Source: Nitrospinota bacterium
GTDB lineage: Bacteria; UBA8248
Assembly (NCBI GenBank): GCA_030754595.1
Contig: JASLZZ010000129.1
Span: forward strand, 32,001 to 96,000
Reading direction: 5' to 3'
Length of the DNA: 64,000 nucleotides
A program made the position numbers and the translations under genes. Shown in pieces: positions 1 through 64,000 of the stretch. A model generated the notes under the pieces. That model worked only from the letters and a program-made list of their open reading frames with translations, made no database searches and was not told the origin of the DNA. Each line of letters begins with the position of its first letter. Positions within the stretch are counted from its first letter, which is position 1.

Positions 1-2
1 GC

Positions 3-299
3 TCGCGAATGGCCGGGGCCACATGGCTGACCACCCTGTGGCGGATCACCATCCCACTCCTCAAGCCGGGGATCTTCGCCGGATGGGTCCTCCTTTTCGT
101 CATTTTCCTGCGCGAACTTTCAATCTCGATCATCCTTTATTCGGTGGGGACCGAAACGCTATCGGTGGGCGTCCTCTACCTCGCGGACTTCGAGGGGGAC
201 CCCTTGACCGCGGCGCTTGCGATCGTACAAACCATTATCCTCCTGGGCTGCATCATTCTCTTCCGGAAGGTCGCCGGAAAAGAGGCCCTCACCGCATAA
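3..299 (+). CDS. ABC transporter permease (Fe3+/polyamine type), C-terminal part; truncated by window start
   Basis: End of an EAA-loop-like segment (AGATWLTTLWRITIPLLKPG), further TM helices, directly upstream of ABC ATPases. Confidence 0.85.
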   Translation, partial: SRMAGATWLTTLWRITIPLLKPGIFAGWVLLFVIFLRELSISIILYSVGTETLSVGVLYLADFEGDPLTAALAIVQTIILLGCIILFRKVAGKEALTA

Positions 300-309
300 C
301 AGAGGAAAC

Positions 310-1428
310 ATGGAACACGTGATGAACACACTGAATAACGCCAGTTATCTGGAGATCGGGAATCTTGCCAAATATTTCGGCGACGACCGGGCGGTGGACG
401 GAATATCCTTCAACATACCTGAGGGAAAATTCCTCACCCTGCTCGGCCCCTCGGGTTGCGGCAAGACCACGACGCTGATGTGCATCGCCGGCCTCCTCAA
501 GCCCAACGCGGGGGAGATCACCGTCGGGGGGACCCCGTTCACCTCGACCGAAAAGAAAATCTTTCTGGCCCCCGAAAAGCGCGACATCGGGATGGTCTTC
601 CAGAGCTACGCCATCTGGCCCCATATGACCGTCGAGCAAAATATCTCCTATCCGCTCGAAATCAAGAAGGTCGACACCTCGGAGATTGAAGACCGCGTGA
701 TGGAAATCATCCGTCTGGTGGGGCTCGAGGATATGATCGGAAAGGACGCCACCCAGCTCTCGGGCGGCCAGCAGCAACGCACCGCCCTCGCCCGGGCCAT
801 CGTCTGCCGTCCGAGTCTCCTGCTTTTCGACGAGCCGCTGAGCAACCTCGACCTCAAGCTCCGCGAAAAGATGAGAGTCGAGCTCAAGCGGATTCAGCAC
901 GAGGTCGGAATCACCTCGGTTTACGTCACCCACGATCAGGCCGAGGCCCTCGTCATGAGCGACGAAATCATAGTCATGAGCAAGGGCCACATCGAGCAAA
1001 CCGGCGGGCCGCACGCCATCTACGCGCGCCCGGCCAACCGCTACGTGAGCAACTTCATCGGCATCGCCAACCTCATCAAGGGAAAAATCGCCCGGACGAC
1101 AGATTCCGGCCGGGCCGAGATCAAAGTCGACAAGGGCGGCGAGCGCGTCCTCCTCCCCTGCCTGCTGGGAGAGGGGCTCGAGCAGGGAGACGATGCCTTC
1201 CTCTCCGTGCGGCCCGAAAACGTCCACGCCGTCCGCGAGCGCCCCGAGGGCCCCTCGATGGAGGGCGAAATCATCCAGACCGTCTTTTTGGGAAACTACC
1301 TCGACTGCCGGGTGCGGTGGCAGGATTTCGAATGGAAGGTGCAGGCGCACCCCCGCGAGCGTTTGCGCCAGGGCGAGAGCGTTTTCGTGCGCCTCGACGC
1401 CGACCACACGCTGGCCGTACTGCCGTAA
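310..1428 (+). CDS. ABC transporter ATP-binding protein (PotA/FbpC-like, C-terminal TOBE region)
   Basis: Walker A GPSGCGKT, signature LSGGQQQR, Walker B LLFDEP, H-loop VTHDQ; ATG at 310 after AGAGGA. Confidence 0.93.
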
Positions 1429-1438
1429 GGAGAATCCC

Positions 1439-2539
1439 TTGTCATTCGTTGAGATCGAAAGCCTGGTCAAGCGCTTCGGCGAGGAGGTCGCCGTCGCCGG
1501 AATCGACCTGAACATCGAAAAAGGCGAGTTCGTAACCCTCCTCGGCCCCTCGGGCTGCGGAAAGACCACCACCCTCCGCTGCATCGCCGGGCTCGAGCGC
1601 CCCGATACCGGGGAGATTCGGATCGAAGGCGAGGTGCTCGCCTCCGCCGAGAAAAGCATTTACCTGACCCCAGAGGACCGCAACCTCGGCATGGTGTTCC
1701 AGAGCTACGCCGTCTGGCCGCACATGACGGTGTTCGACAACGTGTCCTTCGGCCTGAAAATCCGCCGCGTCGGGGCCAAAGAGACGAAGGAGAAAACCAA
1801 CAAGGCCCTCGATCTCGTCGGCCTCGCCCATCTGACCGACCGCTTCGCGACAAAACTCTCGGGCGGGCAGCGACAGCGCGTCGCCCTCGCCCGCGCCATC
1901 GTCTACGGGCCGCGGGTCGTCCTGTTCGACGAGCCGCTGAGCAACCTCGACGCCAAGCTGCGCGAGCAGATGCGCATCGAGCTCGTCCGCCTTCAGCACG
2001 AGGTGGGCATCACCTCGATCTACGTCACGCACGACCAGACCGAGGCCCTCGTCATGAGCGACCGCGTCGTGGTCATGGACAAGGGCGTGATTCAACAGAT
2101 CGGCGACCCCGAGACCATCTACGCCCGTCCGGCGAATTCTTTCGTGGCGAACTTCATCGGGGCGGCGAACCTGCTGGAGGGGAAATTCCTGGGGCGCGAG
2201 GGCGAACTCGCCGATTTGGAAATTTCCGCCGGCGAGAGCCGCCCGCCAATCCGGCTCAAGGCGCCCGGCGCCGAGGGCGCCGCAGCGGGCCAGCGCGTCA
2301 TCCTGAGCCTGCGCCCCGAGGACGTGAGCCTCCTCCTCGAGGCGCCCGCCGCGCCCGGCCCCAACCTGCTTGAAGGGGAAATCATCGACACCGTTTACCA
2401 GGGAAATTTTCTGGACTGCCAGGTCCGCGTCGGTCCCCACGAAGTGGGCGTCCAGATGGACCATTTCGAGCAGCTCGCCCCCGGCCAAAAGGTCTATCTC
2501 GCCTTCGAGCCGGACCACGGTCTCCTTCTCACCGAGTAA
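1439..2539 (+). CDS. Second ABC transporter ATP-binding protein (paralog of the preceding gene)
   Basis: [30 protein letters not shown] start at 1439 after AGGAG. Confidence 0.92.
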   Translation: MSFVEIESLVKRFGEEVAVAGIDLNIEKGEFVTLLGPSGCGKTTTLRCIAGLERPDTGEIRIEGEVLASAEKSIYLTPEDRNLGMVFQSYAVWPHMTVFDNVSFGLKIRRVGAKETKEKTNKALDLVGLAHLTDRFATKLSGGQRQRVALARAIVYGPRVVLFDEPLSNLDAKLREQMRIELVRLQHEVGITSIYVTHDQTEALVMSDRVVVMDKGVIQQIGDPETIYARPANSFVANFIGAANLLEGKFLGREGELADLEISAGESRPPIRLKAPGAEGAAAGQRVILSLRPEDVSLLLEAPAAPGPNLLEGEIIDTVYQGNFLDCQVRVGPHEVGVQMDHFEQLAPGQKVYLAFEPDHGLLLTE

Positions 2540-2546
2540 ACGCCAC

Positions 2547-3644
2547 ATGGCCACCCGAAGCGCGCGCCAGACCGCCCTGCTCGCCGGGGGAGATGTCGCT
2601 ATCAACCGCCCCCGCGCCCGAGGCGCTTTCGGGCCGCTGACCCCCCTCTTCCAAAAAGCGGGCGTCGCCTTCGTCAACCTCGAGCTGCCCCTCTCGCGCG
2701 GCGGCAGGGCCCAGCCCGAGAAAATCCTCCTTCGCGGCGCCCCCGAGATGGCCGGCGCCCTGACCGAGGCCCGATTCGACGCGCTCGCGCTCGCCAACAA
2801 CCACATGCTCGACTACGGCGAGGAGGCCCTGCTCGACACCCTCGCCCTTCTGGAGGAGAGCGGGCTCCCCTCAGCCGGGGCGGGACCCCACCTCGCCGCC
2901 GCCCGGCGGGCCGCCGCGATCGAGCGGGGCGGCCTCAAAATCGGTCTCTTGGCCTTTTCCTCGATCATCCCCCGGGGGTTCTCGGCCGGGCCGGGAAAAC
3001 CGGGCATCAATCCTCTCCGGGCGCACACCGCCTACGAGACGTGGCGGGACGTGAACGAATATCCCGGCACCCTCCCCAAGGTGGCCACCTGGGCCGACGA
3101 GAAGGATCTGGGGCGAATGAAGCGCGACATCCGCGCCCTAAAGCGCCGGGCCGACGCCGTTATCGTGAACCACCACTGGGGGACGAGCATGACCCACAAA
3201 ACCCAAGATTTTCAGACCGAGCTCGCCCGCGCCTCGATCGACGCCGGCGCCGACCTCGTCCTCGGCGGACATCCCCATGTCCTTCAGGGGGTGGAGTTCT
3301 ATAAAGACACCCCCATCGTCTACAGCATGGGGAACCTGATCTTCGACTTTCACATTCCCCATTTCACCGCCTCCTCGAAGCAGACCTTTCTCTTCGGCTG
3401 CACCCTCACGAAAAAAGGGGTCCGGGACCCCCACCTGATTCCCTGCTGGAGCGGGGACTTCGAGAAACCCACCCTCCTCTCCCCCCGGCACGGTCGGGGC
3501 AAGGCCATAGCCGCCTTCATGCGCGACCTCAGCGAGCCCCTCGGAACACAACTCGAAATCAGGGGCGATCGAGTGGCGCTCATGCCGGGAGAAGTCACCG
3601 GCTCGTCCCGCGACGGCACCGCCGCCTACTTCGGCAAAAAATAA
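2547..3644 (+). CDS. CapA/PGA_cap family metallophosphoesterase-fold protein
   Basis: Motifs GD, NLE, ANNHxxDYG, HWG, GGHPH, YSMGNLIF. Confidence 0.88.
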   Translation: MATRSARQTALLAGGDVAINRPRARGAFGPLTPLFQKAGVAFVNLELPLSRGGRAQPEKILLRGAPEMAGALTEARFDALALANNHMLDYGEEALLDTLALLEESGLPSAGAGPHLAAARRAAAIERGGLKIGLLAFSSIIPRGFSAGPGKPGINPLRAHTAYETWRDVNEYPGTLPKVATWADEKDLGRMKRDIRALKRRADAVIVNHHWGTSMTHKTQDFQTELARASIDAGADLVLGGHPHVLQGVEFYKDTPIVYSMGNLIFDFHIPHFTASSKQTFLFGCTLTKKGVRDPHLIPCWSGDFEKPTLLSPRHGRGKAIAAFMRDLSEPLGTQLEIRGDRVALMPGEVTGSSRDGTAAYFGKK

Positions 3645-3725
3645 CCCGCCGTTCCTCCCCCGCCACTGGCGGCGCGGTTGCCAGAGCCTCCGGAATTCGC
3701 TAATCAATGGGCAGGCAACGGCGCC

Positions 3726-3757
3726 CGGGTGTCAACGACACCCGAGTGTCAACGACA
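3726..3757. promoter_or_regulatory. Tandem palindromic TGTC-N3-GACA boxes (putative operator)
   Basis: TGTCAACGACA occurs at 3730-3740 and 3747-3757; the first extends to a perfect inverted repeat CGGGTGTC-AAC-GACACCCG (3726-3744). Confidence 0.5.
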
Positions 3758-3778
3758 TCTGAGCGGGAGCACATCCGC

Positions 3779-4159
3779 GTGGCAAAACCCCCGAAAAAAG
3801 AAACCTTCACCACCCGGCTCCTGCCCCACACAGCCAAATTTGTCCGCGGACTCGCCAAGAGCGAAAAGGTCCTCGTCTCGACTATCATCTCCGAGCTCGT
3901 CGAGGAGACGATACAAGCCCGCGTGAAAAATCTCCTCCCGGCGGCCGCCGATAGCCGCCCTTCGCCGCCTCAGCCCAAAGCGACCTCCACTCCCAAAGCG
4001 CCCCCGGGTAACCCCCACGGCACGCTGCGCAATCAGGCCGAGGCGACCGAACTCATCCTCAAGGAAATCCGCCGCCGGGGCGGCCATCCCGACCTCGAGG
4101 CCCGGCTCGAGCAATCCATCCGCGATTTCTGGGAAAAGAAAAAAGAGGCGGGGGCCTAG
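3779..4159 (+). CDS. Small protein with an N-terminal ribbon-helix-helix-like DNA-binding domain
   Basis: GTG at 3779 after GGGAG; (M)AKPPKKETFTTRLLPHTAKFVRGLAKSEKVLVSTIISELVEE fits the beta-alpha-alpha CopG/Arc pattern; Pro-rich linker and helical C-terminus. Confidence 0.55.
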   Translation: MAKPPKKETFTTRLLPHTAKFVRGLAKSEKVLVSTIISELVEETIQARVKNLLPAAADSRPSPPQPKATSTPKAPPGNPHGTLRNQAEATELILKEIRRRGGHPDLEARLEQSIRDFWEKKKEAGA

Positions 4160-4236
4160 GACCGCGGACTTCAAATTCAACATCGCTTTGGGCAAGACAG
4201 AATGCCATCCCGCCGGGCCACGCGCCGGGGGTGAAA

Positions 4237-5214
4237 TCAGCGGCGCGGCTCGTTCCCGCTTCCGGAGCCCTCCGCCGAGAGAATCTCGAAAATCTCTCGC
4301 TGGATAGCGGGGCTGTGGGGCGCGTCCCGGTGCCTGATCCCGCGTCTGACATTGACGCTGTGGCGAAAATGGCGCCGGAGTTTGCATTTCGTAAAGGAGG
4401 ACGCCTCCTCCAAATCCTGGCTTTTAAGGCTGACGGTGCCGTCTCCATCTATAGGCGCTTTGAGTGAGACAAGGGAGCGTAGAAGCCACCAGGGGGACCA
4501 TCGCTGCCTTTTTCGCGGAGAGGCGGAAACGATGATGGAATGAAAGTTCACCTCGCAGGAAACGGGGAGGGAGTTCAGGCGTCTGAGATCGGGGCCTCCC
4601 CCCTCGCTCAAGGTGCGCTGGGCGTACCAGCCCATGACAGAGGGTATCGAATCCGCGAGAGGGCTTCCCAGGTGGGGAGCGGCGATCATCACCAGATTCG
4701 CCACATCATCCTCATAACTCAACGAGCTGACGCGACTTCCGTCCTTCAAATCCATCTCCTGAAGATAGGCGCGGGCAACGAGAGCGCCCATGCTGTGGGA
4801 AATAATATCGACCTTGCCCGCGTTAAAGCGTTTTTTTGTCTTGTCGATCCACATTTTCAAAATCCGGGCATTTTCAACCAGGCTCGCATTTCTCGTATCG
4901 GCGAATGTATTCAGGTAAATATTCGGAAAACCACGGGATTTGAGAAAATCAACCATGCTTATCGTTTCCGGGATGCCGTTTCCGTGACCGTCGTCCGCCA
5001 CGGCCCACATCCGGGCGGAGCGGTTCAGCCCATGAACCAGAATAATGGGTCTTTTCTGTGCGGAGCCGGCTCCCGAATACCACCTTTCAAGGGGTTGCCT
5101 CGAATGTTGGGAAATCCGGTAGGCCCCCCACGCAAGCAAAAGGCCCGCGCCAATCAGAAGCACAAGGAGAAGCCCAATCAGTATTTTGAGGAATGTCGAG
5201 AAAATATGTTTCAT
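4237..5214 (-). CDS. Membrane-anchored alpha/beta-hydrolase (lipase/esterase-like)
   Basis: N-terminal TM helix, LVHGL oxyanion motif, SHSMG nucleophile elbow, APHLGS, DGTV. Confidence 0.8.
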   Translation of the reverse strand: MKHIFSTFLKILIGLLLVLLIGAGLLLAWGAYRISQHSRQPLERWYSGAGSAQKRPIILVHGLNRSARMWAVADDGHGNGIPETISMVDFLKSRGFPNIYLNTFADTRNASLVENARILKMWIDKTKKRFNAGKVDIISHSMGALVARAYLQEMDLKDGSRVSSLSYEDDVANLVMIAAPHLGSPLADSIPSVMGWYAQRTLSEGGGPDLRRLNSLPVSCEVNFHSIIVSASPRKRQRWSPWWLLRSLVSLKAPIDGDGTVSLKSQDLEEASSFTKCKLRRHFRHSVNVRRGIRHRDAPHSPAIQREIFEILSAEGSGSGNEPRR

Positions 5215-5386
5215 GTGGTCTATGTCGGGGACGAAATGGCCCTTCCGGAAATCTTCTCCCGGTGAATTTGAGTTTCAGGCTATGGACAACGCTCGATTAA
5301 ACCACAAAATGATGCCGTAAGCTCTGAGAAGCAGCCAGTTCCCGGATTTAACCGGTTTAATGGTTGTGTCTCCCGCCTGAAAGCCA

Positions 5387-5402
5387 TGTGTGTTACTTCA
5401 CA
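5387..5402. promoter_or_regulatory. CRP/FNR-family-like binding site
   Basis: TGTGT-GTTACT-TCACA, one mismatch to TGTGA-N6-TCACA, in a divergent intergenic region. Confidence 0.35.
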
Positions 5403-5495
5403 CCTTTTCTGTGATCCAAGCCCTCTCGCAAGCGAGCAAAAAGGCCGATAATAGTAGTGAGGCCGCAGGGGGCTTCCATCCAAGGAGGAGGTGTG

Positions 5496-5804
5496 TTGAG
5501 ACCACGCTACCTGCTTTTGTCACTGTTATCCGGTTTTTTCCTGCTCGCATCCACACACGAAGCCGGCGCGGACCGTATTTCCGATATCTTGGACAGCGTC
5601 AAGGGCGGCGGCAGGTCAAAGACCAGGACTGCCGTAAGTATCGTCAAGAAAAACAACGGCCTAATGCCTCATGACAGCCACGCGGCGGAAAATTCGGACT
5701 GGATTGATGTCACCGATCAATTCAGGCGGGCGGGGAAAATCCGAAAGGCCACCCTTGGCCCGTCCTCGACAGTTCACATCCAAAATAGACCGCTCGCGGA
5801 ATAA
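5496..5804 (+). CDS. Hypothetical secreted protein
   Basis: Strong RBS AGGAGGAGG before TTG at 5496; signal-peptide-like N-terminus ending AGA. Confidence 0.5.
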   Translation: MRPRYLLLSLLSGFFLLASTHEAGADRISDILDSVKGGGRSKTRTAVSIVKKNNGLMPHDSHAAENSDWIDVTDQFRRAGKIRKATLGPSSTVHIQNRPLAE

Positions 5805-6067
5805 GTCCGGGACCTGCGAACAACCCTCTTGCCGCCGGAATAGGGCCGCGACCGGCCGCCCTTCCCCCGGAAACTCCGCGTCAGATAATTGCCCCCCTTT
5901 GTCAGGAAACCAGCATCGGAACCGGGAAAATCTGCCGAGAATTCAAATCTCCCTCCGATAATTACCCAGTCGCCCGAAATATAAATTTTTGGAGAATCCA
6001 TTGATTTTGCTCGCACATGAGCCATCAGAGAGCAAATATCTGAAAAATATAAGCCTTTGCCCCTAAA

Positions 6068-6083
6068 TGGCACGAATCTGGCT
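6068..6083 (+). promoter_or_regulatory. Sigma-54 (-24/-12) promoter candidate
   Basis: TGGCAC-GAATC-TGGCT, exact GG-N10-GC spacing, with AT-rich DNA upstream. Confidence 0.5.
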
Positions 6084-6160
6084 TCATTGATGAGCAGTAT
6101 GGTATGAGCGGCCTGAAAAAGTGCCACAAAAACGATTTTTCGAGGAAGGGGATTTTATCA

Positions 6161-6364
6161 ATGAATTTTCACAACGAAGAAGAGGTCTTTCATCCGTACG
6201 ACGGAGGGAAAATCCACGTCCTCGACACTGTGTCGGATTTAGACATTCACCTAATCGAGTGCGAGAATTTCCAGGAAATTAAAGAGTACGATTTCGGATC
6301 ATCCGATAAACGGGACATCCTTGCCCTGGAAGAAAAGGCGTTTCCCTTTCCCGAGAATTTTTGA
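6161..6364 (+). CDS. Small acidic hypothetical protein (67 aa)
   Basis: ATG after a purine-rich GAGGAAGGGG stretch; natural-looking acidic composition; follows the sigma-54-like motif. Confidence 0.55.
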   Translation: MNFHNEEEVFHPYDGGKIHVLDTVSDLDIHLIECENFQEIKEYDFGSSDKRDILALEEKAFPFPENF

Positions 6365-6380
6365 GCGAAACCTACCGCGG

Positions 6381-7511
6381 CTAGCGATTCCAGAACATCA
6401 ACCACTGCAACCATCCCATTTCGGGCACATCCTCGGCAGCGAGAAGATCGACCTTGGCGAGGACCTTCTTCCCCAGGCGGGCTTCGATCTCACCCAGTCT
6501 ATCCCCTTTTTTGACGGGAGCCTTGATCGGTAGAGGCACCTGAAGATGGGTCGTGATCCCCGGCGCCCTCAGCCGCTTGACCACCACCGCTACCCCTCTG
6601 GCCGGAGTGGCGCGCACGGTCTTCTTTTCCCCGCCCTCAACGGGCAATGAGCGGCCAGTTTTTTCCAGGACGGCGAAGAGTTTCATTTTCCTGTAGAGCC
6701 GAAAACCTTCCAAGAGAAGTTTGCGGGTTTCGCGGGTACGTTGCTTACTGCGAGGGGAGCCTAGCACCACGGCGATCAACCGCATCCCATCCCGCACCGC
6801 CGTAGCGCAAATGTTAAAGCCCGCCTCCTTGAAATAACCCGTCTTGATCCCGTCCATGCCGTTAAACATTCGCAGGAGAGTCCGGTTCGTGTTGTAAAGG
6901 GTGAACTTCCCGCCCCGGAACGTGTCTTTCCAAATACGTGTCTGCTTCAGGATGAGAAGGTGCTTGACGATTTCCCGGCCGAGAAGGGCAGTGTCGTAAG
7001 CAGTGGTGTAATCCGGCCTCTTGCCCGGGTCGGGCGGAAGGCCGTGGACGCTCTCGTAATGCGTGTTTTTCATCCCGAGTTCTCGCGCCCGTTGGTTCAT
7101 CAGGCTGACCATGCTCTCGGAGGTGCCGGCAAGGTGCTCGGCGATGGCGAAAGCGGCGTCGTTGGCCGAAGCGATGCTCAAGGCCTTAAAAAGCGCGCTC
7201 AGGGGAAAACGCTCGTCATGTTTCAGGAAAACCTGGGATCCGCCCATCCGGCTCGCCTCGGGCGATGTGGTCACTTCATCATTCAAGGAAAACGCTCCCC
7301 GCTCGATCCCTTCGGCGACAAGAAGCATCAACATCATCTTCACGATGGAAGCCGGGATATGTTGGGCGTCGGGCCGGTGGGCCTTGAGAACCTGGCCGGT
7401 TTCGGCTTCGATGAGAATGGCCGATTTGTGGGGAGTGTCATCGGGGGCCGCGGCGCCGACCGGAGACGCGGAAAAGGCGCTGAAAAAAACGAAAAAACAC
7501 CACAACGGCAT
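6381..7511 (-). CDS. dacA: D-alanyl-D-alanine carboxypeptidase (peptidase S11, PBP5/6-like); start approximate
   Basis: PASIVK (SxxK), SAN (SxN), KTG motifs; PBP5 C-terminal domain; signal peptide. Confidence 0.9.
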   Translation of the reverse strand: MPLWCFFVFFSAFSASPVGAAAPDDTPHKSAILIEAETGQVLKAHRPDAQHIPASIVKMMLMLLVAEGIERGAFSLNDEVTTSPEASRMGGSQVFLKHDERFPLSALFKALSIASANDAAFAIAEHLAGTSESMVSLMNQRARELGMKNTHYESVHGLPPDPGKRPDYTTAYDTALLGREIVKHLLILKQTRIWKDTFRGGKFTLYNTNRTLLRMFNGMDGIKTGYFKEAGFNICATAVRDGMRLIAVVLGSPRSKQRTRETRKLLLEGFRLYRKMKLFAVLEKTGRSLPVEGGEKKTVRATPARGVAVVVKRLRAPGITTHLQVPLPIKAPVKKGDRLGEIEARLGKKVLAKVDLLAAEDVPEMGWLQWLMFWNR

Positions 7512-7806
7512 GTGGCGTTTACGCATGATTAATTGACGCATATCATGCATTTGCCTTCTTTTTGATCCGGGCAAGTATTGTCGAAAAAGTACCAAAAATT
7601 CTCTCATTCGGCATGGACCTTCGGGGAGGCACACCGCCTTCCCTCCTGGCCGCCTGACTGCGATGGAGGGCAGGATATTGTTGCGCCGCCGTTTACGCAA
7701 CCCCCTTTTTTCACTAAAATGAACTCATCCAAAGGTTATTATTATTCAAACACCGGGAAAACCCGGGAAGCTATCGCCCCCCTATCACCCAGGAGCGGGG
7801 TTCAAT

Positions 7807-8322
7807 ATGACAGAAGAACAAGCGCTACTCAGTCCCGAAGTGGTGGTCCAGGATTTGAAGGAAAACGGCGTCACCCACGTCGTTTGGCTCCCCGACAGCG
7901 AAACTAACTTTTTGTATATGTTAATGAAGGAGGAACCCAAGCTGGACCTTGTGCCGGTGGGCCGGGAGGGCAACGCCTTCTCCACCGCGGCGGGGCTGTC
8001 GGTGGGAGGCGCGAAGCCCGTCATTTTGATTCAGAACACCGGCATGATGGAATCCGGCGATTCGATGCGCGGCTGGGCGTTGGCGCTGAATATTCCCATA
8101 GTGATAATGATCGGGTATCGAGGCTGGACCCGCCACGGCAAAACCCAGGATACCGCCGCCATCTACATCGAGCCCTTTTTAAACGCGTTCAACATTAAAT
8201 ATTTCCTGATCGAAAATAACGACGACGCGCCGAGGATCTCCTGGGCTTTCGAGGAAGCGGAAAAAACGCAGCGGGCCGTGGCGGTCCTCATCGGCGACGA
8301 ATACCACGGATTCCATCGATAA
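7807..8322 (+). CDS. ThDP-dependent decarboxylase alpha subunit (sulfopyruvate/phosphonopyruvate decarboxylase-like)
   Basis: LPDS, REG, IQNTG, IGYRG motifs of the ComD-type Pyr domain. Confidence 0.78.
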   Translation: MTEEQALLSPEVVVQDLKENGVTHVVWLPDSETNFLYMLMKEEPKLDLVPVGREGNAFSTAAGLSVGGAKPVILIQNTGMMESGDSMRGWALALNIPIVIMIGYRGWTRHGKTQDTAAIYIEPFLNAFNIKYFLIENNDDAPRISWAFEEAEKTQRAVAVLIGDEYHGFHR

Positions 8323-8372
8323 TATTATCCCGCTTCCCAACGCGGGAGCACAGCGCCAGGAGGCTTCGAATC

Positions 8373-8960
8373 ATGCGCACGGAAGACATGCTCAAAATCC
8401 TCCACCAGTACCGCGAGGACGCGATCGTCATACCCGGGCGGGGCGGAAACCATTGGATCAAAATGAGCACGAAACCCGAAAGGGATCTGGCCTTCAGGGG
8501 AACCGCGATGGGCGGCCGCTCCTCGTTCGCGCTCGGTCTCGCGCTCGCCCGCCCGGATGAAAAGATAATCCTGCTCGACTCGGAGGGCGACATTCTGATG
8601 GGTCTGGGGGCCTTGGCGACCATCGCGGATAAGCGCCCCAGTAATCTGTACCACTTCATACTGGACAATGAATGCTACGCCACGACCGGCGGGCAGCCGG
8701 TCCCCAACGCGAAGAAAATTCGATACGACCTCCTCGCGCAAGGGGCGGGCTATCCTTCCAGCCATGCCTTCGACGAGCTGGATGATTTTTCGAGCAATAT
8801 CGAGGCGATACTCAACGAACCGGGCCCGGTCTTCGTGAGCGCGAAAGTCGAGCCCGAGATCGTCAACGAACCCATCGCAACGCGAAGGCGCTGGCAAACC
8901 CGCTCGAACGAGCAGGTCATCGTCGATTTCAAAAACGCACTGGGTCCAAGGGCCGCCTAA
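8373..8960 (+). CDS. ThDP-dependent decarboxylase beta subunit (ComE-like)
   Basis: AMG, DSEGDILMGLG...LDNECYATTGGQP ThDP-binding motif variant. Confidence 0.8.
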   Translation: MRTEDMLKILHQYREDAIVIPGRGGNHWIKMSTKPERDLAFRGTAMGGRSSFALGLALARPDEKIILLDSEGDILMGLGALATIADKRPSNLYHFILDNECYATTGGQPVPNAKKIRYDLLAQGAGYPSSHAFDELDDFSSNIEAILNEPGPVFVSAKVEPEIVNEPIATRRRWQTRSNEQVIVDFKNALGPRAA

Positions 8961-9021
8961 GGGCAGCTCGTTTTTCAAAAACATCCCGCCCCGGCAAAAA
9001 AACCATTTGCCGGAGCGCTCG

Positions 9022-9588
9022 CTATTCCGGCTGCTCCCTCGGGGAGTCCGGCAACGCCTCGGCGTCGATGAGGATGAACGCGATCCGGCAGGGCGCATCG
9101 CTCCTGTTGGACCAGGCGTGATTCGTCCCCCGCTGGATAAGGACATCGCCGGGGCCCATTTTCGTCTCGCCGACGTCCATCATGGCGTACACCTCGCCCT
9201 TGAGTACGATGGCGTAGTCGAGGGTGCGCGTTTTGTGAAATCCGGGATGGCGGCTCGATGCGCCCGCCGCGTAGGCGCCCTCGCCCCCGTATTGGGAAGC
9301 GGTGCCCGCTCTGTCCATCCCGACCCCGAAGCGCACATCGTCGGGCGGCATGTCGATGATCCTGAAAACATTTCCCCGCTCCGGGGGATCGAGATTAACC
9401 GGCCTTTCGGCAGCGTCGGCGTCGCCCGCGTTCGAGGCCGGGGCACCGTCCGCCGCCCAGAGCTCATGCCAGATGAAGCCGGGGATGCCTTTGACTTCCA
9501 AGCTGTCCGGGGCCGCCCGATCCTCGAGTATCACCGACTCGCCCCGCTCGTTGTGCCCGGTGAGTATCCGCCTGAACGATTCGCTCAT
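9022..9588 (-). CDS. Cupin domain protein
   Basis: RRILTGH, FHKTRTLDYAIVLKGE, GDVLIQRGTNHAWSN. Confidence 0.85.
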   Translation of the reverse strand: MSESFRRILTGHNERGESVILEDRAAPDSLEVKGIPGFIWHELWAADGAPASNAGDADAAERPVNLDPPERGNVFRIIDMPPDDVRFGVGMDRAGTASQYGGEGAYAAGASSRHPGFHKTRTLDYAIVLKGEVYAMMDVGETKMGPGDVLIQRGTNHAWSNRSDAPCRIAFILIDAEALPDSPREQPE

Positions 9589-9660
9589 ATTATTATTCCT
9601 TAAGTGTATGGGTGGTCTAATTCAAAACCGCCGCTTCGATTGCGAGGGCCGGAAACGCCA

Positions 9661-11316
9661 CTAGGCGCTCGGAATAACCGGGGCGAACAGGTAGGAGCCC
9701 TCTGCCCCCTCGAGGATCGTGTTGTCCGCCTTGACGGGAAACGCCTCGTGATAACCGGGGCGCTCGATGACGGAGCCGCTGCTTGCGATCTCGAGTCTCA
9801 GGCGGTGACCCGGCTGAAATACGTTGCAGGTGGGGACCAGTTCTATCTCGAAAACCGCCTCCTCGCCCGGCGTAAGCGGCACCGACCGTTTGTGCGGGTG
9901 CCACGGGCGGCCGGGTTTGGAGCGTGATTCGTCCACCTCGCGGTGAGAGGCGCGAAGCCACCCCCTCGTCAGCATCCGGGCCGATCCGTCCGGCGCCTCG
10001 TCCATGAAGGCGATGAACCAGTCCACATCCTCGGCCGTCGATCGCGCCACAAGGCGAGGCGAAAGGGGGCCCGTTATTTCGAGCGGTTTATCCACCGGTT
10101 CCGAGCGATAGACGAGCTTCGGGCCTCCGAGGCACCAATCCTCCCCGAAAACGTCGGGCGAGTAGGTTCGCTCCCCGCCGCCGCCCGCCGAGAAGGAAAG
10201 CGTACCCTCCTCTCCCCCGGAGGGGCCGCCCCCGGCCGGGCCGCCCGAAAAGATCCGCGTCCATTCCGTGCGCTTGAGGGGCCACTCCTCCTCGCCGCGC
10301 CAATGGCCGTCGCCCCGGAGGTAGAGCTGAATCGGCGGGCCGTCCATCACCCCGGTGTCCATCCCCTTGAGCCAGTGGTCGTACCATCGCAGCGTCTCCT
10401 CGTGATAGGCCCCGAACGGGCGGCGGGGCTCGGGCTGGGGCCCGACCAGGATGCGCTTGGGAACATCCCCCACCCCCTCCCATCCCGTGAAGATGCCAGC
10501 CAGATGAAGCTACCAGAACGACCAATCGCAACCGAAGTAGACGGGGATGTTGACCTTATCGAGGTGCGGGCTAGGCGAGCGCCTCCAGTAATGCTCTCCG
10601 TCATAAGGATGAGAAAACGAGAGCCCCTCGTCGAACATATTCCGCAGGCCCGACGGATCTCCGAGCCGCCCGCTGGTCAGATTCAGAGCGGCCACCGCCG
10701 AGAACCACGTAGAGGCGAATCCCATATGAGGAACGCCGCCATGAGTCGAGCGGTGCCGGTACATGTCGGTGTATGCATCGTAGGGAAAGATCGCTTTCAA
10801 GGCCTCGGGCTGGTGAACCGCCGCCAGGAGCTGGGCCAGCGCGAAATAAGAACAATCGATCATTCCCACCGACCCGTTGCACCAGGGCTGCGCCGCGCAC
10901 CACTCGATGAGGTCGACATAGTCGGCCTGTTCTTTTTTCGCCTTGTCGTCGTAGCTGCCCTCCGAGTCGTTCGAGCCACGGCAGTCCACGATGACATGCG
11001 CATATCCCCGGGCCACCCAAAACTCCGTGATGCCCGCCTCGTTCTGGCCGATTGGCACCTCGGTGAGCTGAAGCCCCCGGGTGTAGGGCGATACGGAAAT
11101 AAGCGCCGGAAACTTTTGCCCGGCGGCGCGGGGTCGGTGGACATCCGCGGCGAGACGCACATCGTCGCGCATGGAAATCATCAGATCGTATTCCGAGAAA
11201 ATGTTGTAGGCCGGCTCCGAGCGCTCCCTGACCTCGGGCGGCGAATCGAAGGGCCACTGGGGCCAGACGGCCGGATGCACATGGCGAACGCTGTTTGGAT
11301 CCCAGACCGGCTTCAT
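9661..11316 (-). pseudogene. CocE/NonD family hydrolase interrupted by an in-frame TAG
   Basis: ORFs 10510..11445 and 9661..10473 are in the same frame with one TAG at 10510-10512 (…CDWSFW*LHLAGIFTGW…); DCRGSNDSEG, WCNGSVGM and a PepX_C-like C-terminus; nucleophile motif reads DCSY instead of GxSY. Confidence 0.8.
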
Positions 11317-11471
11317 ATGACTGCCCACTAAGCCGCCCCCTCGATGAGGATAATCCGGAAGATGTGGTGACCCCGGCACTATACCAATACCGCCGGACCT
11401 TATCGAAGGGCCTGTATGACTGCGGCAGGTTTTCGGGCGTTCCATGAGTGGGATTTACGGGTCCCGCGGAT

Positions 11472-12672
11472 TCAGCTTTTCAGGGAGGCTTCGATTTCCC
11501 GCGCGAAGGCGATCAGCATTTCATCCGACCCCCTCGCGCCCAGAAGCGAAAGACCGACCGGCAGTCCATCCACCTCGGCCAGGGGCAGATTAATCTGGGG
11601 CGCGCCGAGCATTCCGGCGACGCAGGTCAGCGAGTTGTTCCGTGAGCGAAGAGCGGCGCGCGCCGAGAGGCTCTCGCCCACCGGGGGCGCCGGGGCCGCC
11701 GTCGTCGGCAGGCAGACGGCCGCGCTGCCCGAGAGCACCGGCTCCATGCGCTCGATAAAATCCGCCCGGACGGACCCGGCCGCCTCTATCTCGGCATCCG
11801 TGATCCTTGATGCGGCCGCATAACGCTCGGCCACGTCGAACTTCAGTCGCGGGTTGACGCGGTCGAGCCAGCCACGGGCCGACTCCCAGCTCTCCCGGTT
11901 CTGAAGACGCCATTGGTGCCCCTCAGCTCATCGAGGCTTGTCTCGCAAATCCGCTCGGCCGAAGAATCGCCAGTGAGAGAAGAGACCATCTCGACGGCCG
12001 GCTCGAGGGCGCCGGCAACCGCCCGCTCCGCCAACTCGAAGGCGTCCTCGGCGATGATGATGCGGCTTGGCCGCGCCTCCTGAATTTCGCTCCCGAGCAT
12101 CACCCCGCCGACCCGGGCGAAGGTCGCGGCGTCGCGCGCGAACCAGCCCACCGTGTCGAAGCTCGGCGCCTGAATCAGGATTCCGTCCAGCGGAATCCGC
12201 CCGTGGGTCGGCCGTAGGCCATAAAGACCGCAGAAGCTGGACGGAACGCGCACCGACCCGCCCGTGTCCGAGCCGAGCGCGAAATCCACAAGCCCGCCCG
12301 CCACCACCGAGGCCGAGCCGCTCGACGAGCCGCCGGAACCCGGCCCGGCGCGCGCGGGTTGACCGGCGTGTCGTAGTGGGCGATCTCACCGAAAATGCCG
12401 CGCGTGAGTTCGTCCGTGATCGTCTTGCCGGCCATCGTCGCCCCTGCTTCGACCAAGACACTGACCGCCCGGGCGGTTTTTTCCGCCGGCCCGTGAGTCG
12501 CCTTCCAGTCCGGATTCCCCCCGCCCGTCACGTGCCCCGCGACGACGAAAATATCCTTCGCCGTGAAGGTCAGGCCGGCGAGCGGCCCCTCCGCCGCCCC
12601 CTCGAGGTAAGCGTCGCTGTCCCTGCAGAATGCGCTCAACCGGTCATCGACAACCCGCCCGAAATTCGTCAC
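11472..12672 (-). pseudogene. Amidase signature family enzyme with two frameshifts
   Basis: KD, GGSSSGS and GSDTGGSVRVP motifs are spread over three frames; single-base deletions near 12335 and 11920. Confidence 0.82.
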
Positions 12673-13110
12673 GGATTTTTCACCTCCGGTGTCCTGTGTC
12701 CCACCTTTTTAACAGAACCATGCGCATCGGGCGTTCTCAAGGGGGGGGGCTGGGATGAACTCCGGAATTTTATCGGCGGGGAGGCATCCATCCGCGAGTT
12801 TGAGGGAGGCGTAGGGGGGTGCTAACTATCTATTCGAAGGTATCAGGTTCGAGTCGTGTCGGCGATTTCAGAATAAAAACACTTTGACGGCTATGACAAT
12901 TATTTCTCTATGCATTAGTAAGCCAAGAATAAGGCTCTAATGTAGGGATGCTATTTTGACTGTACGGAAGTGCCTTCACTGTTAGAGGTAGATTATAATT
13001 GACAAGAAAAGATGTTGGCCGAATGACCTGCCCCGCACAGACGGGGAGTAAATAACCTTCGCGCCTTAGATGGAAGATAATGTTCACCCGACTTAGACCA
13101 ACGGAGACGA

Positions 13111-14029
13111 TTACAAGCCCAACGCCTCTTCAAGTTTATTTATAAGGACTGAACGCCTCTTGTCATCCAGCGTGTTCAGATTCTGTTGCCGCCACCTGAC
13201 GGCCGGCAATTCGGCCACGTGTTCAAGACCGAGAAGTGGCCAGTCCGGCTCACCGCGTTCAAACGAAATCAGAAATTCCCGGTGGTCATCTGGCATGCTG
13301 CCAATCACGGTGTCAATTGTCGCTTCTCTTGCCGCCAGCAACGCGTCCAGTGTGACCGGCCGGTCTGTCATCCCGGCAAAGCCGCGCTCATATTCAAGGG
13401 AAATGTCTTTACGCCTCGGCGCAGCGACTTCATGCATCGGGCGGTCATGGCTGAGCAGGTAGACGATGAAGGCACGCCGGAGATTGTCATCAATGCCTTC
13501 ATTGGCTAACAGGCCACGCATATCAAAAAAATCGCGTGGATGCTGGCGGTTGAGGGCAGCCACGATTTTGCCGCCATAAAGGTCTGCGAAAGAAACCACC
13601 TGGATTTCGGCAAATCCGAACGTCTTTTCAACGGCAAGGGAAACGGTGCGCGTCTCCGGCTCGAAGGCGCAGCCGCGTAAGACAGGTGTCACCTCGATTG
13701 TGATCCGAACGCCGTTGCCACGCGCGAACAGTTTCGTCACTGCCCCTTCCTTGTTGGGGCTTGATGTGGTGAGGTCTTTTGCCGGAGATACAGACTGCGC
13801 CACTTCGGCTATCCGCTTCATCGTGGTGCCAATCGCCGCCAGCGACTCCTCACAGGATTTCACGGGCAGGTAGGTCAGGGTCAATGTCCACCGACAGGCG
13901 TGGCATGTTTCGGACAAACAGATTGATGGCCGTGCCGCCCTTCAAGGCAAAGCAGTCCTCATCTGCCACAAAGGGCAATAAACGGACCAGGAGCGTGACC
14001 TGTCTGCGGTATTGATCATTAAACGGCAC
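13111..14029 (-). pseudogene. abiEii: AbiEii-family nucleotidyltransferase toxin (type IV TA) with a +1 frameshift
   Basis: GTG at 14029 after GGAGG gives …FALKGGTAINLFVRNMPRLSVDID; an extra C at 13878-13880 shifts the frame before LTYLPV…; KIVAALNRQHPRDFFD downstream; span is 919 nt (3n+1). Confidence 0.85.
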
Positions 14030-14864
14030 CCAGATCCTCCGGCACGGTTATCCGGTGGACCGGATCAAACTTCCCGCCACGCACCAGCATGCGATCGCCT
14101 TTGCCGAGATCGACGGCATTCCGGTCGATCCTTTTGAGCCAGGCGGGTGAATGGCGATCAGCAAAGAAAAAAAACAACCGCTTTACCTTGACGCTGTGGC
14201 AATCGCTGAGAAGCTTTTGTAGTCGATTGGGGCTGAGACTGGCCAGTCCTTCAACCAGCTTGTCAACCACCTGGAAACTTTCTCGGTTTGGCAGATCATC
14301 GAGAAGCTCGAACAGTGCGCGCTCCGACGTCGAGACTGTCAGCGGCCAGTCCCATTGGCCCCAGGGCAATACATTCAGGCCGCCATGTATGAGATCGGTG
14401 CTCACGCTTTCATCGGTCATGACGTTCCAGTTCAAGCTGGCGAGGCCGCGCGTTACCGGGTCGTTGCGGAACAGCCGCGTGCTCTTGTGGAAGATAAAGC
14501 GTTGATTGAAAGGCAGTTTTCCCATCCAGGCGGGCAGAGGTTTTTGCCCATAAAGATGGACTTCCCGTTGTTCCTGCAAAAGAAAATGCGCATAGCCCTG
14601 AAGCTCCAGAGCCGTCCGGCCGCCGACAACGACGGGAAATTCGAGCATTGTCTGAAGGGAGATCACTACCTGTTCCCAGCGCAAATTACCCCGGCACCGT
14701 CGGAACACGCTGCGGGCAGGCTGTTCCAGCCAGCCCGCAGCGAGATACTGGGAGCGCAACGAAGTCGAATAGCCGTGTTTAGTCAGCCAGGCGGCCGTGA
14801 CTATCAGTCCCTCGGGGATTTGCTGGTCTAACCACTTTAATTTTGATGTATTTTGCTTAGTCAT
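14019..14864 (-). CDS. abiEi: AbiEi-family antitoxin (type IV TA)
   Basis: VGGRTALELQGYAH, STSERALFELL, LSPNRLQKLL..CHSVKVKRLF, RITVP; overlaps the toxin start. Confidence 0.88.
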   Translation of the reverse strand: MTKQNTSKLKWLDQQIPEGLIVTAAWLTKHGYSTSLRSQYLAAGWLEQPARSVFRRCRGNLRWEQVVISLQTMLEFPVVVGGRTALELQGYAHFLLQEQREVHLYGQKPLPAWMGKLPFNQRFIFHKSTRLFRNDPVTRGLASLNWNVMTDESVSTDLIHGGLNVLPWGQWDWPLTVSTSERALFELLDDLPNRESFQVVDKLVEGLASLSPNRLQKLLSDCHSVKVKRLFFFFADRHSPAWLKRIDRNAVDLGKGDRMLVRGGKFDPVHRITVPEDLGAV

Positions 14865-15080
14865 ACTATAGAAAATAGCATATTTTCAAAGAACAGCCGG
14901 GGATTACTTTGAATTAAAATAAATTTACTTAGCCAAACTATGTAAATTCGTTTACTTTTAAAGTTAGTTATTTTGACATGCTATCCTAAGAAAGATGCGC
15001 AGATCGGACGGAATGATGCCTTTAAAATATTCCAGCGCGAACTATAAGTTCCCTCAAAATCATTGATTGTTTCCAAAACC

Positions 15081-15242
15081 CTAAACTTTTCGGATGTCCC
15101 TCAGCTTCGCCTCGAATTCCGGTTTGTCGATTTCGCCTTTGGCATAGCGCTTTTTCAGGATGTCCGCGGCAGTATCTCCGCCGCTAGAGGGTGAGATGGA
15201 ACCGCCCGAGCCGCCCAGAGCCAGCGGACGAGGACGACGCAC
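15081..15242 (-). pseudogene. SHOCT-domain protein remnant (53 codons, not in ORF track)
   Basis: Translates to …DTAADILKKRYAKGEIDKPEFEAKLRDIRKV*; the end of a TM segment (VVLVRWLW) lies just upstream in another frame. Confidence 0.6.
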
Positions 15243-15292
15243 CTCCCTCGCCCGGCAGGAGTTGCCCTTTGGCTGAAGCTGGCTCTGCCGTC

Positions 15293-15688
15293 TCAGGGAA
15301 GCGGCACAATCGCCTCGATCTCGACGAGGAACTCGGGGGCGGCGAGGGCCGAGATGATGAGCAGGGTGTTGGCGGGCGGGTCGCCCTTGAAGAATTCGCG
15401 GCGGACGGCGCCGACGGCGGGGCGGTCGTCTACGTTGGTGATGTAGACGGTGGTCTTGGCGATGTCCTCCATGCGCCCGCCGGCGCCCTCGACGACGGCC
15501 TTCAGGTTTTCGAGGACCTGGCGGGTCTGGCCCGCGGCGTCGCCGACGCAGACGATGGTGCCCTCCTTGTCGCGGGCGGTCTGGCCGGCGACGTAGAGGG
15601 TGCGCCCGGTTTCGACGATGACGCCGTGGGAGTAGGTGTTGCCGGCGGGCTCGAATACGCTGGGGGGCTGATAGGTTGTGCGTTTCAT
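15293..15688 (-). CDS. RidA/YjgF/UK114 family protein
   Basis: YSHG, LYVAGQ, QTRQVLENL, PPANT, LVEIEAI. Confidence 0.9.
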   Translation of the reverse strand: MKRTTYQPPSVFEPAGNTYSHGVIVETGRTLYVAGQTARDKEGTIVCVGDAAGQTRQVLENLKAVVEGAGGRMEDIAKTTVYITNVDDRPAVGAVRREFFKGDPPANTLLIISALAAPEFLVEIEAIVPLP

Positions 15689-15708
15689 GGCGTTTTCTCC
15701 TTCCCCTA

Positions 15709-15731
15709 GCAGGGGGGCATGGCCCCCCTGC
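15709..15731. repeat. GC-rich hairpin upstream of the RidA gene
   Basis: GCAGGGGGG-CATGG-CCCCCCTGC perfect inverted repeat. Confidence 0.55.
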
Positions 15732-15810
15732 GGGGGGATTTTGGGTGGGAGCGCCTAGCGGTGCTCACCTTTCGCTGCCCACGATATGATAAAGCCACCT
15801 TTGAGTAGAT

Positions 15811-16105
15811 TTCGCAGGTCGATGCCGTTCGCAGGGCCTATGCCCTTCCGCAGGACCAGCTAACGCTGCCCAAAGTAGTTGAATATCTTTTCTACGCTGT
15901 CTGCCAGGGCTACGCCATCTCCGGTGGGGTGTGTGCCGCCCGCCGGGCTTTTGGCACGCCGTCCGCAGAACTATGCCGTCCGCTGGTGGGAAGCACGCTC
16001 CCCCGTCTGCGCAGGACCAGTTGGCGCTGTGCCCGATAGCGCTGTGAACATTATTCACTAGCCAATCTGGCGAGTTCCCACATTTCACAAGTCTACGCCG
16101 TCCGC
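15811..16105. repeat. Degenerate short repeat cluster (core GCCGTCCGC)
   Basis: Exact copies at 15958, 15975 and 16097; variants near 15824, 15842, 15896 and 15935. Confidence 0.5.
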
Positions 16106-16479
16106 TAAAACACTTTGCCGGTGGCGTCGGCGGCCGGGCTTTTCATGATGATGGCGGTCATGGGGGCGCCGAGGGCGGCGGTCTTGTGCTCGAGGCCCGA
16201 GGGGATGTAGGCGAGGGCGCCGGGGAACAGCTCCTGGCGCTCGCCATGGGTCTCGGTGTAGCCCCGGCCCTCGAGGACCCAGATGACCTCTTCCTGGCCC
16301 GGATGGCTGTGGGGTTCGTGGGGGGTGTCGGGATCGTACTCGGTCACCCCGACGCGGATGTGCTCGGCGAGAGCGAGTCCGGGGCCGGTGGCGGTGGGCC
16401 CGACGAGAATCTTGGAGCGGCCCCAGGCGACCGGGGCGAAGGGAACTTTGTCAATCGTAACCATTTTTTTATCAGTCAT
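16105..16479 (-). CDS. Cupin_2 domain protein
   Basis: PHSHPGQEEVIWVLEG…GALAYIPSGLEH. Confidence 0.85.
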   Translation of the reverse strand: MTDKKMVTIDKVPFAPVAWGRSKILVGPTATGPGLALAEHIRVGVTEYDPDTPHEPHSHPGQEEVIWVLEGRGYTETHGERQELFPGALAYIPSGLEHKTAALGAPMTAIIMKSPAADATGKVF

Positions 16480-16561
16480 TTGAACTCCGTTTTCAAGAAA
16501 ATATATGAGCGATGAACCCGGGATATCACCGGATAGGACGCAGGGGCACTCCAGGCCCCGG

Positions 16562-17611
16562 CTAGGCCAGCCGCCGGCGGATGGCCTCCCCGCACTGGCG
16601 GGTGGAGATGCTGCCGCCGATGTCGGCGGTGCGCTCGCCGGCCTCGATGGCCCCCTCGACCGCCCCGCGGATCGAGGCGGCGCCCGCCGCGCAGCCCAGG
16701 TGGTCCAGGAGCAGGGCCGCCGTCAGCGTCGCGGCCACAGGGTTTGAGATGCCCTGCCCAAAGATGTCCGGGGCGCTGCCGTGGACGGGCTCGAACATCG
16801 AGACCCCCCCCATGTTGAGGTTGGCGGAGGGGGCGAGCCCCACCCCTCCCACCAGGGCCGAGGTGATGTCGCTCAAAATATCGCCAAACATGTTCTCCGT
16901 CACAACGATGTCGAAATCCGCCGGATGGCGGATCAGTTCCATCGCCACGGCGTCCACATGCATGGCGTTGGTCTCGATTGTGGGAAAATCGGCCTTCACC
17001 TCCTCCCAGGCCCGCCGCCAGACGGGGCCCGCGAATTTAAGCCCTCCCGCCTTATCGGCCACCGTGACCTTCCGCCTCCCGTGGCGCTCGGCGAATTCGA
17101 AAGCGGCGCGAATCACCCGCTCGACCCCCTTATAGGTGTGAACCTCCTCCTGGAGAGCCACCTCGTCCGGGGTGCCCCGCTTGAATATTCCCCCCACATT
17201 GGCGTAGAGGCCCTCCGTGTTCTCCCGGAAAATCACATGGTCGATTTCGCCCCTTCCCCTGCCTTTGAGCGGCGTGAGGTCTTCGTGGTAGAGGCGGCAG
17301 GGGCGAACGTTGGCGTAGGCATCGAGGCCGTTTCGCATATTCATGATGACCTGCTCCTGGACGATTGAGCCAGGGATTCGCGGATCCCCGATGGCGCCTT
17401 GAAACAAGGCGTCGAAACCCTCGCAGATGGTTTCGGGGGCGTCCTCGGGCATCCCCCGCCCCTCTCGCAGGTAGCGCTCGCTCCCCCAGTCGAAGTGCGT
17501 GAATTCGATGGGAAATGAGGCGGCCGCCGCCGCTGCGAGAAGCGTCTCCTCCGCCTCGGGCATCACTTCGTTCGCAATTCCGTCCCCGCGCACCACCGCT
17601 ATTTTGACCAT
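16562..17611 (-). CDS. Isocitrate/isopropylmalate/tartrate dehydrogenase family enzyme
   Basis: GDGIANEV, NVRP, RENTEGLY, VDA, NMFGDILSD, FEPVHGSAPDI. Confidence 0.9.
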   Translation of the reverse strand: MVKIAVVRGDGIANEVMPEAEETLLAAAAAASFPIEFTHFDWGSERYLREGRGMPEDAPETICEGFDALFQGAIGDPRIPGSIVQEQVIMNMRNGLDAYANVRPCRLYHEDLTPLKGRGRGEIDHVIFRENTEGLYANVGGIFKRGTPDEVALQEEVHTYKGVERVIRAAFEFAERHGRRKVTVADKAGGLKFAGPVWRRAWEEVKADFPTIETNAMHVDAVAMELIRHPADFDIVVTENMFGDILSDITSALVGGVGLAPSANLNMGGVSMFEPVHGSAPDIFGQGISNPVAATLTAALLLDHLGCAAGAASIRGAVEGAIEAGERTADIGGSISTRQCGEAIRRRLA

Positions 17612-17777
17612 GAATTGATTCCCGATTGGATGAAAGACGATTGAACCAGTAGGACCGCATTCTGGCAGAGGTCAACACTCCCCATCAAGGCCCCAGTGGC
17701 TTCCGTAAGAGCCCGCGGGAAGCTATCATGCGGCATTCAAGTCTCTACCGCGAATAATTCAGGCAAGGAGAACTTAC

Positions 17778-18875
17778 ATGGTCGAGTCCACCCCTCTGCC
17801 CGAGGGCACAGTCCGATTTCCGCACGAGATGATCCACCAATTCACCAATGCGGTTTTCCGTTCGAAGGAAATTCCCGACGAAGACGCCAAATTGGTCGCC
17901 GATGTGCTCACTAGCGCCGACCTGCGGGGAGTCAGGAGCCACGGCGCGGGGAGAATTCCATTTTTCATGGTGCGACTCGAAAATTGCGTGATTAACAAAA
18001 ACCCGAATATGGTTTTCACGCCGGGCAGCGACACGACAGGCGTCCTCGACGCAGACGGCGGACTCGGCATTGTTGCCTCAAACCGCGCAATGGACGAGGC
18101 CATGGCGCGGGCCGACAAACACGGCTGCGGATTTGTATCAGTGATGAACAGCAGCCACTTCGGCTACTGCGGTTACTGGTCGATGAAGGCCATGAAAGAG
18201 GGATATATCGGAATCAGCATGACAAACGGTGGGCGCCGGGGGACGGCCACCTACGGGATTGACCCGCTTTTCGGGACAAATCCATTCAGTATCGGTATCC
18301 CCGGCGGGCCGGGAGGCCATGACTTTCATCTTGACATGGCCACCTCGATCGTTGCCGTCGGAAAAATCGAGACCGCCCTTAGGGAGGGCCGCGAGGTCCC
18401 CAAGGACTGGATCCCCAGCAGCTACGGCCCCCCGAAACTGAACGAGCGAAGCATCCTTACGCACGACGTTCCCGTCCTCCCGCTGGGTGGTGAGGGCATG
18501 GAAGGCGGAGGCCATAAAGGCTATGGACTTTCGCTAATGGTGGAACTCCTCTGCAGCATCCTGTCGGGAGGGAATTTGAAGGATCGCATCGCGGGCGCGG
18601 CTGGGGAGGCACGGCCCGGTACCGGTCATTTCTTCGGCGCCATCAAGGTCGAGGGATTCCGTGATGCGGCGAGCGTTTTTGGTCAGATGGCTGAGACATT
18701 TGACATTATTCGAAATTCTCGAAAAGAGCCGGGCCAGGACCACATTTATATTCACGGAGAGCCCGAGGCCATCGCCGAGGAGGAAAACAGACGTATCGGA
18801 ATCCCAATCACTCCGGCCGTGCTAGAGCAAATCCATTTACTCAACGATCAGTTGCAACTCGGTTTCGAATTATAA
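17778..18875 (+). CDS. Ldh_2 family dehydrogenase (malate/L-lactate/sulfolactate/ureidoglycolate type)
   Basis: ADLRGVRSHG, NSSHFG, GTNP, DMATS, GHKGYGL. Confidence 0.9.
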   Translation: MVESTPLPEGTVRFPHEMIHQFTNAVFRSKEIPDEDAKLVADVLTSADLRGVRSHGAGRIPFFMVRLENCVINKNPNMVFTPGSDTTGVLDADGGLGIVASNRAMDEAMARADKHGCGFVSVMNSSHFGYCGYWSMKAMKEGYIGISMTNGGRRGTATYGIDPLFGTNPFSIGIPGGPGGHDFHLDMATSIVAVGKIETALREGREVPKDWIPSSYGPPKLNERSILTHDVPVLPLGGEGMEGGGHKGYGLSLMVELLCSILSGGNLKDRIAGAAGEARPGTGHFFGAIKVEGFRDAASVFGQMAETFDIIRNSRKEPGQDHIYIHGEPEAIAEEENRRIGIPITPAVLEQIHLLNDQLQLGFEL

Positions 18876-18898
18876 GCGACCAGCCGAAATCCACGACT

Positions 18899-19519
18899 TT
18901 ACGATGATGTGGGTATTGAAGCCTTGAGAACACCCTCCAGATACCGAATCATTCCGGGGCCGTCCCACTTGCGGGGCCCGATAAACTTGCGGATCAATAT
19001 ACCCTTAGGATCGATAACAAAGGTTTCGGGAACTCCGGTCGTCCGGTAAAGTTTTTTCACGCTTCCCCTCGAGTCGAGCAGGATCGGAAACGTAATTTCA
19101 AACCGATCCACCCACTTCCGGACAGGATCCGCTCCCAAGGCGTCGATGCTCACCCCAAGAATCTCAAACGGAGCGCCCTTGGTCTTCATCTTTTTGTAAA
19201 GGTTTTCCAGGTCGGGCATCTCGTCGATGCAGGGTGGGCACCATGTGGCCCATACGTTAACGAGCACGACCTTCTCTCTGTAGTCAGTGAGGCTGTCTGT
19301 CCCTCCTCCCAACAAGGGGAACGTAAAAAACGGGGCTGGCTTCCCCAGCACCGGAGCGGGAAACCTCGTATCGAGCCTCACGGGTTCGGTAGTCACCCCC
19401 ACCCAGAAAGCCCAGATTACCGTAACAACAACAGGCGTCAAGATAATGGCCAGTGCCCTTTTTCGAGCACTTGCCAAATGCTTTTCGACCTTTGGCTCTG
19501 ATGTTTGAACTGAATTCAT
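18899..19519 (-). CDS. TlpA/ResA/CcmG-like thiol-disulfide oxidoreductase
   Basis: N-terminal TM, NVWATWCPPCIDEMP, GVPETF. Confidence 0.9.
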   Translation of the reverse strand: MNSVQTSEPKVEKHLASARKRALAIILTPVVVTVIWAFWVGVTTEPVRLDTRFPAPVLGKPAPFFTFPLLGGGTDSLTDYREKVVLVNVWATWCPPCIDEMPDLENLYKKMKTKGAPFEILGVSIDALGADPVRKWVDRFEITFPILLDSRGSVKKLYRTTGVPETFVIDPKGILIRKFIGPRKWDGPGMIRYLEGVLKASIPTSS

Positions 19520-19537
19520 GACCGTCCCGCTGGTTGC

Positions 19538-20218
19538 CTAACCCTTTTCCTTGAGAAGATGAGCGATGAGGTCGAAAGCAGCCTCACTGTCCCACTCACG
19601 GGCTCCCATTCCATATGCCACTACACGCCCCGCCCGGTCGATAAGATATGTCGTCGGCAACGCACGGACCCGGTAAGCCTGCTTTACCCTGTTTTCGGGG
19701 TCCAAAAGAACCTGAAAATTTAGCTTCAGGCTTTCGGTGAATTTCCGGACCGCGTCGGAGTTTCCCAGGTCCACCGAGATGGCAATGATCTGAAAACCTC
19801 TGTCCTTGAATTTATCATAAGCACGCTGCATGGCCGGCATCTCGCGGATGCAGGGAGGACACCAGGTGGCCCAGAAATTCATAAGGATAATATTGCCTTT
19901 ATCTTGGCTCAACGACCGATTCTGCCCGTCAAGTGTCTTAAGAAAAAAATTCGCCGCTTCGGTCCGGCCGGCAAGGGGGAGAAAACTCATCTTCCTGAAT
20001 AAATCTATTTCACTAGTGCTTGTTTGAGGAGAAGGACCCCACACCGCATGCGAGAAAACATCTTCAAAAGGGCTTACCGCCAAAACCGTTCCCGTCACCA
20101 GGAAAAGAAGAAGCGCCGACAGAACAATCAATCGGTGCCCCCGAGGGCGCCTATCGCGTGGAGACAGACCCTCGACCCTTGAAGCCAAAACCACTTTGGG
20201 ATCAAAACGCATCGACAT
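19538..20218 (-). CDS. TlpA/ResA/CcmG-like thiol-disulfide oxidoreductase
   Basis: NFWATWCPPCIREMP, LPTTYLID. Confidence 0.9.
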   Translation of the reverse strand: MSMRFDPKVVLASRVEGLSPRDRRPRGHRLIVLSALLLFLVTGTVLAVSPFEDVFSHAVWGPSPQTSTSEIDLFRKMSFLPLAGRTEAANFFLKTLDGQNRSLSQDKGNIILMNFWATWCPPCIREMPAMQRAYDKFKDRGFQIIAISVDLGNSDAVRKFTESLKLNFQVLLDPENRVKQAYRVRALPTTYLIDRAGRVVAYGMGAREWDSEAAFDLIAHLLKEKG

Positions 20219-20268
20219 GTCTCATAAAAAAAAGATGCCGCTCCCAGCCAAAGGGCGCGGTCGAGGCC

Positions 20269-20799
20269 CTAGCTTTCGAACTCATCCAGTTCTCGCTGCA
20301 GGCGGCTCATCAAGGCATCATCTTGTCCTCCGTTCGAAGTGGGTTCTTTGAAGGCGGCCGATTCCTCATTTTTCCCCTGAGGGATTGCCGTCCAGGCTCG
20401 GACCAACACAAAAAACACGCCCAATCCGGCCAAAATCCCCGCGAATGGCAAACCCCAGGCTGTTAGATAGAATCCCTCCGCGGGCGGAGCGGGCAAAACA
20501 TTTTCCGCGCCGTATACCTCGACGAAGTATTGAAAAATTTTTTCTTTCGACTCCCCCGCCCGTGCCTTTCGGCGCACCAACTCACGCAACTGCGCACCTT
20601 CGGCGCTGGGGCAGGCCTGTAGAATTTTGCCAGGACAAACAGGGCTCATCAGCGTGTTGACGACTTCCAAATAAACACTATCGGGATCCTCGGCGGCCCT
20701 TCCATTCGTGACAGCCGCTACCGACCAAAATACTGCGGCCGCCAGCACGACGGCGAGACCCACGGACCGCCTCCTTGGAGAAAAATCTTTATTTCTCAT
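20269..20799 (-). CDS. ccmH: Cytochrome c biogenesis protein CcmH
   Basis: Signal peptide, LMSPVCPG…CPS, FVEVYG…PP, C-terminal TM; ccm operon context. Confidence 0.8.
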   Translation of the reverse strand: MRNKDFSPRRRSVGLAVVLAAAVFWSVAAVTNGRAAEDPDSVYLEVVNTLMSPVCPGKILQACPSAEGAQLRELVRRKARAGESKEKIFQYFVEVYGAENVLPAPPAEGFYLTAWGLPFAGILAGLGVFFVLVRAWTAIPQGKNEESAAFKEPTSNGGQDDALMSRLQRELDEFES

Positions 20800-20962
20800 C
20801 GGCCTGACTCTCTGGTGATTGAATCCCAGGCGCGGAGAACCCTTTTACGGAGGAGTTAGCCGAAAATTCGGCTTTAAGGCGAGCCGTTCTGGAGTAAAGG
20901 GCCCACCAGTAAAATCCCATCGCACCCAAAACGATTAGATAGGCGGCAGCCACATAGCCCAT
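20789..20962 (-). CDS. ccmD: Heme exporter protein CcmD (57 aa, not in ORF track)
   Basis: ATG immediately after the ccmC stop; MGYVAAAYLIVLGAMGFYWWALYSRTARLK, single TM then charged tail; overlaps the ccmH start. Confidence 0.8.
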   Translation of the reverse strand: MGYVAAAYLIVLGAMGFYWWALYSRTARLKAEFSANSSVKGFSAPGIQSPESQADEK

Positions 20963-21721
20963 TTAGCCCTCCCGCTCGGCGCGGACAGCCTCGAGGCGCT
21001 CATGGAGAACTTCCAGCGCCGTCCGCCGTCTCACAAAGTAGATGAACACAAGAGTAAACGCCAACAATGAAGCCCACAGAGCAATGTGCATCGGGGCGGG
21101 AAGCTCCCCCATCCCTCCCGACCGCATGATCACCGGACCGGGGTGAAGCGTCCGCCACCATTTTACCGACATATGCACAATCGGCACGTCGATGAAACCG
21201 ATGATACCGAGGACGGCCGAGAAACGCGCCCGTTGCTCTTGGTCGGTCATGTAGGAGCGAAGCATAAGGTATGCCACATAGATCAACCATAAAATCAGGG
21301 ATGTCGTCAGCCGCGCATCCCAGGTCCACCACACGCCCCATACCGGGTGCGCCCAGATCGGACCTGTGATAAGGACCAAAGTGCAGAACACCATGCCGAC
21401 CTCGGCGCAGGAATAGGCCCGGATGTCGTCGGCCGCGTTTCGCCAAATGAGATAGCGAACAGAGAATATGAACACCAGGAAAAACGCGAGGAAGGCAATC
21501 CAGGCGGAAGGGACGTGGACATAAAATATCCGTTGCGCCACTCCCTGCCGCGCCGTCGTAGCAATGAAAATATCCGCGTAAACGGCGAATGTCAGGGTAG
21601 CCACCCCCGCGAGCGCGAGCCAGCGGTTAACATTCTCCTCTCGAGTCCATACGATCATGGCGATAACAAAAAAGGACGCCAGGAAGATCAATTCATAAAG
21701 GCCCAAACGCTCATCCTCCAA
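20963..21721 (-). CDS. ccmC: Heme exporter protein CcmC
   Basis: IFYVHVP, Trp-rich motif WAHPVWGVWWTWDARLT, WWRTLHP. Confidence 0.93.
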   Translation of the reverse strand: MEDERLGLYELIFLASFFVIAMIVWTREENVNRWLALAGVATLTFAVYADIFIATTARQGVAQRIFYVHVPSAWIAFLAFFLVFIFSVRYLIWRNAADDIRAYSCAEVGMVFCTLVLITGPIWAHPVWGVWWTWDARLTTSLILWLIYVAYLMLRSYMTDQEQRARFSAVLGIIGFIDVPIVHMSVKWWRTLHPGPVIMRSGGMGELPAPMHIALWASLLAFTLVFIYFVRRRTALEVLHERLEAVRAEREG

Positions 21722-21808
21722 AAGATCAAGATGGGGAAAATGGCCAAAATCAGAAACTCTCCGAATTTAAAATTTTCCTCGCCAATCAACCACCGGACAT
21801 GGCTGCGA

Positions 21809-22492
21809 TCATTCCTCCAAAATATACTCGAACGTCACCGCCGAGGCCGCAATAAAAATCAGATCGTACGCGCCGAGCATCTTTATCCAGTCGCCCGTAT
21901 CCGCCCAGCCCGCACCGCCTAAGGCGGCAACTGTTGCTTTAACGGCGGCGATCAGCACCGGAACCAACAAGGGAAACAAAACGACGGGAAGCAAGACGTC
22001 GCGGATACGCGTCCTAGCGGTCATCGCCGCAAACAGCGTTCCAACAGCCGAAATCCCGATAGTCGCCGCAAAAGCAACAAGGGCCAGAACTCCCAGATTC
22101 TCCCACACCTTCGCCCGGTAAAATACAGCGAGAGCCATGAACCCGACCACCTCCATGACGGCAATCAAAATGAAGATGGAAATCATTTTCCCGAAAAAAA
22201 GGGCAGAGGGATCTGCCGGAGTCAGCCGCATCGCCGAAAATCCATTACTCTCTCGTTCTATCCCCATCGAACGGGACATACCAATCACGGAGGAAAATAA
22301 AAAGGCGACCCATAAAATCCCCGCCTGTATGGGCGCCTCCCCCCCACCTAATCCAGGACCGAAAGCAAAGCTGAACAAGGTCAACACGAGCAGCGCGAAA
22401 ACAAGCATAACCAAGAGGCTTTCCCGCGTCCTAAGCTCCACGCGGAGATCTTTTTCAATGACCGCCCAAATAACGGAGAAGAAAAATTTCAT
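21809..22492 (-). CDS. ccmB: Heme exporter protein CcmB
   Basis: KDLRVELR, LLPVVLFPLLVPVLI, multiple TMs. Confidence 0.9.
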   Translation of the reverse strand: MKFFFSVIWAVIEKDLRVELRTRESLLVMLVFALLVLTLFSFAFGPGLGGGEAPIQAGILWVAFLFSSVIGMSRSMGIERESNGFSAMRLTPADPSALFFGKMISIFILIAVMEVVGFMALAVFYRAKVWENLGVLALVAFAATIGISAVGTLFAAMTARTRIRDVLLPVVLFPLLVPVLIAAVKATVAALGGAGWADTGDWIKMLGAYDLIFIAASAVTFEYILEE

Positions 22493-23212
22493 TCACCCTC
22501 CCTCCCCCAGTGCCGCCGAGACCATCTCGACGGATGTCTCGCAGGAAGGCGCCCGAAGCACCACCTCCCCTTTGGAGAGGACCACAACATTATCAGACAA
22601 GCTAAGCGCACGCGGAATATCGTGTTCGGTCAGCAAAAAACTCCGGGGAGCGCCGTCTTCGAACCTTCCTTCACCCGAAAAATCCCGGAGGATAGATTCC
22701 AATCCGGCGGCGGCCACCTGGTCGAGCCCCGCAAACGGCTCGTCCAACAGGAAAAACTCCGGTTCATGGAGCATGGCCCGGGCCAAAGCCGCCCGCTGGC
22801 GAAGACCCTGGCTCAGCGTGTTGATTGGCTCGTTCAGGCGTTCACTAATACCCAGGACCTCGGCAAACCGCTCGCACCGCCCTGCCACCACCTCCTCTGG
22901 AAGACAAAAGAGCCTGGCGAAAAATTCGAGATTCTCTCTCAGTGTAAGGGAGGGGTACATTAGGGGATCGTGCCCGAGGAGTCCGATTCTCGCCCGATCC
23001 CTGGTGGACACTGGGTTTCCAGAGATGAGAACTTCCCCCTTGTTGGGCCGGAGCAGCCCGGAAAGAATCCGGAGAAGGGTCGTCTTTCCGGATCCATTTG
23101 CCCCGAGAAGCGCAACCCGGCTACCCCGCTCAAGGGAAAAATTCACCTCTCGGAGAGCCCACCGCCACCCAAACCGGCGTGAGACGCCAACCGCTTCCAG
23201 GTTTGCGAGCAT
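22493..23212 (-). CDS. ccmA: Heme exporter ATP-binding protein CcmA
   Basis: GANGSGKTT, LSQGLRQR, LLDEPF; adjacent to ccmB. Confidence 0.88.
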   Translation of the reverse strand: MLANLEAVGVSRRFGWRWALREVNFSLERGSRVALLGANGSGKTTLLRILSGLLRPNKGEVLISGNPVSTRDRARIGLLGHDPLMYPSLTLRENLEFFARLFCLPEEVVAGRCERFAEVLGISERLNEPINTLSQGLRQRAALARAMLHEPEFFLLDEPFAGLDQVAAAGLESILRDFSGEGRFEDGAPRSFLLTEHDIPRALSLSDNVVVLSKGEVVLRAPSCETSVEMVSAALGEGG

Positions 23213-24181
23213 CTAGCGGGAAATCTCCCTGAGACGCTCGAAACGGGAAACCCGGACGGACTCAAACTCGCTGTCGGAGATTTCCCCCTGCGCCCGGCGG
23301 TCGTCGAGGGCCGCGATGGCGCGGACAAGCTCGTCCCGCTTCGCCTGAAGGGTCAACTCCTGCTTCCTCCTTCCGCGAATCCAGAAGGCCAGCCCAGTGC
23401 CGAGGATAAAAACACCTCCCCCGGCAGCGAAAAAATAATAAATTCCGCCCCCCGAATCCGGCGCCTTGAGGGCAAAACGGACCACACCTCCCGATCGGGA
23501 GGCGGTGGCATAGGACTCGTACTCACCGTCCTGGAACTTAACCGGATTGGCAACGATAAAACCCTCGGCCTCCACCTGCACCCGGTCTTTTTCGGGGAGA
23601 AGGGCGAAGCTCGGAGTGCCATAAACGATGGGGCGCTCGACGAAGATACCCCCGAACTCATCCGCTAGACGATAGAACAGGCCGACTAGCTTCATCCCGG
23701 GCGGGATCGGCTCGGTCGATAAAATCTCCTCGCCCGCCCATTGGACATTCTTCGGATCGAGGCCCTGCACCGGAGCGGTCAGCTCCGCTCTCGGATTGCG
23801 AATGTTGTTGCTCTTCGGGAGTGCGAATCGCAGCGTCGGCGCGCCTCCCTTCGAAACGATAGTTTTTTTCCCCCGATTCTCGAACATGAAGATTTCACGA
23901 ACCTCAAAAAATCCCTTGGCCAGGCGGGCAAACAGGAGGTTCCGAGAGAGGGTGAGCCGGGAGGTGTCCGTCGTTGTCCCGCCCGTAGGTGCCAGCGAGC
24001 CGGGGGCCTTTTCCGGGGACGCGGTAGTTGATGGGGAGCCGGGGGCTTTTCGGGGCTGCGCGGCCGTTGATGGGGATGTCTTGTCCGCCGGGGCGGAGAA
24101 GGCGAAAATTTCGATCCCGAACGACGCAAAAAGGAATACCGACACAAATACAATGGCTTGTCTAATATTCCAACTATTCAC
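23213..24181 (-). CDS. Hypothetical exported protein with C-terminal TM and SHOCT-like tail, inside the ccm operon
   Basis: Signal peptide, S/T/P-rich linker, beta-rich domain, TM, IAALDDRRAQGEISDSEF. Confidence 0.7.
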   Translation of the reverse strand: MNSWNIRQAIVFVSVFLFASFGIEIFAFSAPADKTSPSTAAQPRKAPGSPSTTASPEKAPGSLAPTGGTTTDTSRLTLSRNLLFARLAKGFFEVREIFMFENRGKKTIVSKGGAPTLRFALPKSNNIRNPRAELTAPVQGLDPKNVQWAGEEILSTEPIPPGMKLVGLFYRLADEFGGIFVERPIVYGTPSFALLPEKDRVQVEAEGFIVANPVKFQDGEYESYATASRSGGVVRFALKAPDSGGGIYYFFAAGGGVFILGTGLAFWIRGRRKQELTLQAKRDELVRAIAALDDRRAQGEISDSEFESVRVSRFERLREISR

Positions 24182-24253
24182 TTTAATTTACTCCCGCAAC
24201 CTGTGAAAAATCACGACCCTTTCCGGCCTGCACCCCGCGAACGTTCCAATGAT

Positions 24254-24922
24254 TCACTTTAACTTACTCCCGCAACCGGGGCAAAATTTATGGCTTTTCT
24301 CGGCCCGTGCCCCGCACTCCGGGCAAAACTCCGCCTTTTCATCCACTTCGGCGGATTCTTCTACGGCGGAGCCCGGCCCATCGAGCTGAATCCCACCCTC
24401 CACCTTCTCATCCACACCGGCGGAGCCCTGCCCGGCGGAGCCCTTCGGCGGCAGGACCTTCCTGTGGCGCAGGATTTCAGCCTCGAGCCTCTCGTCGATG
24501 CGTTCCTCCTCGCTCGGGGCCGAGCCCGCCCTGGCGGTGAAAGGCGTCAATTTCGGGTCCAGGGCGGCGTCCACCGCCTCGCCCTCGCCGAGATAGGCGG
24601 GGACCATTCCCTCCTTCACCCCGCAGGCCTCAAGGCGCCTCAGGGCGTTCAGCGCCCCCGACCGCGCCCGGCCAATCATCTCCCCATAATCCTCCTCCGA
24701 GAGCTTACCCATCTCCCGGTCCATGTCGATCTCCCGGATGTTGCGGTAGGCCTGCTCCCGCTCGATCAGCAGCCGCGCGATCTCCACTCCCGCCGCGTCG
24801 GCGGCGTCGGCCTCGCCGCTTCCTCCGGTCCCCGCCACGGCCGGACGGCCGAGGGGCCAGAGCGCATACGCAAACGCGGCCAAAATTATCGCCGCAACGC
24901 CGATCAGGCCCAGAGTCTCCAT
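24254..24922 (-). CDS. CcmI-like N-terminal segment fused to a zinc ribbon
   Basis: TM ending LWPL, IREIDMDREMGKLSEEDY, C-terminal CPECG…FCPGCG. Confidence 0.7.
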   Translation of the reverse strand: METLGLIGVAAIILAAFAYALWPLGRPAVAGTGGSGEADAADAAGVEIARLLIEREQAYRNIREIDMDREMGKLSEEDYGEMIGRARSGALNALRRLEACGVKEGMVPAYLGEGEAVDAALDPKLTPFTARAGSAPSEEERIDERLEAEILRHRKVLPPKGSAGQGSAGVDEKVEGGIQLDGPGSAVEESAEVDEKAEFCPECGARAEKSHKFCPGCGSKLK

Positions 24923-24925
24923 CCC

Positions 24926-26905
24926 CTAGGCTCCTGCCGCGGTGGGCTTCGCCCGCCGCCGCCGGCCCCACCGCTCCGGCAAAAAGCACACGATCGTCCC
25001 GAGGGTGAAAACGTAGCCCCCGGCCCATATCCAGTTAATAAGGGGGTTAATCATGAACTTAAAGGTCGCCGAGCCATCCTCGTCCACATCGGCGAACACC
25101 GCGTAAATGTCCTCGGTAAAACCATAGCGGATTCCCGCCTCCGTCGTCGGCTGGGGCGGGGTGAAATAGAGACGCTTTTCGGCCTCGATCTCCCCCAGCC
25201 GGGCGCCCTTCTTGAAGACCGCGAGGCGGGCGAACGCCGATTGGTACTGAGGCGATCGCTCCTGGCGAACTCCCTCGTACTTGAACCGCGTCCCCTCCAT
25301 CTCAAAACTCTGGCCCAGCGAGAGACGGACCTCGCCCACCTGCTGATAGGCCGACGAGGCGGCCACCCCGATGAAAATCAGGGCCATCGCAAAGTGGACG
25401 ATGTAGCCCCCGAAGCGCCGTTTGTTGCGCATCGTCAGCTCCCAGGCGGCCGCGAAAATCCCGTCGCCCTGGTGGCGCCGCCGCGCCGAGATCCCCCGGT
25501 AGTATTCGAGGAAAATCGTCGCGATCATAAAGATGCAAAGCGAGAAGGCGAGGACCGCATAAACGTGCCTCACCCCGAGAGTCACCAGCGCCGCCAGCGA
25601 GGCCAGGGCGACGATGACGGGATAGGTGAAATTCTTCCGGAGCATCTTCGTCGAGGCCCGCCTCCAGGCGAGGAGCGGCGAGACGCCCGCCAGGAGTATC
25701 AGCAACAGCCCGATGGGCACATTCACCTGATTGAAAAACGGGGGGCCTACCGTTACCTTCACCCCTTTCACCGCCTCGCTGAGCACCGGGAACATCGTCC
25801 CCCAGAAAACAGAGAAAGTCATGCCGACGAGGACAACATTGTTCAAAAGAAAACTCGCCTCGCGCGAGAAAAAACTCTCCATCTCGTGTTCGCTCTTGAG
25901 CATGGGGAGCCGCCAGATCACCAGACCGAAACCGAAGATCAGGGTAATGACGATGTAGGCCAGGAACACCCAGCCGAAGCTGCTGCTCGCGAAGGCGTGA
26001 ACGCTCGAGATGATGCCGCTGCGGGTGATGAACGTGCCAAACAGGGTGAGCGCATAGGTGATGATGATCAGCGAGACGTTCCAGACCTTCAGCATCCCCC
26101 GCTTTTCCTGAATCATCACCGAATGAAGAAAAGCCGTCCCCATGAGCCAGGGCATCAGGCTGGCATTCTCCACCGGGTCCCACGCCCAGTAGCCTCCCCA
26201 GCCGAGCTCGCGGTAGGCCCAGGCGCCGCCGAGCAGAATCCCCATCCCGTTAAAAAACCAGGCCGTGAGCGTCCAGCGCCGGGTGGTGGATATCCAGGCG
26301 GAATCGAGCTTTCCGGACACGAGGGCCCCGACGCAAAACGCAAAGGGAACCGCGAAACCCACATACCCCAAAAAAAGATTCGGCGGGTGAATCACCATCC
26401 CCCAGTCCTGAAGCAGCGGATTGAGCCCCTGCCCGTTCAGGGGCGGGTTCGGCAGGGTATCGAAGGGGGGAGTCACGAAATTCAGGATTGTCATGAAGAA
26501 GGCGGCCGTCACCATGAGCGTCGCCGTAACGTAGGGCATCAACTCGATGTTCCGGTGGCGGTTTTGCCGCAGGACGATGAACGCGAATATGCAAAGCAGA
26601 AGCAGCCAGAAGAGAAGGCTACCCTTCTGCCCTCCCCATAGGCCGCTGAACCGGTAGAAGGCATTCAGATTGTTGTCCACGATACTGGTGACGTATTCGA
26701 CTCGGTAGTCCCGGACGAGCAGCAAGACGACGAGGCTGGCGCTCGCCGCCGATACCAGCGCGAATACGGCGGTGGCGGCGTTGCGACCGGCGGAGATGAG
26801 TTCCGGCCGTTTTTTCAGGCCGCCCCAAACCGAGGCGGCGGCGCTGAACAAAGCAAGGACATAGGCGGCCCAGAGACCGTAGTGTCCGAGTTCAATCAGG
26901 AACAT
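24926..26905 (-). CDS. ccmF: Cytochrome c heme lyase CcmF
   Basis: WGGQKGSLLFW, NPLLQ, IHPP, WAYRELGWGGYWAWDPVENASL, SVHAF. Confidence 0.96.
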   Translation of the reverse strand: MFLIELGHYGLWAAYVLALFSAAASVWGGLKKRPELISAGRNAATAVFALVSAASASLVVLLLVRDYRVEYVTSIVDNNLNAFYRFSGLWGGQKGSLLFWLLLLCIFAFIVLRQNRHRNIELMPYVTATLMVTAAFFMTILNFVTPPFDTLPNPPLNGQGLNPLLQDWGMVIHPPNLFLGYVGFAVPFAFCVGALVSGKLDSAWISTTRRWTLTAWFFNGMGILLGGAWAYRELGWGGYWAWDPVENASLMPWLMGTAFLHSVMIQEKRGMLKVWNVSLIIITYALTLFGTFITRSGIISSVHAFASSSFGWVFLAYIVITLIFGFGLVIWRLPMLKSEHEMESFFSREASFLLNNVVLVGMTFSVFWGTMFPVLSEAVKGVKVTVGPPFFNQVNVPIGLLLILLAGVSPLLAWRRASTKMLRKNFTYPVIVALASLAALVTLGVRHVYAVLAFSLCIFMIATIFLEYYRGISARRRHQGDGIFAAAWELTMRNKRRFGGYIVHFAMALIFIGVAASSAYQQVGEVRLSLGQSFEMEGTRFKYEGVRQERSPQYQSAFARLAVFKKGARLGEIEAEKRLYFTPPQPTTEAGIRYGFTEDIYAVFADVDEDGSATFKFMINPLINWIWAGGYVFTLGTIVCFLPERWGRRRRAKPTAAGA

Positions 26906-26974
26906 CGAGTAGCTCCCTGGGCAATTTGTATGCCGGAAATAATAACCGCGCCGGGCAACCGGTGCGGTGGAGGG

Positions 26975-27451
26975 CTAGTTTTTCGATTCGGTCTTTTTCG
27001 CCGCAATATCAATGAGCTTCAAATGATCGGCAGCGTCCGGGACTTCCTCTCCCGCCTTCTTCATCTCCGTGAATTTCGAAGGGCAGGCCACCATCAGGTT
27101 TTTCGCCACGAGAACCCCTTGGGCGTTGATTTTTCCCTCGGCGATGACGGGAAACCCGTTTTCAAGGAGGTCGGGCGGAACCCCGGTGTAATTCACAGGA
27201 AGAACCGCATTTTTCCCCTGAAGGCTGAACGAAAGGAGCATGGCCTCCGAATTCCGCGAGAGGGAGTGGGGAACGAGCTTTCCCTCCACCCGGATTCCCT
27301 GCCCCGAAAGGCTTTGGCCCTTATCCGCGATTTCATCGACCGTCAGGAAGTAGGAAAGGTTTTCGCTCTGGAAACTTGTGAAAAACAAAAAGAGAAACGC
27401 GCTGAGAAGGACAGCCCCAGCGATAAGGAATTTTATCCGATTTACGTTCAT
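26975..27451 (-). CDS. ccmE: Heme chaperone CcmE, Cys-type
   Basis: N-terminal TM, YFLTVDE, IRVEG, VNYTGVPPDL, CPSKF; first gene of the ccm operon. Confidence 0.88.
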   Translation of the reverse strand: MNVNRIKFLIAGAVLLSAFLFLFFTSFQSENLSYFLTVDEIADKGQSLSGQGIRVEGKLVPHSLSRNSEAMLLSFSLQGKNAVLPVNYTGVPPDLLENGFPVIAEGKINAQGVLVAKNLMVACPSKFTEMKKAGEEVPDAADHLKLIDIAAKKTESKN

Positions 27452-27600
27452 TCATGCCCCCGGTGCAGGACTCCGATTAAAAGCGGCAGTAACCTCTCCT
27501 TAAAGAATACGTTTCAAAACCTTATCTTTCAACAGGAAACCGGAAAAATCGGGAAAATATTCCTCTTCTCCGGACGGAATCCGGAAATCGGCGACCTGCA

Positions 27601-27646
27601 AAAAAACGACCCCCGGCTCGCCGGCGCATCGGCAAGCCGGGGGTCG
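27601..27646 (-). terminator. Rho-independent terminator after ilvC
   Basis: Minus strand CGACCCCCGGCT…AGCCGGGGGTCG followed by TTTTTT. Confidence 0.8.
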
Positions 27647-27671
27647 AATTCCACGCTTTCGGCGATCGGGA

Positions 27672-28703
27672 TTACTTGACCTCCCGCTCCTCGATCCAGG
27701 GCATCATCGCCCGGAGACGGGCGCCGACGACCTCGATGGGATGCTCCTTTTCCTTGCGGACCACGGTGTTGAACGTGGGCCGGCCCACCATGTTCTCGTT
27801 AATCCACTCGCCGGCGAAATCGCCCGATTGAATTTCCTGGAGAATTCCCTTCATGCGCTCGCGGGTTCCCTCGTCGATCACCCTCTTCCCGCGCGTGATG
27901 TCGCCGTACTCGGCGGTGTCCGAGACCGAGTAGCGCATCATCGTGATGCCGCCCTGGTAGATGAGATCGGTGATGAGTTTCACCTCGTGGAGGCACTCGA
28001 AATAGGCCAGCGCCGGCTGATAGCCCGCCTCGACCAGCGTTTCGAACGCCGCCCGGATGAGCTCGGAGATTCCGCCGCAAAGGACGGCCTGCTCCCCGAA
28101 AAGGTCGGTCTCGGTCTCCTCCTCGATGGTGGTTTCGATGATGCCGGCCCGCGCGCAGCCCACCGCCTTGCCGTAGGCGAGCGCGTAGTCCCGCGCCTTG
28201 CCGGTGGCGTCCTGGAACACCGCCACCAGGCCGGGAACGCCGCGGCCGTCCTCGTACTGAAACCGCATGGTGTGGCCCGGGCTCTTGGGCGCGATCATCA
28301 CCACGTCGATATTGTCGGCCGGGATAATCTGACCATAGTTCAGGTTGAAACCGTGCGCGACGACGAAGGCGTCGCCGTCCTTCATGTTGGGCTCGATGTC
28401 GTTTTTCCAGATACCTGACTGGAGATGGTCCTGGGTCAGCATGACTACCATGTCGCCCGCCTTCGCCGCCTCGGCGGTCTCCATCACCTCGAGGCCGTCG
28501 TCCTCGGCCTGTTTCCACCGGGCGGAGGTTTTGCGGAGGCCGACCACCACCTTGGCCCCGCTGTCCTGGCAGTTGAGGGCGTGCGCCCGGCCCTGGCTGC
28601 CGTAGCCGATGACTGCGATGGTCCTGTCCTGAAGCAAGTTCAGGTCGGCATCGGCGTCGTAGTAGATTTTCAGATCTTTCAGAAGTTCATCGGAATTGGT
28701 CAT
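27672..28703 (-). CDS. ilvC: Ketol-acid reductoisomerase
   Basis: [48 protein letters not shown]. Confidence 0.96.
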
Positions 28704-28946
28704 GACTTTCGCCCCTTCGGCTGTTCGAAAAAGAAATCCACAGCGCGCGCCGATAAGGGCGAGCGCATCGCCATATCGCAGGATAGGCCCTGAAAAATGA
28801 CGGTCTAATCTAGGGACCGTAGACGAGGGTGTCAAGGCGGAACGAGGGCCTTGATGCTTCCGCCCGTTACCCCTTATGGTGGCTCTTGACCTGAGGTTTC
28901 ACCGGTTTCCGCCCCCACGGCCCTACCCTATCGGTCAGGAGCGAAT

Positions 28947-29996
28947 ATGTCCCGTTCTTCGAGTATTCTCCGGATCTCCCGGACACTCGCCGCCCCCGCT
29001 TTCCTGATCTGCGCCCTCTTCGCGGCGGCCCTGCTCGCCCCGCCTCCCACAGCTGCCGCCGATCGGGTGACCATCGTGCTCAACTGGCTCCCGGGAGGGG
29101 CCCATGTGCCCATCTATTATGCGCGGGACGCCGGCTTTTATAAGAAAGCGGGAATAGAGGTCGAAATCCGGAGTTCGCGGGGCAGCCGGGAGGCACTGAG
29201 CGCTCTGGGCGCGGGCAAGGCCCAGTTCGCCATCACCGAGGCGGCCGAGCTCTTCTCCAGGCGGGCCGACGGCCTCAAGCCGGTGGGGGTGATGGCCTAT
29301 TTCAACAAAAGCCCGAACGCCGTGTTGGCGCTCAATGGCTCGGGGATCCGCCGCATCGCCGATCTGGCCGGAAAGCGGATCGCCGCCCCGCGATCTTCAT
29401 TGCCGCGGATACTGTTTCCCCGGCTGGCGGGCGAGGGAAAAATCAACCTGAAGGAAGTGCACTGGGTCAGCCTGGCGCCCGCCGAGCTGATGCCGGCGCT
29501 GATCGCGGGAAAGGTCGATGCCGTCGCCTCCTCCACGATGGTCGCTCATCAGTACCGCGTCGCCGCCTCGAAAAAAGGGGGAGCGCTCTCCGTCCTCCCC
29601 CTCGCCGACGCCGGCGTGAACATCTACTCGCTCGTCCTCGCGGCGCCGAAGGCCTTCATCACCAAGAAACCCGGGCTGGCGAAATCCTTCGTCCGGGCTA
29701 CGGCCGAGGGAGTGGCCGCCGCCCTTGAACGCCCGGGCGCGGCCCTTAAAATCTTCCTCAAGGCGAATCCGGCCGCCATCCGGCCCCGGGCCCGCGCCGA
29801 GTGGCGGGTGGCGCACTCGCTCATTTATCCGCTCGAGGCGCGGCGCTCGCCCCTCGGGCGATTTGAGCGGAGCCGCATCGAGGAGATGAGGAAAATCCTC
29901 ACCCGGATCAGGAATCTCAGGACCGTTTTATCGTCCATCGACGTCTACTCGAACGAACTCGTGCCCGCGCTCAGGCCGCGTCCCGGAGCCCTCTAG
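28947..29996 (+). CDS. NMT1/THI5-like ABC substrate-binding protein
   Basis: Signal peptide, LNWLPGGAHVPIYYA…GFYKKAGIEV, DLAGKRI, GKVDA. Confidence 0.82.
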   Translation: MSRSSSILRISRTLAAPAFLICALFAAALLAPPPTAAADRVTIVLNWLPGGAHVPIYYARDAGFYKKAGIEVEIRSSRGSREALSALGAGKAQFAITEAAELFSRRADGLKPVGVMAYFNKSPNAVLALNGSGIRRIADLAGKRIAAPRSSLPRILFPRLAGEGKINLKEVHWVSLAPAELMPALIAGKVDAVASSTMVAHQYRVAASKKGGALSVLPLADAGVNIYSLVLAAPKAFITKKPGLAKSFVRATAEGVAAALERPGAALKIFLKANPAAIRPRARAEWRVAHSLIYPLEARRSPLGRFERSRIEEMRKILTRIRNLRTVLSSIDVYSNELVPALRPRPGAL

Positions 29997-30021
29997 GGGC
30001 GCTCCCTCCGGGAGGGGGGCA

Positions 30022-30058
30022 TAAAAAGGCCGAAGGCTATTAGCCCCCGACCTTTTTA
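30022..30058. terminator. Bidirectional terminator between convergent genes
   Basis: TAAAAAGG…CCTTTTTA flanking an imperfect GC stem. Confidence 0.55.
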
Positions 30059-30142
30059 GCACTGGTTCGTTTCGTTTACCGGCCCGGCATGGGGCCGTCC
30101 CTCTCATCCCGGGGTATCTCTCGCCCTACCGCGCAGGCCTCA

Positions 30143-31576
30143 TTAAATCGTCGAGGTGATGACGGGCCTTCCGATCCCCTGGAAAGCCTCGCCCACCTCG
30201 TCGGCCGCCCGCGAGGCCGCCTCGAAGGCCTCCTGCGCCAGCTCCCGGCTTTTCTCGGCGAAATGGCGGGCCGACCCGGCCACCCGCTCCTTGGCGCCGG
30301 CGGCGAATGCGCTCGCCTGCGTGGAGAACTCCGCCGCCTGGGCGGCGGCGTACTTGGCCTGCTCGACGGCGGCCATGCCCAAGTCCTTGGCCCGCTCGAG
30401 GAGTTCCTTCGCCGCCTGGTCGGCGGCCTCGATGGCGCCCTGCTGTTTATGCGTGATCGCCTCGGCGGCGTGCTGGAGCGCCCGGGCGGCGGCCTCCTTG
30501 GCATCGGCCGCGGCCTTGAGGGCCGCCTCGTATGCCTCGGCCGCCGAGGGCATTTGGGGCACCTCGACCGGAATCGTCGGGTCGGTCTGGGTCCGAAGGA
30601 CGCCGGTCGCCGGCGCCCCCATCGCTCGTCCCGCCGGCGCCGTCCGCCGCTCGTCGGCGGCGCGGAGGGCCTCCTCGTCCACCATGATGTCGATCCGCCT
30701 GGCGACGACGCGCCGGCTCGGCTCGTTGATGCTCCAGGCGAGCCCGGCCGCCCCCATCAGGCGGATGAGATAATAGGTGATGTCCACCTCGAACCAGCGC
30801 TGGCCGTGGGCCGCCGAGCGCTGATCGGCGTGGTGGTTGTTGTGCCAGCCCTCGCCGAAGACGATGAGCGCCACCCACCAGCTGTTCGTGCTCTCCTCGT
30901 CGGTCCTGTAGTTGCGGTAGCCCCACAGGTGGGTCGCCGAGTTGACGAACCAGGTCGCGTGCCAGAGGGCGACCTGGCGCACAAACACCCCCCAGACGAG
31001 CCAGGAGGCGCCGAGCCCGCCCCAGAGCTCGCCCGCGAAATAGACCAAGGCGGCGAAGGCCACCCATATCCAGAAAAAATGGCGGTCGAAAAAGCGCTGG
31101 ACCGGGTCCCGGTCCAGATCCTTGGCGAAGCGGCAGTACTCCCCGTAGGCGTGGCACCCGGGCATCGTCACGAAGAGCCAGCCAATGTGGGCCCACAGGA
31201 AGGTGACGAGCGGTGAGTGCGGGTCCGGCTCGTCGTCGGCCTCCTTGTGGTGGATCCGGTGCTGGGCCACCCACTGCATCGGCCCGCTTTGAAGGGCCAG
31301 CACTCCGCAAAACGTCAGGAAATATTCCATCCACTTAAAAGTCTGAAAGCTCCTGTGGGTCAGCAGCCGGTGAAAGCACATCGTGATGCCGAGCATCCCG
31401 GCCACGAAATAGATAACGACGCCCAACACCAGCCCCGAGCGGCTGTAGTAGGCCGGGTCGAGGGCAGACAGCGCGGCGAGATGAATCCCCCCGATGACAA
31501 GGACGGTCAACCACATCACCTTTCGCTCGCTCTTCCGGTGTACGGCGAGACGTTTATTTCCAGGATCGGGCACCAA
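30143..31576 (-). CDS. Delta-9-type fatty acid desaturase with a long Ala-rich C-terminal extension
   Basis: His boxes HRLLTH, HRIHH and GEGWHNNHH; DPHSP; NSATH; TTG start after GGAGG. Confidence 0.9.
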   Translation of the reverse strand: MVPDPGNKRLAVHRKSERKVMWLTVLVIGGIHLAALSALDPAYYSRSGLVLGVVIYFVAGMLGITMCFHRLLTHRSFQTFKWMEYFLTFCGVLALQSGPMQWVAQHRIHHKEADDEPDPHSPLVTFLWAHIGWLFVTMPGCHAYGEYCRFAKDLDRDPVQRFFDRHFFWIWVAFAALVYFAGELWGGLGASWLVWGVFVRQVALWHATWFVNSATHLWGYRNYRTDEESTNSWWVALIVFGEGWHNNHHADQRSAAHGQRWFEVDITYYLIRLMGAAGLAWSINEPSRRVVARRIDIMVDEEALRAADERRTAPAGRAMGAPATGVLRTQTDPTIPVEVPQMPSAAEAYEAALKAAADAKEAAARALQHAAEAITHKQQGAIEAADQAAKELLERAKDLGMAAVEQAKYAAAQAAEFSTQASAFAAGAKERVAGSARHFAEKSRELAQEAFEAASRAADEVGEAFQGIGRPVITSTI

Positions 31577-31946
31577 TCCATACCTCCCTTTGCAATGAAT
31601 TCAGACCGGGATGCGTGGATATCACACCGCGCGGCGCCGCGGCGTCCGCTGCACGAGGCGCCCGGTGCTCGGATGCTCTCCGGGCGGGTCCCTGCCCCCA
31701 ACAAAACGATCACTCCCGATACCCGCCCATGTTTGGCGAGGTAAATCCAAAAATCAAGCCGAAACCATCTGAAATATAAATTTTTCCTGACTTTTCAGGG
31801 GCCTTAGCTCCGGCCCCCACTTCGGCCTTAGCTTCGACCTTCATTCCGAGGCCCCACTTCGGCCTCCAGTAGCCTCCCATTTTCCGGGCCGATGTCATAC
31901 GTTGGCAACATACGTATTCATCACCACTTTTCATCAGGAGCCCGCG

Positions 31947-32831
31947 ATGCCCGAAATCGAGGCCAACGGAATCAAACTTTTCTATGAAACCTCCGGCAAG
32001 GGGACGCCCGTCGTCTTTGTCCACGAGTTCGCGGGCGACCACCGGAGCTGGGAGGACCAGGTCCGCTTCTTCGGCCGGCGCTACAAGACCGTCGTCTATA
32101 ACGCCCGGGGGTTTCCACCCTCCGAGGTTCCAGAGGAGGTCTCGGGCTACAGCCAGGATCTCGCCACCGGCGATCTCGCCGGGCTCATCCACGCCCTCGA
32201 CCTCGCCCCGGCCCACGTCGTCGGCCTCTCGATGGGGGGCTTCGCCTCGCTCCACCTCGGGCTGCGCCACCCCGAGCTGGCCCGCTCGTGCGTCGTGGCC
32301 GGCTGCGGCTACGGCTCGGTGATGAGCGAGCGCGAGCGTTTTCAGCGGGAGACCCGGGAGGTCGCCCGCCGCTTCCTCGACGAGGGCTTCGAGAAATTCG
32401 CCGAAACCTACACCACCGGGCCCACCCGCGTTCAACTCGAACGCAAGGACCCGGCCGCCTTCGCCCGCTTCCAGCGCCACTTCGTCGAGCGCTCCGCCCT
32501 CGGCTCGGCCAACACCATGCGCGGCCTCCAGAGCGCCCGCCCCTCGGTCTACGAGCTCGAGGAGGCCATGAAAAAATCTCGCGTCCCCACCCTCATCCTC
32601 ACCGGCGACGAGGATGAGCCCTGCCTCGAGCCGGGCCTGTTCATGAAGCGCACCATCCCCACCTCAGCGCTCGTCACCTTCCCCAACGCCGGCCACCTCA
32701 TCAACCTCGAGGAGCCCGCCATGTTCAACCGCACCGTCCTCGACTTCATCACCGAGGTGGACGCCGGACGCTGGCCCACCCGCGACCCGCGCTCGATCAG
32801 CGCCTCATCATTGATGCAGGAGGACAAGTAG
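31947..32831 (+). CDS. Alpha/beta fold hydrolase
   Basis: FVHEFAGD, GLSMGG, GDED, GHLINLEEP. Confidence 0.88.
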   Translation: MPEIEANGIKLFYETSGKGTPVVFVHEFAGDHRSWEDQVRFFGRRYKTVVYNARGFPPSEVPEEVSGYSQDLATGDLAGLIHALDLAPAHVVGLSMGGFASLHLGLRHPELARSCVVAGCGYGSVMSERERFQRETREVARRFLDEGFEKFAETYTTGPTRVQLERKDPAAFARFQRHFVERSALGSANTMRGLQSARPSVYELEEAMKKSRVPTLILTGDEDEPCLEPGLFMKRTIPTSALVTFPNAGHLINLEEPAMFNRTVLDFITEVDAGRWPTRDPRSISASSLMQEDK

Positions 32832-32943
32832 GGGAATCTTCGGTGGCAGACACGGCCCGACGCCGCCGGGAAGAGGCTGGACGGGAGATGGATCGAACAG
32901 CCCCCCCCACCGTTCACGGCCGTGTAAGGGGATTTCCCTTACC

Positions 32944-34132
32944 TTACTCTCCCGATTGTTTCATCTCCTTCTCGGGATCGGTGACGGTGAAGGCGAAGAT
33001 AAGCGCCACGACAACCAACAACATCGCGATGATGTCGAGAGAGTGTGCATAGCTCATCCGGGCGATGAGGAATCCCGCGACGATGGGCCCCGCCGATTCG
33101 CCGATATCCCAGATCGTGCCAAAGACGCCCATGGCCGCCCCCATGCGGCCCGCCTTGACGAGATCCGCCACAAGGGCCGTGGTGACGGGGTGACCGAAGC
33201 CACACCGAGCCCAAGAAGGGCAGAAGAAATAATCAGAAATTGAAAACTATCTCCGCGGAAGGTGACGGGAAGGGAGCCGGCGCACAGAAGAAGGCCGATG
33301 ATGATCACGGGCTTGCGCCCGACCCGGTCCGAGGACCATCCCGCGAGCGGCTTCGCCGCCATGGCAGTCGCGGGCTGCGCCCCGAGGACAATTCCGATCT
33401 GGGCGTCGTTGAGCGAGGCCGCCTTGGCGTAAATCGGAATAAACCCGAGGAAAGTGCCGTATCCCACGTACATGACGGCTTCGAGGCCCGAGGCGATGAC
33501 CACCGGCGGGCTGGACAGGACCTCCATGATTCCGTCGCGAAACTTTTTCCAGCGGGTATCCGCGACGGATGCGCTCCGCTCTTCGGCAGCGGGAGGCTCG
33601 GGCAGAAACACGAGGGCCAGCAAAGTAATGACCCCCAAAACCCCCACCAGGAGGTAGGTGGCGCTGTAGCTCGCCGTGTAGAACAAAACCGTCCCGCCTG
33701 CGAGCGGGCCCACCGTAGAGCCGACATCGTTCGCGGATGCGTACCAGCCCAGTTTGACCCCTCTCCCCTCTTCGGCGAGATCCGCGATATAGGCCGCCGC
33801 CACCGGAGAAAAGTTAGCGGTGGCGAAGCCATGCAGGAAACGCAGCAGGAGAAGAGAAATCGGACCGGTTACAAATGGATACATGAAGGGCGGAAACGCG
33901 AAGAAAAAGCACCCCAGCAGCATCATCCGTTTTTTCCCGATTACATCGGAGAGCGCTCCGGCGGGAAGTTTGACGAAAATGCCGTGATCGTTGAAGCTGC
34001 GACAATGACTCCCAGAAGTTCCGGCGATGCCCCCAGGTCCTGTGCGAATCGGGGAAGGATGGGGCTTCTGGCCATCTGATAGCCCAGACGGGACAGCATC
34101 GAAGCAATAACGACCGCCATGAACGCGTTCAT
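32944..34132 (-). pseudogene. MFS transporter with two frameshifts
   Basis: Three ORF pieces join into a 12-TM MFS (GALSDVIGKKR, GWSSDRVGRK) with single-base deletions near 33983 and 33185. Confidence 0.8.
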
Positions 34133-34313
34133 CGGCTATCTCCCCCGATTATTGCCTTCACGAAAAAGCGCCGCGCTCATTCTTCGGGCTCGTGGTTCGG
34201 CATATGCGCCCACCGGGCGCTCTCCGGCGGCGGGCAAGAGGAAGGATTTACCGGTTGAATTATAAACCGTAGTCGGTCTGAATGGAGGAAAAATCAAGGA
34301 CCCGAATGGACCC

Positions 34314-34805
34314 TCATTTAAGAATTGCCTTAATGGCCTCTTTCATCTCACCTTCCACTTTCTTCATTTTCTCGGGCGCCATATAGGGGTCGATCGATCC
34401 GTACAACATGAAAGAACTCGCCGCCCGCATGCTCGTCCTCAGGTCCGCCTGCAGGAGAAAAGTGGAAGAAAACGCGGTCACCAAGCAGACGGCGAACCAG
34501 GCCGCGTACATTTTGATTTCCCTTGCCTTGTTCTGCAGAAGAATACGCTCCATTCCACTTTCCCTCCCGCGACCCCTCCGACCCCCGCCGCGCGACCGCC
34601 TTCTCCGGTCTCCGCCGGAGCGGGGCCTTTCCTCTCTCCCGTGGCTTGCCCTCATCGTCCGGATGATACTGACGGCCACGAAGGTCATGAATATTCCGTA
34701 CACATTCACGGAGATATCCTTCCAGAGATATCCATGAACGAGGGTCATCCCGTTGACCGAAAAGCTGATCAAAAGGCCGATGAAACCAATAAAGAGGTAA
34801 GCCAT
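34314..34805 (-). CDS. Hypothetical membrane protein (about 3 TM) with an Arg/Gly-rich loop
   Basis: Hydrophobic segments separated by RSGGDRRRRSRGGGRRGRG; AT-rich upstream region; start approximate. Confidence 0.55.
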   Translation of the reverse strand: MAYLFIGFIGLLISFSVNGMTLVHGYLWKDISVNVYGIFMTFVAVSIIRTMRASHGREERPRSGGDRRRRSRGGGRRGRGRESGMERILLQNKAREIKMYAAWFAVCLVTAFSSTFLLQADLRTSMRAASSFMLYGSIDPYMAPEKMKKVEGEMKEAIKAILK

Positions 34806-35239
34806 TTCCATACTCCAATTTACCACGGTGCCGAGGAGTTCAAGGAGCAGGCGGGTGCGGTGGCGACAAAAAATTCTTACAGAAATTTGAAATGCAGGAT
34901 CTAATGAAGGAAAGATACAGCACATGGAGTTATTAGTAAAGTATTATTGCTGTTATTATTTATTGTATACATAAATTTTATTCTCTTAATACTGCACTCC
35001 GAATTCCAGGGGCCTTTAGAAATCAAAGTTAATCTAACAGTATGCGGTAAATAAAATAAAAAGAGGCCGGAATCTCCGTAACCACATGATATGATCCGCC
35101 GAAATTGCCCAGGCGAGAGAACCTCAGATGCTCGGAGATGGTGGCAGCCAAAAAGAGGCCCTGCGGGCGGGGCGGGCGAGAGAGGCACGGGCGGACACGG
35201 ACCCTGCGAGCGGCGACACCCTGCCCGGAGGGCCGGCTA

Positions 35240-36325
35240 TTATTTCGCCATCTTCCGTCCGTGCGCCCGGTGATAGGGGTCGGGGACGTAAGCCAGCTCT
35301 TTTTTCGAGAGCGCGGCGGCGGCGTTTTGGGGCCAGTAGGGGTCCCGGAGCATCTCGCGCGCGAGGAGAACCATGTCGGCCTGACCGTTCCGGATGATCT
35401 GATCGGCCTGGTAGGCCTCGGTAATCATCCCCACCGCCGCGGTGGGAACCCCGGCCTCCCGGCGGACGGCCTCGGCGAAGGGCACCTGATAACCCGCCCC
35501 GACGGGAATCTTGGCCAGCGGGGTTCCGCCGCCTCCGCTGCAGTCGATGAGGTCCACTCCTTCATCCCGGAGGATTTTCGAGAGTTCGACCGTCTCCTCG
35601 AGGGTCCAGCCCCCCTCGGCCCAGTCGGTCGAGGAGACGCGGACGGACATGGGCTTATCCTCGGGCCACTCGGCCCGGACGGTGCGCACGGTGTCCACCG
35701 TGAAGCGGACGCGGTTCTCGAAGCTGCCGCCGTAGTTGTCGGTCCGCTGGTTCGATATCGGCGAGTGGAAGCTGTGCATCAGGTAGCCGTGGGCGGCGTG
35801 GACCTCGAGCCAGTCGAAGCCCGCCGCGATCGCGCGCCGGGCGGTCGCCCGGAATGCCTCCTGGATCTCAGCGATGTCGTCCGGCGTGAGCTCCCGGGGG
35901 ACCGGCGCCTTGTCGTGAAAAGGAACCGGACTGGGTCCCACGATCTCCCATCCCCCCCCCTCGGCCAATAGGTAGTCGCCGCCCACCCAGGGCTGGTCGG
36001 AGCTGGCCTTGCGGCCCGCGTGGCCGAGCTGGAGGGCCGGTACCGCGCCCTGATCGCGCATGAAGCGGACAATGCGCGCCAGCGGCTCGACCTGATCGTC
36101 CGTCCAGAGGCCCAGGCACCCGGGCGTGATGCGCCCCTCGGGCACAACCCCGGTTGCCTCGACCATGACGAGCCCCGCGCCGCCCGCCGCCCGCGCCCCG
36201 AGATGAACGAGGTGCCAGTCACTGGCCATGCCGTCCTCGGCGACGTATTGGCACATGGGCGACACCCCGATCCGGTTGCGGAGGGTCACACCCCGAAGCG
36301 TGAGCTCATCGAATAAATGCGGCAT
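35240..36325 (-). CDS. NADH:flavin oxidoreductase (old yellow enzyme, YqjM/XenA type)
   Basis: NRIGVSPMCQY, QLGHAGRKAS, EVHAAHGYL, NQRTDNYGGSFENR, LRDPYW. Confidence 0.93.
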   Translation of the reverse strand: MPHLFDELTLRGVTLRNRIGVSPMCQYVAEDGMASDWHLVHLGARAAGGAGLVMVEATGVVPEGRITPGCLGLWTDDQVEPLARIVRFMRDQGAVPALQLGHAGRKASSDQPWVGGDYLLAEGGGWEIVGPSPVPFHDKAPVPRELTPDDIAEIQEAFRATARRAIAAGFDWLEVHAAHGYLMHSFHSPISNQRTDNYGGSFENRVRFTVDTVRTVRAEWPEDKPMSVRVSSTDWAEGGWTLEETVELSKILRDEGVDLIDCSGGGGTPLAKIPVGAGYQVPFAEAVRREAGVPTAAVGMITEAYQADQIIRNGQADMVLLAREMLRDPYWPQNAAAALSKKELAYVPDPYHRAHGRKMAK

Positions 36326-36364
36326 TTTTCTGTCCTCTTGGATGATGGAGAAATGATTTTCAGC

Positions 36365-36396
36365 AAAAAGGCCCGGAGCGGAATTCGCCCCGGGCC
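36365..36396 (-). terminator. Rho-independent terminator after the SDR gene
   Basis: Minus strand GGCCCGGGGCG-AATTC-CGCTCCGGGCC followed by TTTTT. Confidence 0.65.
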
Positions 36397-36411
36397 GGGG
36401 GAAGAATAAAC

Positions 36412-37200
36412 TTACGGCGTGCCGCGGCGGCCGCCGCCGTCCATGTAGATGGAGCTTCCGAACGAATAGGAATTCGCCTCAGACGCCAGAAACGTCACCA
36501 TCCGGCCCACTTCCTCGGGCTCGCCTATCCGGCCCGCCGGAATCTTTGAGCCCCGCTCTTTCAAGACCTCCTCGACGTCCTTGCCCTGCTTGTCGGCCTG
36601 GCCCTGGGCCAGATCGCGCGCACGCTGGGTGTTCGTCGCGCCGGGGCAGATAGTGTTGACGATGATGCCGTCGCCCGCCACCGCGTCCGAAAGGCCCCGC
36701 GAGATATTCAGCACTGTGATGTTGGCGAGGCTGGTGGGGATGTTGGCCCGAGTCGGGTTCGCCCCAGCGCCGCCGGCGATGTTGATGATCCGGCCCCAGC
36801 TGTTTTTCTGCATGTGGGGAATGACGAGCTTTGAGAGCCGGATATAGCCGTAGGTTTTCAGGCTAAGCGCATCGGTGAACAGATCAACATCGATATCGAG
36901 AATGTCGCCACCCTTGGCCGCCCCGGCGCAATTGACGAGGATGTCCACACCGCCGAATTTCCCGGCGGCCGCGTCCACCACCTTTTTGCACTCATCGAGC
37001 GTGGTCAGATCGGCGGAGACCGACATGCCCTCCCCGCCCGCGGCGTTGATGTCGGCGACCGCCTTTTCGAGGAGCCCCTCATCGCGCGCCGTCACGCAGA
37101 CCCGCGCGCCCTCACCCGCCAGCTCAATCGCACACTCGCGGCCGATGCCCCGGCTGGCGCCGGTGACGATGGCTCGCTTTCCCTTCAATCCCACATCCAT
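36412..37200 (-). CDS. Short-chain dehydrogenase/reductase (atypical active site)
   Basis: TGASRGIG, LVNCAG, VNTICPG; no canonical YxxxK. Confidence 0.88.
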   Translation of the reverse strand: MDVGLKGKRAIVTGASRGIGRECAIELAGEGARVCVTARDEGLLEKAVADINAAGGEGMSVSADLTTLDECKKVVDAAAGKFGGVDILVNCAGAAKGGDILDIDVDLFTDALSLKTYGYIRLSKLVIPHMQKNSWGRIINIAGGAGANPTRANIPTSLANITVLNISRGLSDAVAGDGIIVNTICPGATNTQRARDLAQGQADKQGKDVEEVLKERGSKIPAGRIGEPEEVGRMVTFLASEANSYSFGSSIYMDGGGRRGTP

Positions 37201-37417
37201 TTCATGCTCCTTTCAAAATACGAATGACGAAAATCGTCAAATAATGCGAACGCAACGGCTCCGGAAGCAACAGCCCGCTTCCTCCCGCTTCCTCCCGTTT
37301 CCCCCCTTTTTTAGGTGACCCCCTATATAACGCCATTTCGGCTTCCCGCCAAGGCGAGACCGGGCTCCTCAAATATGGTATTCCTTCAGGCTCCACCTGC
37401 CGGAAAGGGAGAGTTTC

Positions 37418-38467
37418 ATGGCGGATATCACTGTCGGCGCCGATGCGCTCCACGACTTTTTGACCCGCGCCTACGAGGGCCTCGGGCTTCCCCGGGAGGA
37501 CGCGATCCGCTGCGCCGCCCAGATGGTGGACGCCGAACTCCGGGGGGTGGCCTCTCACGGCTGCGTGCGATTCCCGGTCTTCGCCGACCGCCTCCGGCGG
37601 GGGACCGCCAACCCAAGGCCGAGCGTCCGGACGATCACCGACCATCCGGCCTACTCCCTCCTGGACGGAGACTTGGGGATGAGCGCCGTCGTGGGGAGCC
37701 GGGCGATGGAGGTGGCCATGAGGAAGGCCGCCGCCGCCGGCATCGGGGCCTGCGCGCTCAGGCGCTCTTCGCACACCGGCCACGTCGGCTACCTCGCCGC
37801 CCTCGCCCTCCAAAAGGAAATGATCGGAATCGTCATCAGCGGAGCGGCAGGAAACCTCGCCCCCTGGGGCGGAGCCGACCGCCTGATCGGGAACAACCCC
37901 GTCGCCTTCGCCGTCCCCTCGAACCAGGAGTTTCCAATAATTTTCGACATGGCGACCTCGAAGGTGGCACGGGGCTATGTCCTCCTCGCCGCGCGGGCGG
38001 GCGAGCCGATCCCCGAGGGCTGGGCGCTCGACCCGGAGGGCAACCCGACCACCGACGCCGCGCTCGGCTCGAAGGGGACGATGCTCCCGCTGGGCGGCTA
38101 CAAGGGCTACGGCCTGGCCCTGATGTTCAGTTTCCTGACGGCGGCGCTCTCGGGAAACGGATTCGACGCCGAGCAGCCCGACTGGCTCGACGCCGATCAC
38201 ACCTTCGCCCTCCCCCTGCTCGCCATCGCCATCGACCCTGGCCGCTGCCTCGGCGGCGACTACCAGGCGGCGGTGGACGACGCCGTGTGCCAGGTGAAGG
38301 CCTCGCGTCTCGCGCCAGGCTTCGATGAGATACGGATTCCCGGCGAGGGCGCCCACCGCCGGTACGCCGCCGCGCTTGAGAGCGGCGTCGCCATCAAGGA
38401 AGCCGTCTTCGGCGATCTGAATCGTATCGCCGCCGAGGTGGACGCGACGCCCCTTGCCGCCTCGTGA
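37418..38467 (+). CDS. Ldh_2 family dehydrogenase (ComC-like)
   Basis: AELRGVASHG, SSHTG, GNNP, DMATS, GYKGYGL. Confidence 0.9.
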   Translation: MADITVGADALHDFLTRAYEGLGLPREDAIRCAAQMVDAELRGVASHGCVRFPVFADRLRRGTANPRPSVRTITDHPAYSLLDGDLGMSAVVGSRAMEVAMRKAAAAGIGACALRRSSHTGHVGYLAALALQKEMIGIVISGAAGNLAPWGGADRLIGNNPVAFAVPSNQEFPIIFDMATSKVARGYVLLAARAGEPIPEGWALDPEGNPTTDAALGSKGTMLPLGGYKGYGLALMFSFLTAALSGNGFDAEQPDWLDADHTFALPLLAIAIDPGRCLGGDYQAAVDDAVCQVKASRLAPGFDEIRIPGEGAHRRYAAALESGVAIKEAVFGDLNRIAAEVDATPLAAS

Positions 38468-38652
38468 TCGTTTCTCACGGCCGGCCGAGCCCCGGTGCGC
38501 CGCCTGGTGAAATATCGAAAGCATCCCATTCCTTGAAACCGCCGCCTTCGTTGCTGTAATGTAGGGGCGGCTTCAAAATCCATTCATCCCGATGAGCCCG
38601 GCCAATCACTCGCGGCCCAGGCGAATTTCATCACTTTCACCGGAGGTTTGCT

Positions 38653-38952
38653 GTGGCTAAAGTCGCCATGATGATCGACAAGACGGACCACGTCGCCACC
38701 TGCATCGCCCCGCTCAGGCGCGGGGAGACGGTCGAGCTCATGCTCAGCGGCCGGAAGCGGAAGAAAATCAAGGCCAAACAGAGCATCCCCTTTGCCCACA
38801 AGATCTGCGTCAAGGCGATGAAGAAGGGCGATCAGTGCCTCAAGTACGGCCTCTCGATCGGCTCGGCCACCAAGGAGATCAAGGTAGGCGACTACATTCA
38901 CGTACACAACATCGAAAGCAACCGGGGCCGCGGCGACCTCGAGAATAACTAA
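38653..38952 (+). CDS. UxaA-family SAF-domain small subunit (SuyA-like)
   Basis: DHVAT, IPFAHKI, KYGLSIG, GDYIHVHNIES. Confidence 0.85.
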   Translation: MAKVAMMIDKTDHVATCIAPLRRGETVELMLSGRKRKKIKAKQSIPFAHKICVKAMKKGDQCLKYGLSIGSATKEIKVGDYIHVHNIESNRGRGDLENN

Positions 38953-38965
38953 GGAGAGCGTTTCC

Positions 38966-40165
38966 ATGGCCAGAAGAAAAAAACCGGTTCCCCGGCCCAT
39001 AAAAACCTGGTTCGGGTTCCCGCGCGAGAACGGCGACGTCGGCGCGCGCAACTACCTCCTCGTCCTGAGCGGCACGCTTTACGCCAATCCCACCTGCGAG
39101 CGCGTCGCCCGCACCCTCCGGCACAGCGTCTCCATCACCCACCCGCTGGGCCGGTGCCAGATCGCACCCGACCTCAAGCGCACCTTCGACACCCTCGTCG
39201 CCCACGGCCAGAACGCCAACGCCGGAGCCGTCCTCGTCATCGACCACCACCGCGAGGAGGGCTGCACCGCCGAGGAGATCGCCCACGAGATCGCCAAGTC
39301 GGGCAAGCGCGTCGAGGCGCTCAACATCCGTCTCGGCGGCGGGGCCATTGAAGTCACCGCCCAGGCCACCCGCATCGGCGTGGAGATGATCAGGGAACTC
39401 ACCAACGAGCGCCGGCAGGAGGTGCCCGTCTCGAAACTCCTCCTCGGACTCAACTGCGGCACCTCGGACACGACCTCGGGCATCTCGCACAATAAAGCAA
39501 CCGGCTGGGTCACCGATCAGGTCATCAAGCTCGGCGGCCGGGCCCTTCTCGCCGAGACGACCGAGATGATGGGCGGCGAGGATGTCCTCGCGGACAAGTG
39601 CGTGCGCCCGGCGCTGGGCAAGAGGATATGGGCGATGGTCAACAAGATGGAGGCAGATATCCTCGCCTGCGGGGTCGATCTGCGCGGGAGCCAGCCCACC
39701 GGCGACAACATGGAGGGCGGCCTGACCACCATCGAGGAGAAATCCCTCGGCGCGATCCAGAAGGCGGGCACGGCCCCCATCGTGGACGTGATTCCCTACT
39801 CCGTCCGAGCGAAAAGGACCCCCGGTCTCCACGTCATGGACACCCCCGGCCACGGCGGCGAGTCCATCACCGGCATCGCCGGCGGCGGGGCGCAGGTCCT
39901 GATCTTCTCGACGGGCGGCGGCCACACCATCAACCACCCGCTGATGAGCACGCTGCGCATCACGGGCAACCCGGTTTCGGCCGAGCTTCAGCGCGACACC
40001 CTCGATGTCGATGTCTCCGACATCTTCACCGGAACGCCCATCGAGGTGGCCGGCCGGCGCGTCTACAACGAGGTGATCGACATCGCCAGCGGCAAGATGA
40101 CCAAGGCCGAAATCCTCCACGAGGACAACGCCTTCGCCATCACCCGCACCGGGCCCAGCGTCTAG
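38966..40165 (+). CDS. UxaA-family dehydratase/lyase large subunit (SuyB-like)
   Basis: GFPRENGDVGARN, HPLGR.Q, CGTSDTTSG, NMEGGLTTIEEKSLG, MDTP, FSTG. Confidence 0.87.
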   Translation: MARRKKPVPRPIKTWFGFPRENGDVGARNYLLVLSGTLYANPTCERVARTLRHSVSITHPLGRCQIAPDLKRTFDTLVAHGQNANAGAVLVIDHHREEGCTAEEIAHEIAKSGKRVEALNIRLGGGAIEVTAQATRIGVEMIRELTNERRQEVPVSKLLLGLNCGTSDTTSGISHNKATGWVTDQVIKLGGRALLAETTEMMGGEDVLADKCVRPALGKRIWAMVNKMEADILACGVDLRGSQPTGDNMEGGLTTIEEKSLGAIQKAGTAPIVDVIPYSVRAKRTPGLHVMDTPGHGGESITGIAGGGAQVLIFSTGGGHTINHPLMSTLRITGNPVSAELQRDTLDVDVSDIFTGTPIEVAGRRVYNEVIDIASGKMTKAEILHEDNAFAITRTGPSV

Positions 40166-40194
40166 CGGGCGGCGGGCGCGGCGGGCGCGGCGGA

Positions 40195-40776
40195 ATGCCG
40201 CTCATCACCTACGCCGAGGCGGTGGCCCGCATCGCCGGGGAGGAGCGCGGCGCGGGATGGCTCGCCCACTGCGAGCGCGAGGGAATCTTTCAGCTCCCGA
40301 CCGCCGAGTGGGCCGACGCCATCGCCGGCACCATCGCCCCCATCGGAGCGGAGCGGCCCCTCGAGGTGGGCGCGGGCTCGGGCGTATTCGGCCGGGCGCT
40401 GATCGAGCGCGGCGTTTCAATCCGTCTCACCGATCCGGCGGGGGCGGGGGATGTCGAGCCCTTGGGCGTGGCGGAGGCGCTTGAGCGACACAGACCCGAC
40501 CTGGTTCTTTCCTGCTGGCTTCCCATCGACCTGGGCGCGGAGAAAATCATCTTCGCGCACCCGGAGGTGCGCTGGTATCTGGCGGTCGTTCAGACGGGAC
40601 CGAGATTCACGGGGAGCGAGGCGCTCTGGGCCGATCACGGCTGGCGCTCCAGGCGAATCGAGGCGGCCGACCGCTGGTCCGTCTCCCGGAGCGATTTTCT
40701 CTCCGGGGTGGACCGGGGCGAGCACGTCCACCACGGCGCGGCGTTTCTATTCGAGCGAACTAATTACCATAATTAA
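40195..40776 (+). CDS. Hypothetical protein with a class I SAM-binding motif
   Basis: PLEVGAGSGVFGRAL…LTD, PDLVLSCWLP. Confidence 0.6.
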   Translation: MPLITYAEAVARIAGEERGAGWLAHCEREGIFQLPTAEWADAIAGTIAPIGAERPLEVGAGSGVFGRALIERGVSIRLTDPAGAGDVEPLGVAEALERHRPDLVLSCWLPIDLGAEKIIFAHPEVRWYLAVVQTGPRFTGSEALWADHGWRSRRIEAADRWSVSRSDFLSGVDRGEHVHHGAAFLFERTNYHN

Positions 40777-40821
40777 AATAATATCAAATATATATACGCT
40801 ATAGTCTAGAAAGGACATCGC

Positions 40822-41871
40822 ATGAGCCAGCTCGTCATGGCGGATGAACTCAGACGCTTCGTCACGGAAGTATTCCTCGACACGGGCATGCCCGAGGCGG
40901 ACGCGGCCTGGACCGCCGAAACCCTCGTTCAGGCCGAATTGCGCGGCACCTCGAGCCACGGCGTTATCCGCATCCCCGACTACGCGAATCGGCTCAAGAC
41001 CGGGGCCAACAACCCTGTCCCCGGCATCAAGATCGTCAAGGACGCGGGGGCGCTCGCCCTCATGGACGGCGACAACGGCATGGGCCAGGTCGTCTCCAAG
41101 CGCGGGATGGAGGAATGCCTCGACCGCGCCGGGAAGCACAACGTGGGCGTCGTCATCATGCAGCGAAGCAACCACTTCGGCGCGGCCGGCATCTTCGCCG
41201 CCCTCGCGCTGGACCGAGGCATGGTCGGCCTCGTCACGACGAACACCGTGAGGGTGATCGCCCCCTTCGGCGGCAAGGAAAAACAAATCGGGAACAATCC
41301 GGTCTCCATCGCCGTGCCCGGCGACCCGCCCATCGTGCTCGACATGGCGCTCAGCACCGTGGCGCGCGGATATGTCCTCCAGGCGCTCAAGGCGGGAAAA
41401 CCCATCCCCGAGGGCTGGGGGGTGGACAGCGAGGGCGAACCCACCACCGACCCCGACGAAGTCATCCAAACGGGCTCGCTCACCGCGGTTGGCGGATACA
41501 AGGGCGTCGGCCTATCGGTCGCCATCGATGCCATCCTGGGCTCGGTGACGGGCGGCGCGCACAGCCGCAACGTCGTCGGCATCATGAACCCGGTGGAACC
41601 GGGCAACGTCACCCACGTTTTCGCCGCCCTCCGCATCGAGGCCCTGCTTCCCCTGGCCGAATTCAGTGCCGCCGTGAACGCGCTTGGCGCCTTCCTCCGG
41701 GCCTCGCCGAAGGCGGCCGGGGTCGAGCGCATCTGGATGCCGGGCGAGATCGAGCATGAGAGCGAAAAGGAGCGAATCGAAGGCGGCATCCCTCTCCTCC
41801 CCGAGCGCTATGCCGAACTCGCCGAGCTGGCCGAAAAAATCGGCATCCCCGAGTTGGAAACCCGTTCATGA
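40822..41871 (+). CDS. Ldh_2 family dehydrogenase
   Basis: AELRGTSSHG, SNHFG, GNNP, DMALS, GYKGVGL. Confidence 0.9.
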   Translation: MSQLVMADELRRFVTEVFLDTGMPEADAAWTAETLVQAELRGTSSHGVIRIPDYANRLKTGANNPVPGIKIVKDAGALALMDGDNGMGQVVSKRGMEECLDRAGKHNVGVVIMQRSNHFGAAGIFAALALDRGMVGLVTTNTVRVIAPFGGKEKQIGNNPVSIAVPGDPPIVLDMALSTVARGYVLQALKAGKPIPEGWGVDSEGEPTTDPDEVIQTGSLTAVGGYKGVGLSVAIDAILGSVTGGAHSRNVVGIMNPVEPGNVTHVFAALRIEALLPLAEFSAAVNALGAFLRASPKAAGVERIWMPGEIEHESEKERIEGGIPLLPERYAELAELAEKIGIPELETRS

Positions 41872-42827
41872 GCGCATCCTCCGAGACGCCGCCCCCAACG
41901 CCATCCGAGACACTGGCCGCCATCGCCGCGCAGTTCGCCCGGGGGGCGGGTGAAATCCTGCTCGGCCTCTTCGGAAAACGCGTCGAGGTGGACTACAAGA
42001 ACAAGGCGAAGACCGACCCCGTCAGCGAGGCCGACACGGCGAGCCAAGAATTTCTGACGAAAGCCATCGCCGCGAAATTTCCCTGCCACGGCGTCTTCGG
42101 CGAGGAAAAACCCAAGGACAAGGACGAGGCCCGGCGCGAGGGCGAGCGCGAGGTGCCCGATTATCTGTGGGTGCTCGACCCCCTGGACGGGACGAAAAAT
42201 TTCCTGAACGGCCTGCCGATCTGGGGGTGTTCGGTCGGGGTGCTTTTGAGGGGGCGGCCCGTCGCGGGCGCGGTCTTCACCCCGGAACCGGGACCGGACG
42301 GCGGCGGGACGATTTACCGCGCCTCGGAGGGCGGCGGCGCCTTCCGCGACGGCCATCCCATCCGGGTCGCCGGCGACGAGCAGCCCACCGGCAAGCGCAT
42401 CGCCAGCCTGCCCGGCTCCCACTGGACCCAGTTCCGCCCGACGGGGCCGCTTAAATCGGGCCTCGGGGAAGTGCGGGCTCCCGGCTCGATGGCCTACGAG
42501 CTCGCCCTCGTCGCCCGGGGAGGGCTCCACTACGCGCTGTTCGGGGCGCCGAGCATCTGGGACGTCGCGGCCGGGGTCCTCATCGTCCGGGAGGCGGGAG
42601 GGACGCCCCTCGTCCGCCGCGACGGAACCGACCGGTGGGAGACGCTCGAGAGTTTTTTCCCGCCCGAGAGACTGCCCAAAAACATCGACGCCGCCCGGAG
42701 GTGGCGGCGCTCTCTGCTCGCGGGGAATCCGGCGCTGTGCAAATTCATCTCGGCCAACATCCGGAAAGTGAACCGCCCCCGGCTCTGGGCTGACAAACGC
42801 TGGACCGGGAATCGCCCGAGGGGGTGA
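41868..42827 (+). CDS. Inositol monophosphatase family protein
   Basis: VSEAD, GEE, WVLDPLDGTKNF, WDVAAGVLIVREAGG. Confidence 0.9.
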   Translation: MSASSETPPPTPSETLAAIAAQFARGAGEILLGLFGKRVEVDYKNKAKTDPVSEADTASQEFLTKAIAAKFPCHGVFGEEKPKDKDEARREGEREVPDYLWVLDPLDGTKNFLNGLPIWGCSVGVLLRGRPVAGAVFTPEPGPDGGGTIYRASEGGGAFRDGHPIRVAGDEQPTGKRIASLPGSHWTQFRPTGPLKSGLGEVRAPGSMAYELALVARGGLHYALFGAPSIWDVAAGVLIVREAGGTPLVRRDGTDRWETLESFFPPERLPKNIDAARRWRRSLLAGNPALCKFISANIRKVNRPRLWADKRWTGNRPRG

Positions 42828-42886
42828 GGGGCGCGGCGGAAAATTCTCGTCTCCTCACCTCCCCGGCCCTCACTACCCTAGCGCCT

Positions 42887-44197
42887 TCACCCCCCCGGTG
42901 GAGGAACGGGGACGGGCTTGAAGCTATCGACGGGCGCCTTTTCCCCGGAAGTCTGGATCTCGGGGGGCTCTTTTTTCTCGTCCCGCGGCTGGCTCCGGTA
43001 GGAGTTCCATTCCTTGAGCCTGAGCTCGAAGAGGGGCGGCGGGCGATCTTGTTCCCCCTCCGGCGATCTCCCCCGGATAGAGAAAACAAACGGCCGCCTC
43101 ACCCCCGGCGCGAGCCAGTTGACCCGGTGGGTGGTCGTGCAGCAGCGCCTTCCCTTTTCGACCAGGACGGCCTCGAGAACCAGATCGTAGGCAAAATCCG
43201 TATCGATGTTCAGAAGGGTCCCGCGTACCCGAAGGATGGCCTTGCACGCCCGGCAGCGGCGCGGGCGGTGGACCTCGATCTCGGCGTTCTTGATCTTCAC
43301 CCACCGGGCCGCGCTCCGGCTCCGCTCCTTCCGCATCAAGGAAAGCGAGGCAAGGATTCGCCCCTTGTGGGGGGTGCCGGGATAGCTCTCGAGAAAGCGC
43401 TCGAGGGCGGAGGCGCTCCCCGATCGCTCCGCCGAGCGGAGCACCTCCTCCTCGATTTGTCCGGCGACGATCCTCGCCTCGGGAGTCCCCTTGTAGCGCC
43501 GGAGAAACTCCCGGGCGTCGTCGATGTTTTTCCGGGTCATCACGCGATTGAAGCTGGCCTGGCGGAGCGCTTCCCTGGCCTCTGTCAGATACGGCGTTTC
43601 GGGGTTGTCGTGGATATAGCGCGAGAGGGTCAATTCGTTTCCGCTCGCCATCGCCCGGTCAAGCAACAACCGCTCGAGGCGCTGGGTCGCCGAGGCGGTC
43701 CACTCGCTTTTCGCCTTCCGGTGGCGCGCGATGAAGGCGCGGTAGGCGGCGATGGTGTCCTTCCCCTTCGCCAGCTTGTACTCCGCCCGCTGAAGCCTCT
43801 CCTGCGCCGAGGAGGCGAAGCGGCCCCTCGGATATTTTTCGAGAAACGCCTGGAGCTTTTCCGCCTCCATCCGGGAGATGGCGTCGTAGTAGGAGAGCCG
43901 CTCGGACAGGAGGCGGGCGCGGCGGGCATGTTTTCCGGTCGGGCGCCGATCGAGGTAGGCGTTGTAGGCGGGAGCGGTGTGCAGCTCGACCGCCCTTTGA
44001 AAATCGCTGTCGTCCGCGAGGACATCCGCCGGAGAGCCCGCCGGAGCGGACTTGGGGGCCGCCGTCCTCTGCGCCCCCCCCGCCACGCCGCGGAGAGCGC
44101 CAAGCCGCCGGCCCAGTCCACAGGCGCTCAAAACGAGCGGCAAAAGAAAAAGGCAAACCGCCGCCCGTCGCGAAACACTCCGGCCACCGCCGCGCAT
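42887..44197 (-). CDS. Lipoprotein with six helical repeats of about 31 aa
   Basis: Lipobox VLSAC; repeats such as LQAFLEKYPRGRFASSAQERL and LERFLESYPGTPHKGRILASL. Confidence 0.7.
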   Translation of the reverse strand: MRGGGRSVSRRAAVCLFLLPLVLSACGLGRRLGALRGVAGGAQRTAAPKSAPAGSPADVLADDSDFQRAVELHTAPAYNAYLDRRPTGKHARRARLLSERLSYYDAISRMEAEKLQAFLEKYPRGRFASSAQERLQRAEYKLAKGKDTIAAYRAFIARHRKAKSEWTASATQRLERLLLDRAMASGNELTLSRYIHDNPETPYLTEAREALRQASFNRVMTRKNIDDAREFLRRYKGTPEARIVAGQIEEEVLRSAERSGSASALERFLESYPGTPHKGRILASLSLMRKERSRSAARWVKIKNAEIEVHRPRRCRACKAILRVRGTLLNIDTDFAYDLVLEAVLVEKGRRCCTTTHRVNWLAPGVRRPFVFSIRGRSPEGEQDRPPPLFELRLKEWNSYRSQPRDEKKEPPEIQTSGEKAPVDSFKPVPVPPPGG

Positions 44198-44259
44198 TCG
44201 AAATCTCCTTTTTAACGGTTATCCCGGCCGGACCCGGCGCGCCAGGACGCCCTGCCCGC

Positions 44260-45114
44260 CTAAACGGGCGGCCAGGGGTAGTTCCGGTACTCCTCGGGGA
44301 GGGGCAGCCGGGGCTGGTCCAAAAACGCCCGCACCCTCCTGCGAAACATATCAAACTCTTCACTGTCGATCAGGGAGCCCACCTCGCGGGCCAGCGGGCT
44401 AGCGCCGCCGTCGAGCAGCCGGTCGAGGCTCTTGAGATCGTCGATCAGCTTGCCGGGCAGCTCCCGGCCCGCGAAATCCCAGATGACGGTCCTCAGCTTG
44501 GGCTCGGCGTGAAACGTCAGGCCATGGTCGATGCCCCAGACGCGGCCGTCGTCTCCCTTGAGGCAGTGCCCCCCCTTCCGATCGGTGTTGTTCACGATGA
44601 GATCGAACACCGCCAGCAGGAAAAGCTCGGGGCGACCCTCTTCGAGGAGGGAGAAATAGTTGGCCTTCTGGTCGTGGGCGACGAAAAGATGCATCGACCC
44701 CTCGCCGTGGGGGCCGTCGCGGATGACGGTGGGCGGAACCAGGTGCCAGCCGAGGGCCTCGCTGACCAGAAACGAGCACCGCTCGCGGCGGTGAAGGGTG
44801 CCGTAGGGAAAATCCCAGAGCGGGCGCTCGCCGCCGGCGGGCTTGTAGATTCCGAGAAAGCCGGTCTCCCCGCTCCGGAGCTGAACCACGAAGGTATAGT
44901 TCGAACCGTGGGGGACAAGTTCGCCCCCCTCGATTTCGGCGCGGGAAAGCATCTCCTCGATCCGCGCCGGCGTGAGGCGCAGTCTCTCCTCCCCGCTTTC
45001 GCCCCGAGGATTTTCGCCCGGAGAGCTTTCGACGTCTCCCCCCCCGGGGCAGCATCCCGGATCGGGGCCGGGTCTGAAAACCATCTCAGCGGCCACATCG
45101 CCTGCCGCGGCCAC
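44260..45114 (-). CDS. SCO1664-family PI3/4-kinase-like protein
   Basis: GSNYTF, YKPAGGERPLWDFP.GTL..RE, VPPTV.RDGP.G.GS, NNTDRKGGH, GIDHGLTFH.EPKLRTVIW. Confidence 0.85.
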   Translation of the reverse strand: MAAAGDVAAEMVFRPGPDPGCCPGGGDVESSPGENPRGESGEERLRLTPARIEEMLSRAEIEGGELVPHGSNYTFVVQLRSGETGFLGIYKPAGGERPLWDFPYGTLHRRERCSFLVSEALGWHLVPPTVIRDGPHGEGSMHLFVAHDQKANYFSLLEEGRPELFLLAVFDLIVNNTDRKGGHCLKGDDGRVWGIDHGLTFHAEPKLRTVIWDFAGRELPGKLIDDLKSLDRLLDGGASPLAREVGSLIDSEEFDMFRRRVRAFLDQPRLPLPEEYRNYPWPPV

Positions 45115-45146
45115 GCCGCCTGCCGGGGCCGAAAGCGGCTCGGGGA

Positions 45147-45743
45147 TTAATGCTTAAAGTGGCCATTCGAATTGGGATTGACCTTTCCGGCGGCGACAAG
45201 AGCCTGCCGGGAAACAGAATCCGTTCCCCTTCCCGATGCGCAGAGTTCGAGGCTCCGGTCCACGAAACCCACCGAGGCGCTCACCTTGAGGGTGATCTGA
45301 AGCTTGGCCCGTGGCGGATTTTCCTCCTCGCCGGCCATACTCTCCATTCCTTCCTCCCCCTCGGAGAAGGTGGGGTCCTCCTCCTCCTCGAGCGCATCGT
45401 GGAAGAAAAGCGTGACATGCTCCGTGCCGGGGCCGAAGGCCAAGCCCAGGCGGCCCACCTTGAACTCGACCGCCTCGCGCGAGGATCCCTTGAGCATTCC
45501 TTCATCTTCCACGAAGGGAACGCCCGCCCCCTCGGCCCCCTCGCCCGCTTTCCAGGGCTCGCTCTCGAGGAGTTTCTTGATCGCCACCGAGAGGCCGTAA
45601 AGCTGTTCCTTCTCGATCCAGAGCGTGGCGGCCGCGGGCGGCGACCCGTCGATCAGGAGGCGGAACACCCGCTTCCCCGGAACGCCCAGAGACTCGGGCT
45701 CGACCCCGTTCACCAAACCGAAATTATGCCGCGCCATTTCCAT
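45147..45743 (-). CDS. DUF3090-like protein
   Basis: GVPGKRVFRL, LWIEKEQL, EFKVGRLGLAF, C-terminal SGR…SNGH; adjacent to the SCO1664-family gene. Confidence 0.7.
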   Translation of the reverse strand: MEMARHNFGLVNGVEPESLGVPGKRVFRLLIDGSPPAAATLWIEKEQLYGLSVAIKKLLESEPWKAGEGAEGAGVPFVEDEGMLKGSSREAVEFKVGRLGLAFGPGTEHVTLFFHDALEEEEDPTFSEGEEGMESMAGEEENPPRAKLQITLKVSASVGFVDRSLELCASGRGTDSVSRQALVAAGKVNPNSNGHFKH

Positions 45744-45892
45744 CGTTTCGCGTGTCCTTTGGCTAAAACAAAAAATAAACCGGCAAAATGGCGGCCCGCG
45801 GGTTCTTTTCTCCCGGTCCGAGCCGCCCTATAATCCCCCCACCGGGAAGCGCGCCGCCCGCTCCAACGAACCGGATACCACAGGCCATTCAA

Positions 45893-46045
45893 ATGACCCA
45901 GTCCGAAAACACGCCAGACGAGAGAGATAGGGCCGGCCTGATGGAGTACTGCATCCTGGCCCTGATGATCGTCGTCGTGACCGTCACCGCCTGGACCCTC
46001 GTCGACAACGGCCTTCTCGACACCCTGACCAGCCTATTGAAATAG
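45893..46045 (+). CDS. Flp/Fap pilin-like peptide
   Basis: 50 aa; AGLMEY followed by a hydrophobic helix (E+5/Y+6 pattern). Confidence 0.5.
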   Translation: MTQSENTPDERDRAGLMEYCILALMIVVVTVTAWTLVDNGLLDTLTSLLK

Positions 46046-46075
46046 CGCCGCCGCCTTCAATTCGGAACAAATCTT

Positions 46076-46113
46076 CCAGGCGCTTCATCTCCTCCCAGGC
46101 GCTTCATCTCCTC
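46076..46113. repeat. Perfect 19-bp tandem duplication
   Basis: CCAGGCGCTTCATCTCCTC twice, head to tail. Confidence 0.85.
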
Positions 46114-46403
46114 TGGAAGCTCACCGGGGCTGGGCCGCCGGGTGGGCCCGTCGGGCGGGATCATACCGGCGAAAATCCTCGTTTCGGACGGCAATCGGAA
46201 AATTTCGACACCTCCGCATACCACGCCTCGGCGGCGAACAAAAGGTCCGCCCCGCCTTGTCAAAGAACATCCGCCGGGCGATATTCTCTCGACACCCCGA
46301 TGCGGGCCGCCGGTGGGGCCGGCGGATTCGCCGCGCGCCTCCTTAGGCTCGCGGACGCGGGCATATTCTTCCACCATCCGGCTCTTATAAAGCGAGGACT
46401 CAA

Positions 46404-47171
46404 ATGGGAAATACCAAATTCGATTTTTCAGGGCAGGTGGCCGTCGTCACCGGCGCCGCCGTGGGCATCGGCCGGGGCGCGGCCGTGGCCTTCACCGAGG
46501 CCGGAGCGCGGGCCTACCTTCTCGACATCGACGATGAGAAAACCGAAAAGGCCGCCGAGGCGATCCGTGCCGCGGGCGGCGAGGCCACATTCCTTCACTG
46601 CGACATCACCGACTCGAAATCCGTTCAAGAGACATTCGACCGCATCGTCTCCGAGGCCGGGCGCATCGACATATTGCTGAATAACGCCGGCGGCTTCACC
46701 TCACAACTCACCGTCGCCGAGACCACCGAGGAGGAATGGGACGCGGTCATCGACCGGAACCTCAAGGGCCTCTTCCTCTGTTCGCGGGCCGCCATCCCCA
46801 CCCTCATGAAGCAAAAAAGCGGCCGGATCATCAACATGGGCTCCGCCGCCGGCCAGGTTTCGATAACCCGCTCCTCGCCCCCCTACTCGGCGGCCAAGGC
46901 GGGCGTCCACGCGATAACCCGGGTGATGGCGAACGAACTCGGAGAGCACAACATCACCGTCAACGCCATCGCCCCCGGCACCACGGCGACCGACCGCGTC
47001 ATCGCCCTCCGCAGCCCCGAGCAGAGAAAACAGATCGGGGCCATGTCGCCCCTCGGGCGAATCGGCGAGGTCGAGGACATGGTGGGCTGGATTCTCTTCC
47101 TCGCCTCGCCGGAGGCGGGCTACTACACGGGCCAGACAGTTTCGGTGAACGGCGGCCGCCACGCGGTCTGA
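46404..47171 (+). CDS. Short-chain dehydrogenase/reductase (FabG-like)
   Basis: TGAAVGIG, NNAG, YSAAK, VNAIAPG. Confidence 0.92.
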   Translation: MGNTKFDFSGQVAVVTGAAVGIGRGAAVAFTEAGARAYLLDIDDEKTEKAAEAIRAAGGEATFLHCDITDSKSVQETFDRIVSEAGRIDILLNNAGGFTSQLTVAETTEEEWDAVIDRNLKGLFLCSRAAIPTLMKQKSGRIINMGSAAGQVSITRSSPPYSAAKAGVHAITRVMANELGEHNITVNAIAPGTTATDRVIALRSPEQRKQIGAMSPLGRIGEVEDMVGWILFLASPEAGYYTGQTVSVNGGRHAV

Positions 47172-47246
47172 TTTTTCCCCGGACTTCCTTATCTCGGATA
47201 TCCCAATGGGAAATCCGGGATTTGATCACTCCGGAGGGCGCGCGTT

Positions 47247-47870
47247 ATGAGCGACTATCTCGAATTCGACCCGGGCGCCATCGAGCGGCGCGAGGTCTAT
47301 CGCCTGCTGACCGGCTCCGTCGTCCCCCGGCCCATCGGCTGGGCCTCGACCCGGAGCGCGGCGGGCGTCGACAACCTGGCTCCCTTCAGCTTTTTCACGG
47401 TGGTGTGCGTCGCGCCGCCGATGATCACCCTCACGATCGCCCACAACCCGGACGGAAGCAAGAAACACACCCTCCGGAACGCCGAGGAGACCGGCGAGTT
47501 CTGCGTCAACGTGGTCGATGTCGCCAACTGGAAGGAGATGGTTGACTCGGCGAACGGCCTACCCGAGGAGGAGAGCGAGTTCGACGCCACCGGGCTGACC
47601 GCCATCCCCGGCGTCGGGACGGGCGCTCCCCGCGTGAAGGAGGCGCCCATTCATCTCGAGTGCAAGGTGGACCGGGTGCTCGAGCTGGGCCCCAACAAAC
47701 ATCCCCTGCTCTTCGGCGAGGTGGTCCGCTTCCACGTCCGGCCGGCCGTCATGGAGGGGAAGTACATCCGGATGGAAAAACTCGACCCCCTGGGCCGCCT
47801 GAACGGTATGTTCTACTCAACGACCGGGGAGATCCTAGAGCGCTCCTTTGACGACGGCCAGCCGAGGTAG
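47247..47870 (+). CDS. Flavin reductase-like FMN-binding protein
   Basis: VVPRPIGWAST, NLAPFSFF, KHTLRN…GEFCVN, HLEC, PLGRL. Confidence 0.9.
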   Translation: MSDYLEFDPGAIERREVYRLLTGSVVPRPIGWASTRSAAGVDNLAPFSFFTVVCVAPPMITLTIAHNPDGSKKHTLRNAEETGEFCVNVVDVANWKEMVDSANGLPEEESEFDATGLTAIPGVGTGAPRVKEAPIHLECKVDRVLELGPNKHPLLFGEVVRFHVRPAVMEGKYIRMEKLDPLGRLNGMFYSTTGEILERSFDDGQPR

Positions 47871-47958
47871 GCTCCGCAGGAGCCTCTCCGGCACCGGAGC
47901 CTTGTCGCAGCCGCGCCACGAATGGCGACCCCTACAACCCGCCCCGCTGGCGAATCCT

Positions 47959-47996
47959 GAAAAAAAACCAGCCGCTCGGCCTCGCCGGTTTTTTTC
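47959..47996. terminator. Bidirectional terminator candidate
   Basis: GAAAAAAAACC…GGTTTTTTTC between convergent genes. Confidence 0.55.
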
Positions 47997-48052
47997 CTCA
48001 ATACTTCCCTGACCTCGCCCTCCCGCTCCGCGTCGATCGAGAGCGAGACCTG

Positions 48053-48259
48053 CTATCCGACCTCGAAGCCGGCCTCCTCGACCGCCTTCTCGAAATCCTT
48101 GACGCCGGCCGCGGCCTCGTCAAAGACCACCTCGGCGGTCTCCGCCGCGAGGTCCACCCTGGCCGAGTTGACGCCCGCGACCCCGCCCAGCGCGCCCTCA
48201 ACGGCCGCCTGGCAGTGCTCGCAGGACATGCCCTTCACCTGAATCGTCATATTTCCCAT
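48053..48259 (-). CDS. copZ: Copper chaperone
   Basis: GMSCEHC, 68-aa HMA domain, downstream of copA. Confidence 0.9.
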   Translation of the reverse strand: MGNMTIQVKGMSCEHCQAAVEGALGGVAGVNSARVDLAAETAEVVFDEAAAGVKDFEKAVEEAGFEVG

Positions 48260-48287
48260 CCTCGAATCCTCCGAAACTCATTAACAA

Positions 48288-50690
48288 TCACCGCTCCGGC
48301 CTCCACCGCCGGAGCAAAAGGGTGTTGCTCACCACAAACACCGAACTGAACGCCATCGCCGCGCCCGCCACCACCGGGCTCAGAACGCCCAGCGCCGCGA
48401 GGGGGATTCCCAAAACATTGTAGAAAAAAGCCCAGAAAAGATTTTGGCGGATCTTCCGGAGCGTCGCCCGCGACAATCGGACCGCGTCGGTGACGCCCAT
48501 CAAATCCCCGCGCATCAGGGTGACGTCCGAGGCCTCCATCGCCACGTCCGTTCCCGTACCGACGGCGAAGCCAACGTCGGCCTCCGCAAGCGCGGGCGCG
48601 TCGTTGATTCCGTCGCCCACCATCCCGACCACTTTCCCCTGCCCGCGAAGCGCCTTCACCTTGGCCGCTTTCTCCTCGGGAAGAACCTCGGCTATGACGC
48701 CCGTTATCCCCGCCTGGGCGGCGATGGCTCCGGCCGTGCGGCGATTGTCCCCGGTCATCATGTAGACCTCGATCCCCATATCGAGAAAGGATTTCACGAC
48801 CCCGGGCGAGGTGTCCTTGAGCGTATCCGCCACCGCCACGGCCCCTAAAATCTTTTTTTCGTCGGCGAGGAACATCACCGTCTTTCCGGCCTCCTCCATC
48901 GCCGCCACCTCGGGCGCGTGCTCGCCCGGCGAGAAGCCGCGCCCGTCCATGAGTTTCTCGTTGCCCAGCCAGAGCGTCCGGCCTTCGATCTTCACCTCGA
49001 GGCCCTGGCCCGGCACGGCCTGAAAATCCACAGCCGGAAGCAGCTCAACGCCCTCCCGCTTCCCCCGCGCCAGAATCGCCTCGCCGAGGGGGTGCTCGGA
49101 GCCCTGCTCGGCGCTCGCCGCGAGCTGGAGCAGACCGGGCGCATCGACCCCGCCGAACGAAACGATGTCGGTCACCTCGGGCTTGCCGTTCGTGAGGGTC
49201 CCTGTCTTGTCGAGAATGATGGCATCGAGCTTGTGGGCGGTCTCGAGCGATTCGCCCCCTTTGATGAGGATGCCCGCCTCGGCGCCCTTGCCTGTCCCGA
49301 CCATGATGGCGGTCGGGGTGGCTAGCCCCAGCGCGCAGGGGCAGGCGATCACCAGCACGGCGACCGCGTTCACCAGGGCGGGCGCGAATCCGGCATAGGC
49401 GTACCAAAGCGCGAAGATCGCCGCCGCGACGGCGAGGACGGCGGGGACGAATATTCCCGAAATTTGATCGGCGAGGCGCTGAATCGGGGCCTTTGAGCCC
49501 TGGGCTTCCTCGACCAGGCGGATGATCTGGGCCAGGACCGTGTCCTTGCCCACCTTCGTCGCCCGGAAGCGGACGGCGCCGTTTCCGTTGATCGTCGCTC
49601 CGGTCACCATGCCGCCCGGCCCCTTTTCCACCGGAATGCTCTCGCCGGTGATCATCGACTCGTCCACCGAGGTTTGGCCCTCTTCGATCTCGCCGTCCAC
49701 CGGGAACTTCTCCCCCGGCCGGACCTGGACCAGATCGCCCTCGACCACCTGCTCGACGGGAATCTCGCGCTCCTCGCCTTCGCGCAGAACACGGGCGGTC
49801 TTCGACTGGAGGCCCATGAGCTTGCGGATGGCGTCCGAGGTGCGCCCCATCGCCCGGCTCTCGAGCACCTTGCCCAGGAGGATCAGGGTGATGAGGACCG
49901 CCGGGGCCTCGTAGTAGACGAACATGGCGTCAAGGCCCAGCGCTGTCACCGTGAGGCTGTGGAAATATGCGGCCGAGGTGCCCAGCGCCACGAGGACATC
50001 CATGTTCGCTCCGCCTCCGCGCAGCGAGTGATAGGCCCTGCTGTAAAACCGCCAGCCCGCGATGAACTGCACCGGCGTCGCGAGGGCGAACTGCCACCAA
50101 CGGGTAAGCTCCCAGGGCTCCCCGCCCGGGAGGTGTCCCCTCATCTGATAGAGCAGGGGCGCCGAGAGAAGCGCCGAGGCGGCGAGGATCCAGAGCTCTC
50201 GCCGGGCCGTCTTTTCGCGGGCGGCGCGCTCCGCCTCCTCTTCCCCCGCCGAGATCTCGTGGGCGGTGTAGCCCGTTTTCTCCACCCGCGCGATCAGTTC
50301 CTCGGGCGAAGCCACCCCCGCCCGGTAGCGGACGAGCGCCCGCCCGGTAGCCAGGTTAACGGTGGCCGACACCACCCCCTCTAGCACATTGAGCCGCTTT
50401 TCGACCCACGCCGAGCAGGCGGCGCAGGTCATCCCGCCGACGGCGAGCTCGGCGGATTTTTCGGGCACCGTAAAACCCGTCTGGACGATGCGCTCGGCGA
50501 TGCCCGAGGGGGTCACGGCCTCCGGGTCGTAGAGGACGCTGGCCCGCTCGGTGGCGAGGTTGACGCTGGCCTCGGAGACGCCCTCGAGGGCGCCGAGGCG
50601 CCGCTCCACCCGCGCCGAGCAGGAGGCGCAGGTCATCCCCCCCACCGGAATTTCGGTCTTGACGAGGTTTTTTTCGGCCACCTCTACCAT
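48288..50690 (-). CDS. copA: Cu(I)-transporting P1B-type ATPase
   Basis: Two GMTCxxC domains, [36 protein letters not shown]. Confidence 0.96.
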
Positions 50691-50730
50691 TTCATATCCA
50701 CAATTAAAACAATTATATAAATAGCGTTAC

Positions 50731-51450
50731 TCAATGTTTTTTGTCGCCCTTATCCGCCCAGGGGAGATTTTCCACCGCCCGGCGGCAATCCAGCTCGAGA
50801 GCGCCCTGGTCAAGGGTGCTCCGGGCGATGATGTGGGCCCCCTGTATCTGGCCGAAAAACGAACGGGCGATCTCCCCGCTCTCCGCTTTGGCGTCGAGCG
50901 CCCCCTCGGCCTGGGCCTCGCGGACCATCCCCGCGATTCCCTCGATCACCCCCTCCCAGACTTCCTTGAGCCGGAGGCGGAAGTCCTCGTCAAGCCCGCT
51001 GAGCTCGAGCGAGAGCTTGCCGATCGGGCATCCGCAGCAGGGAGACTCCGCCCGGGGCATATGGGAGTAAAGAGCCGCCAGCCGCTCGAGTTTTCCGCGC
51101 CCGCTGGACCCGCCAGCTAGGCGGGACCCACCTCGCCGGCGGGTCACCTCCTTGAGAACGGGCTCGATGAAATTTCGGTGAATGAGTTGCTCGTAGTGGT
51201 CGATGACGGCGAGGCCGAGGTTTTTTTTCGTTCGAAAGAAATAATAGAGGCTCCCCCTGTTCACCTCCACCTTCCGGGCCACTGTGTCGAGTGAGGTCCC
51301 CTGATAGCCCCGGAGATAGAACAGATCGGCCGCGGCGGCGACAATCTGATCACGCGTGCCGGGCGCCTCTTTTTTCTCAGCCTTCACAGCCGCCTTCACT
51401 TCCACCTTCGGTGGCACGGAAACATCCTCCCGGGAAGAAGGTAGGCTCAT
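50731..51450 (-). CDS. TetR/AcrR family regulator with a CCGCP motif
   Basis: HTH (LFYLRGYQGTSLDTVA…GSLYYFFRTK); C-terminal domain SPCCGCPIG. Confidence 0.88.
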   Translation of the reverse strand: MSLPSSREDVSVPPKVEVKAAVKAEKKEAPGTRDQIVAAAADLFYLRGYQGTSLDTVARKVEVNRGSLYYFFRTKKNLGLAVIDHYEQLIHRNFIEPVLKEVTRRRGGSRLAGGSSGRGKLERLAALYSHMPRAESPCCGCPIGKLSLELSGLDEDFRLRLKEVWEGVIEGIAGMVREAQAEGALDAKAESGEIARSFFGQIQGAHIIARSTLDQGALELDCRRAVENLPWADKGDKKH

Positions 51451-51470
51451 TTAGTTAGTTAGTCAACTAA
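51451..51470. promoter_or_regulatory. Inverted repeat abutting the tetR start (putative auto-operator)
   Basis: TTAGTT-N8-AACTAA in an AT-rich intergenic stretch. Confidence 0.45.
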
Positions 51471-51545
51471 GTGTTTCGACGATAAATATTTACGAAATTT
51501 ATCTCTTTGTTAACAATCAGATAGACCAGGTAAGCAATAAATTTT

Positions 51546-52493
51546 CTAGGGTAAATCCTCACACAGAGCGCCCAGGTGGGCCCCCACGGAGGAGGCCAGC
51601 GCATCGAGATTATACCCCCCCTCGAGTAGGCTGACGATGCGGCCCTCGCACACCTCGGCGGCCACTCCCATTGACACCCGGGTCATCCGGGCGAAGGACC
51701 CGCTCGTCAACCGGAGCCCGCCCAGCGGGTCGCCCCGGTGGGCGTCAAAGCCGGCCGAGATGATGAGAAACTCGGGGGCAAAGCCCCGGAGAGCGGCGGC
51801 CGCCTCCTCCTCGAAGCGCGCGAGGTAGGCGTACTCGGGCGTTCCCGGAGAAAACGTCAGGTTCAGCGTCGCCCCCAGCCCTTCGCCCTCGCCCCGCTCG
51901 TCCTCTAGCCCGCTTCCCGGATAAAGGGGGTGCTGGTGGAGGGAGACGAAGAAAACCTCTGGATCCTCCCAGAAGACATGCTGCGTCCCGTTCCCGTGGT
52001 GGACGTCCCAGTCCAGGACGGCCACCCGGCGCAGCCCGTGTTGTTCCTGAATATAGCGGACGAGAATCGATGCGGTGGCGAAGAGACAAAACCCCATGGA
52101 CTGAAACGGCAGGGCGTGGTGGCCGGGCGGGCGCATCGCGCAGAAGGCCGCCGGGTAGAGGCCGCCCGCCACCTCGTCCGCCGCCGTCAGCGCCGCGTCC
52201 ACCGCCCTCAGCGCGGCCGGGTAGCTTCCCTCGCTGATCCGCGTGTCCCCCCCGTCGAGCGCCCGGAAACCATGCTCATGGGCAGTGCGGACGAAGTCGT
52301 GGTGCCCGGTCTCGTGGACACGGAGGACCCAGTCCGCCGCGCCGTGCGGAACGATTGGCCTGTGCGCCAGCCTGGGCGCGCGCTCGCGCATTTTTTCGGG
52401 GTGAAGGCGCTCGGCCCGCTCGATGCACTCGACGTGGCGGCCGGTGCCGTGGTCGAGCGATGACTCATCCCAGAAATAGGCGATTTGGGCCAA
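51546..52493 (-). CDS. Histone deacetylase-family amidohydrolase
   Basis: RPPGHHA, GFC, DWDVHHGNGTQ, SAGFDAH..DPL, LEGGY. Confidence 0.93.
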   Translation of the reverse strand: MAQIAYFWDESSLDHGTGRHVECIERAERLHPEKMRERAPRLAHRPIVPHGAADWVLRVHETGHHDFVRTAHEHGFRALDGGDTRISEGSYPAALRAVDAALTAADEVAGGLYPAAFCAMRPPGHHALPFQSMGFCLFATASILVRYIQEQHGLRRVAVLDWDVHHGNGTQHVFWEDPEVFFVSLHQHPLYPGSGLEDERGEGEGLGATLNLTFSPGTPEYAYLARFEEEAAAALRGFAPEFLIISAGFDAHRGDPLGGLRLTSGSFARMTRVSMGVAAEVCEGRIVSLLEGGYNLDALASSVGAHLGALCEDLP

Positions 52494-52556
52494 AAAACGC
52501 TCCAGCGGGCGGCGAGCCCTCTGAGGGCGGCGGGTCCTGCGGGCAGCGGCGCGAAC

Positions 52557-53474
52557 CTAGACCAGGCGGACGCGCGGGTCCAGGTAGGAGTAAATGAAAT
52601 CGACGAGAAAATTGAGCGAGACGAATATCAGCGCGGCGATCGTCACCGAGGCCTGGACCAGCGGAAAATCCTTGGCGTAGACGGCCTGGATCATCAGCCG
52701 CCCGATGCCGGGCCAGGCGAAGATCGTCTCGACGATGACGGCCCCGCCCAGCATGTGACCGAACTCAAGGCCGATGATGGTGACGACGGGGATGAGCGAA
52801 TTCCGCAGGGCGTGGATGTGGATGATCGCCCACTCGGCCAGTCCCTTCGCCCGCGCCGTGCGTACGTAGTCCTGCCCCAGCACGTCGAGCATCGAGGAGC
52901 GGATGACCCGGGTGTTCCGCGCCAGTGAATAGGTCGCCAGCGTGATCGAGGGTAGGATCAGCTTTTCGAGCCCTCCCCTGCCGCTGACGGGCAGCCAGCC
53001 CAGATGCACCCCGAAAATCAGGATGAGCATGAGGCCCAGCCAGAAAACCGGCATCGCCTGCCCGAAGAGGGCGAATATCATGCCGCCATAGTCGTAAGGG
53101 GATCCGCGCATCGATGCGCTGATGATCCCCAGCGGGAGAGCAAGAACGATTGAAATGACCAGGGCCACGGCGGCCAGCTCCAACGTGGCCGGCACCCTTT
53201 CCATGATCAACTCGAAGGCGGGCTGGCGGTAGCGGAGGCTCTCGCCGAAATTGCCCTGCAAGGCGCGGCTCACGTAGGTCGTGTACTGAATGACCCAGGG
53301 CCGGTCGAGGCCCATGTCGTGGCGAAGCTTCCGGACTTCCTCGACGGTCCAGTCCTCCCCGACCAGGGTGTCGGTCGGGTCGCCCGAGAGAAACAGCACG
53401 GAAAAGGAGATGAAGCTCACCCCGATGACCACCAGGATGGCCCGGAACGCCCTCCTCACAAGATAGGAAACCAC
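52557..53474 (-). CDS. Peptide/nickel ABC permease DppB-like
   Basis: GLDRP..QY, ATLEL, DYVRTARAKGL, ETIFAWPGIG. Confidence 0.92.
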   Translation of the reverse strand: MVSYLVRRAFRAILVVIGVSFISFSVLFLSGDPTDTLVGEDWTVEEVRKLRHDMGLDRPWVIQYTTYVSRALQGNFGESLRYRQPAFELIMERVPATLELAAVALVISIVLALPLGIISASMRGSPYDYGGMIFALFGQAMPVFWLGLMLILIFGVHLGWLPVSGRGGLEKLILPSITLATYSLARNTRVIRSSMLDVLGQDYVRTARAKGLAEWAIIHIHALRNSLIPVVTIIGLEFGHMLGGAVIVETIFAWPGIGRLMIQAVYAKDFPLVQASVTIAALIFVSLNFLVDFIYSYLDPRVRLV

Positions 53475-53516
53475 CTATTTCTCTCCTGACCCAGAGCGGT
53501 CTAACCCGGCCTGAGG

Positions 53517-55088
53517 CTATTTCGCCGTCTTCAGGGCGATCGAGGGAAGGTAAATCCGCTCGTCTGGGCGCGGGAACCATTTGATGCGCGGGTTCAGCCC
53601 GTAGAAATCGTACTGGGTCCAGAGAAAGACCCAGGGCGCGTCTTCGTGGACGATGTTCTGCATCCGGTAGCTGATCTTCTTGCGCTCGGCGGGGTCGAAA
53701 GTCCGGCCCAACCTAATGTAGCTATCGATGAACTCGGGGTTCTTCCAGTCCGTCAGGTTGGCGTAGAGATTCGGCCGCAAAACGCCCAGGTCGAGTTCGG
53801 CGTTGAAGGCCGAGCTGAAGCCATGGAAATAGAGAGGCGAGAACCGCTTCTTCCACCTCCGGGAGAGATAGACCGACCACTCCAGCGGATTGACCTCGGC
53901 CTTGAGGCCCACCGCCCGGAGATTCGCCGCCACCGACTCGCACATCTCCTTGCCCTTGAGGTAGCGGGCGGCCGGCACATCGATCTTGAATTCGACCGGC
54001 TTGCCGTCCTTCTCGAGCACGCCGTCCCCGTCGGTGTCCTTCAGACCGGCCTCGGCCAGAAGCGCCTTCGCTTTCTCCTGATCGAAGGGGTAGGCCTCGA
54101 TCGAATCGTCCGCGTTGGGGTCGTTCACGACGGTCGCCAGGCGCGAGCCGTGGCCGTTGAGTACGCTCTGCGCGATCTGATCGAAATTGACGGCGTAGTT
54201 TATCGCCTGCCGGACCCTTTTGTCCTTGAAAACCTCGAAGCTTTGCCGAATGCCGAGGTAGATGCGGCGGCCGCCGTGAATGGCCTTGAGCTGGTTCCCT
54301 CTTTCCTCGCGGGCGAACATCGCCCCCTGATCGGGGGAAATGCTGGAAATAATGTCGGCCGCTCCCGCTTCGAGTTCGGCGATTCTCGCCGAAGCCTCGG
54401 GAACAGGGCGCCACAACACCTTTTTGATCTTCGCTTTGCCCCCCCACCACTCCTCGTTGGCTTCCATTTCGATAAAATCGTCCTTGACCCATTTCACCAA
54501 CTTGTAGGGACCCGTACCCACCGGCTTGCGGGAGACCTCCTTCGGAGACGTTTCAGTATAGTGCCCGGGCGGAAGCATGAACGAATTCACCAGCCAGATC
54601 GGCAGCGTCGCGACCGGCCGCTTGGTGTGGATTCGCACGGTGTGATCGTCCACGATCTCCACCCGGTCGAGCTCGATCCGCCTCGGGACGGTTGTACGGG
54701 TCTTGAGTTTTTTATCTCGCATCCGCTCGAAGGTGAATTCCACCGAGCGGGCGTTGAAGGGCTCGCCGTTGGTGAACTTCACTCCCTTGCGGAGGTAGAA
54801 TGTCCACACCTTCTTCGAATCGTCGACCTTCCACTTCTCGGCGAGTCCCGGCCCGAGCGTCATGTCGTCCCGGCGGACGACGAGGCCGTCGAAAATATTC
54901 ATCAAAAAACTCCATTCGACCGTCGATGAGGCGAAATGCGGGTCAAACGTGCGCGCCTCCACAGTGACCAGGATCGTCAAGGGACGGTCGGCCTTGTCCC
55001 CGCCGCAGGATTGGAGAACCAGCAGGGAAACCGCCAGAAGAGCCGCGCTCAAGAATCGTTTTGTCATTCTCCAAAGAACCTCCGCCAA
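53517..55088 (-). CDS. Peptide ABC substrate-binding lipoprotein (SBP family 5)
   Basis: Lipobox LQSC, LRKGVKFTNG, PVGTGPYK, VRQAINYA. Confidence 0.92.
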   Translation of the reverse strand: MAEVLWRMTKRFLSAALLAVSLLVLQSCGGDKADRPLTILVTVEARTFDPHFASSTVEWSFLMNIFDGLVVRRDDMTLGPGLAEKWKVDDSKKVWTFYLRKGVKFTNGEPFNARSVEFTFERMRDKKLKTRTTVPRRIELDRVEIVDDHTVRIHTKRPVATLPIWLVNSFMLPPGHYTETSPKEVSRKPVGTGPYKLVKWVKDDFIEMEANEEWWGGKAKIKKVLWRPVPEASARIAELEAGAADIISSISPDQGAMFAREERGNQLKAIHGGRRIYLGIRQSFEVFKDKRVRQAINYAVNFDQIAQSVLNGHGSRLATVVNDPNADDSIEAYPFDQEKAKALLAEAGLKDTDGDGVLEKDGKPVEFKIDVPAARYLKGKEMCESVAANLRAVGLKAEVNPLEWSVYLSRRWKKRFSPLYFHGFSSAFNAELDLGVLRPNLYANLTDWKNPEFIDSYIRLGRTFDPAERKKISYRMQNIVHEDAPWVFLWTQYDFYGLNPRIKWFPRPDERIYLPSIALKTAK

Positions 55089-55119
55089 ATGTCCCTACGC
55101 TAACAAAAAAGAAATTAGG

Positions 55120-56070
55120 TTAATAATCGTTTCGCAGCCGGGGGTCGAGATAATCCCTTAGCCAGTCGCCGATCAGGTTAATGCTCAAGACGGTCATCAT
55201 GATAGCAAGGCCCGGAAAGGTCGCCATCCACCACGAAACCCTCAGATACTCGCGGCCCTCGGAGAGCATGCTCCCCCAGGTGACGATGGTGGGAGGAACC
55301 CCGAGGCCCAGGAAACTCAGCGAGGCCTCCGAGATGATATTTCCCGCCACGGCGAAGCTGGCGATGATGATGAGCGGCGACATGATGTTGGGCAGTATCT
55401 GGAAAAAAAGCACCCGGTAGACGGGATACCCCAGCGCCCGCGCCGCCTCGACGTACTCCATCTCCCGCGCCGCGAGGACCTGGCCGCGCACGATCCTTCC
55501 GTAGGCCACCCAGCGGCTGATGCCGAGGACCACGATGGTGTTCGTCAGGCCGGGCCCCACCACCGCCATGATCGTGATCGCCAGGAGAATAAACGGAAAC
55601 GCGAGCTGGATCTCGGCGAACCCCATGATGAAATCGTCTATTTTTCCGCCGAAGTAGCCCGAGACCAGGCCCAGCACAATACCGATGATTCCCGAGAGGA
55701 CCACCGAGCTGAGACCCACGAGGATCGAAATCCGCGAGCCGTAAAGCAGGCGGCTGAAAATGTCCCGGCCGAGCGCGTCCGTCCCCAGAAAGTTGGCCGC
55801 CCTCCCCTTCGGCAACCAGGCGGGGGGCTTCAGGCGCTCGCTCACCTGCACCTTCGAGGGATTATGAGGGGAGACCAGGGGAGCGAAAATGGCGACAAAG
55901 AACAGGGCCACGAGAAAAACGGACCCGAAAAAAGCCGGCTTCGTCCGCACCAGGTTCGCAAATAAATGCTCCCAGGTCTGGGTGTCCACCGGCATGAAGT
56001 CGTCGGCCGTGGGAGGAAAAGGCTCGACCACGGTGCCCTCGGGGATTGGTTCGTCGTTTGGTTTAAGCAT
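55120..56070 (-). CDS. Peptide ABC permease DppC-like
   Basis: LGTDALGRDIFSRLLYG, EYVEAARALG, EASLSFLGLG, GDWLRD..DPR; start approximate. Confidence 0.92.
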   Translation of the reverse strand: MLKPNDEPIPEGTVVEPFPPTADDFMPVDTQTWEHLFANLVRTKPAFFGSVFLVALFFVAIFAPLVSPHNPSKVQVSERLKPPAWLPKGRAANFLGTDALGRDIFSRLLYGSRISILVGLSSVVLSGIIGIVLGLVSGYFGGKIDDFIMGFAEIQLAFPFILLAITIMAVVGPGLTNTIVVLGISRWVAYGRIVRGQVLAAREMEYVEAARALGYPVYRVLFFQILPNIMSPLIIIASFAVAGNIISEASLSFLGLGVPPTIVTWGSMLSEGREYLRVSWWMATFPGLAIMMTVLSINLIGDWLRDYLDPRLRNDY

Positions 56071-56280
56071 AGGGAATAATTGTTCCTGTAAAGCACCAAG
56101 CCTGAGCATTCTATCACAGGAAACTAGCCAGTGCGGGCGAACCCGGAGAAGCGGGAGACGGTTTGGTCCGCGAACCTCATGATCCATTTGCCGGAACAGG
56201 CCTTGAGCACTAGAATCCGAACAATTCCGCAAGCCGAATACGCTTCGGACGGATGCCCATTTTTCCCCGGGAGGGGTTCG

Positions 56281-57717
56281 TTGAATTCATCCGCCACGCC
56301 CGAATTTCAAAGCCGCCTTCTCGCCGCGGCTCCGCCCTCGGCGGAGTTTGGGTTCCAGGGCCTCCGGGCGGCCGATTCCATCGCCGTGGAGGCGAGCCTT
56401 CCGTTGAATTTCATTGTCGCCTGCGACTGGGGACTGGGCTGTGAGAGCTGGACCTCCCGTCTCAGATATTTCGCGGTCGAGCGGCCGCTGGAGAAAAGGA
56501 TCGTCTGGACCCACCGATCCATCGTCGAGGCCTACGATGGCGCCTGGGGGGACGGCCTCAAGCGCCACCTCACATCGGGCGAGGCGCCCCGCGTCGTCGT
56601 TCCCTACCGCTCGACCGAGTTCCTCGAACTCCTCGCCGCCGAATCCGGTGGGCTCGTCTCGGTCCTCGCGAACCCCCTGACGCTCAAAACCCGGCTCGAC
56701 GACAAGGTGGCCTTTCGCGCCGAGGCCGAGCGGCGGGGGATCGCCGTGCCTCCCGGCGAGGTCGCGGCGGTAGGCGAGCTCGAAGAGGGGCTTCTCAAGA
56801 AATGGGGGCCCCGCATTATCGTCAACGAGCAAATCGGTTCCTCGGGGAACCAGACCCATCTCATCGAATCGGCCGGCGCCCTCGCGGCCCTCAGGGAGCA
56901 ACTGATCGAAAAGTCGAGGGCGGACTCGCCGGCCACCGTGACCCGCTTTCTCGAGGGGCCCGCCATCGGAGCCGCCTCGTTCGTGTTCAGGGGCCGGCCC
57001 CGGATGTCCTACCCCTCGGCCATGATCACCGGTCTCCCCGGCTCCTCCATGCACCGCTTCGATTATGCCGGGAGCGACTACGGCGCCTTCCTCGGGCTCC
57101 CCGAGGCCGCCCGCTCGAAGATCAGGGAAAACACACTGGACATCGGAGAATGGGTGGCCGGGCTCGGCTACAAAGGCCTTTTCGGAGTGGATTACGTCGT
57201 CCATCGGGGCGAGCCCTTCGCCCTTGAGGTCAACCCGCGCCTCTTGGGAACGACCCAGCTCATGACCGAGCTCGAGCTTAACGAGAGCGCCGCGCCCTCC
57301 ACCACCTACTGGCATCTGGCCGAACTTCTGGGGGCGGGCGTGGAAGCCGACGAAACCTCGGCGGAGCTGGCGCAAATCGGCGCGTCCGTGCTCACCGGCT
57401 TTCAGCTCCTCCTCCGGAACACGCGGCCCCGCCCCGTACGGATTGGACGTGCTATAAACCCGGGGGTCTATATAATTGAAGGCGAAGCGCCGCGGCACAT
57501 CAGGAAAGGCCACCGAATCTTGGACCTCGAGGGGCCCGATGAGATTCTGGTCACCTGCTCGCCCCCCGCCGAGGGTACGGTGGTCGAGCCGCGCGGCGCG
57601 TTCTTCAAGCTCGAGGGTTTGGGCGGCCTTCTGGACGAAACCGCCGAGAAGGTGACTCCGCACACCACCCGGCTGGTCGAGTCCTTCACGGCCGCCCTCG
57701 AACTGACAACGGTTTAA
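56281..57717 (+). CDS. ATP-grasp domain protein
   Basis: LDDK, GSSG loop, FLEG, GYKGLFGVD, LEVNPR; TTG at 56281 after GGAGG. Confidence 0.85.
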   Translation: MNSSATPEFQSRLLAAAPPSAEFGFQGLRAADSIAVEASLPLNFIVACDWGLGCESWTSRLRYFAVERPLEKRIVWTHRSIVEAYDGAWGDGLKRHLTSGEAPRVVVPYRSTEFLELLAAESGGLVSVLANPLTLKTRLDDKVAFRAEAERRGIAVPPGEVAAVGELEEGLLKKWGPRIIVNEQIGSSGNQTHLIESAGALAALREQLIEKSRADSPATVTRFLEGPAIGAASFVFRGRPRMSYPSAMITGLPGSSMHRFDYAGSDYGAFLGLPEAARSKIRENTLDIGEWVAGLGYKGLFGVDYVVHRGEPFALEVNPRLLGTTQLMTELELNESAAPSTTYWHLAELLGAGVEADETSAELAQIGASVLTGFQLLLRNTRPRPVRIGRAINPGVYIIEGEAPRHIRKGHRILDLEGPDEILVTCSPPAEGTVVEPRGAFFKLEGLGGLLDETAEKVTPHTTRLVESFTAALELTTV

Positions 57718-57736
57718 TTAAAGAAAGGACTCACCC

Positions 57737-58924
57737 TTGACCGGCGTCGATTTTTTCTCCTCCACCGCGCGCGGATTGTTCCTGCGCGCGGGGGGCCTTG
57801 AGCGCGGAGCAGACGAGGTCCCCCTGTCCGTGGAGAACGTTCCGGCGGGTGCGGTCGTTCTCGCCGAGGTCGTCGATGTCCCCGCCCGCTGCCGGGTGGG
57901 GAACCTCGAGATCATCGAACCGGCCGCGGGCGCTGCCGACACCTGGCTCACGCGGGAGGTCGCCCTCATCCGGGGCCAAAAATTCGTGGGCGCCATCGGC
58001 GGCCGGTTCGCCAACCGCAGCATCAACGGCCACGCCCCCGCGCGGCCCGCCCCTCCCGGGCGCGAACTCGACCTGCTCAACACGGGAGGCGTAGTCGGCC
58101 TGTCCGCCTCGGCGGATCAGGCCACCGTCAAGCTCCGGGTGCTCGGCGGCGTCGAGCTGGGCGGCGGCCCTGCGGGCGGCGGTCCAACCTTCGTCTCCGA
58201 TCTGACCTCGATACCCGAGACCGCCGCCCCCGATGAAGACGACCCGGCGCCGGGGACCCCGCTGGTCCTGATCGCGGGATCGGACATGGACGTGGGAAAA
58301 ACCACCTGCGCCGCCTCGCTCGCGCTCTCACTGCGCGCGTCGGGTATCCGGGTGAGCTACGCCAAGCTGACTGGAACGGGACGGATGCGGGACCTGATGA
58401 AAGTTAGCTACGGCCGGCCGGAGGGGCACTTCGACTCAGACCGCCTGGGCTGGGATTTCGTCGACGCCGGGCTCGCCACCACCTTCGAGATCGGCCGGGA
58501 GGAGGTTCGCCGCCAGGCCAGGCGTCTCCTGAACCACGCGGCCCTGCGGGGGGAGGTTATCATCGCCGAAATCGCCGACGCCCCCAACGCCGAGGGCAGC
58601 ATCTACGTCGCCACGGACCCCTGGCTCCAGGGCTGGCTTCAGCGCTTCGGGCTCATCGTTTGCGCTTGCGACAGCGTTAGTTCTACCCTTACCGCTCAAT
58701 GGCTAAGAAGTCAGGTCGGCCTGGGCGATGAGGAAATCCTCATCTCCGGACTGGTGGCGAACGATCCCGCCACCCGCGAGGAAGTGGAGCTCGAGATAGG
58801 CCTCCGGACGGTGAGCGTCTCCGCCCCGAGTCAACTCTCCCACCACGGGGGGAAAACCCAGGGTGGCGCGATGGCTGACTGGGTGATTCGCCACATCATG
58901 AACCTGCGAAAGGCAATGCCATGA
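57737..58924 (+). CDS. DUF1611/DgcN-like P-loop protein
   Basis: LDLLNTGGVVG, GSDMDVGKTT, AKLTGTG..RD, DFVDAG..TT, EIAD. Confidence 0.7.
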   Translation: MTGVDFFSSTARGLFLRAGGLERGADEVPLSVENVPAGAVVLAEVVDVPARCRVGNLEIIEPAAGAADTWLTREVALIRGQKFVGAIGGRFANRSINGHAPARPAPPGRELDLLNTGGVVGLSASADQATVKLRVLGGVELGGGPAGGGPTFVSDLTSIPETAAPDEDDPAPGTPLVLIAGSDMDVGKTTCAASLALSLRASGIRVSYAKLTGTGRMRDLMKVSYGRPEGHFDSDRLGWDFVDAGLATTFEIGREEVRRQARRLLNHAALRGEVIIAEIADAPNAEGSIYVATDPWLQGWLQRFGLIVCACDSVSSTLTAQWLRSQVGLGDEEILISGLVANDPATREEVELEIGLRTVSVSAPSQLSHHGGKTQGGAMADWVIRHIMNLRKAMP

Positions 58925-60567
58925 ATGCCCCACCAGCCCCGGCCTCCCCGGAGGGGGCGACCGCCGAGGCCCCCCTCGCACGAAGGGAGGACCTCTATCG
59001 CCAGACCCCAGACGCCAGCGAGGGCACCTGGGACCTCTTCCGGGTCAGCCGCGAGTTCGACGGACCGGCGGGATATTTCACCGAGGAGCTCATCTCCCGG
59101 CTGAACGCCTGGGCCGCCGGGGACGAGGAGTTCTCGGGCATGCGCTTGAAGGAGGCCGAAGGCCCGGCCTGGCTCCCCCGCGAGATTTTGCTGCTCGACG
59201 GCTCTCCGAACCACCTCCCGCTCACCGCCGAGACGGCGCGCATCGCCGAAGCCCACCTCGGGCGGAGCGGCGCCGCCATCCCCATCCATGTCATCAACCG
59301 GCGCGATGAACTGATGACGCGGGTGGCCCGGGCGCCGAGGGAAACACTGGTCCTCAGCCAGTGCGCCCAGCGCAGCCTCTACGACGCCCGCCTCTCGGAG
59401 GTGCTGGTGAGCATGGGGGCGATTGTCGTTCCGGGCCCGCTAACCGCTCCGGACGGTCCCCTCTCCAACAAAGAGCGAACCTACGAATTTCTGAACGGCG
59501 TGGGCGACGCCGCCGAAAACCAGGCCACCGGAAAAAGCGGCCCCATGACGGCCCGCTATCAGGCCCTCTCCGTGGACGGACGGGTGGCCCGCGCCACCGC
59601 CGAAACCATCATCGACAAGGCCGAAGAGCTCGGGGAGCGGTGGGGAAACTCCACCTTCTTCGTCAAGCCCCAGCAGGGCGGCGGCGGCGTCGGTTGTTTC
59701 CGGATCGATGTCTTCCCGGAGGGATTCGCCCTCCCCGACCTCAGCCGGCTCGGCGTCGCGCCCGAGCGCCTCAGTCCCATGCCGCTCTCCCTCGACCCCG
59801 GCAACCGGGACCATGTCCGCGCGCTGGCCTGGCTGGCCGCCCGCTACGCGGCGAGCCCGGCCACCCGGCGGGCCTATCTCCGGGGCCGCTTCCTGGCCTC
59901 CGGAAAACCGACTCCCCCCCTGACCGGCCGCATCGCCGGGGTGTTAAAAAAGTCCGCTCCGCACCTACATAAAAACCTGGCGAACGCCGCGGAGGGGAAG
60001 CAGCGCGCGGTCGAGCGCCTCGCGCACGCCATCGAAAATTTCCAACAACTATTCGGCAGGCCCTACCATCCGCTCATCTGCGACTGGATCGACTTCAGCC
60101 TCTTCAGCGTCCGTGCTCACCTTCGGATGACCCGTAGCGGACCCACGCTCGAATCCCTCTACGCCCGCCTCTTCCCGGTCGAGTTCACGGACGAGACCAT
60201 CGGCGCCATAGGTGTGGACAGCATCACCAATCACGAGGGAGAGGGAATGGAGTTCAACCGCTACGTCCCCCTCCTTCCGCAGCTGGTGGAGTTGGCCGGC
60301 GGCGCCGATGCGGTTTGCGGGGCCATCCGAAAGTCATACACCGCCTTCCGTCGTTTCGTTTCGTTCCTCTCTCCCCGGGAGCGGGAGCGGATGCCGGTCC
60401 GGGCGGAATTCGACATATCTCCTCTCAGCGGGCTGATACCTGAGGGGAACGCCGATCCGGTCAGGGGCCACTGCGCCAACACCCGGTGGAGTTCGTTTCA
60501 AACCAACACGGGCGAATGGATCGAGGACGCCATCGCCTACTATTCTTGGAAATCCCGTTCCAAATAA
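58921..60567 (+). CDS. Divergent ATP-grasp-fold protein
   Basis: LSNK.RTY, FFVKPQQGGGGVG, FSVRAHL, EFD…EGNADP (D…ExN); ATGA overlap with the upstream gene. Confidence 0.62.
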   Translation: MNAPPAPASPEGATAEAPLARREDLYRQTPDASEGTWDLFRVSREFDGPAGYFTEELISRLNAWAAGDEEFSGMRLKEAEGPAWLPREILLLDGSPNHLPLTAETARIAEAHLGRSGAAIPIHVINRRDELMTRVARAPRETLVLSQCAQRSLYDARLSEVLVSMGAIVVPGPLTAPDGPLSNKERTYEFLNGVGDAAENQATGKSGPMTARYQALSVDGRVARATAETIIDKAEELGERWGNSTFFVKPQQGGGGVGCFRIDVFPEGFALPDLSRLGVAPERLSPMPLSLDPGNRDHVRALAWLAARYAASPATRRAYLRGRFLASGKPTPPLTGRIAGVLKKSAPHLHKNLANAAEGKQRAVERLAHAIENFQQLFGRPYHPLICDWIDFSLFSVRAHLRMTRSGPTLESLYARLFPVEFTDETIGAIGVDSITNHEGEGMEFNRYVPLLPQLVELAGGADAVCGAIRKSYTAFRRFVSFLSPRERERMPVRAEFDISPLSGLIPEGNADPVRGHCANTRWSSFQTNTGEWIEDAIAYYSWKSRSK

Positions 60568-60654
60568 GCTAGACTAGCGAAAACACCCTAGCCCTTCCGG
60601 ACAATGAGGCCACTGGCCCCGGTCCGGCCCTTTAATGAAAGGCAGAGGGGTTCC

Positions 60655-63600
60655 ATGGCCGGCCTTTTTAAGCGGTTGTTCAATGTCCGTGAGGACGAAT
60701 TTCTCGTCTTCGCCGCTTTCTTCTTCTTCTATTTTCTGATTGGGCTCCAGTTCTCGATCGGCCTCTCCGTCTCCGAGGCCCTTTTCCTATCACACCCGAA
60801 AGTAGGGCCCTCCTTCCTCCCCTACATGTATATTTTCAACGCCCTCGTGATCATCGTCGTGAGCATGGTCTACACCCGGTTCACGGAAATGCTTTCGATT
60901 CCCTCGATGTTCAAGGCGGTCCTCCTGTTTTTCATCGGGCTGATCCTGGTCATCCGAATGGGGATCTCGGTGGACATCCGAGCGATGGACATCCCCATCG
61001 CCCTGCCGTTCCTCCATACCTTGTTCATGATGTTCACGAACATGGTCCCGAACAATTTCCGGGCCTTCTACGGACTCTATCTCGATATCCTCCAGGCGAA
61101 ACGCCTGGTCCCGATTATTTTGACCGGCGGGCGCTACGGCGGAATCATCGGGGGCTTCTCGATTCCCCTCCTGGTCGCCATCCTGGGCAACGTGGCGAAC
61201 CTGCTTTATTTCTGGATTGCGACCATCGCTTTTTCGATCTTTCTTATCACGGGAATTCAGATTCGCCTCCGGGACCAACTCCTCGACAAATCGGAGGCCC
61301 CAAAGAAAAAAGCCTCGGCCAAGAGCAAGGCCAAGAGCGGGATATCCCTCCTGGAAACGAACCGCTACGTGGCGGCGTTCTCCATCTTCAGCTTCATCAT
61401 CATCCTCCTGAGAAGTTTTCAGGACTATCAGTACAGTGTCATTTTCCGGCAGGTATTCGAGGACAAGGCCCAGCTCGCCTCCTTTCTCGGGATGTTCACC
61501 GGAATCGGAAGCGCCGTCGCCCTCCTGATTCAGACCTTCATCACCCCGCGAATCATCAGGCACATGGGCCTGGCCACCGCCAACTTGATCTACCCCCTGA
61601 CGACGCTTTTGGGCCTGGCCGCCATGATCCTCTCGCCGGGCTTCTACTCGGCGGTGTTCCTGAGATTCAATAACAAGAACTTCCAGGAATCCATCCGCAA
61701 TCCGATCAACGCCCTTTTGTACAACGCACTGCCCACGAACCTCCGTAGCCGCGTGGGGGCCTTCGTGGCGGGCCAGGTCGTCGCCATTGCAAGCATTCTG
61801 AGCGGAGTCATCTTGCTCATCATCCGGCCCACCGGACTCGCCCTCCTGCCGTTGACTCCGAGGTGGGTGGCCGGAATCACCTTCGTCATCGCCTCGGGCT
61901 ATCTGGCGGCAGGGTTCTTCCTCAGGAGCGAATACTCCGCCGCACTCCGAAAAATGCTCGAGGAGCGGAACCTCGGCCTCTTCCGGTTCGCAAAGGAAGG
62001 GTTCGGGGATGTTGACGAGGAGAGCATGTCGATTCTCGTCAAGAATCTCCACGAGGGCGACGACGATCTTTGTACATACGCGGCCGGCATGATCGCCGAA
62101 ACGGGCGACGCCAAGGCAGTCAGCTTCATCTTGGACGAAGTCCCCCACCGGACGGGCGCCTGTCTGTGCAGCCTGATTCACCTTCTCGCCCAGACGCCCG
62201 ACGTCGCCGAAAACCAACGGGTCCGAAAGCTCTGGGAGCAGATGCTCAACTCGAACGACGACGACAGCCGCCAGGCGACCATGGACGCGATATCCGAGGC
62301 CGGCCTGATTGACGAGTACGTGGAGCGGATCCAGGAAAGCCTGGAGCACAAATCCCCCATGGTTCGCTCGCGGGCGATCTGCCTCCTCGTCCACTCGGAC
62401 GATCTTTTCTTCCTGGCGGCGGGTCTTCAGACGCTTCACGGCATGCTCGAGGATGAAAGCCCCGAGGAGCGGATCTGCGCGCTCCGGTGTATCGGGGAAC
62501 TCGAGAATCCGCGCTTCGTCCGCCGGGTGATCCCCCACCTCTCCGACGCCGACAGTGTGGTGCGCGAGTCGGCCATGGAATCGATCGAGCGCCTCCTCAA
62601 GGACGATATTGGAGACAGCCAGCGCCTCAACCAAATCATACATGTCGCGCTGGTGGATTCAGACGCTTCGATCAGACGGCGCGGGGTCCGGCTTCTGGGG
62701 AGAAGGGGGATCCGGGAGGACTTCGAGCGCCTTCTCGCCTCCCTGTCCGACCCCGACGCGATGGTCCGTAGCGAAGCGGTGAGTTCGCTCAAGGAGATGA
62801 AACGGAGGGAGGCCCTCACCCTCGAGGGCGGCGCCTTGTTCACCCTTCTCGGGCGATGGCTCTCCCCCTCGGTTAACGGAAACGGTCATGAGATGAGCAA
62901 CGACGAGTTGATCGAAGGGCTGACGGAATTCTCGCTCGAACACCTCCTCGGCGTCTACGAAATTATCAATCACCTCCACGCGATCGAGCGCCTGGAGGAG
63001 AGCGAGTCCTTCGTCATGCTGCGGAGTACCCTCAACGACAAGGTGCAGGAACGCCAGAGCCTCATCCTCTCGCTCCTCGGGGTTATCGGTGACGAGAAAA
63101 CCGTGGACACGGTATCCGAATCCCTCGCCCGGGGAGAGAAAACTTCGCACGCGATCGCTATAGAAACGCTGAGCAACGTGAACGCGGTGGGCGATATCCG
63201 CCAGGTGATCCTCATGCTCGAGCCGCTTTTGCTCGGCGGGACAACCAGCGAAAAACTCGCCGAGGGCCGCAAAGTGTGGCAACTTCAGCCCGTCGATTCC
63301 GGGGAAGCGGTCAGGATATACACTGAATCGGCGGACCCGTGGATCCGGGCTGTGGCGGTCGATGCCGCCGGGCATCTCATGGCGGATGAGCAGGCCGCCC
63401 CTTCGGCCGGAGCCGGTGCCGCCGGGGAGAATCGAAGTAAATGGACGAGCCGCATCAACGCGCTGGCCGTAGACGAGGACAGCTATGTGCGCGAGGCGGC
63501 GGTGAGCGCTCTTGGGCGGGTGGACAACTCGGGACCCCGGAAGTGGTTGGACGCCGCCGCCGGCGACGCCGAAGAGCGCGTCCGCAGGCAGGGGCGGCGC

Positions 63601-64000
63601 GCCTCCGGAGAAGAGGGGAAATACGATAACCTCTCCACCATCGAGAAGGCTCTCTTCCTCAAGGGGGTCAACTTGTTTGAGTCGATGACGGCCGAGCAAC
63701 TCAGAATCCTCAGCGATATTTCAACCGAGATTCATATCCCCTCGGGAAAGGTCATATTCGATGAGGGAGACCCCTGTGACTATCTCTACGTCATCGTCGA
63801 CGGAGAGGTGGAAATCACCAAGGATATGGGACATGATGGCGAGCAAATACTGGTCACGCTGACTCCTCCAGCCTCTTTCGGCGAGATTGCACTCTTCGGG
63901 GACGAAGGCCGCTCGGCCGGCGCCCGGACCGGAAAAGACATCACCCTGCTAGGCATCGAGAAAGACCCTTTCCTCGCCCTGATTGAGGCTCATCCGGCGA
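60655..64000 (+). CDS. NTT/MFS-type transporter fused to HEAT repeats and a C-terminal cNMP-binding domain; runs off window end
   Basis: ATG 60655 gives MAGLFKRLFNVREDE…EALFLS…LPYMY and about 12 TM; then HEAT-like repeats (LSDADSVVRESA, DEDSYVREAA) and IEKALFLKGV…IFDEGD…FGEIAL…RSA; start and end are in the same frame. Confidence 0.85.
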   Translation, partial: MAGLFKRLFNVREDEFLVFAAFFFFYFLIGLQFSIGLSVSEALFLSHPKVGPSFLPYMYIFNALVIIVVSMVYTRFTEMLSIPSMFKAVLLFFIGLILVIRMGISVDIRAMDIPIALPFLHTLFMMFTNMVPNNFRAFYGLYLDILQAKRLVPIILTGGRYGGIIGGFSIPLLVAILGNVANLLYFWIATIAFSIFLITGIQIRLRDQLLDKSEAPKKKASAKSKAKSGISLLETNRYVAAFSIFSFIIILLRSFQDYQYSVIFRQVFEDKAQLASFLGMFTGIGSAVALLIQTFITPRIIRHMGLATANLIYPLTTLLGLAAMILSPGFYSAVFLRFNNKNFQESIRNPINALLYNALPTNLRSRVGAFVAGQVVAIASILSGVILLIIRPTGLALLPLTPRWVAGITFVIASGYLAAGFFLRSEYSAALRKMLEERNLGLFRFAKEGFGDVDEESMSILVKNLHEGDDDLCTYAAGMIAETGDAKAVSFILDEVPHRTGACLCSLIHLLAQTPDVAENQRVRKLWEQMLNSNDDDSRQATMDAISEAGLIDEYVERIQESLEHKSPMVRSRAICLLVHSDDLFFLAAGLQTLHGMLEDESPEERICALRCIGELENPRFVRRVIPHLSDADSVVRESAMESIERLLKDDIGDSQRLNQIIHVALVDSDASIRRRGVRLLGRRGIREDFERLLASLSDPDAMVRSEAVSSLKEMKRREALTLEGGALFTLLGRWLSPSVNGNGHEMSNDELIEGLTEFSLEHLLGVYEIINHLHAIERLEESESFVMLRSTLNDKVQERQSLILSLLGVIGDEKTVDTVSESLARGEKTSHAIAIETLSNVNAVGDIRQVILMLEPLLLGGTTSEKLAEGRKVWQLQPVDSGEAVRIYTESADPWIRAVAVDAAGHLMADEQAAPSAGAGAAGENRSKWTSRINALAVDEDSYVREAAVSALGRVDNSGPRKWLDAAAGDAEERVRRQGRRASGEEGKYDNLSTIEKALFLKGVNLFESMTAEQLRILSDISTEIHIPSGKVIFDEGDPCDYLYVIVDGEVEITKDMGHDGEQILVTLTPPASFGEIALFGDEGRSAGARTGKDITLLGIEKDPFLALIEAHPA

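Follow-up and report, generated by a model that had tools for sequence, protein, structure and literature searches.

What is made by the tightly packed genes at positions 56,281 to 60,567 of the window, the 64,000-nucleotide stretch of DNA analyzed here? A first-pass annotation had read them as a three-gene operon in which two unrelated ATP-grasp ligases surround a DUF1611-like P-loop enzyme. As a whole, that interpretation is partly supported by our analysis, with corrections regarding the second gene (G2), the extent of the conserved unit, a fourth gene (G4), and a neighboring deacetylase.

The open reading frames of G1, G2, and G3 lie exactly where the first-pass annotation had placed them (Table 1), and the tight coupling it described is borne out. 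G1 ends in TAA (57715–57717), a 19-bp gap containing an AAGGA-like site separates it from the TTG start of G2 at 57737, and an ATGA at 58921–58924 overlaps the stop of G2 with the start of G3. The motifs it had picked out are likewise present: FGVD...LEVNPR in G1, GSDMDVGKTT and KLTGTG in G2, and FFVKPQQGGGG and EFD...EGN in G3. The operon is real and conserved, but a member gene had been overlooked: 36 bp after G3 begins the co-directional G4, which runs past the window end and whose full length was taken from the genome contig. The order dppB-dppA-dppC, divergent from G1-G2-G3-G4, recurs in related loci wherever the contig is long enough, and holds even in L031, the most distant of the syntenic loci, at 36–39% protein identity. 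Recurring in the same order in related loci, G1 to G4 are not arranged this way by chance and make up a genuine, conserved operon of four genes. The RNA libraries of one study contain short contigs that match the locus at 99% identity or more; they map to all four genes, and one of them spans the G2/G3 junction, with DNA carry-over possible in these libraries.

Table 1 Features of the locus and the evidence on which each assignment is based.
Feature	Coordinates	Strand	Evidence
G1: 478-aa predicted ATP-grasp ligase, biotin-carboxylase/PurT/BesA-like branch	56281..57717	+	Pfam, NCBIfam, and PDB profile matches
G2: 395 aa; predicted N-terminal β-barrel (~1–140) and C-terminal BioD/CTP-synthase/DUF1611-type P-loop domain (~170–395)	57737..58924	+	Model, fold comparison
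G3: 548-aa predicted ATP-grasp ligase of an orphan family, with N-terminal extension and helical insert (~296–378)	58921..60567	+	Predicted structure, fold search
G4: 1167 aa; NTT/TLC-like polytopic membrane domain (~1–460), HEAT repeats, cNMP-binding domain	60604..64107 (window to 64000)	+	Pfam, Atlas, genome contig
Divergent intergenic region dppC/G1	56071..56280	.	One sigma-70-like site, 56188–56216 (+)
dppC/nikC-like ABC permease, longest ORF	55120..56232	-	BPD_transp_1 3e-31 with OppC_N; alternative ATG start 56070
Family-5 solute-binding protein, Dpp/Nik/Gsi-like (dppA)	53517..55088	-	SBP_bac_5 8e-87
dppB/nikB-like ABC permease	52557..53474	-	BPD_transp_1 2e-45; Opp2B 336.5 bits vs cut-off 350
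HDAC-family (class IIb-like) deacylase or amidohydrolase	51546..52493	-	Hist_deacetyl 2.8e-80

The proposal of two unrelated ATP-grasp ligases holds, for G1 by sequence and for G3 by fold. G1 matches Pfam ATP-grasp_3 with 24.8 bits (cut-off 23.2) and, in NCBIfam, PRK06524 at 3.8e-10 and BesA weakly. When a profile of 28 G1 homologues was compared with the PDB, chains of pyruvate carboxylase, CPS, BesA, PurT, and biotin carboxylase were matched with E-values of 6e-9 to 1e-5; residues K136, D140, K142, D304, E316, N318, and R320 are invariant in the 28 sequences. Judged by these matches, G1 is an ATP-grasp enzyme, in a branch with small-molecule ligases, BesA and PurT among them.

Sequence searches of Pfam, NCBIfam, and the PDB returned no match for G3, whose family comprises 41 cluster representatives among 1.84 billion. 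Foldseek matched its predicted structure (pLDDT 84.9, pTM 0.86) to Ddl, DcsG, and ArgX (probability 1.0, E ~1e-6), and VIA-align gave Z-scores of 20.5 for DcsG, 20.1 for ArgX, 19.3 for LysX, 17.6 and 16.9 for RimK, 17.3 for Ddl, and 16.5 for GshB (270–287 aligned residues). K249 and R494 are invariant in 14 distant sequences, with D498, E508, and N510 kept in at least 90%, and the pattern of Lys plus R..D..E.N is conserved down to 24–34% identity. The model thus assigns G3 with confidence to the ATP-grasp enzymes, as the first-pass annotation had supposed, and puts it in the DcsG/ArgX/LysX/RimK/Ddl/GshB branch. Since the top matches include both protein-tail and small-molecule enzymes, the fold cannot decide between these two kinds of substrate.

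All Pfam and NCBIfam matches of G2 fall below cut-off, including PF07755 (18.3 bits; cut-off 25) and TIGR00347 (20.4 bits; cut-off 83.3). In the predicted structure (pLDDT 92), the P-loop domain was aligned by VIA-align with CTP synthase (Z 14.7), TM0796 (14.6), Ava_3511 (14.4), DgcN (13.9), and BioD (12.3), and a profile alignment pairs the P-loop, K210, and E278 of G2 with GTDTEVGKT, K37, and E115 of BioD. The N-terminal domain is modeled as an all-β barrel, in which a Pfam search matched no DUF1611 N-terminal domain family, and for the fold of the whole protein, Atlas offers matches only to clusters that are unnamed or labeled “DUF1611-like” (TM 0.75–0.81). The label DUF1611-like therefore suits the P-loop domain, for which BioD and CTP synthase are equally good matches, but not the N-terminal domain. 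From it the first-pass annotation had drawn a link to DgcN, which it gave as a D-glutamate N-acetyltransferase and whose activity is indicated by the title of PDB entry 7xrj, and hence to an N-acylated or D-amino-acid-containing product. Because the P-loop domain is as close to BioD and CTP synthase, the PF07755 match is weak, and the N-terminal domain differs, DgcN-type acetylation cannot be inferred for G2, and we do not retain this link.

G4 matches Pfam HEAT_2 (2e-24) and cNMP_binding (4.5e-20), and Atlas links its N-terminal domain to TLC/MFS clusters with a feature score of 0.98. PF03219 (TLC; cut-off 21 bits) scores 29.8 with the G4 orthologue in locus L032 and 23.4 with a G4 paralogue from the window's own genome, which aligns with G4 over ~400 residues (E 4e-9). 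The C-terminus varies among complete orthologues (QNE, QSG, QRG, QNA, AES, AAP) and is not consistently acidic. G4 belongs to the conserved unit with G1 to G3; its family is that of nucleotide transporters, and its role may be unrelated to product export.

The divergent peptide ABC transporter and deacetylase described by the first-pass annotation are both there. Scores of the dppC-like permease against NCBIfam Opp4C, DppC, and NikC are all below cut-offs; the gene is syntenic in related loci, including L031. In the PDB, the solute-binding protein has relatives that variously bind peptides, nickel, glutathione-type ligands, or opines (E 1e-42 to 1e-32), and we therefore describe it broadly as Dpp/Nik/Gsi-like. 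The cluster has no ATPase genes of its own, and OppD/F-type ATPases are found on other contigs. The deacylase has HDAC6 and bacterial HDAH as PDB relatives; because znuABC takes its place in the L031 flank, it lies outside the conserved core. The spacer, put at about 210 bp earlier, measures 210 bp if dppC starts at ATG 56070 and 48 bp if it starts at TTG 56232. The intergenic region has no Rfam match at E≤1, and a search of 55990–56420 turned up no plausible small ORF within or beside it, in agreement with the earlier report of no precursor-peptide gene nearby.

Whether the genes travel together was surveyed at two depths. Among 51 genomes of the window's phylum, G1 is present in 36, G2 in 36, G3 in 35, and the G4 membrane domain in 34, and the same 15 genomes, two of them from the window's own genus, have none of the four; as these genomes are related to each other, such joint presence and absence is not independent evidence. 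Within the phylum, then, the triad co-occurs as anticipated, gained and lost together with G4, but across phyla only G1 and G3 do. In 63 distant metagenome loci, G1 is directly upstream of G3 in 56; of the other seven, five offer no room for it, which leaves L035 and L095 as true exceptions. None of the 63 carries G2, G4, or Dpp. The conserved functional unit across phyla is thus the pair G1+G3, not the triad, and G2 is an addition specific to the window's phylum. Directly upstream of G1, a MATCAP/QEGLA-type carboxypeptidase gene occupies 32 of the 39 distant loci with room, and 33 of 33 MATCAP-like proteins have an unbroken HExxxH; no such gene was found in a search of the window's own genome (completeness 96.9%). 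In 15 of 44 loci, G3 is immediately followed by a gene for the transporter CstA, the carbon starvation protein in Pfam naming. A survey of small ORFs flanking the distant loci found no conserved family besides an unrelated one of 113 aa (13 loci, variable distance).

Tentatively, at a probability of roughly 45%, we propose that the operon builds a short peptide-like compound in an ATP-driven process linked to membrane transport; the sequence of reactions, the kind of substrates, and the transport direction are inferred. At its core, the two non-homologous ligases would act in succession, G1 activating a carboxylate as an acyl-phosphate and joining an amine to it, and G3 extending the intermediate by a further residue at its free carboxylate. 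G2, a putative third ATP-dependent enzyme inserted between them in the window's phylum, would perform another carboxyl or carbamate activation with C–N bond formation (amidation, ring closure, or capping). Under the control of cyclic nucleotides, G4 may transport the product, one of its precursors, or a nucleotide, and re-import of the compound or of its constituents may fall to the permease and binding protein of the divergent Dpp/Nik-type genes. Outside this phylum, the zinc carboxypeptidase and sometimes CstA would serve the ligase pair instead, which implies that the product has a trimmable C-terminal residue. A literature search found no described pathway with this gene layout, as the first-pass annotation had claimed, and one of the paired ligases comes from a family without a match in Pfam, NCBIfam, or PDB sequences.

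RimK acts on S6, LysX and ArgX on LysW, and TTL on tubulin, and G1 and/or G3 might similarly ligate amino acids onto a C-terminal or side-chain carboxylate of a protein, to be trimmed in other phyla by the MATCAP-like carboxypeptidase; in the window's phylum the target would be G4 or an unlinked protein. ArgX, LysX, and RimK are among the nearest folds of G3, the peptidase upstream of G1 keeps its HExxxH, human MATCAP works on a protein tail, and ATP-grasp plus peptidase operons with glutamate-rich tails as targets are documented for RimK-RimB and RloABC (PMC12239564, available portion). We nevertheless consider this unlikely, as the operon lacks a conserved gene for a small acidic carrier or target, G4 has a C-terminus that is neither conserved nor consistently acidic, G1 sits in a small-molecule ligase branch, the recurring neighbors are transporters rather than candidate targets, and the window's own genome yielded no MATCAP-like gene. 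The pairing of two different ligase active sites (56 of 63 distant loci) also recalls cyanophycin synthetase, which has two ligase domains. The ligases would then alternate in building a storage or protective polymer of repeating units, decorated by G2 and elsewhere depolymerized from its C-terminus by the MATCAP-like enzyme. Neither a primer-binding nor a polymer-handling domain was identified, and no likeness to CphA was seen among the listed fold-search matches, which makes such a non-ribosomal poly(amino acid) improbable despite the carboxypeptidase partner and the adjoining carbon starvation protein in distant loci.

It is hardly credible that the ATP-grasp enzymes macrocyclize a ribosomal precursor peptide encoded nearby, as in graspetide maturation. 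Graspetide macrocyclases are ATP-grasp enzymes and do appear among the lower-ranked matches of G3 (PsnB Z 13.3, MdnB 12.5, MdnC 12.0), but well under DcsG, ArgX, and RimK at Z 17–20; moreover, the intra-operon gaps (19 bp, overlap, 36 bp) are too tight for a precursor gene, and the small-ORF searches around the intergenic region and beside the distant pairs gave no candidate. We also give little credence to a reading in which G1 and G3 serve a common function while G2, G4, and the Dpp genes have unrelated ones and are syntenic by descent in one clade. Their absence from the distant loci would fit, as would the other partners (alpha/beta-hydrolase, ABC exporter) of G2-like proteins on Rhodobacterales plasmids and the occurrence of NTT-HEAT-cNBD fusions, a functionally uncharacterized class, widely on their own (PMC5381601, available portion). 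Against it stand the insertion of G2 between G1 and G3 with its ATGA overlap, the joint gain and loss of all four genes even inside one genus, the order retained in L031, and the RNA-library contig, carry-over permitting, across the G2/G3 junction.

Compared with known systems, G4 has the same three-part architecture as the NTT-HEAT-cNBD fusions of Major, Embley & Williams (2017, PMC5381601), a paper whose available portion does not mention ATP-grasp ligase operons. The C-terminal domain of G2 shares the P-loop fold of BioD, the CTP synthase synthetase domain, and DUF1611 proteins (TM0796, Ava_3511, DgcN; Z 12.3–14.7) and, like BioD, keeps a GxDxxVGKT-type P-loop and equivalents of K37 and E115, but it scores under every family cut-off and adds the all-β-barrel domain. 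In other phyla, G1-G3 loci share the logic of ligase plus trimming enzyme with RimK-RimB, RloABC (PMC12239564, available portion), and QEGLA/DUF1704 (MATCAP family, PF08014) cassettes; in contrast to these, G1 and G3 are not RimK-family by sequence, have no retropepsin-like or transglutaminase-7TM partner, and in the window's genome are without a MATCAP-like gene. With the RimK/LysX/ArgX/DcsG/GshB/Ddl branch, G3 shares the three-domain ATP-grasp fold, the conserved Lys, and R..D..E.N, but it has no sequence-level match there, is ~250 residues longer, with an N-terminal extension and a helical insert, and represents a tiny family paired with a second, unrelated ATP-grasp enzyme.

The four genes G1, G2, G3 and G4 lie consecutively on one strand (see table). 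The positions that the first-pass annotation had given for the first three ORFs were confirmed, and every motif it quoted was found in their sequences. Its description of tight coupling also holds, with 19 bases between G1 and G2, an AAGGA-like site within them, and an ATGA overlap between G2 and G3. The operon itself thus stands; its three-gene extent does not, since G4 follows in the same direction. A terminator scan returned 9 sites against 6.6 expected, an excess too small to be informative, with no convincing site between G3 and G4. The G+C content falls from about 0.68 over G1–G3 to 0.54–0.58 at the start of G4 (window 60000–61500), and because the drop coincides with a hydrophobic membrane domain, a composition effect is more likely than foreign DNA. 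Three RNA-seq libraries from one study contained contigs of 152–193 bases, at least 99% identical, on G1, G2, G3 and G4, including one across the G2/G3 junction (58805–58972); these are short pieces only, and the stretches they leave uncovered carry no information. They are compatible with transcription of all four genes, and also with DNA carry-over or separate transcripts. An Rfam scan of 55800–56500 gave no match at E ≤ 1 and so no riboswitch clue to a ligand.

Operon genes in window coordinates
Gene	Position	Strand	Remarks
G1	56281-57717	+	ORF call; stop TAA 57715-57717
G2	57737-58924	+	ORF call; start TTG
G3	58921-60567	+	ORF call
G4	starts 36 bp past G3, ends 64107 just outside the window	+	co-directional fourth gene

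G3 matched no Pfam or NCBIfam model at E ≤ 0.01, the RimK and LysX family models included, and against the PDB a single-sequence phmmer search gave nothing and a profile search only chance-level hits, with no ATP-grasp chain in either. The proposal that this protein should model as an ATP-grasp enzyme was nonetheless upheld by an AlphaFold2 model built from 45 homologues (pLDDT 84.9, pTM 0.86), for which Foldseek returned Ddl, DcsG and ArgX at probability 1.0. VIA-align placed DcsG (Z 20.5 over 284 residues), ArgX (20.1) and LysX (19.3) above RimK (17.6), Ddl (about 17) and GshB (16.5). Among 14 sequences, the most distant of them 24% identical, K249 and R494 never vary and the conservation of D498, E508 and N510 is 90% or higher; the Lys of VKP..GGGG and the R.E.D...EGN pattern are retained at 24–34% identity; equivalence to Ddl residues is a motif-level judgement, made without residue-level superposition. 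The model accordingly predicts a three-domain ATP-grasp fold with the expected ATP-phosphate Lys and Mg-binding acidic and Asn residues. The family is tiny: of 1.84 billion cluster representatives searched with a profile, 41 matched, about a dozen of them over their full length.

G1 scored 24.8 bits on Pfam ATP-grasp_3 (PF02655; cut-off 23.2), and a profile of 28 homologues matched PDB chains of pyruvate carboxylase, carbamoyl-phosphate synthetase, BesA, PurT and biotin carboxylase. Its catalytic E..N.R pattern (E316, N318, R320) is invariant, and distant homologues match LdmS, MfnD and PurT models weakly. Judged from its sequence, G1 is a member of the ATP-grasp superfamily. A predicted complex of G1 (residues 10–478) with G3 (20–548) scored 0.00 against a mark of 0.32, a result that bears neither way.

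The G2 model (pLDDT 92) comprises an all-beta N-domain (residues 1–140, seven strands by DSSP on the model), for which no N-terminal Pfam family was found, and a P-loop domain. All Pfam and NCBIfam family matches fell below cut-off, including DUF1611 (PF07755; 18.3 bits against 25, residues 175–215 only) and the BioD equivalog (TIGR00347; 20.4 bits against 83.3). Profile-to-PDB alignments (1a82, 1dts, 3fgn) place the G2 P-loop, K210 and E278 on GTDTEVGKT, K37 and E115 of BioD, and G187, K188, T189, K210 and E278 are invariant across 53 G2 sequences. With its GxDxxVGKT-type loop and its K37 and E115 equivalents, this domain has a P-loop amidoligase fold of the BioD type. By VIA-align it ties with the CTP synthase synthetase domain (Z 14.7), the DUF1611 structures TM0796 (14.6), Ava_3511 (14.4) and DgcN (13.9), and BioD (12.3); the fold matches to 2g0t, 2obn and 7xrj cover mainly the P-loop domain. 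The canonical DUF1611 N-domain is Rossmann-like, whereas that of G2 is all-beta and has no DUF1611 N-domain match. Given this tie and the all-beta N-domain, the earlier label "DUF1611-like" therefore fits the P-loop domain only, and the role suggested with it, that of DgcN (by the PDB title of 7xrj) in the acetyl-CoA-dependent N-acetylation of D-glutamate, is not transferable. The operon couples three different predicted ATP-dependent C–N bond-forming enzymes.

As a whole protein, the G2 fold resembles unnamed or "DUF1611-like" clusters from Pseudomonadota and Acidobacteriota (TM 0.75–0.81). On three Rhodobacterales plasmids from Paracoccus and Sulfitobacter (loci L112, L113 and L114, about 7100–10700), a distant relative of G2, whose annotation reads DUF1611 or dethiobiotin synthase, is encoded in a tight three-gene set. 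The gene before it codes for an alpha/beta-hydrolase or a hypothetical protein, the gene after it for an ABC transporter. Because genes for an S8 peptidase, a sigma factor and a peptidase-domain ABC exporter lie near this set, it appears to be a separate, uncharacterised module.

G4 begins with about 460 residues of polytopic membrane domain, followed by HEAT repeats (PF13646, 2e-24) and a cNMP-binding domain (PF00027, 4.5e-20). The membrane domain of the window protein had no Pfam match at E ≤ 10. The TLC model (PF03219, cut-off 21) recognises the G4 orthologue of another locus (L032; 29.8 bits) and a paralogue from the same genome (23.4 bits) that aligns to G4 at E 4e-9, and Atlas feature scores of 0.98 link the domain to TLC/MFS and NTP/NDP-exchange transporter clusters. 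Through orthologue, paralogue and Atlas features, G4 is assigned a putative TLC/NTT domain and with it a probable NTT-HEAT-cNBD architecture. At the closest related locus (L002), the next gene after G4 encodes a 965-aa multihaem cytochrome c (15374–18271).

On the divergent side, the peptide ABC transporter and deacetylase described earlier are present as a dppC-dppA-dppB-like set followed by an HDAC-family gene (hdac), a TetR regulator and a CopA-type ATPase. The spacer of about 210 bp holds with the ATG at 56070 as the dppC start, but shrinks to 48 bp with the TTG at 56232 that opens the longest ORF. The set is a Dpp/Nik-type permease, binding protein and permease (window 52557–56232, − strand), and the cluster includes no gene for an ATPase; signatures of OppD/F-type ATPases (PF08352) occur on different contigs, twice in tandem on C127 and again on C41, C34 and C5. 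PDB relatives of the solute-binding protein include peptide, nickel, glutathione-type, haem and opine binders at similar E-values, a mixture that points to no one ligand, and we abandoned naming one.

A word-indexed search for homologues of G1, G2 and G3 led almost exclusively to MAGs labelled Nitrospinota, Nitrospinae or Tectomicrobia. In tblastn comparisons of 32 genome loci, the divergent order dppB-dppA-dppC and G1-G2-G3-G4 was constant wherever the contig was long enough, and hdac, tetR and copA were also present in most. The most distant syntenic locus (L031, 36–39% identical) keeps dppCAB and G1–G4, with hdac, tetR and copA replaced by znuABC, so the deacetylase lies outside the conserved core. 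Metal-transport genes thus stand beside the conserved block in both places (copA with tetR at window 48288–51450; znuABC at L031 1071–3695). We found no specific link between them and the operon, and dropped the metallophore reading that they had prompted.

Among 51 genomes of the phylum, G1 and G2 each occur in 36, G3 in 35 and the G4 membrane domain in 34, counts that are descriptive rather than a statistical test because the genomes are mutually related. All four genes are missing from the same 15 genomes. Two of the other four genomes in the window's genus belong to this group, as do all four small genomes (about 2.1 Mb) of genus g9. An apparent internal TAG in G1 of many genomes proved to be the natural stop codon closing the match. 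Two genomes are discordant. In one (G011, completeness 67%), the match to G3 begins 4 bases from a contig end. The other (G021), from a sister genus, has a decayed locus (L102, G021:C1:2744000-2752000, about 2288–4419) with the last 51 residues of dppB, fragments of G1 (residues 8–75 and 407–470) and an intact, full-length G2; the 8-kb stretch gave no match to dppA, dppC, G3 or G4. A congener lacking G1–G4 (G050) carries a dppA-like gene 66% identical to that of the window (L111, G050:C112, about 7344–8830), split into two frames by an apparent frameshift, with no dppB, dppC or hdac alongside; in this different context it could not serve to map the boundaries of an operon deletion.

The source names of full-length distant relatives of G3 point to KSB1, Elusimicrobiota, Portnoybacteria and one DPANN archaeon, and scanning metagenome contigs for a pattern taken from the alignment of these relatives gave 63 distant loci. 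In 56 of these, a G1 homologue (22–31% identical to that of the window) lies directly upstream of G3. Five of the seven exceptions have at most 121 bp upstream; the other two (L035, L095) have 637–894 bp without a G1 match. In L035, the product of the gene at 2–736, upstream of the G3 homologue (892–2496), is a polytopic membrane protein with no relation to G1. None of the 63 loci has a G2 homologue (E ≤ 0.01), nor a G4 or Dpp homologue. The co-occurrence of all three proposed genes is therefore real within the phylum and does not extend to these loci.

Of the 39 distant loci with at least 1 kb available ahead of G1, 32 have a co-directional gene of the MATCAP family (PF08014), relatives of a tubulin-trimming enzyme, immediately upstream of G1. 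The MATCAP-like protein reached 155.7 bits with PF08014; with TIGR02421 (QEGLA) it reached 164 bits, short of that model's cut-off. HExxxH is intact in 33/33 such proteins, and the wider neighbourhoods of the gene are of at least two kinds. The transporter gene cstA lies directly downstream of G3 in 15/44 distant loci. A PF08014 scan of the window's own genome (96.9% complete) gave no match, nor did the scan's own controls give a signal; an HMM from the 33 locus proteins, which recovers 36/36 positives, likewise found none there.

Taken together, the three C–N ligases, the transporters that recur beside the ligase pair (Dpp and the NTT-like G4 in the window, CstA in other phyla) and the carboxypeptidase partner elsewhere suggest a system that would assemble, trim and transport a short, peptide-like product whose C-terminal carboxylate is free. 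We give this reading a probability of roughly 0.45; its substrates, reaction order and transport direction are inferred. Its main rival is the modification of a protein tail in the manner of RimK, LysX or TTL, to which the nearest folds of G3 and the MATCAP link both point; the small-molecule affinities of G1, the lack of a conserved target gene and the lack of a conserved tail on G4, where a search for an acidic C-terminal one found none, weigh against it, and we hold it to be unlikely. Maturation of a RiPP such as a graspetide is less likely, since, as the first-pass annotation had also noted, no precursor-peptide gene is apparent in the window's locus: no plausible small ORF was found in 55990–56420, and between the operon genes there is no room for one. 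Polymer synthesis by the ligases, or mere synteny without a shared pathway, is less likely as well.

A more far-reaching scheme may also be drawn, which we regard as improbable. G1 and G3, whose joint occurrence is sporadic (the Nitrospinota-like phylum, KSB1, Elusimicrobiota, CPR bacteria and DPANN archaea), would be the halves of an ancient, as yet undescribed two-ligase synthetase making a new class of non-ribosomal short peptides or tails trimmed by bacterial MATCAP relatives; in the window's phylum it would have been rebuilt with a BioD-like third ligase for capping or cyclising the product and, to move it, an NTT-HEAT membrane protein gated by cyclic nucleotides. If true, this would give the orphan G3 family and the NTT-HEAT-cNBD fusions their first functional context.

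Our literature search, which reached neither subscription papers nor the DgcN literature, returned no description of the near-obligate G1–G3 pairing, of the phylum-specific BioD-like insert G2, of a link between ATP-grasp operons and NTT-HEAT-cNBD proteins, or of the orphan G3 family. It found nothing on MATCAP together with ATP-grasp enzymes, and nothing relevant on DUF1611, DUF1704, DgcN or Nitrospinae with ATP-grasp. The analysis defines an orphan ATP-grasp family that lies outside all sequence libraries and is almost always paired with an unrelated second ligase across distant phyla, and ties this pair to bacterial relatives of MATCAP. Were the product identified, the peptides or tail modifications made by ATP-grasp enzymes would gain a new member, and the roles of three functionally uncharacterised families would become directly testable.

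Among known systems, G3 is akin in fold to the RimK/LysX family while having no sequence-level match to it, and G2 aligns with BioD at the P-loop, K37 and E115 yet scores far below the equivalog cut-off. ATP-grasp peptide-ligase operons and ligase/peptidase cassettes are already known, RimK-RimB and RloABC among them (PMC12239564); the cassette of MATCAP/QEGLA with ATP-grasp ligases seen in distant phyla differs from the window's system, whose genome lacks the peptidase partner. G4 probably shares the architecture of the NTT-HEAT-cNBD fusions, which Major et al. 2017 (PMC5381601) present as widespread and uncharacterised, and the operon provides these membrane proteins with a first set of genomic partners.
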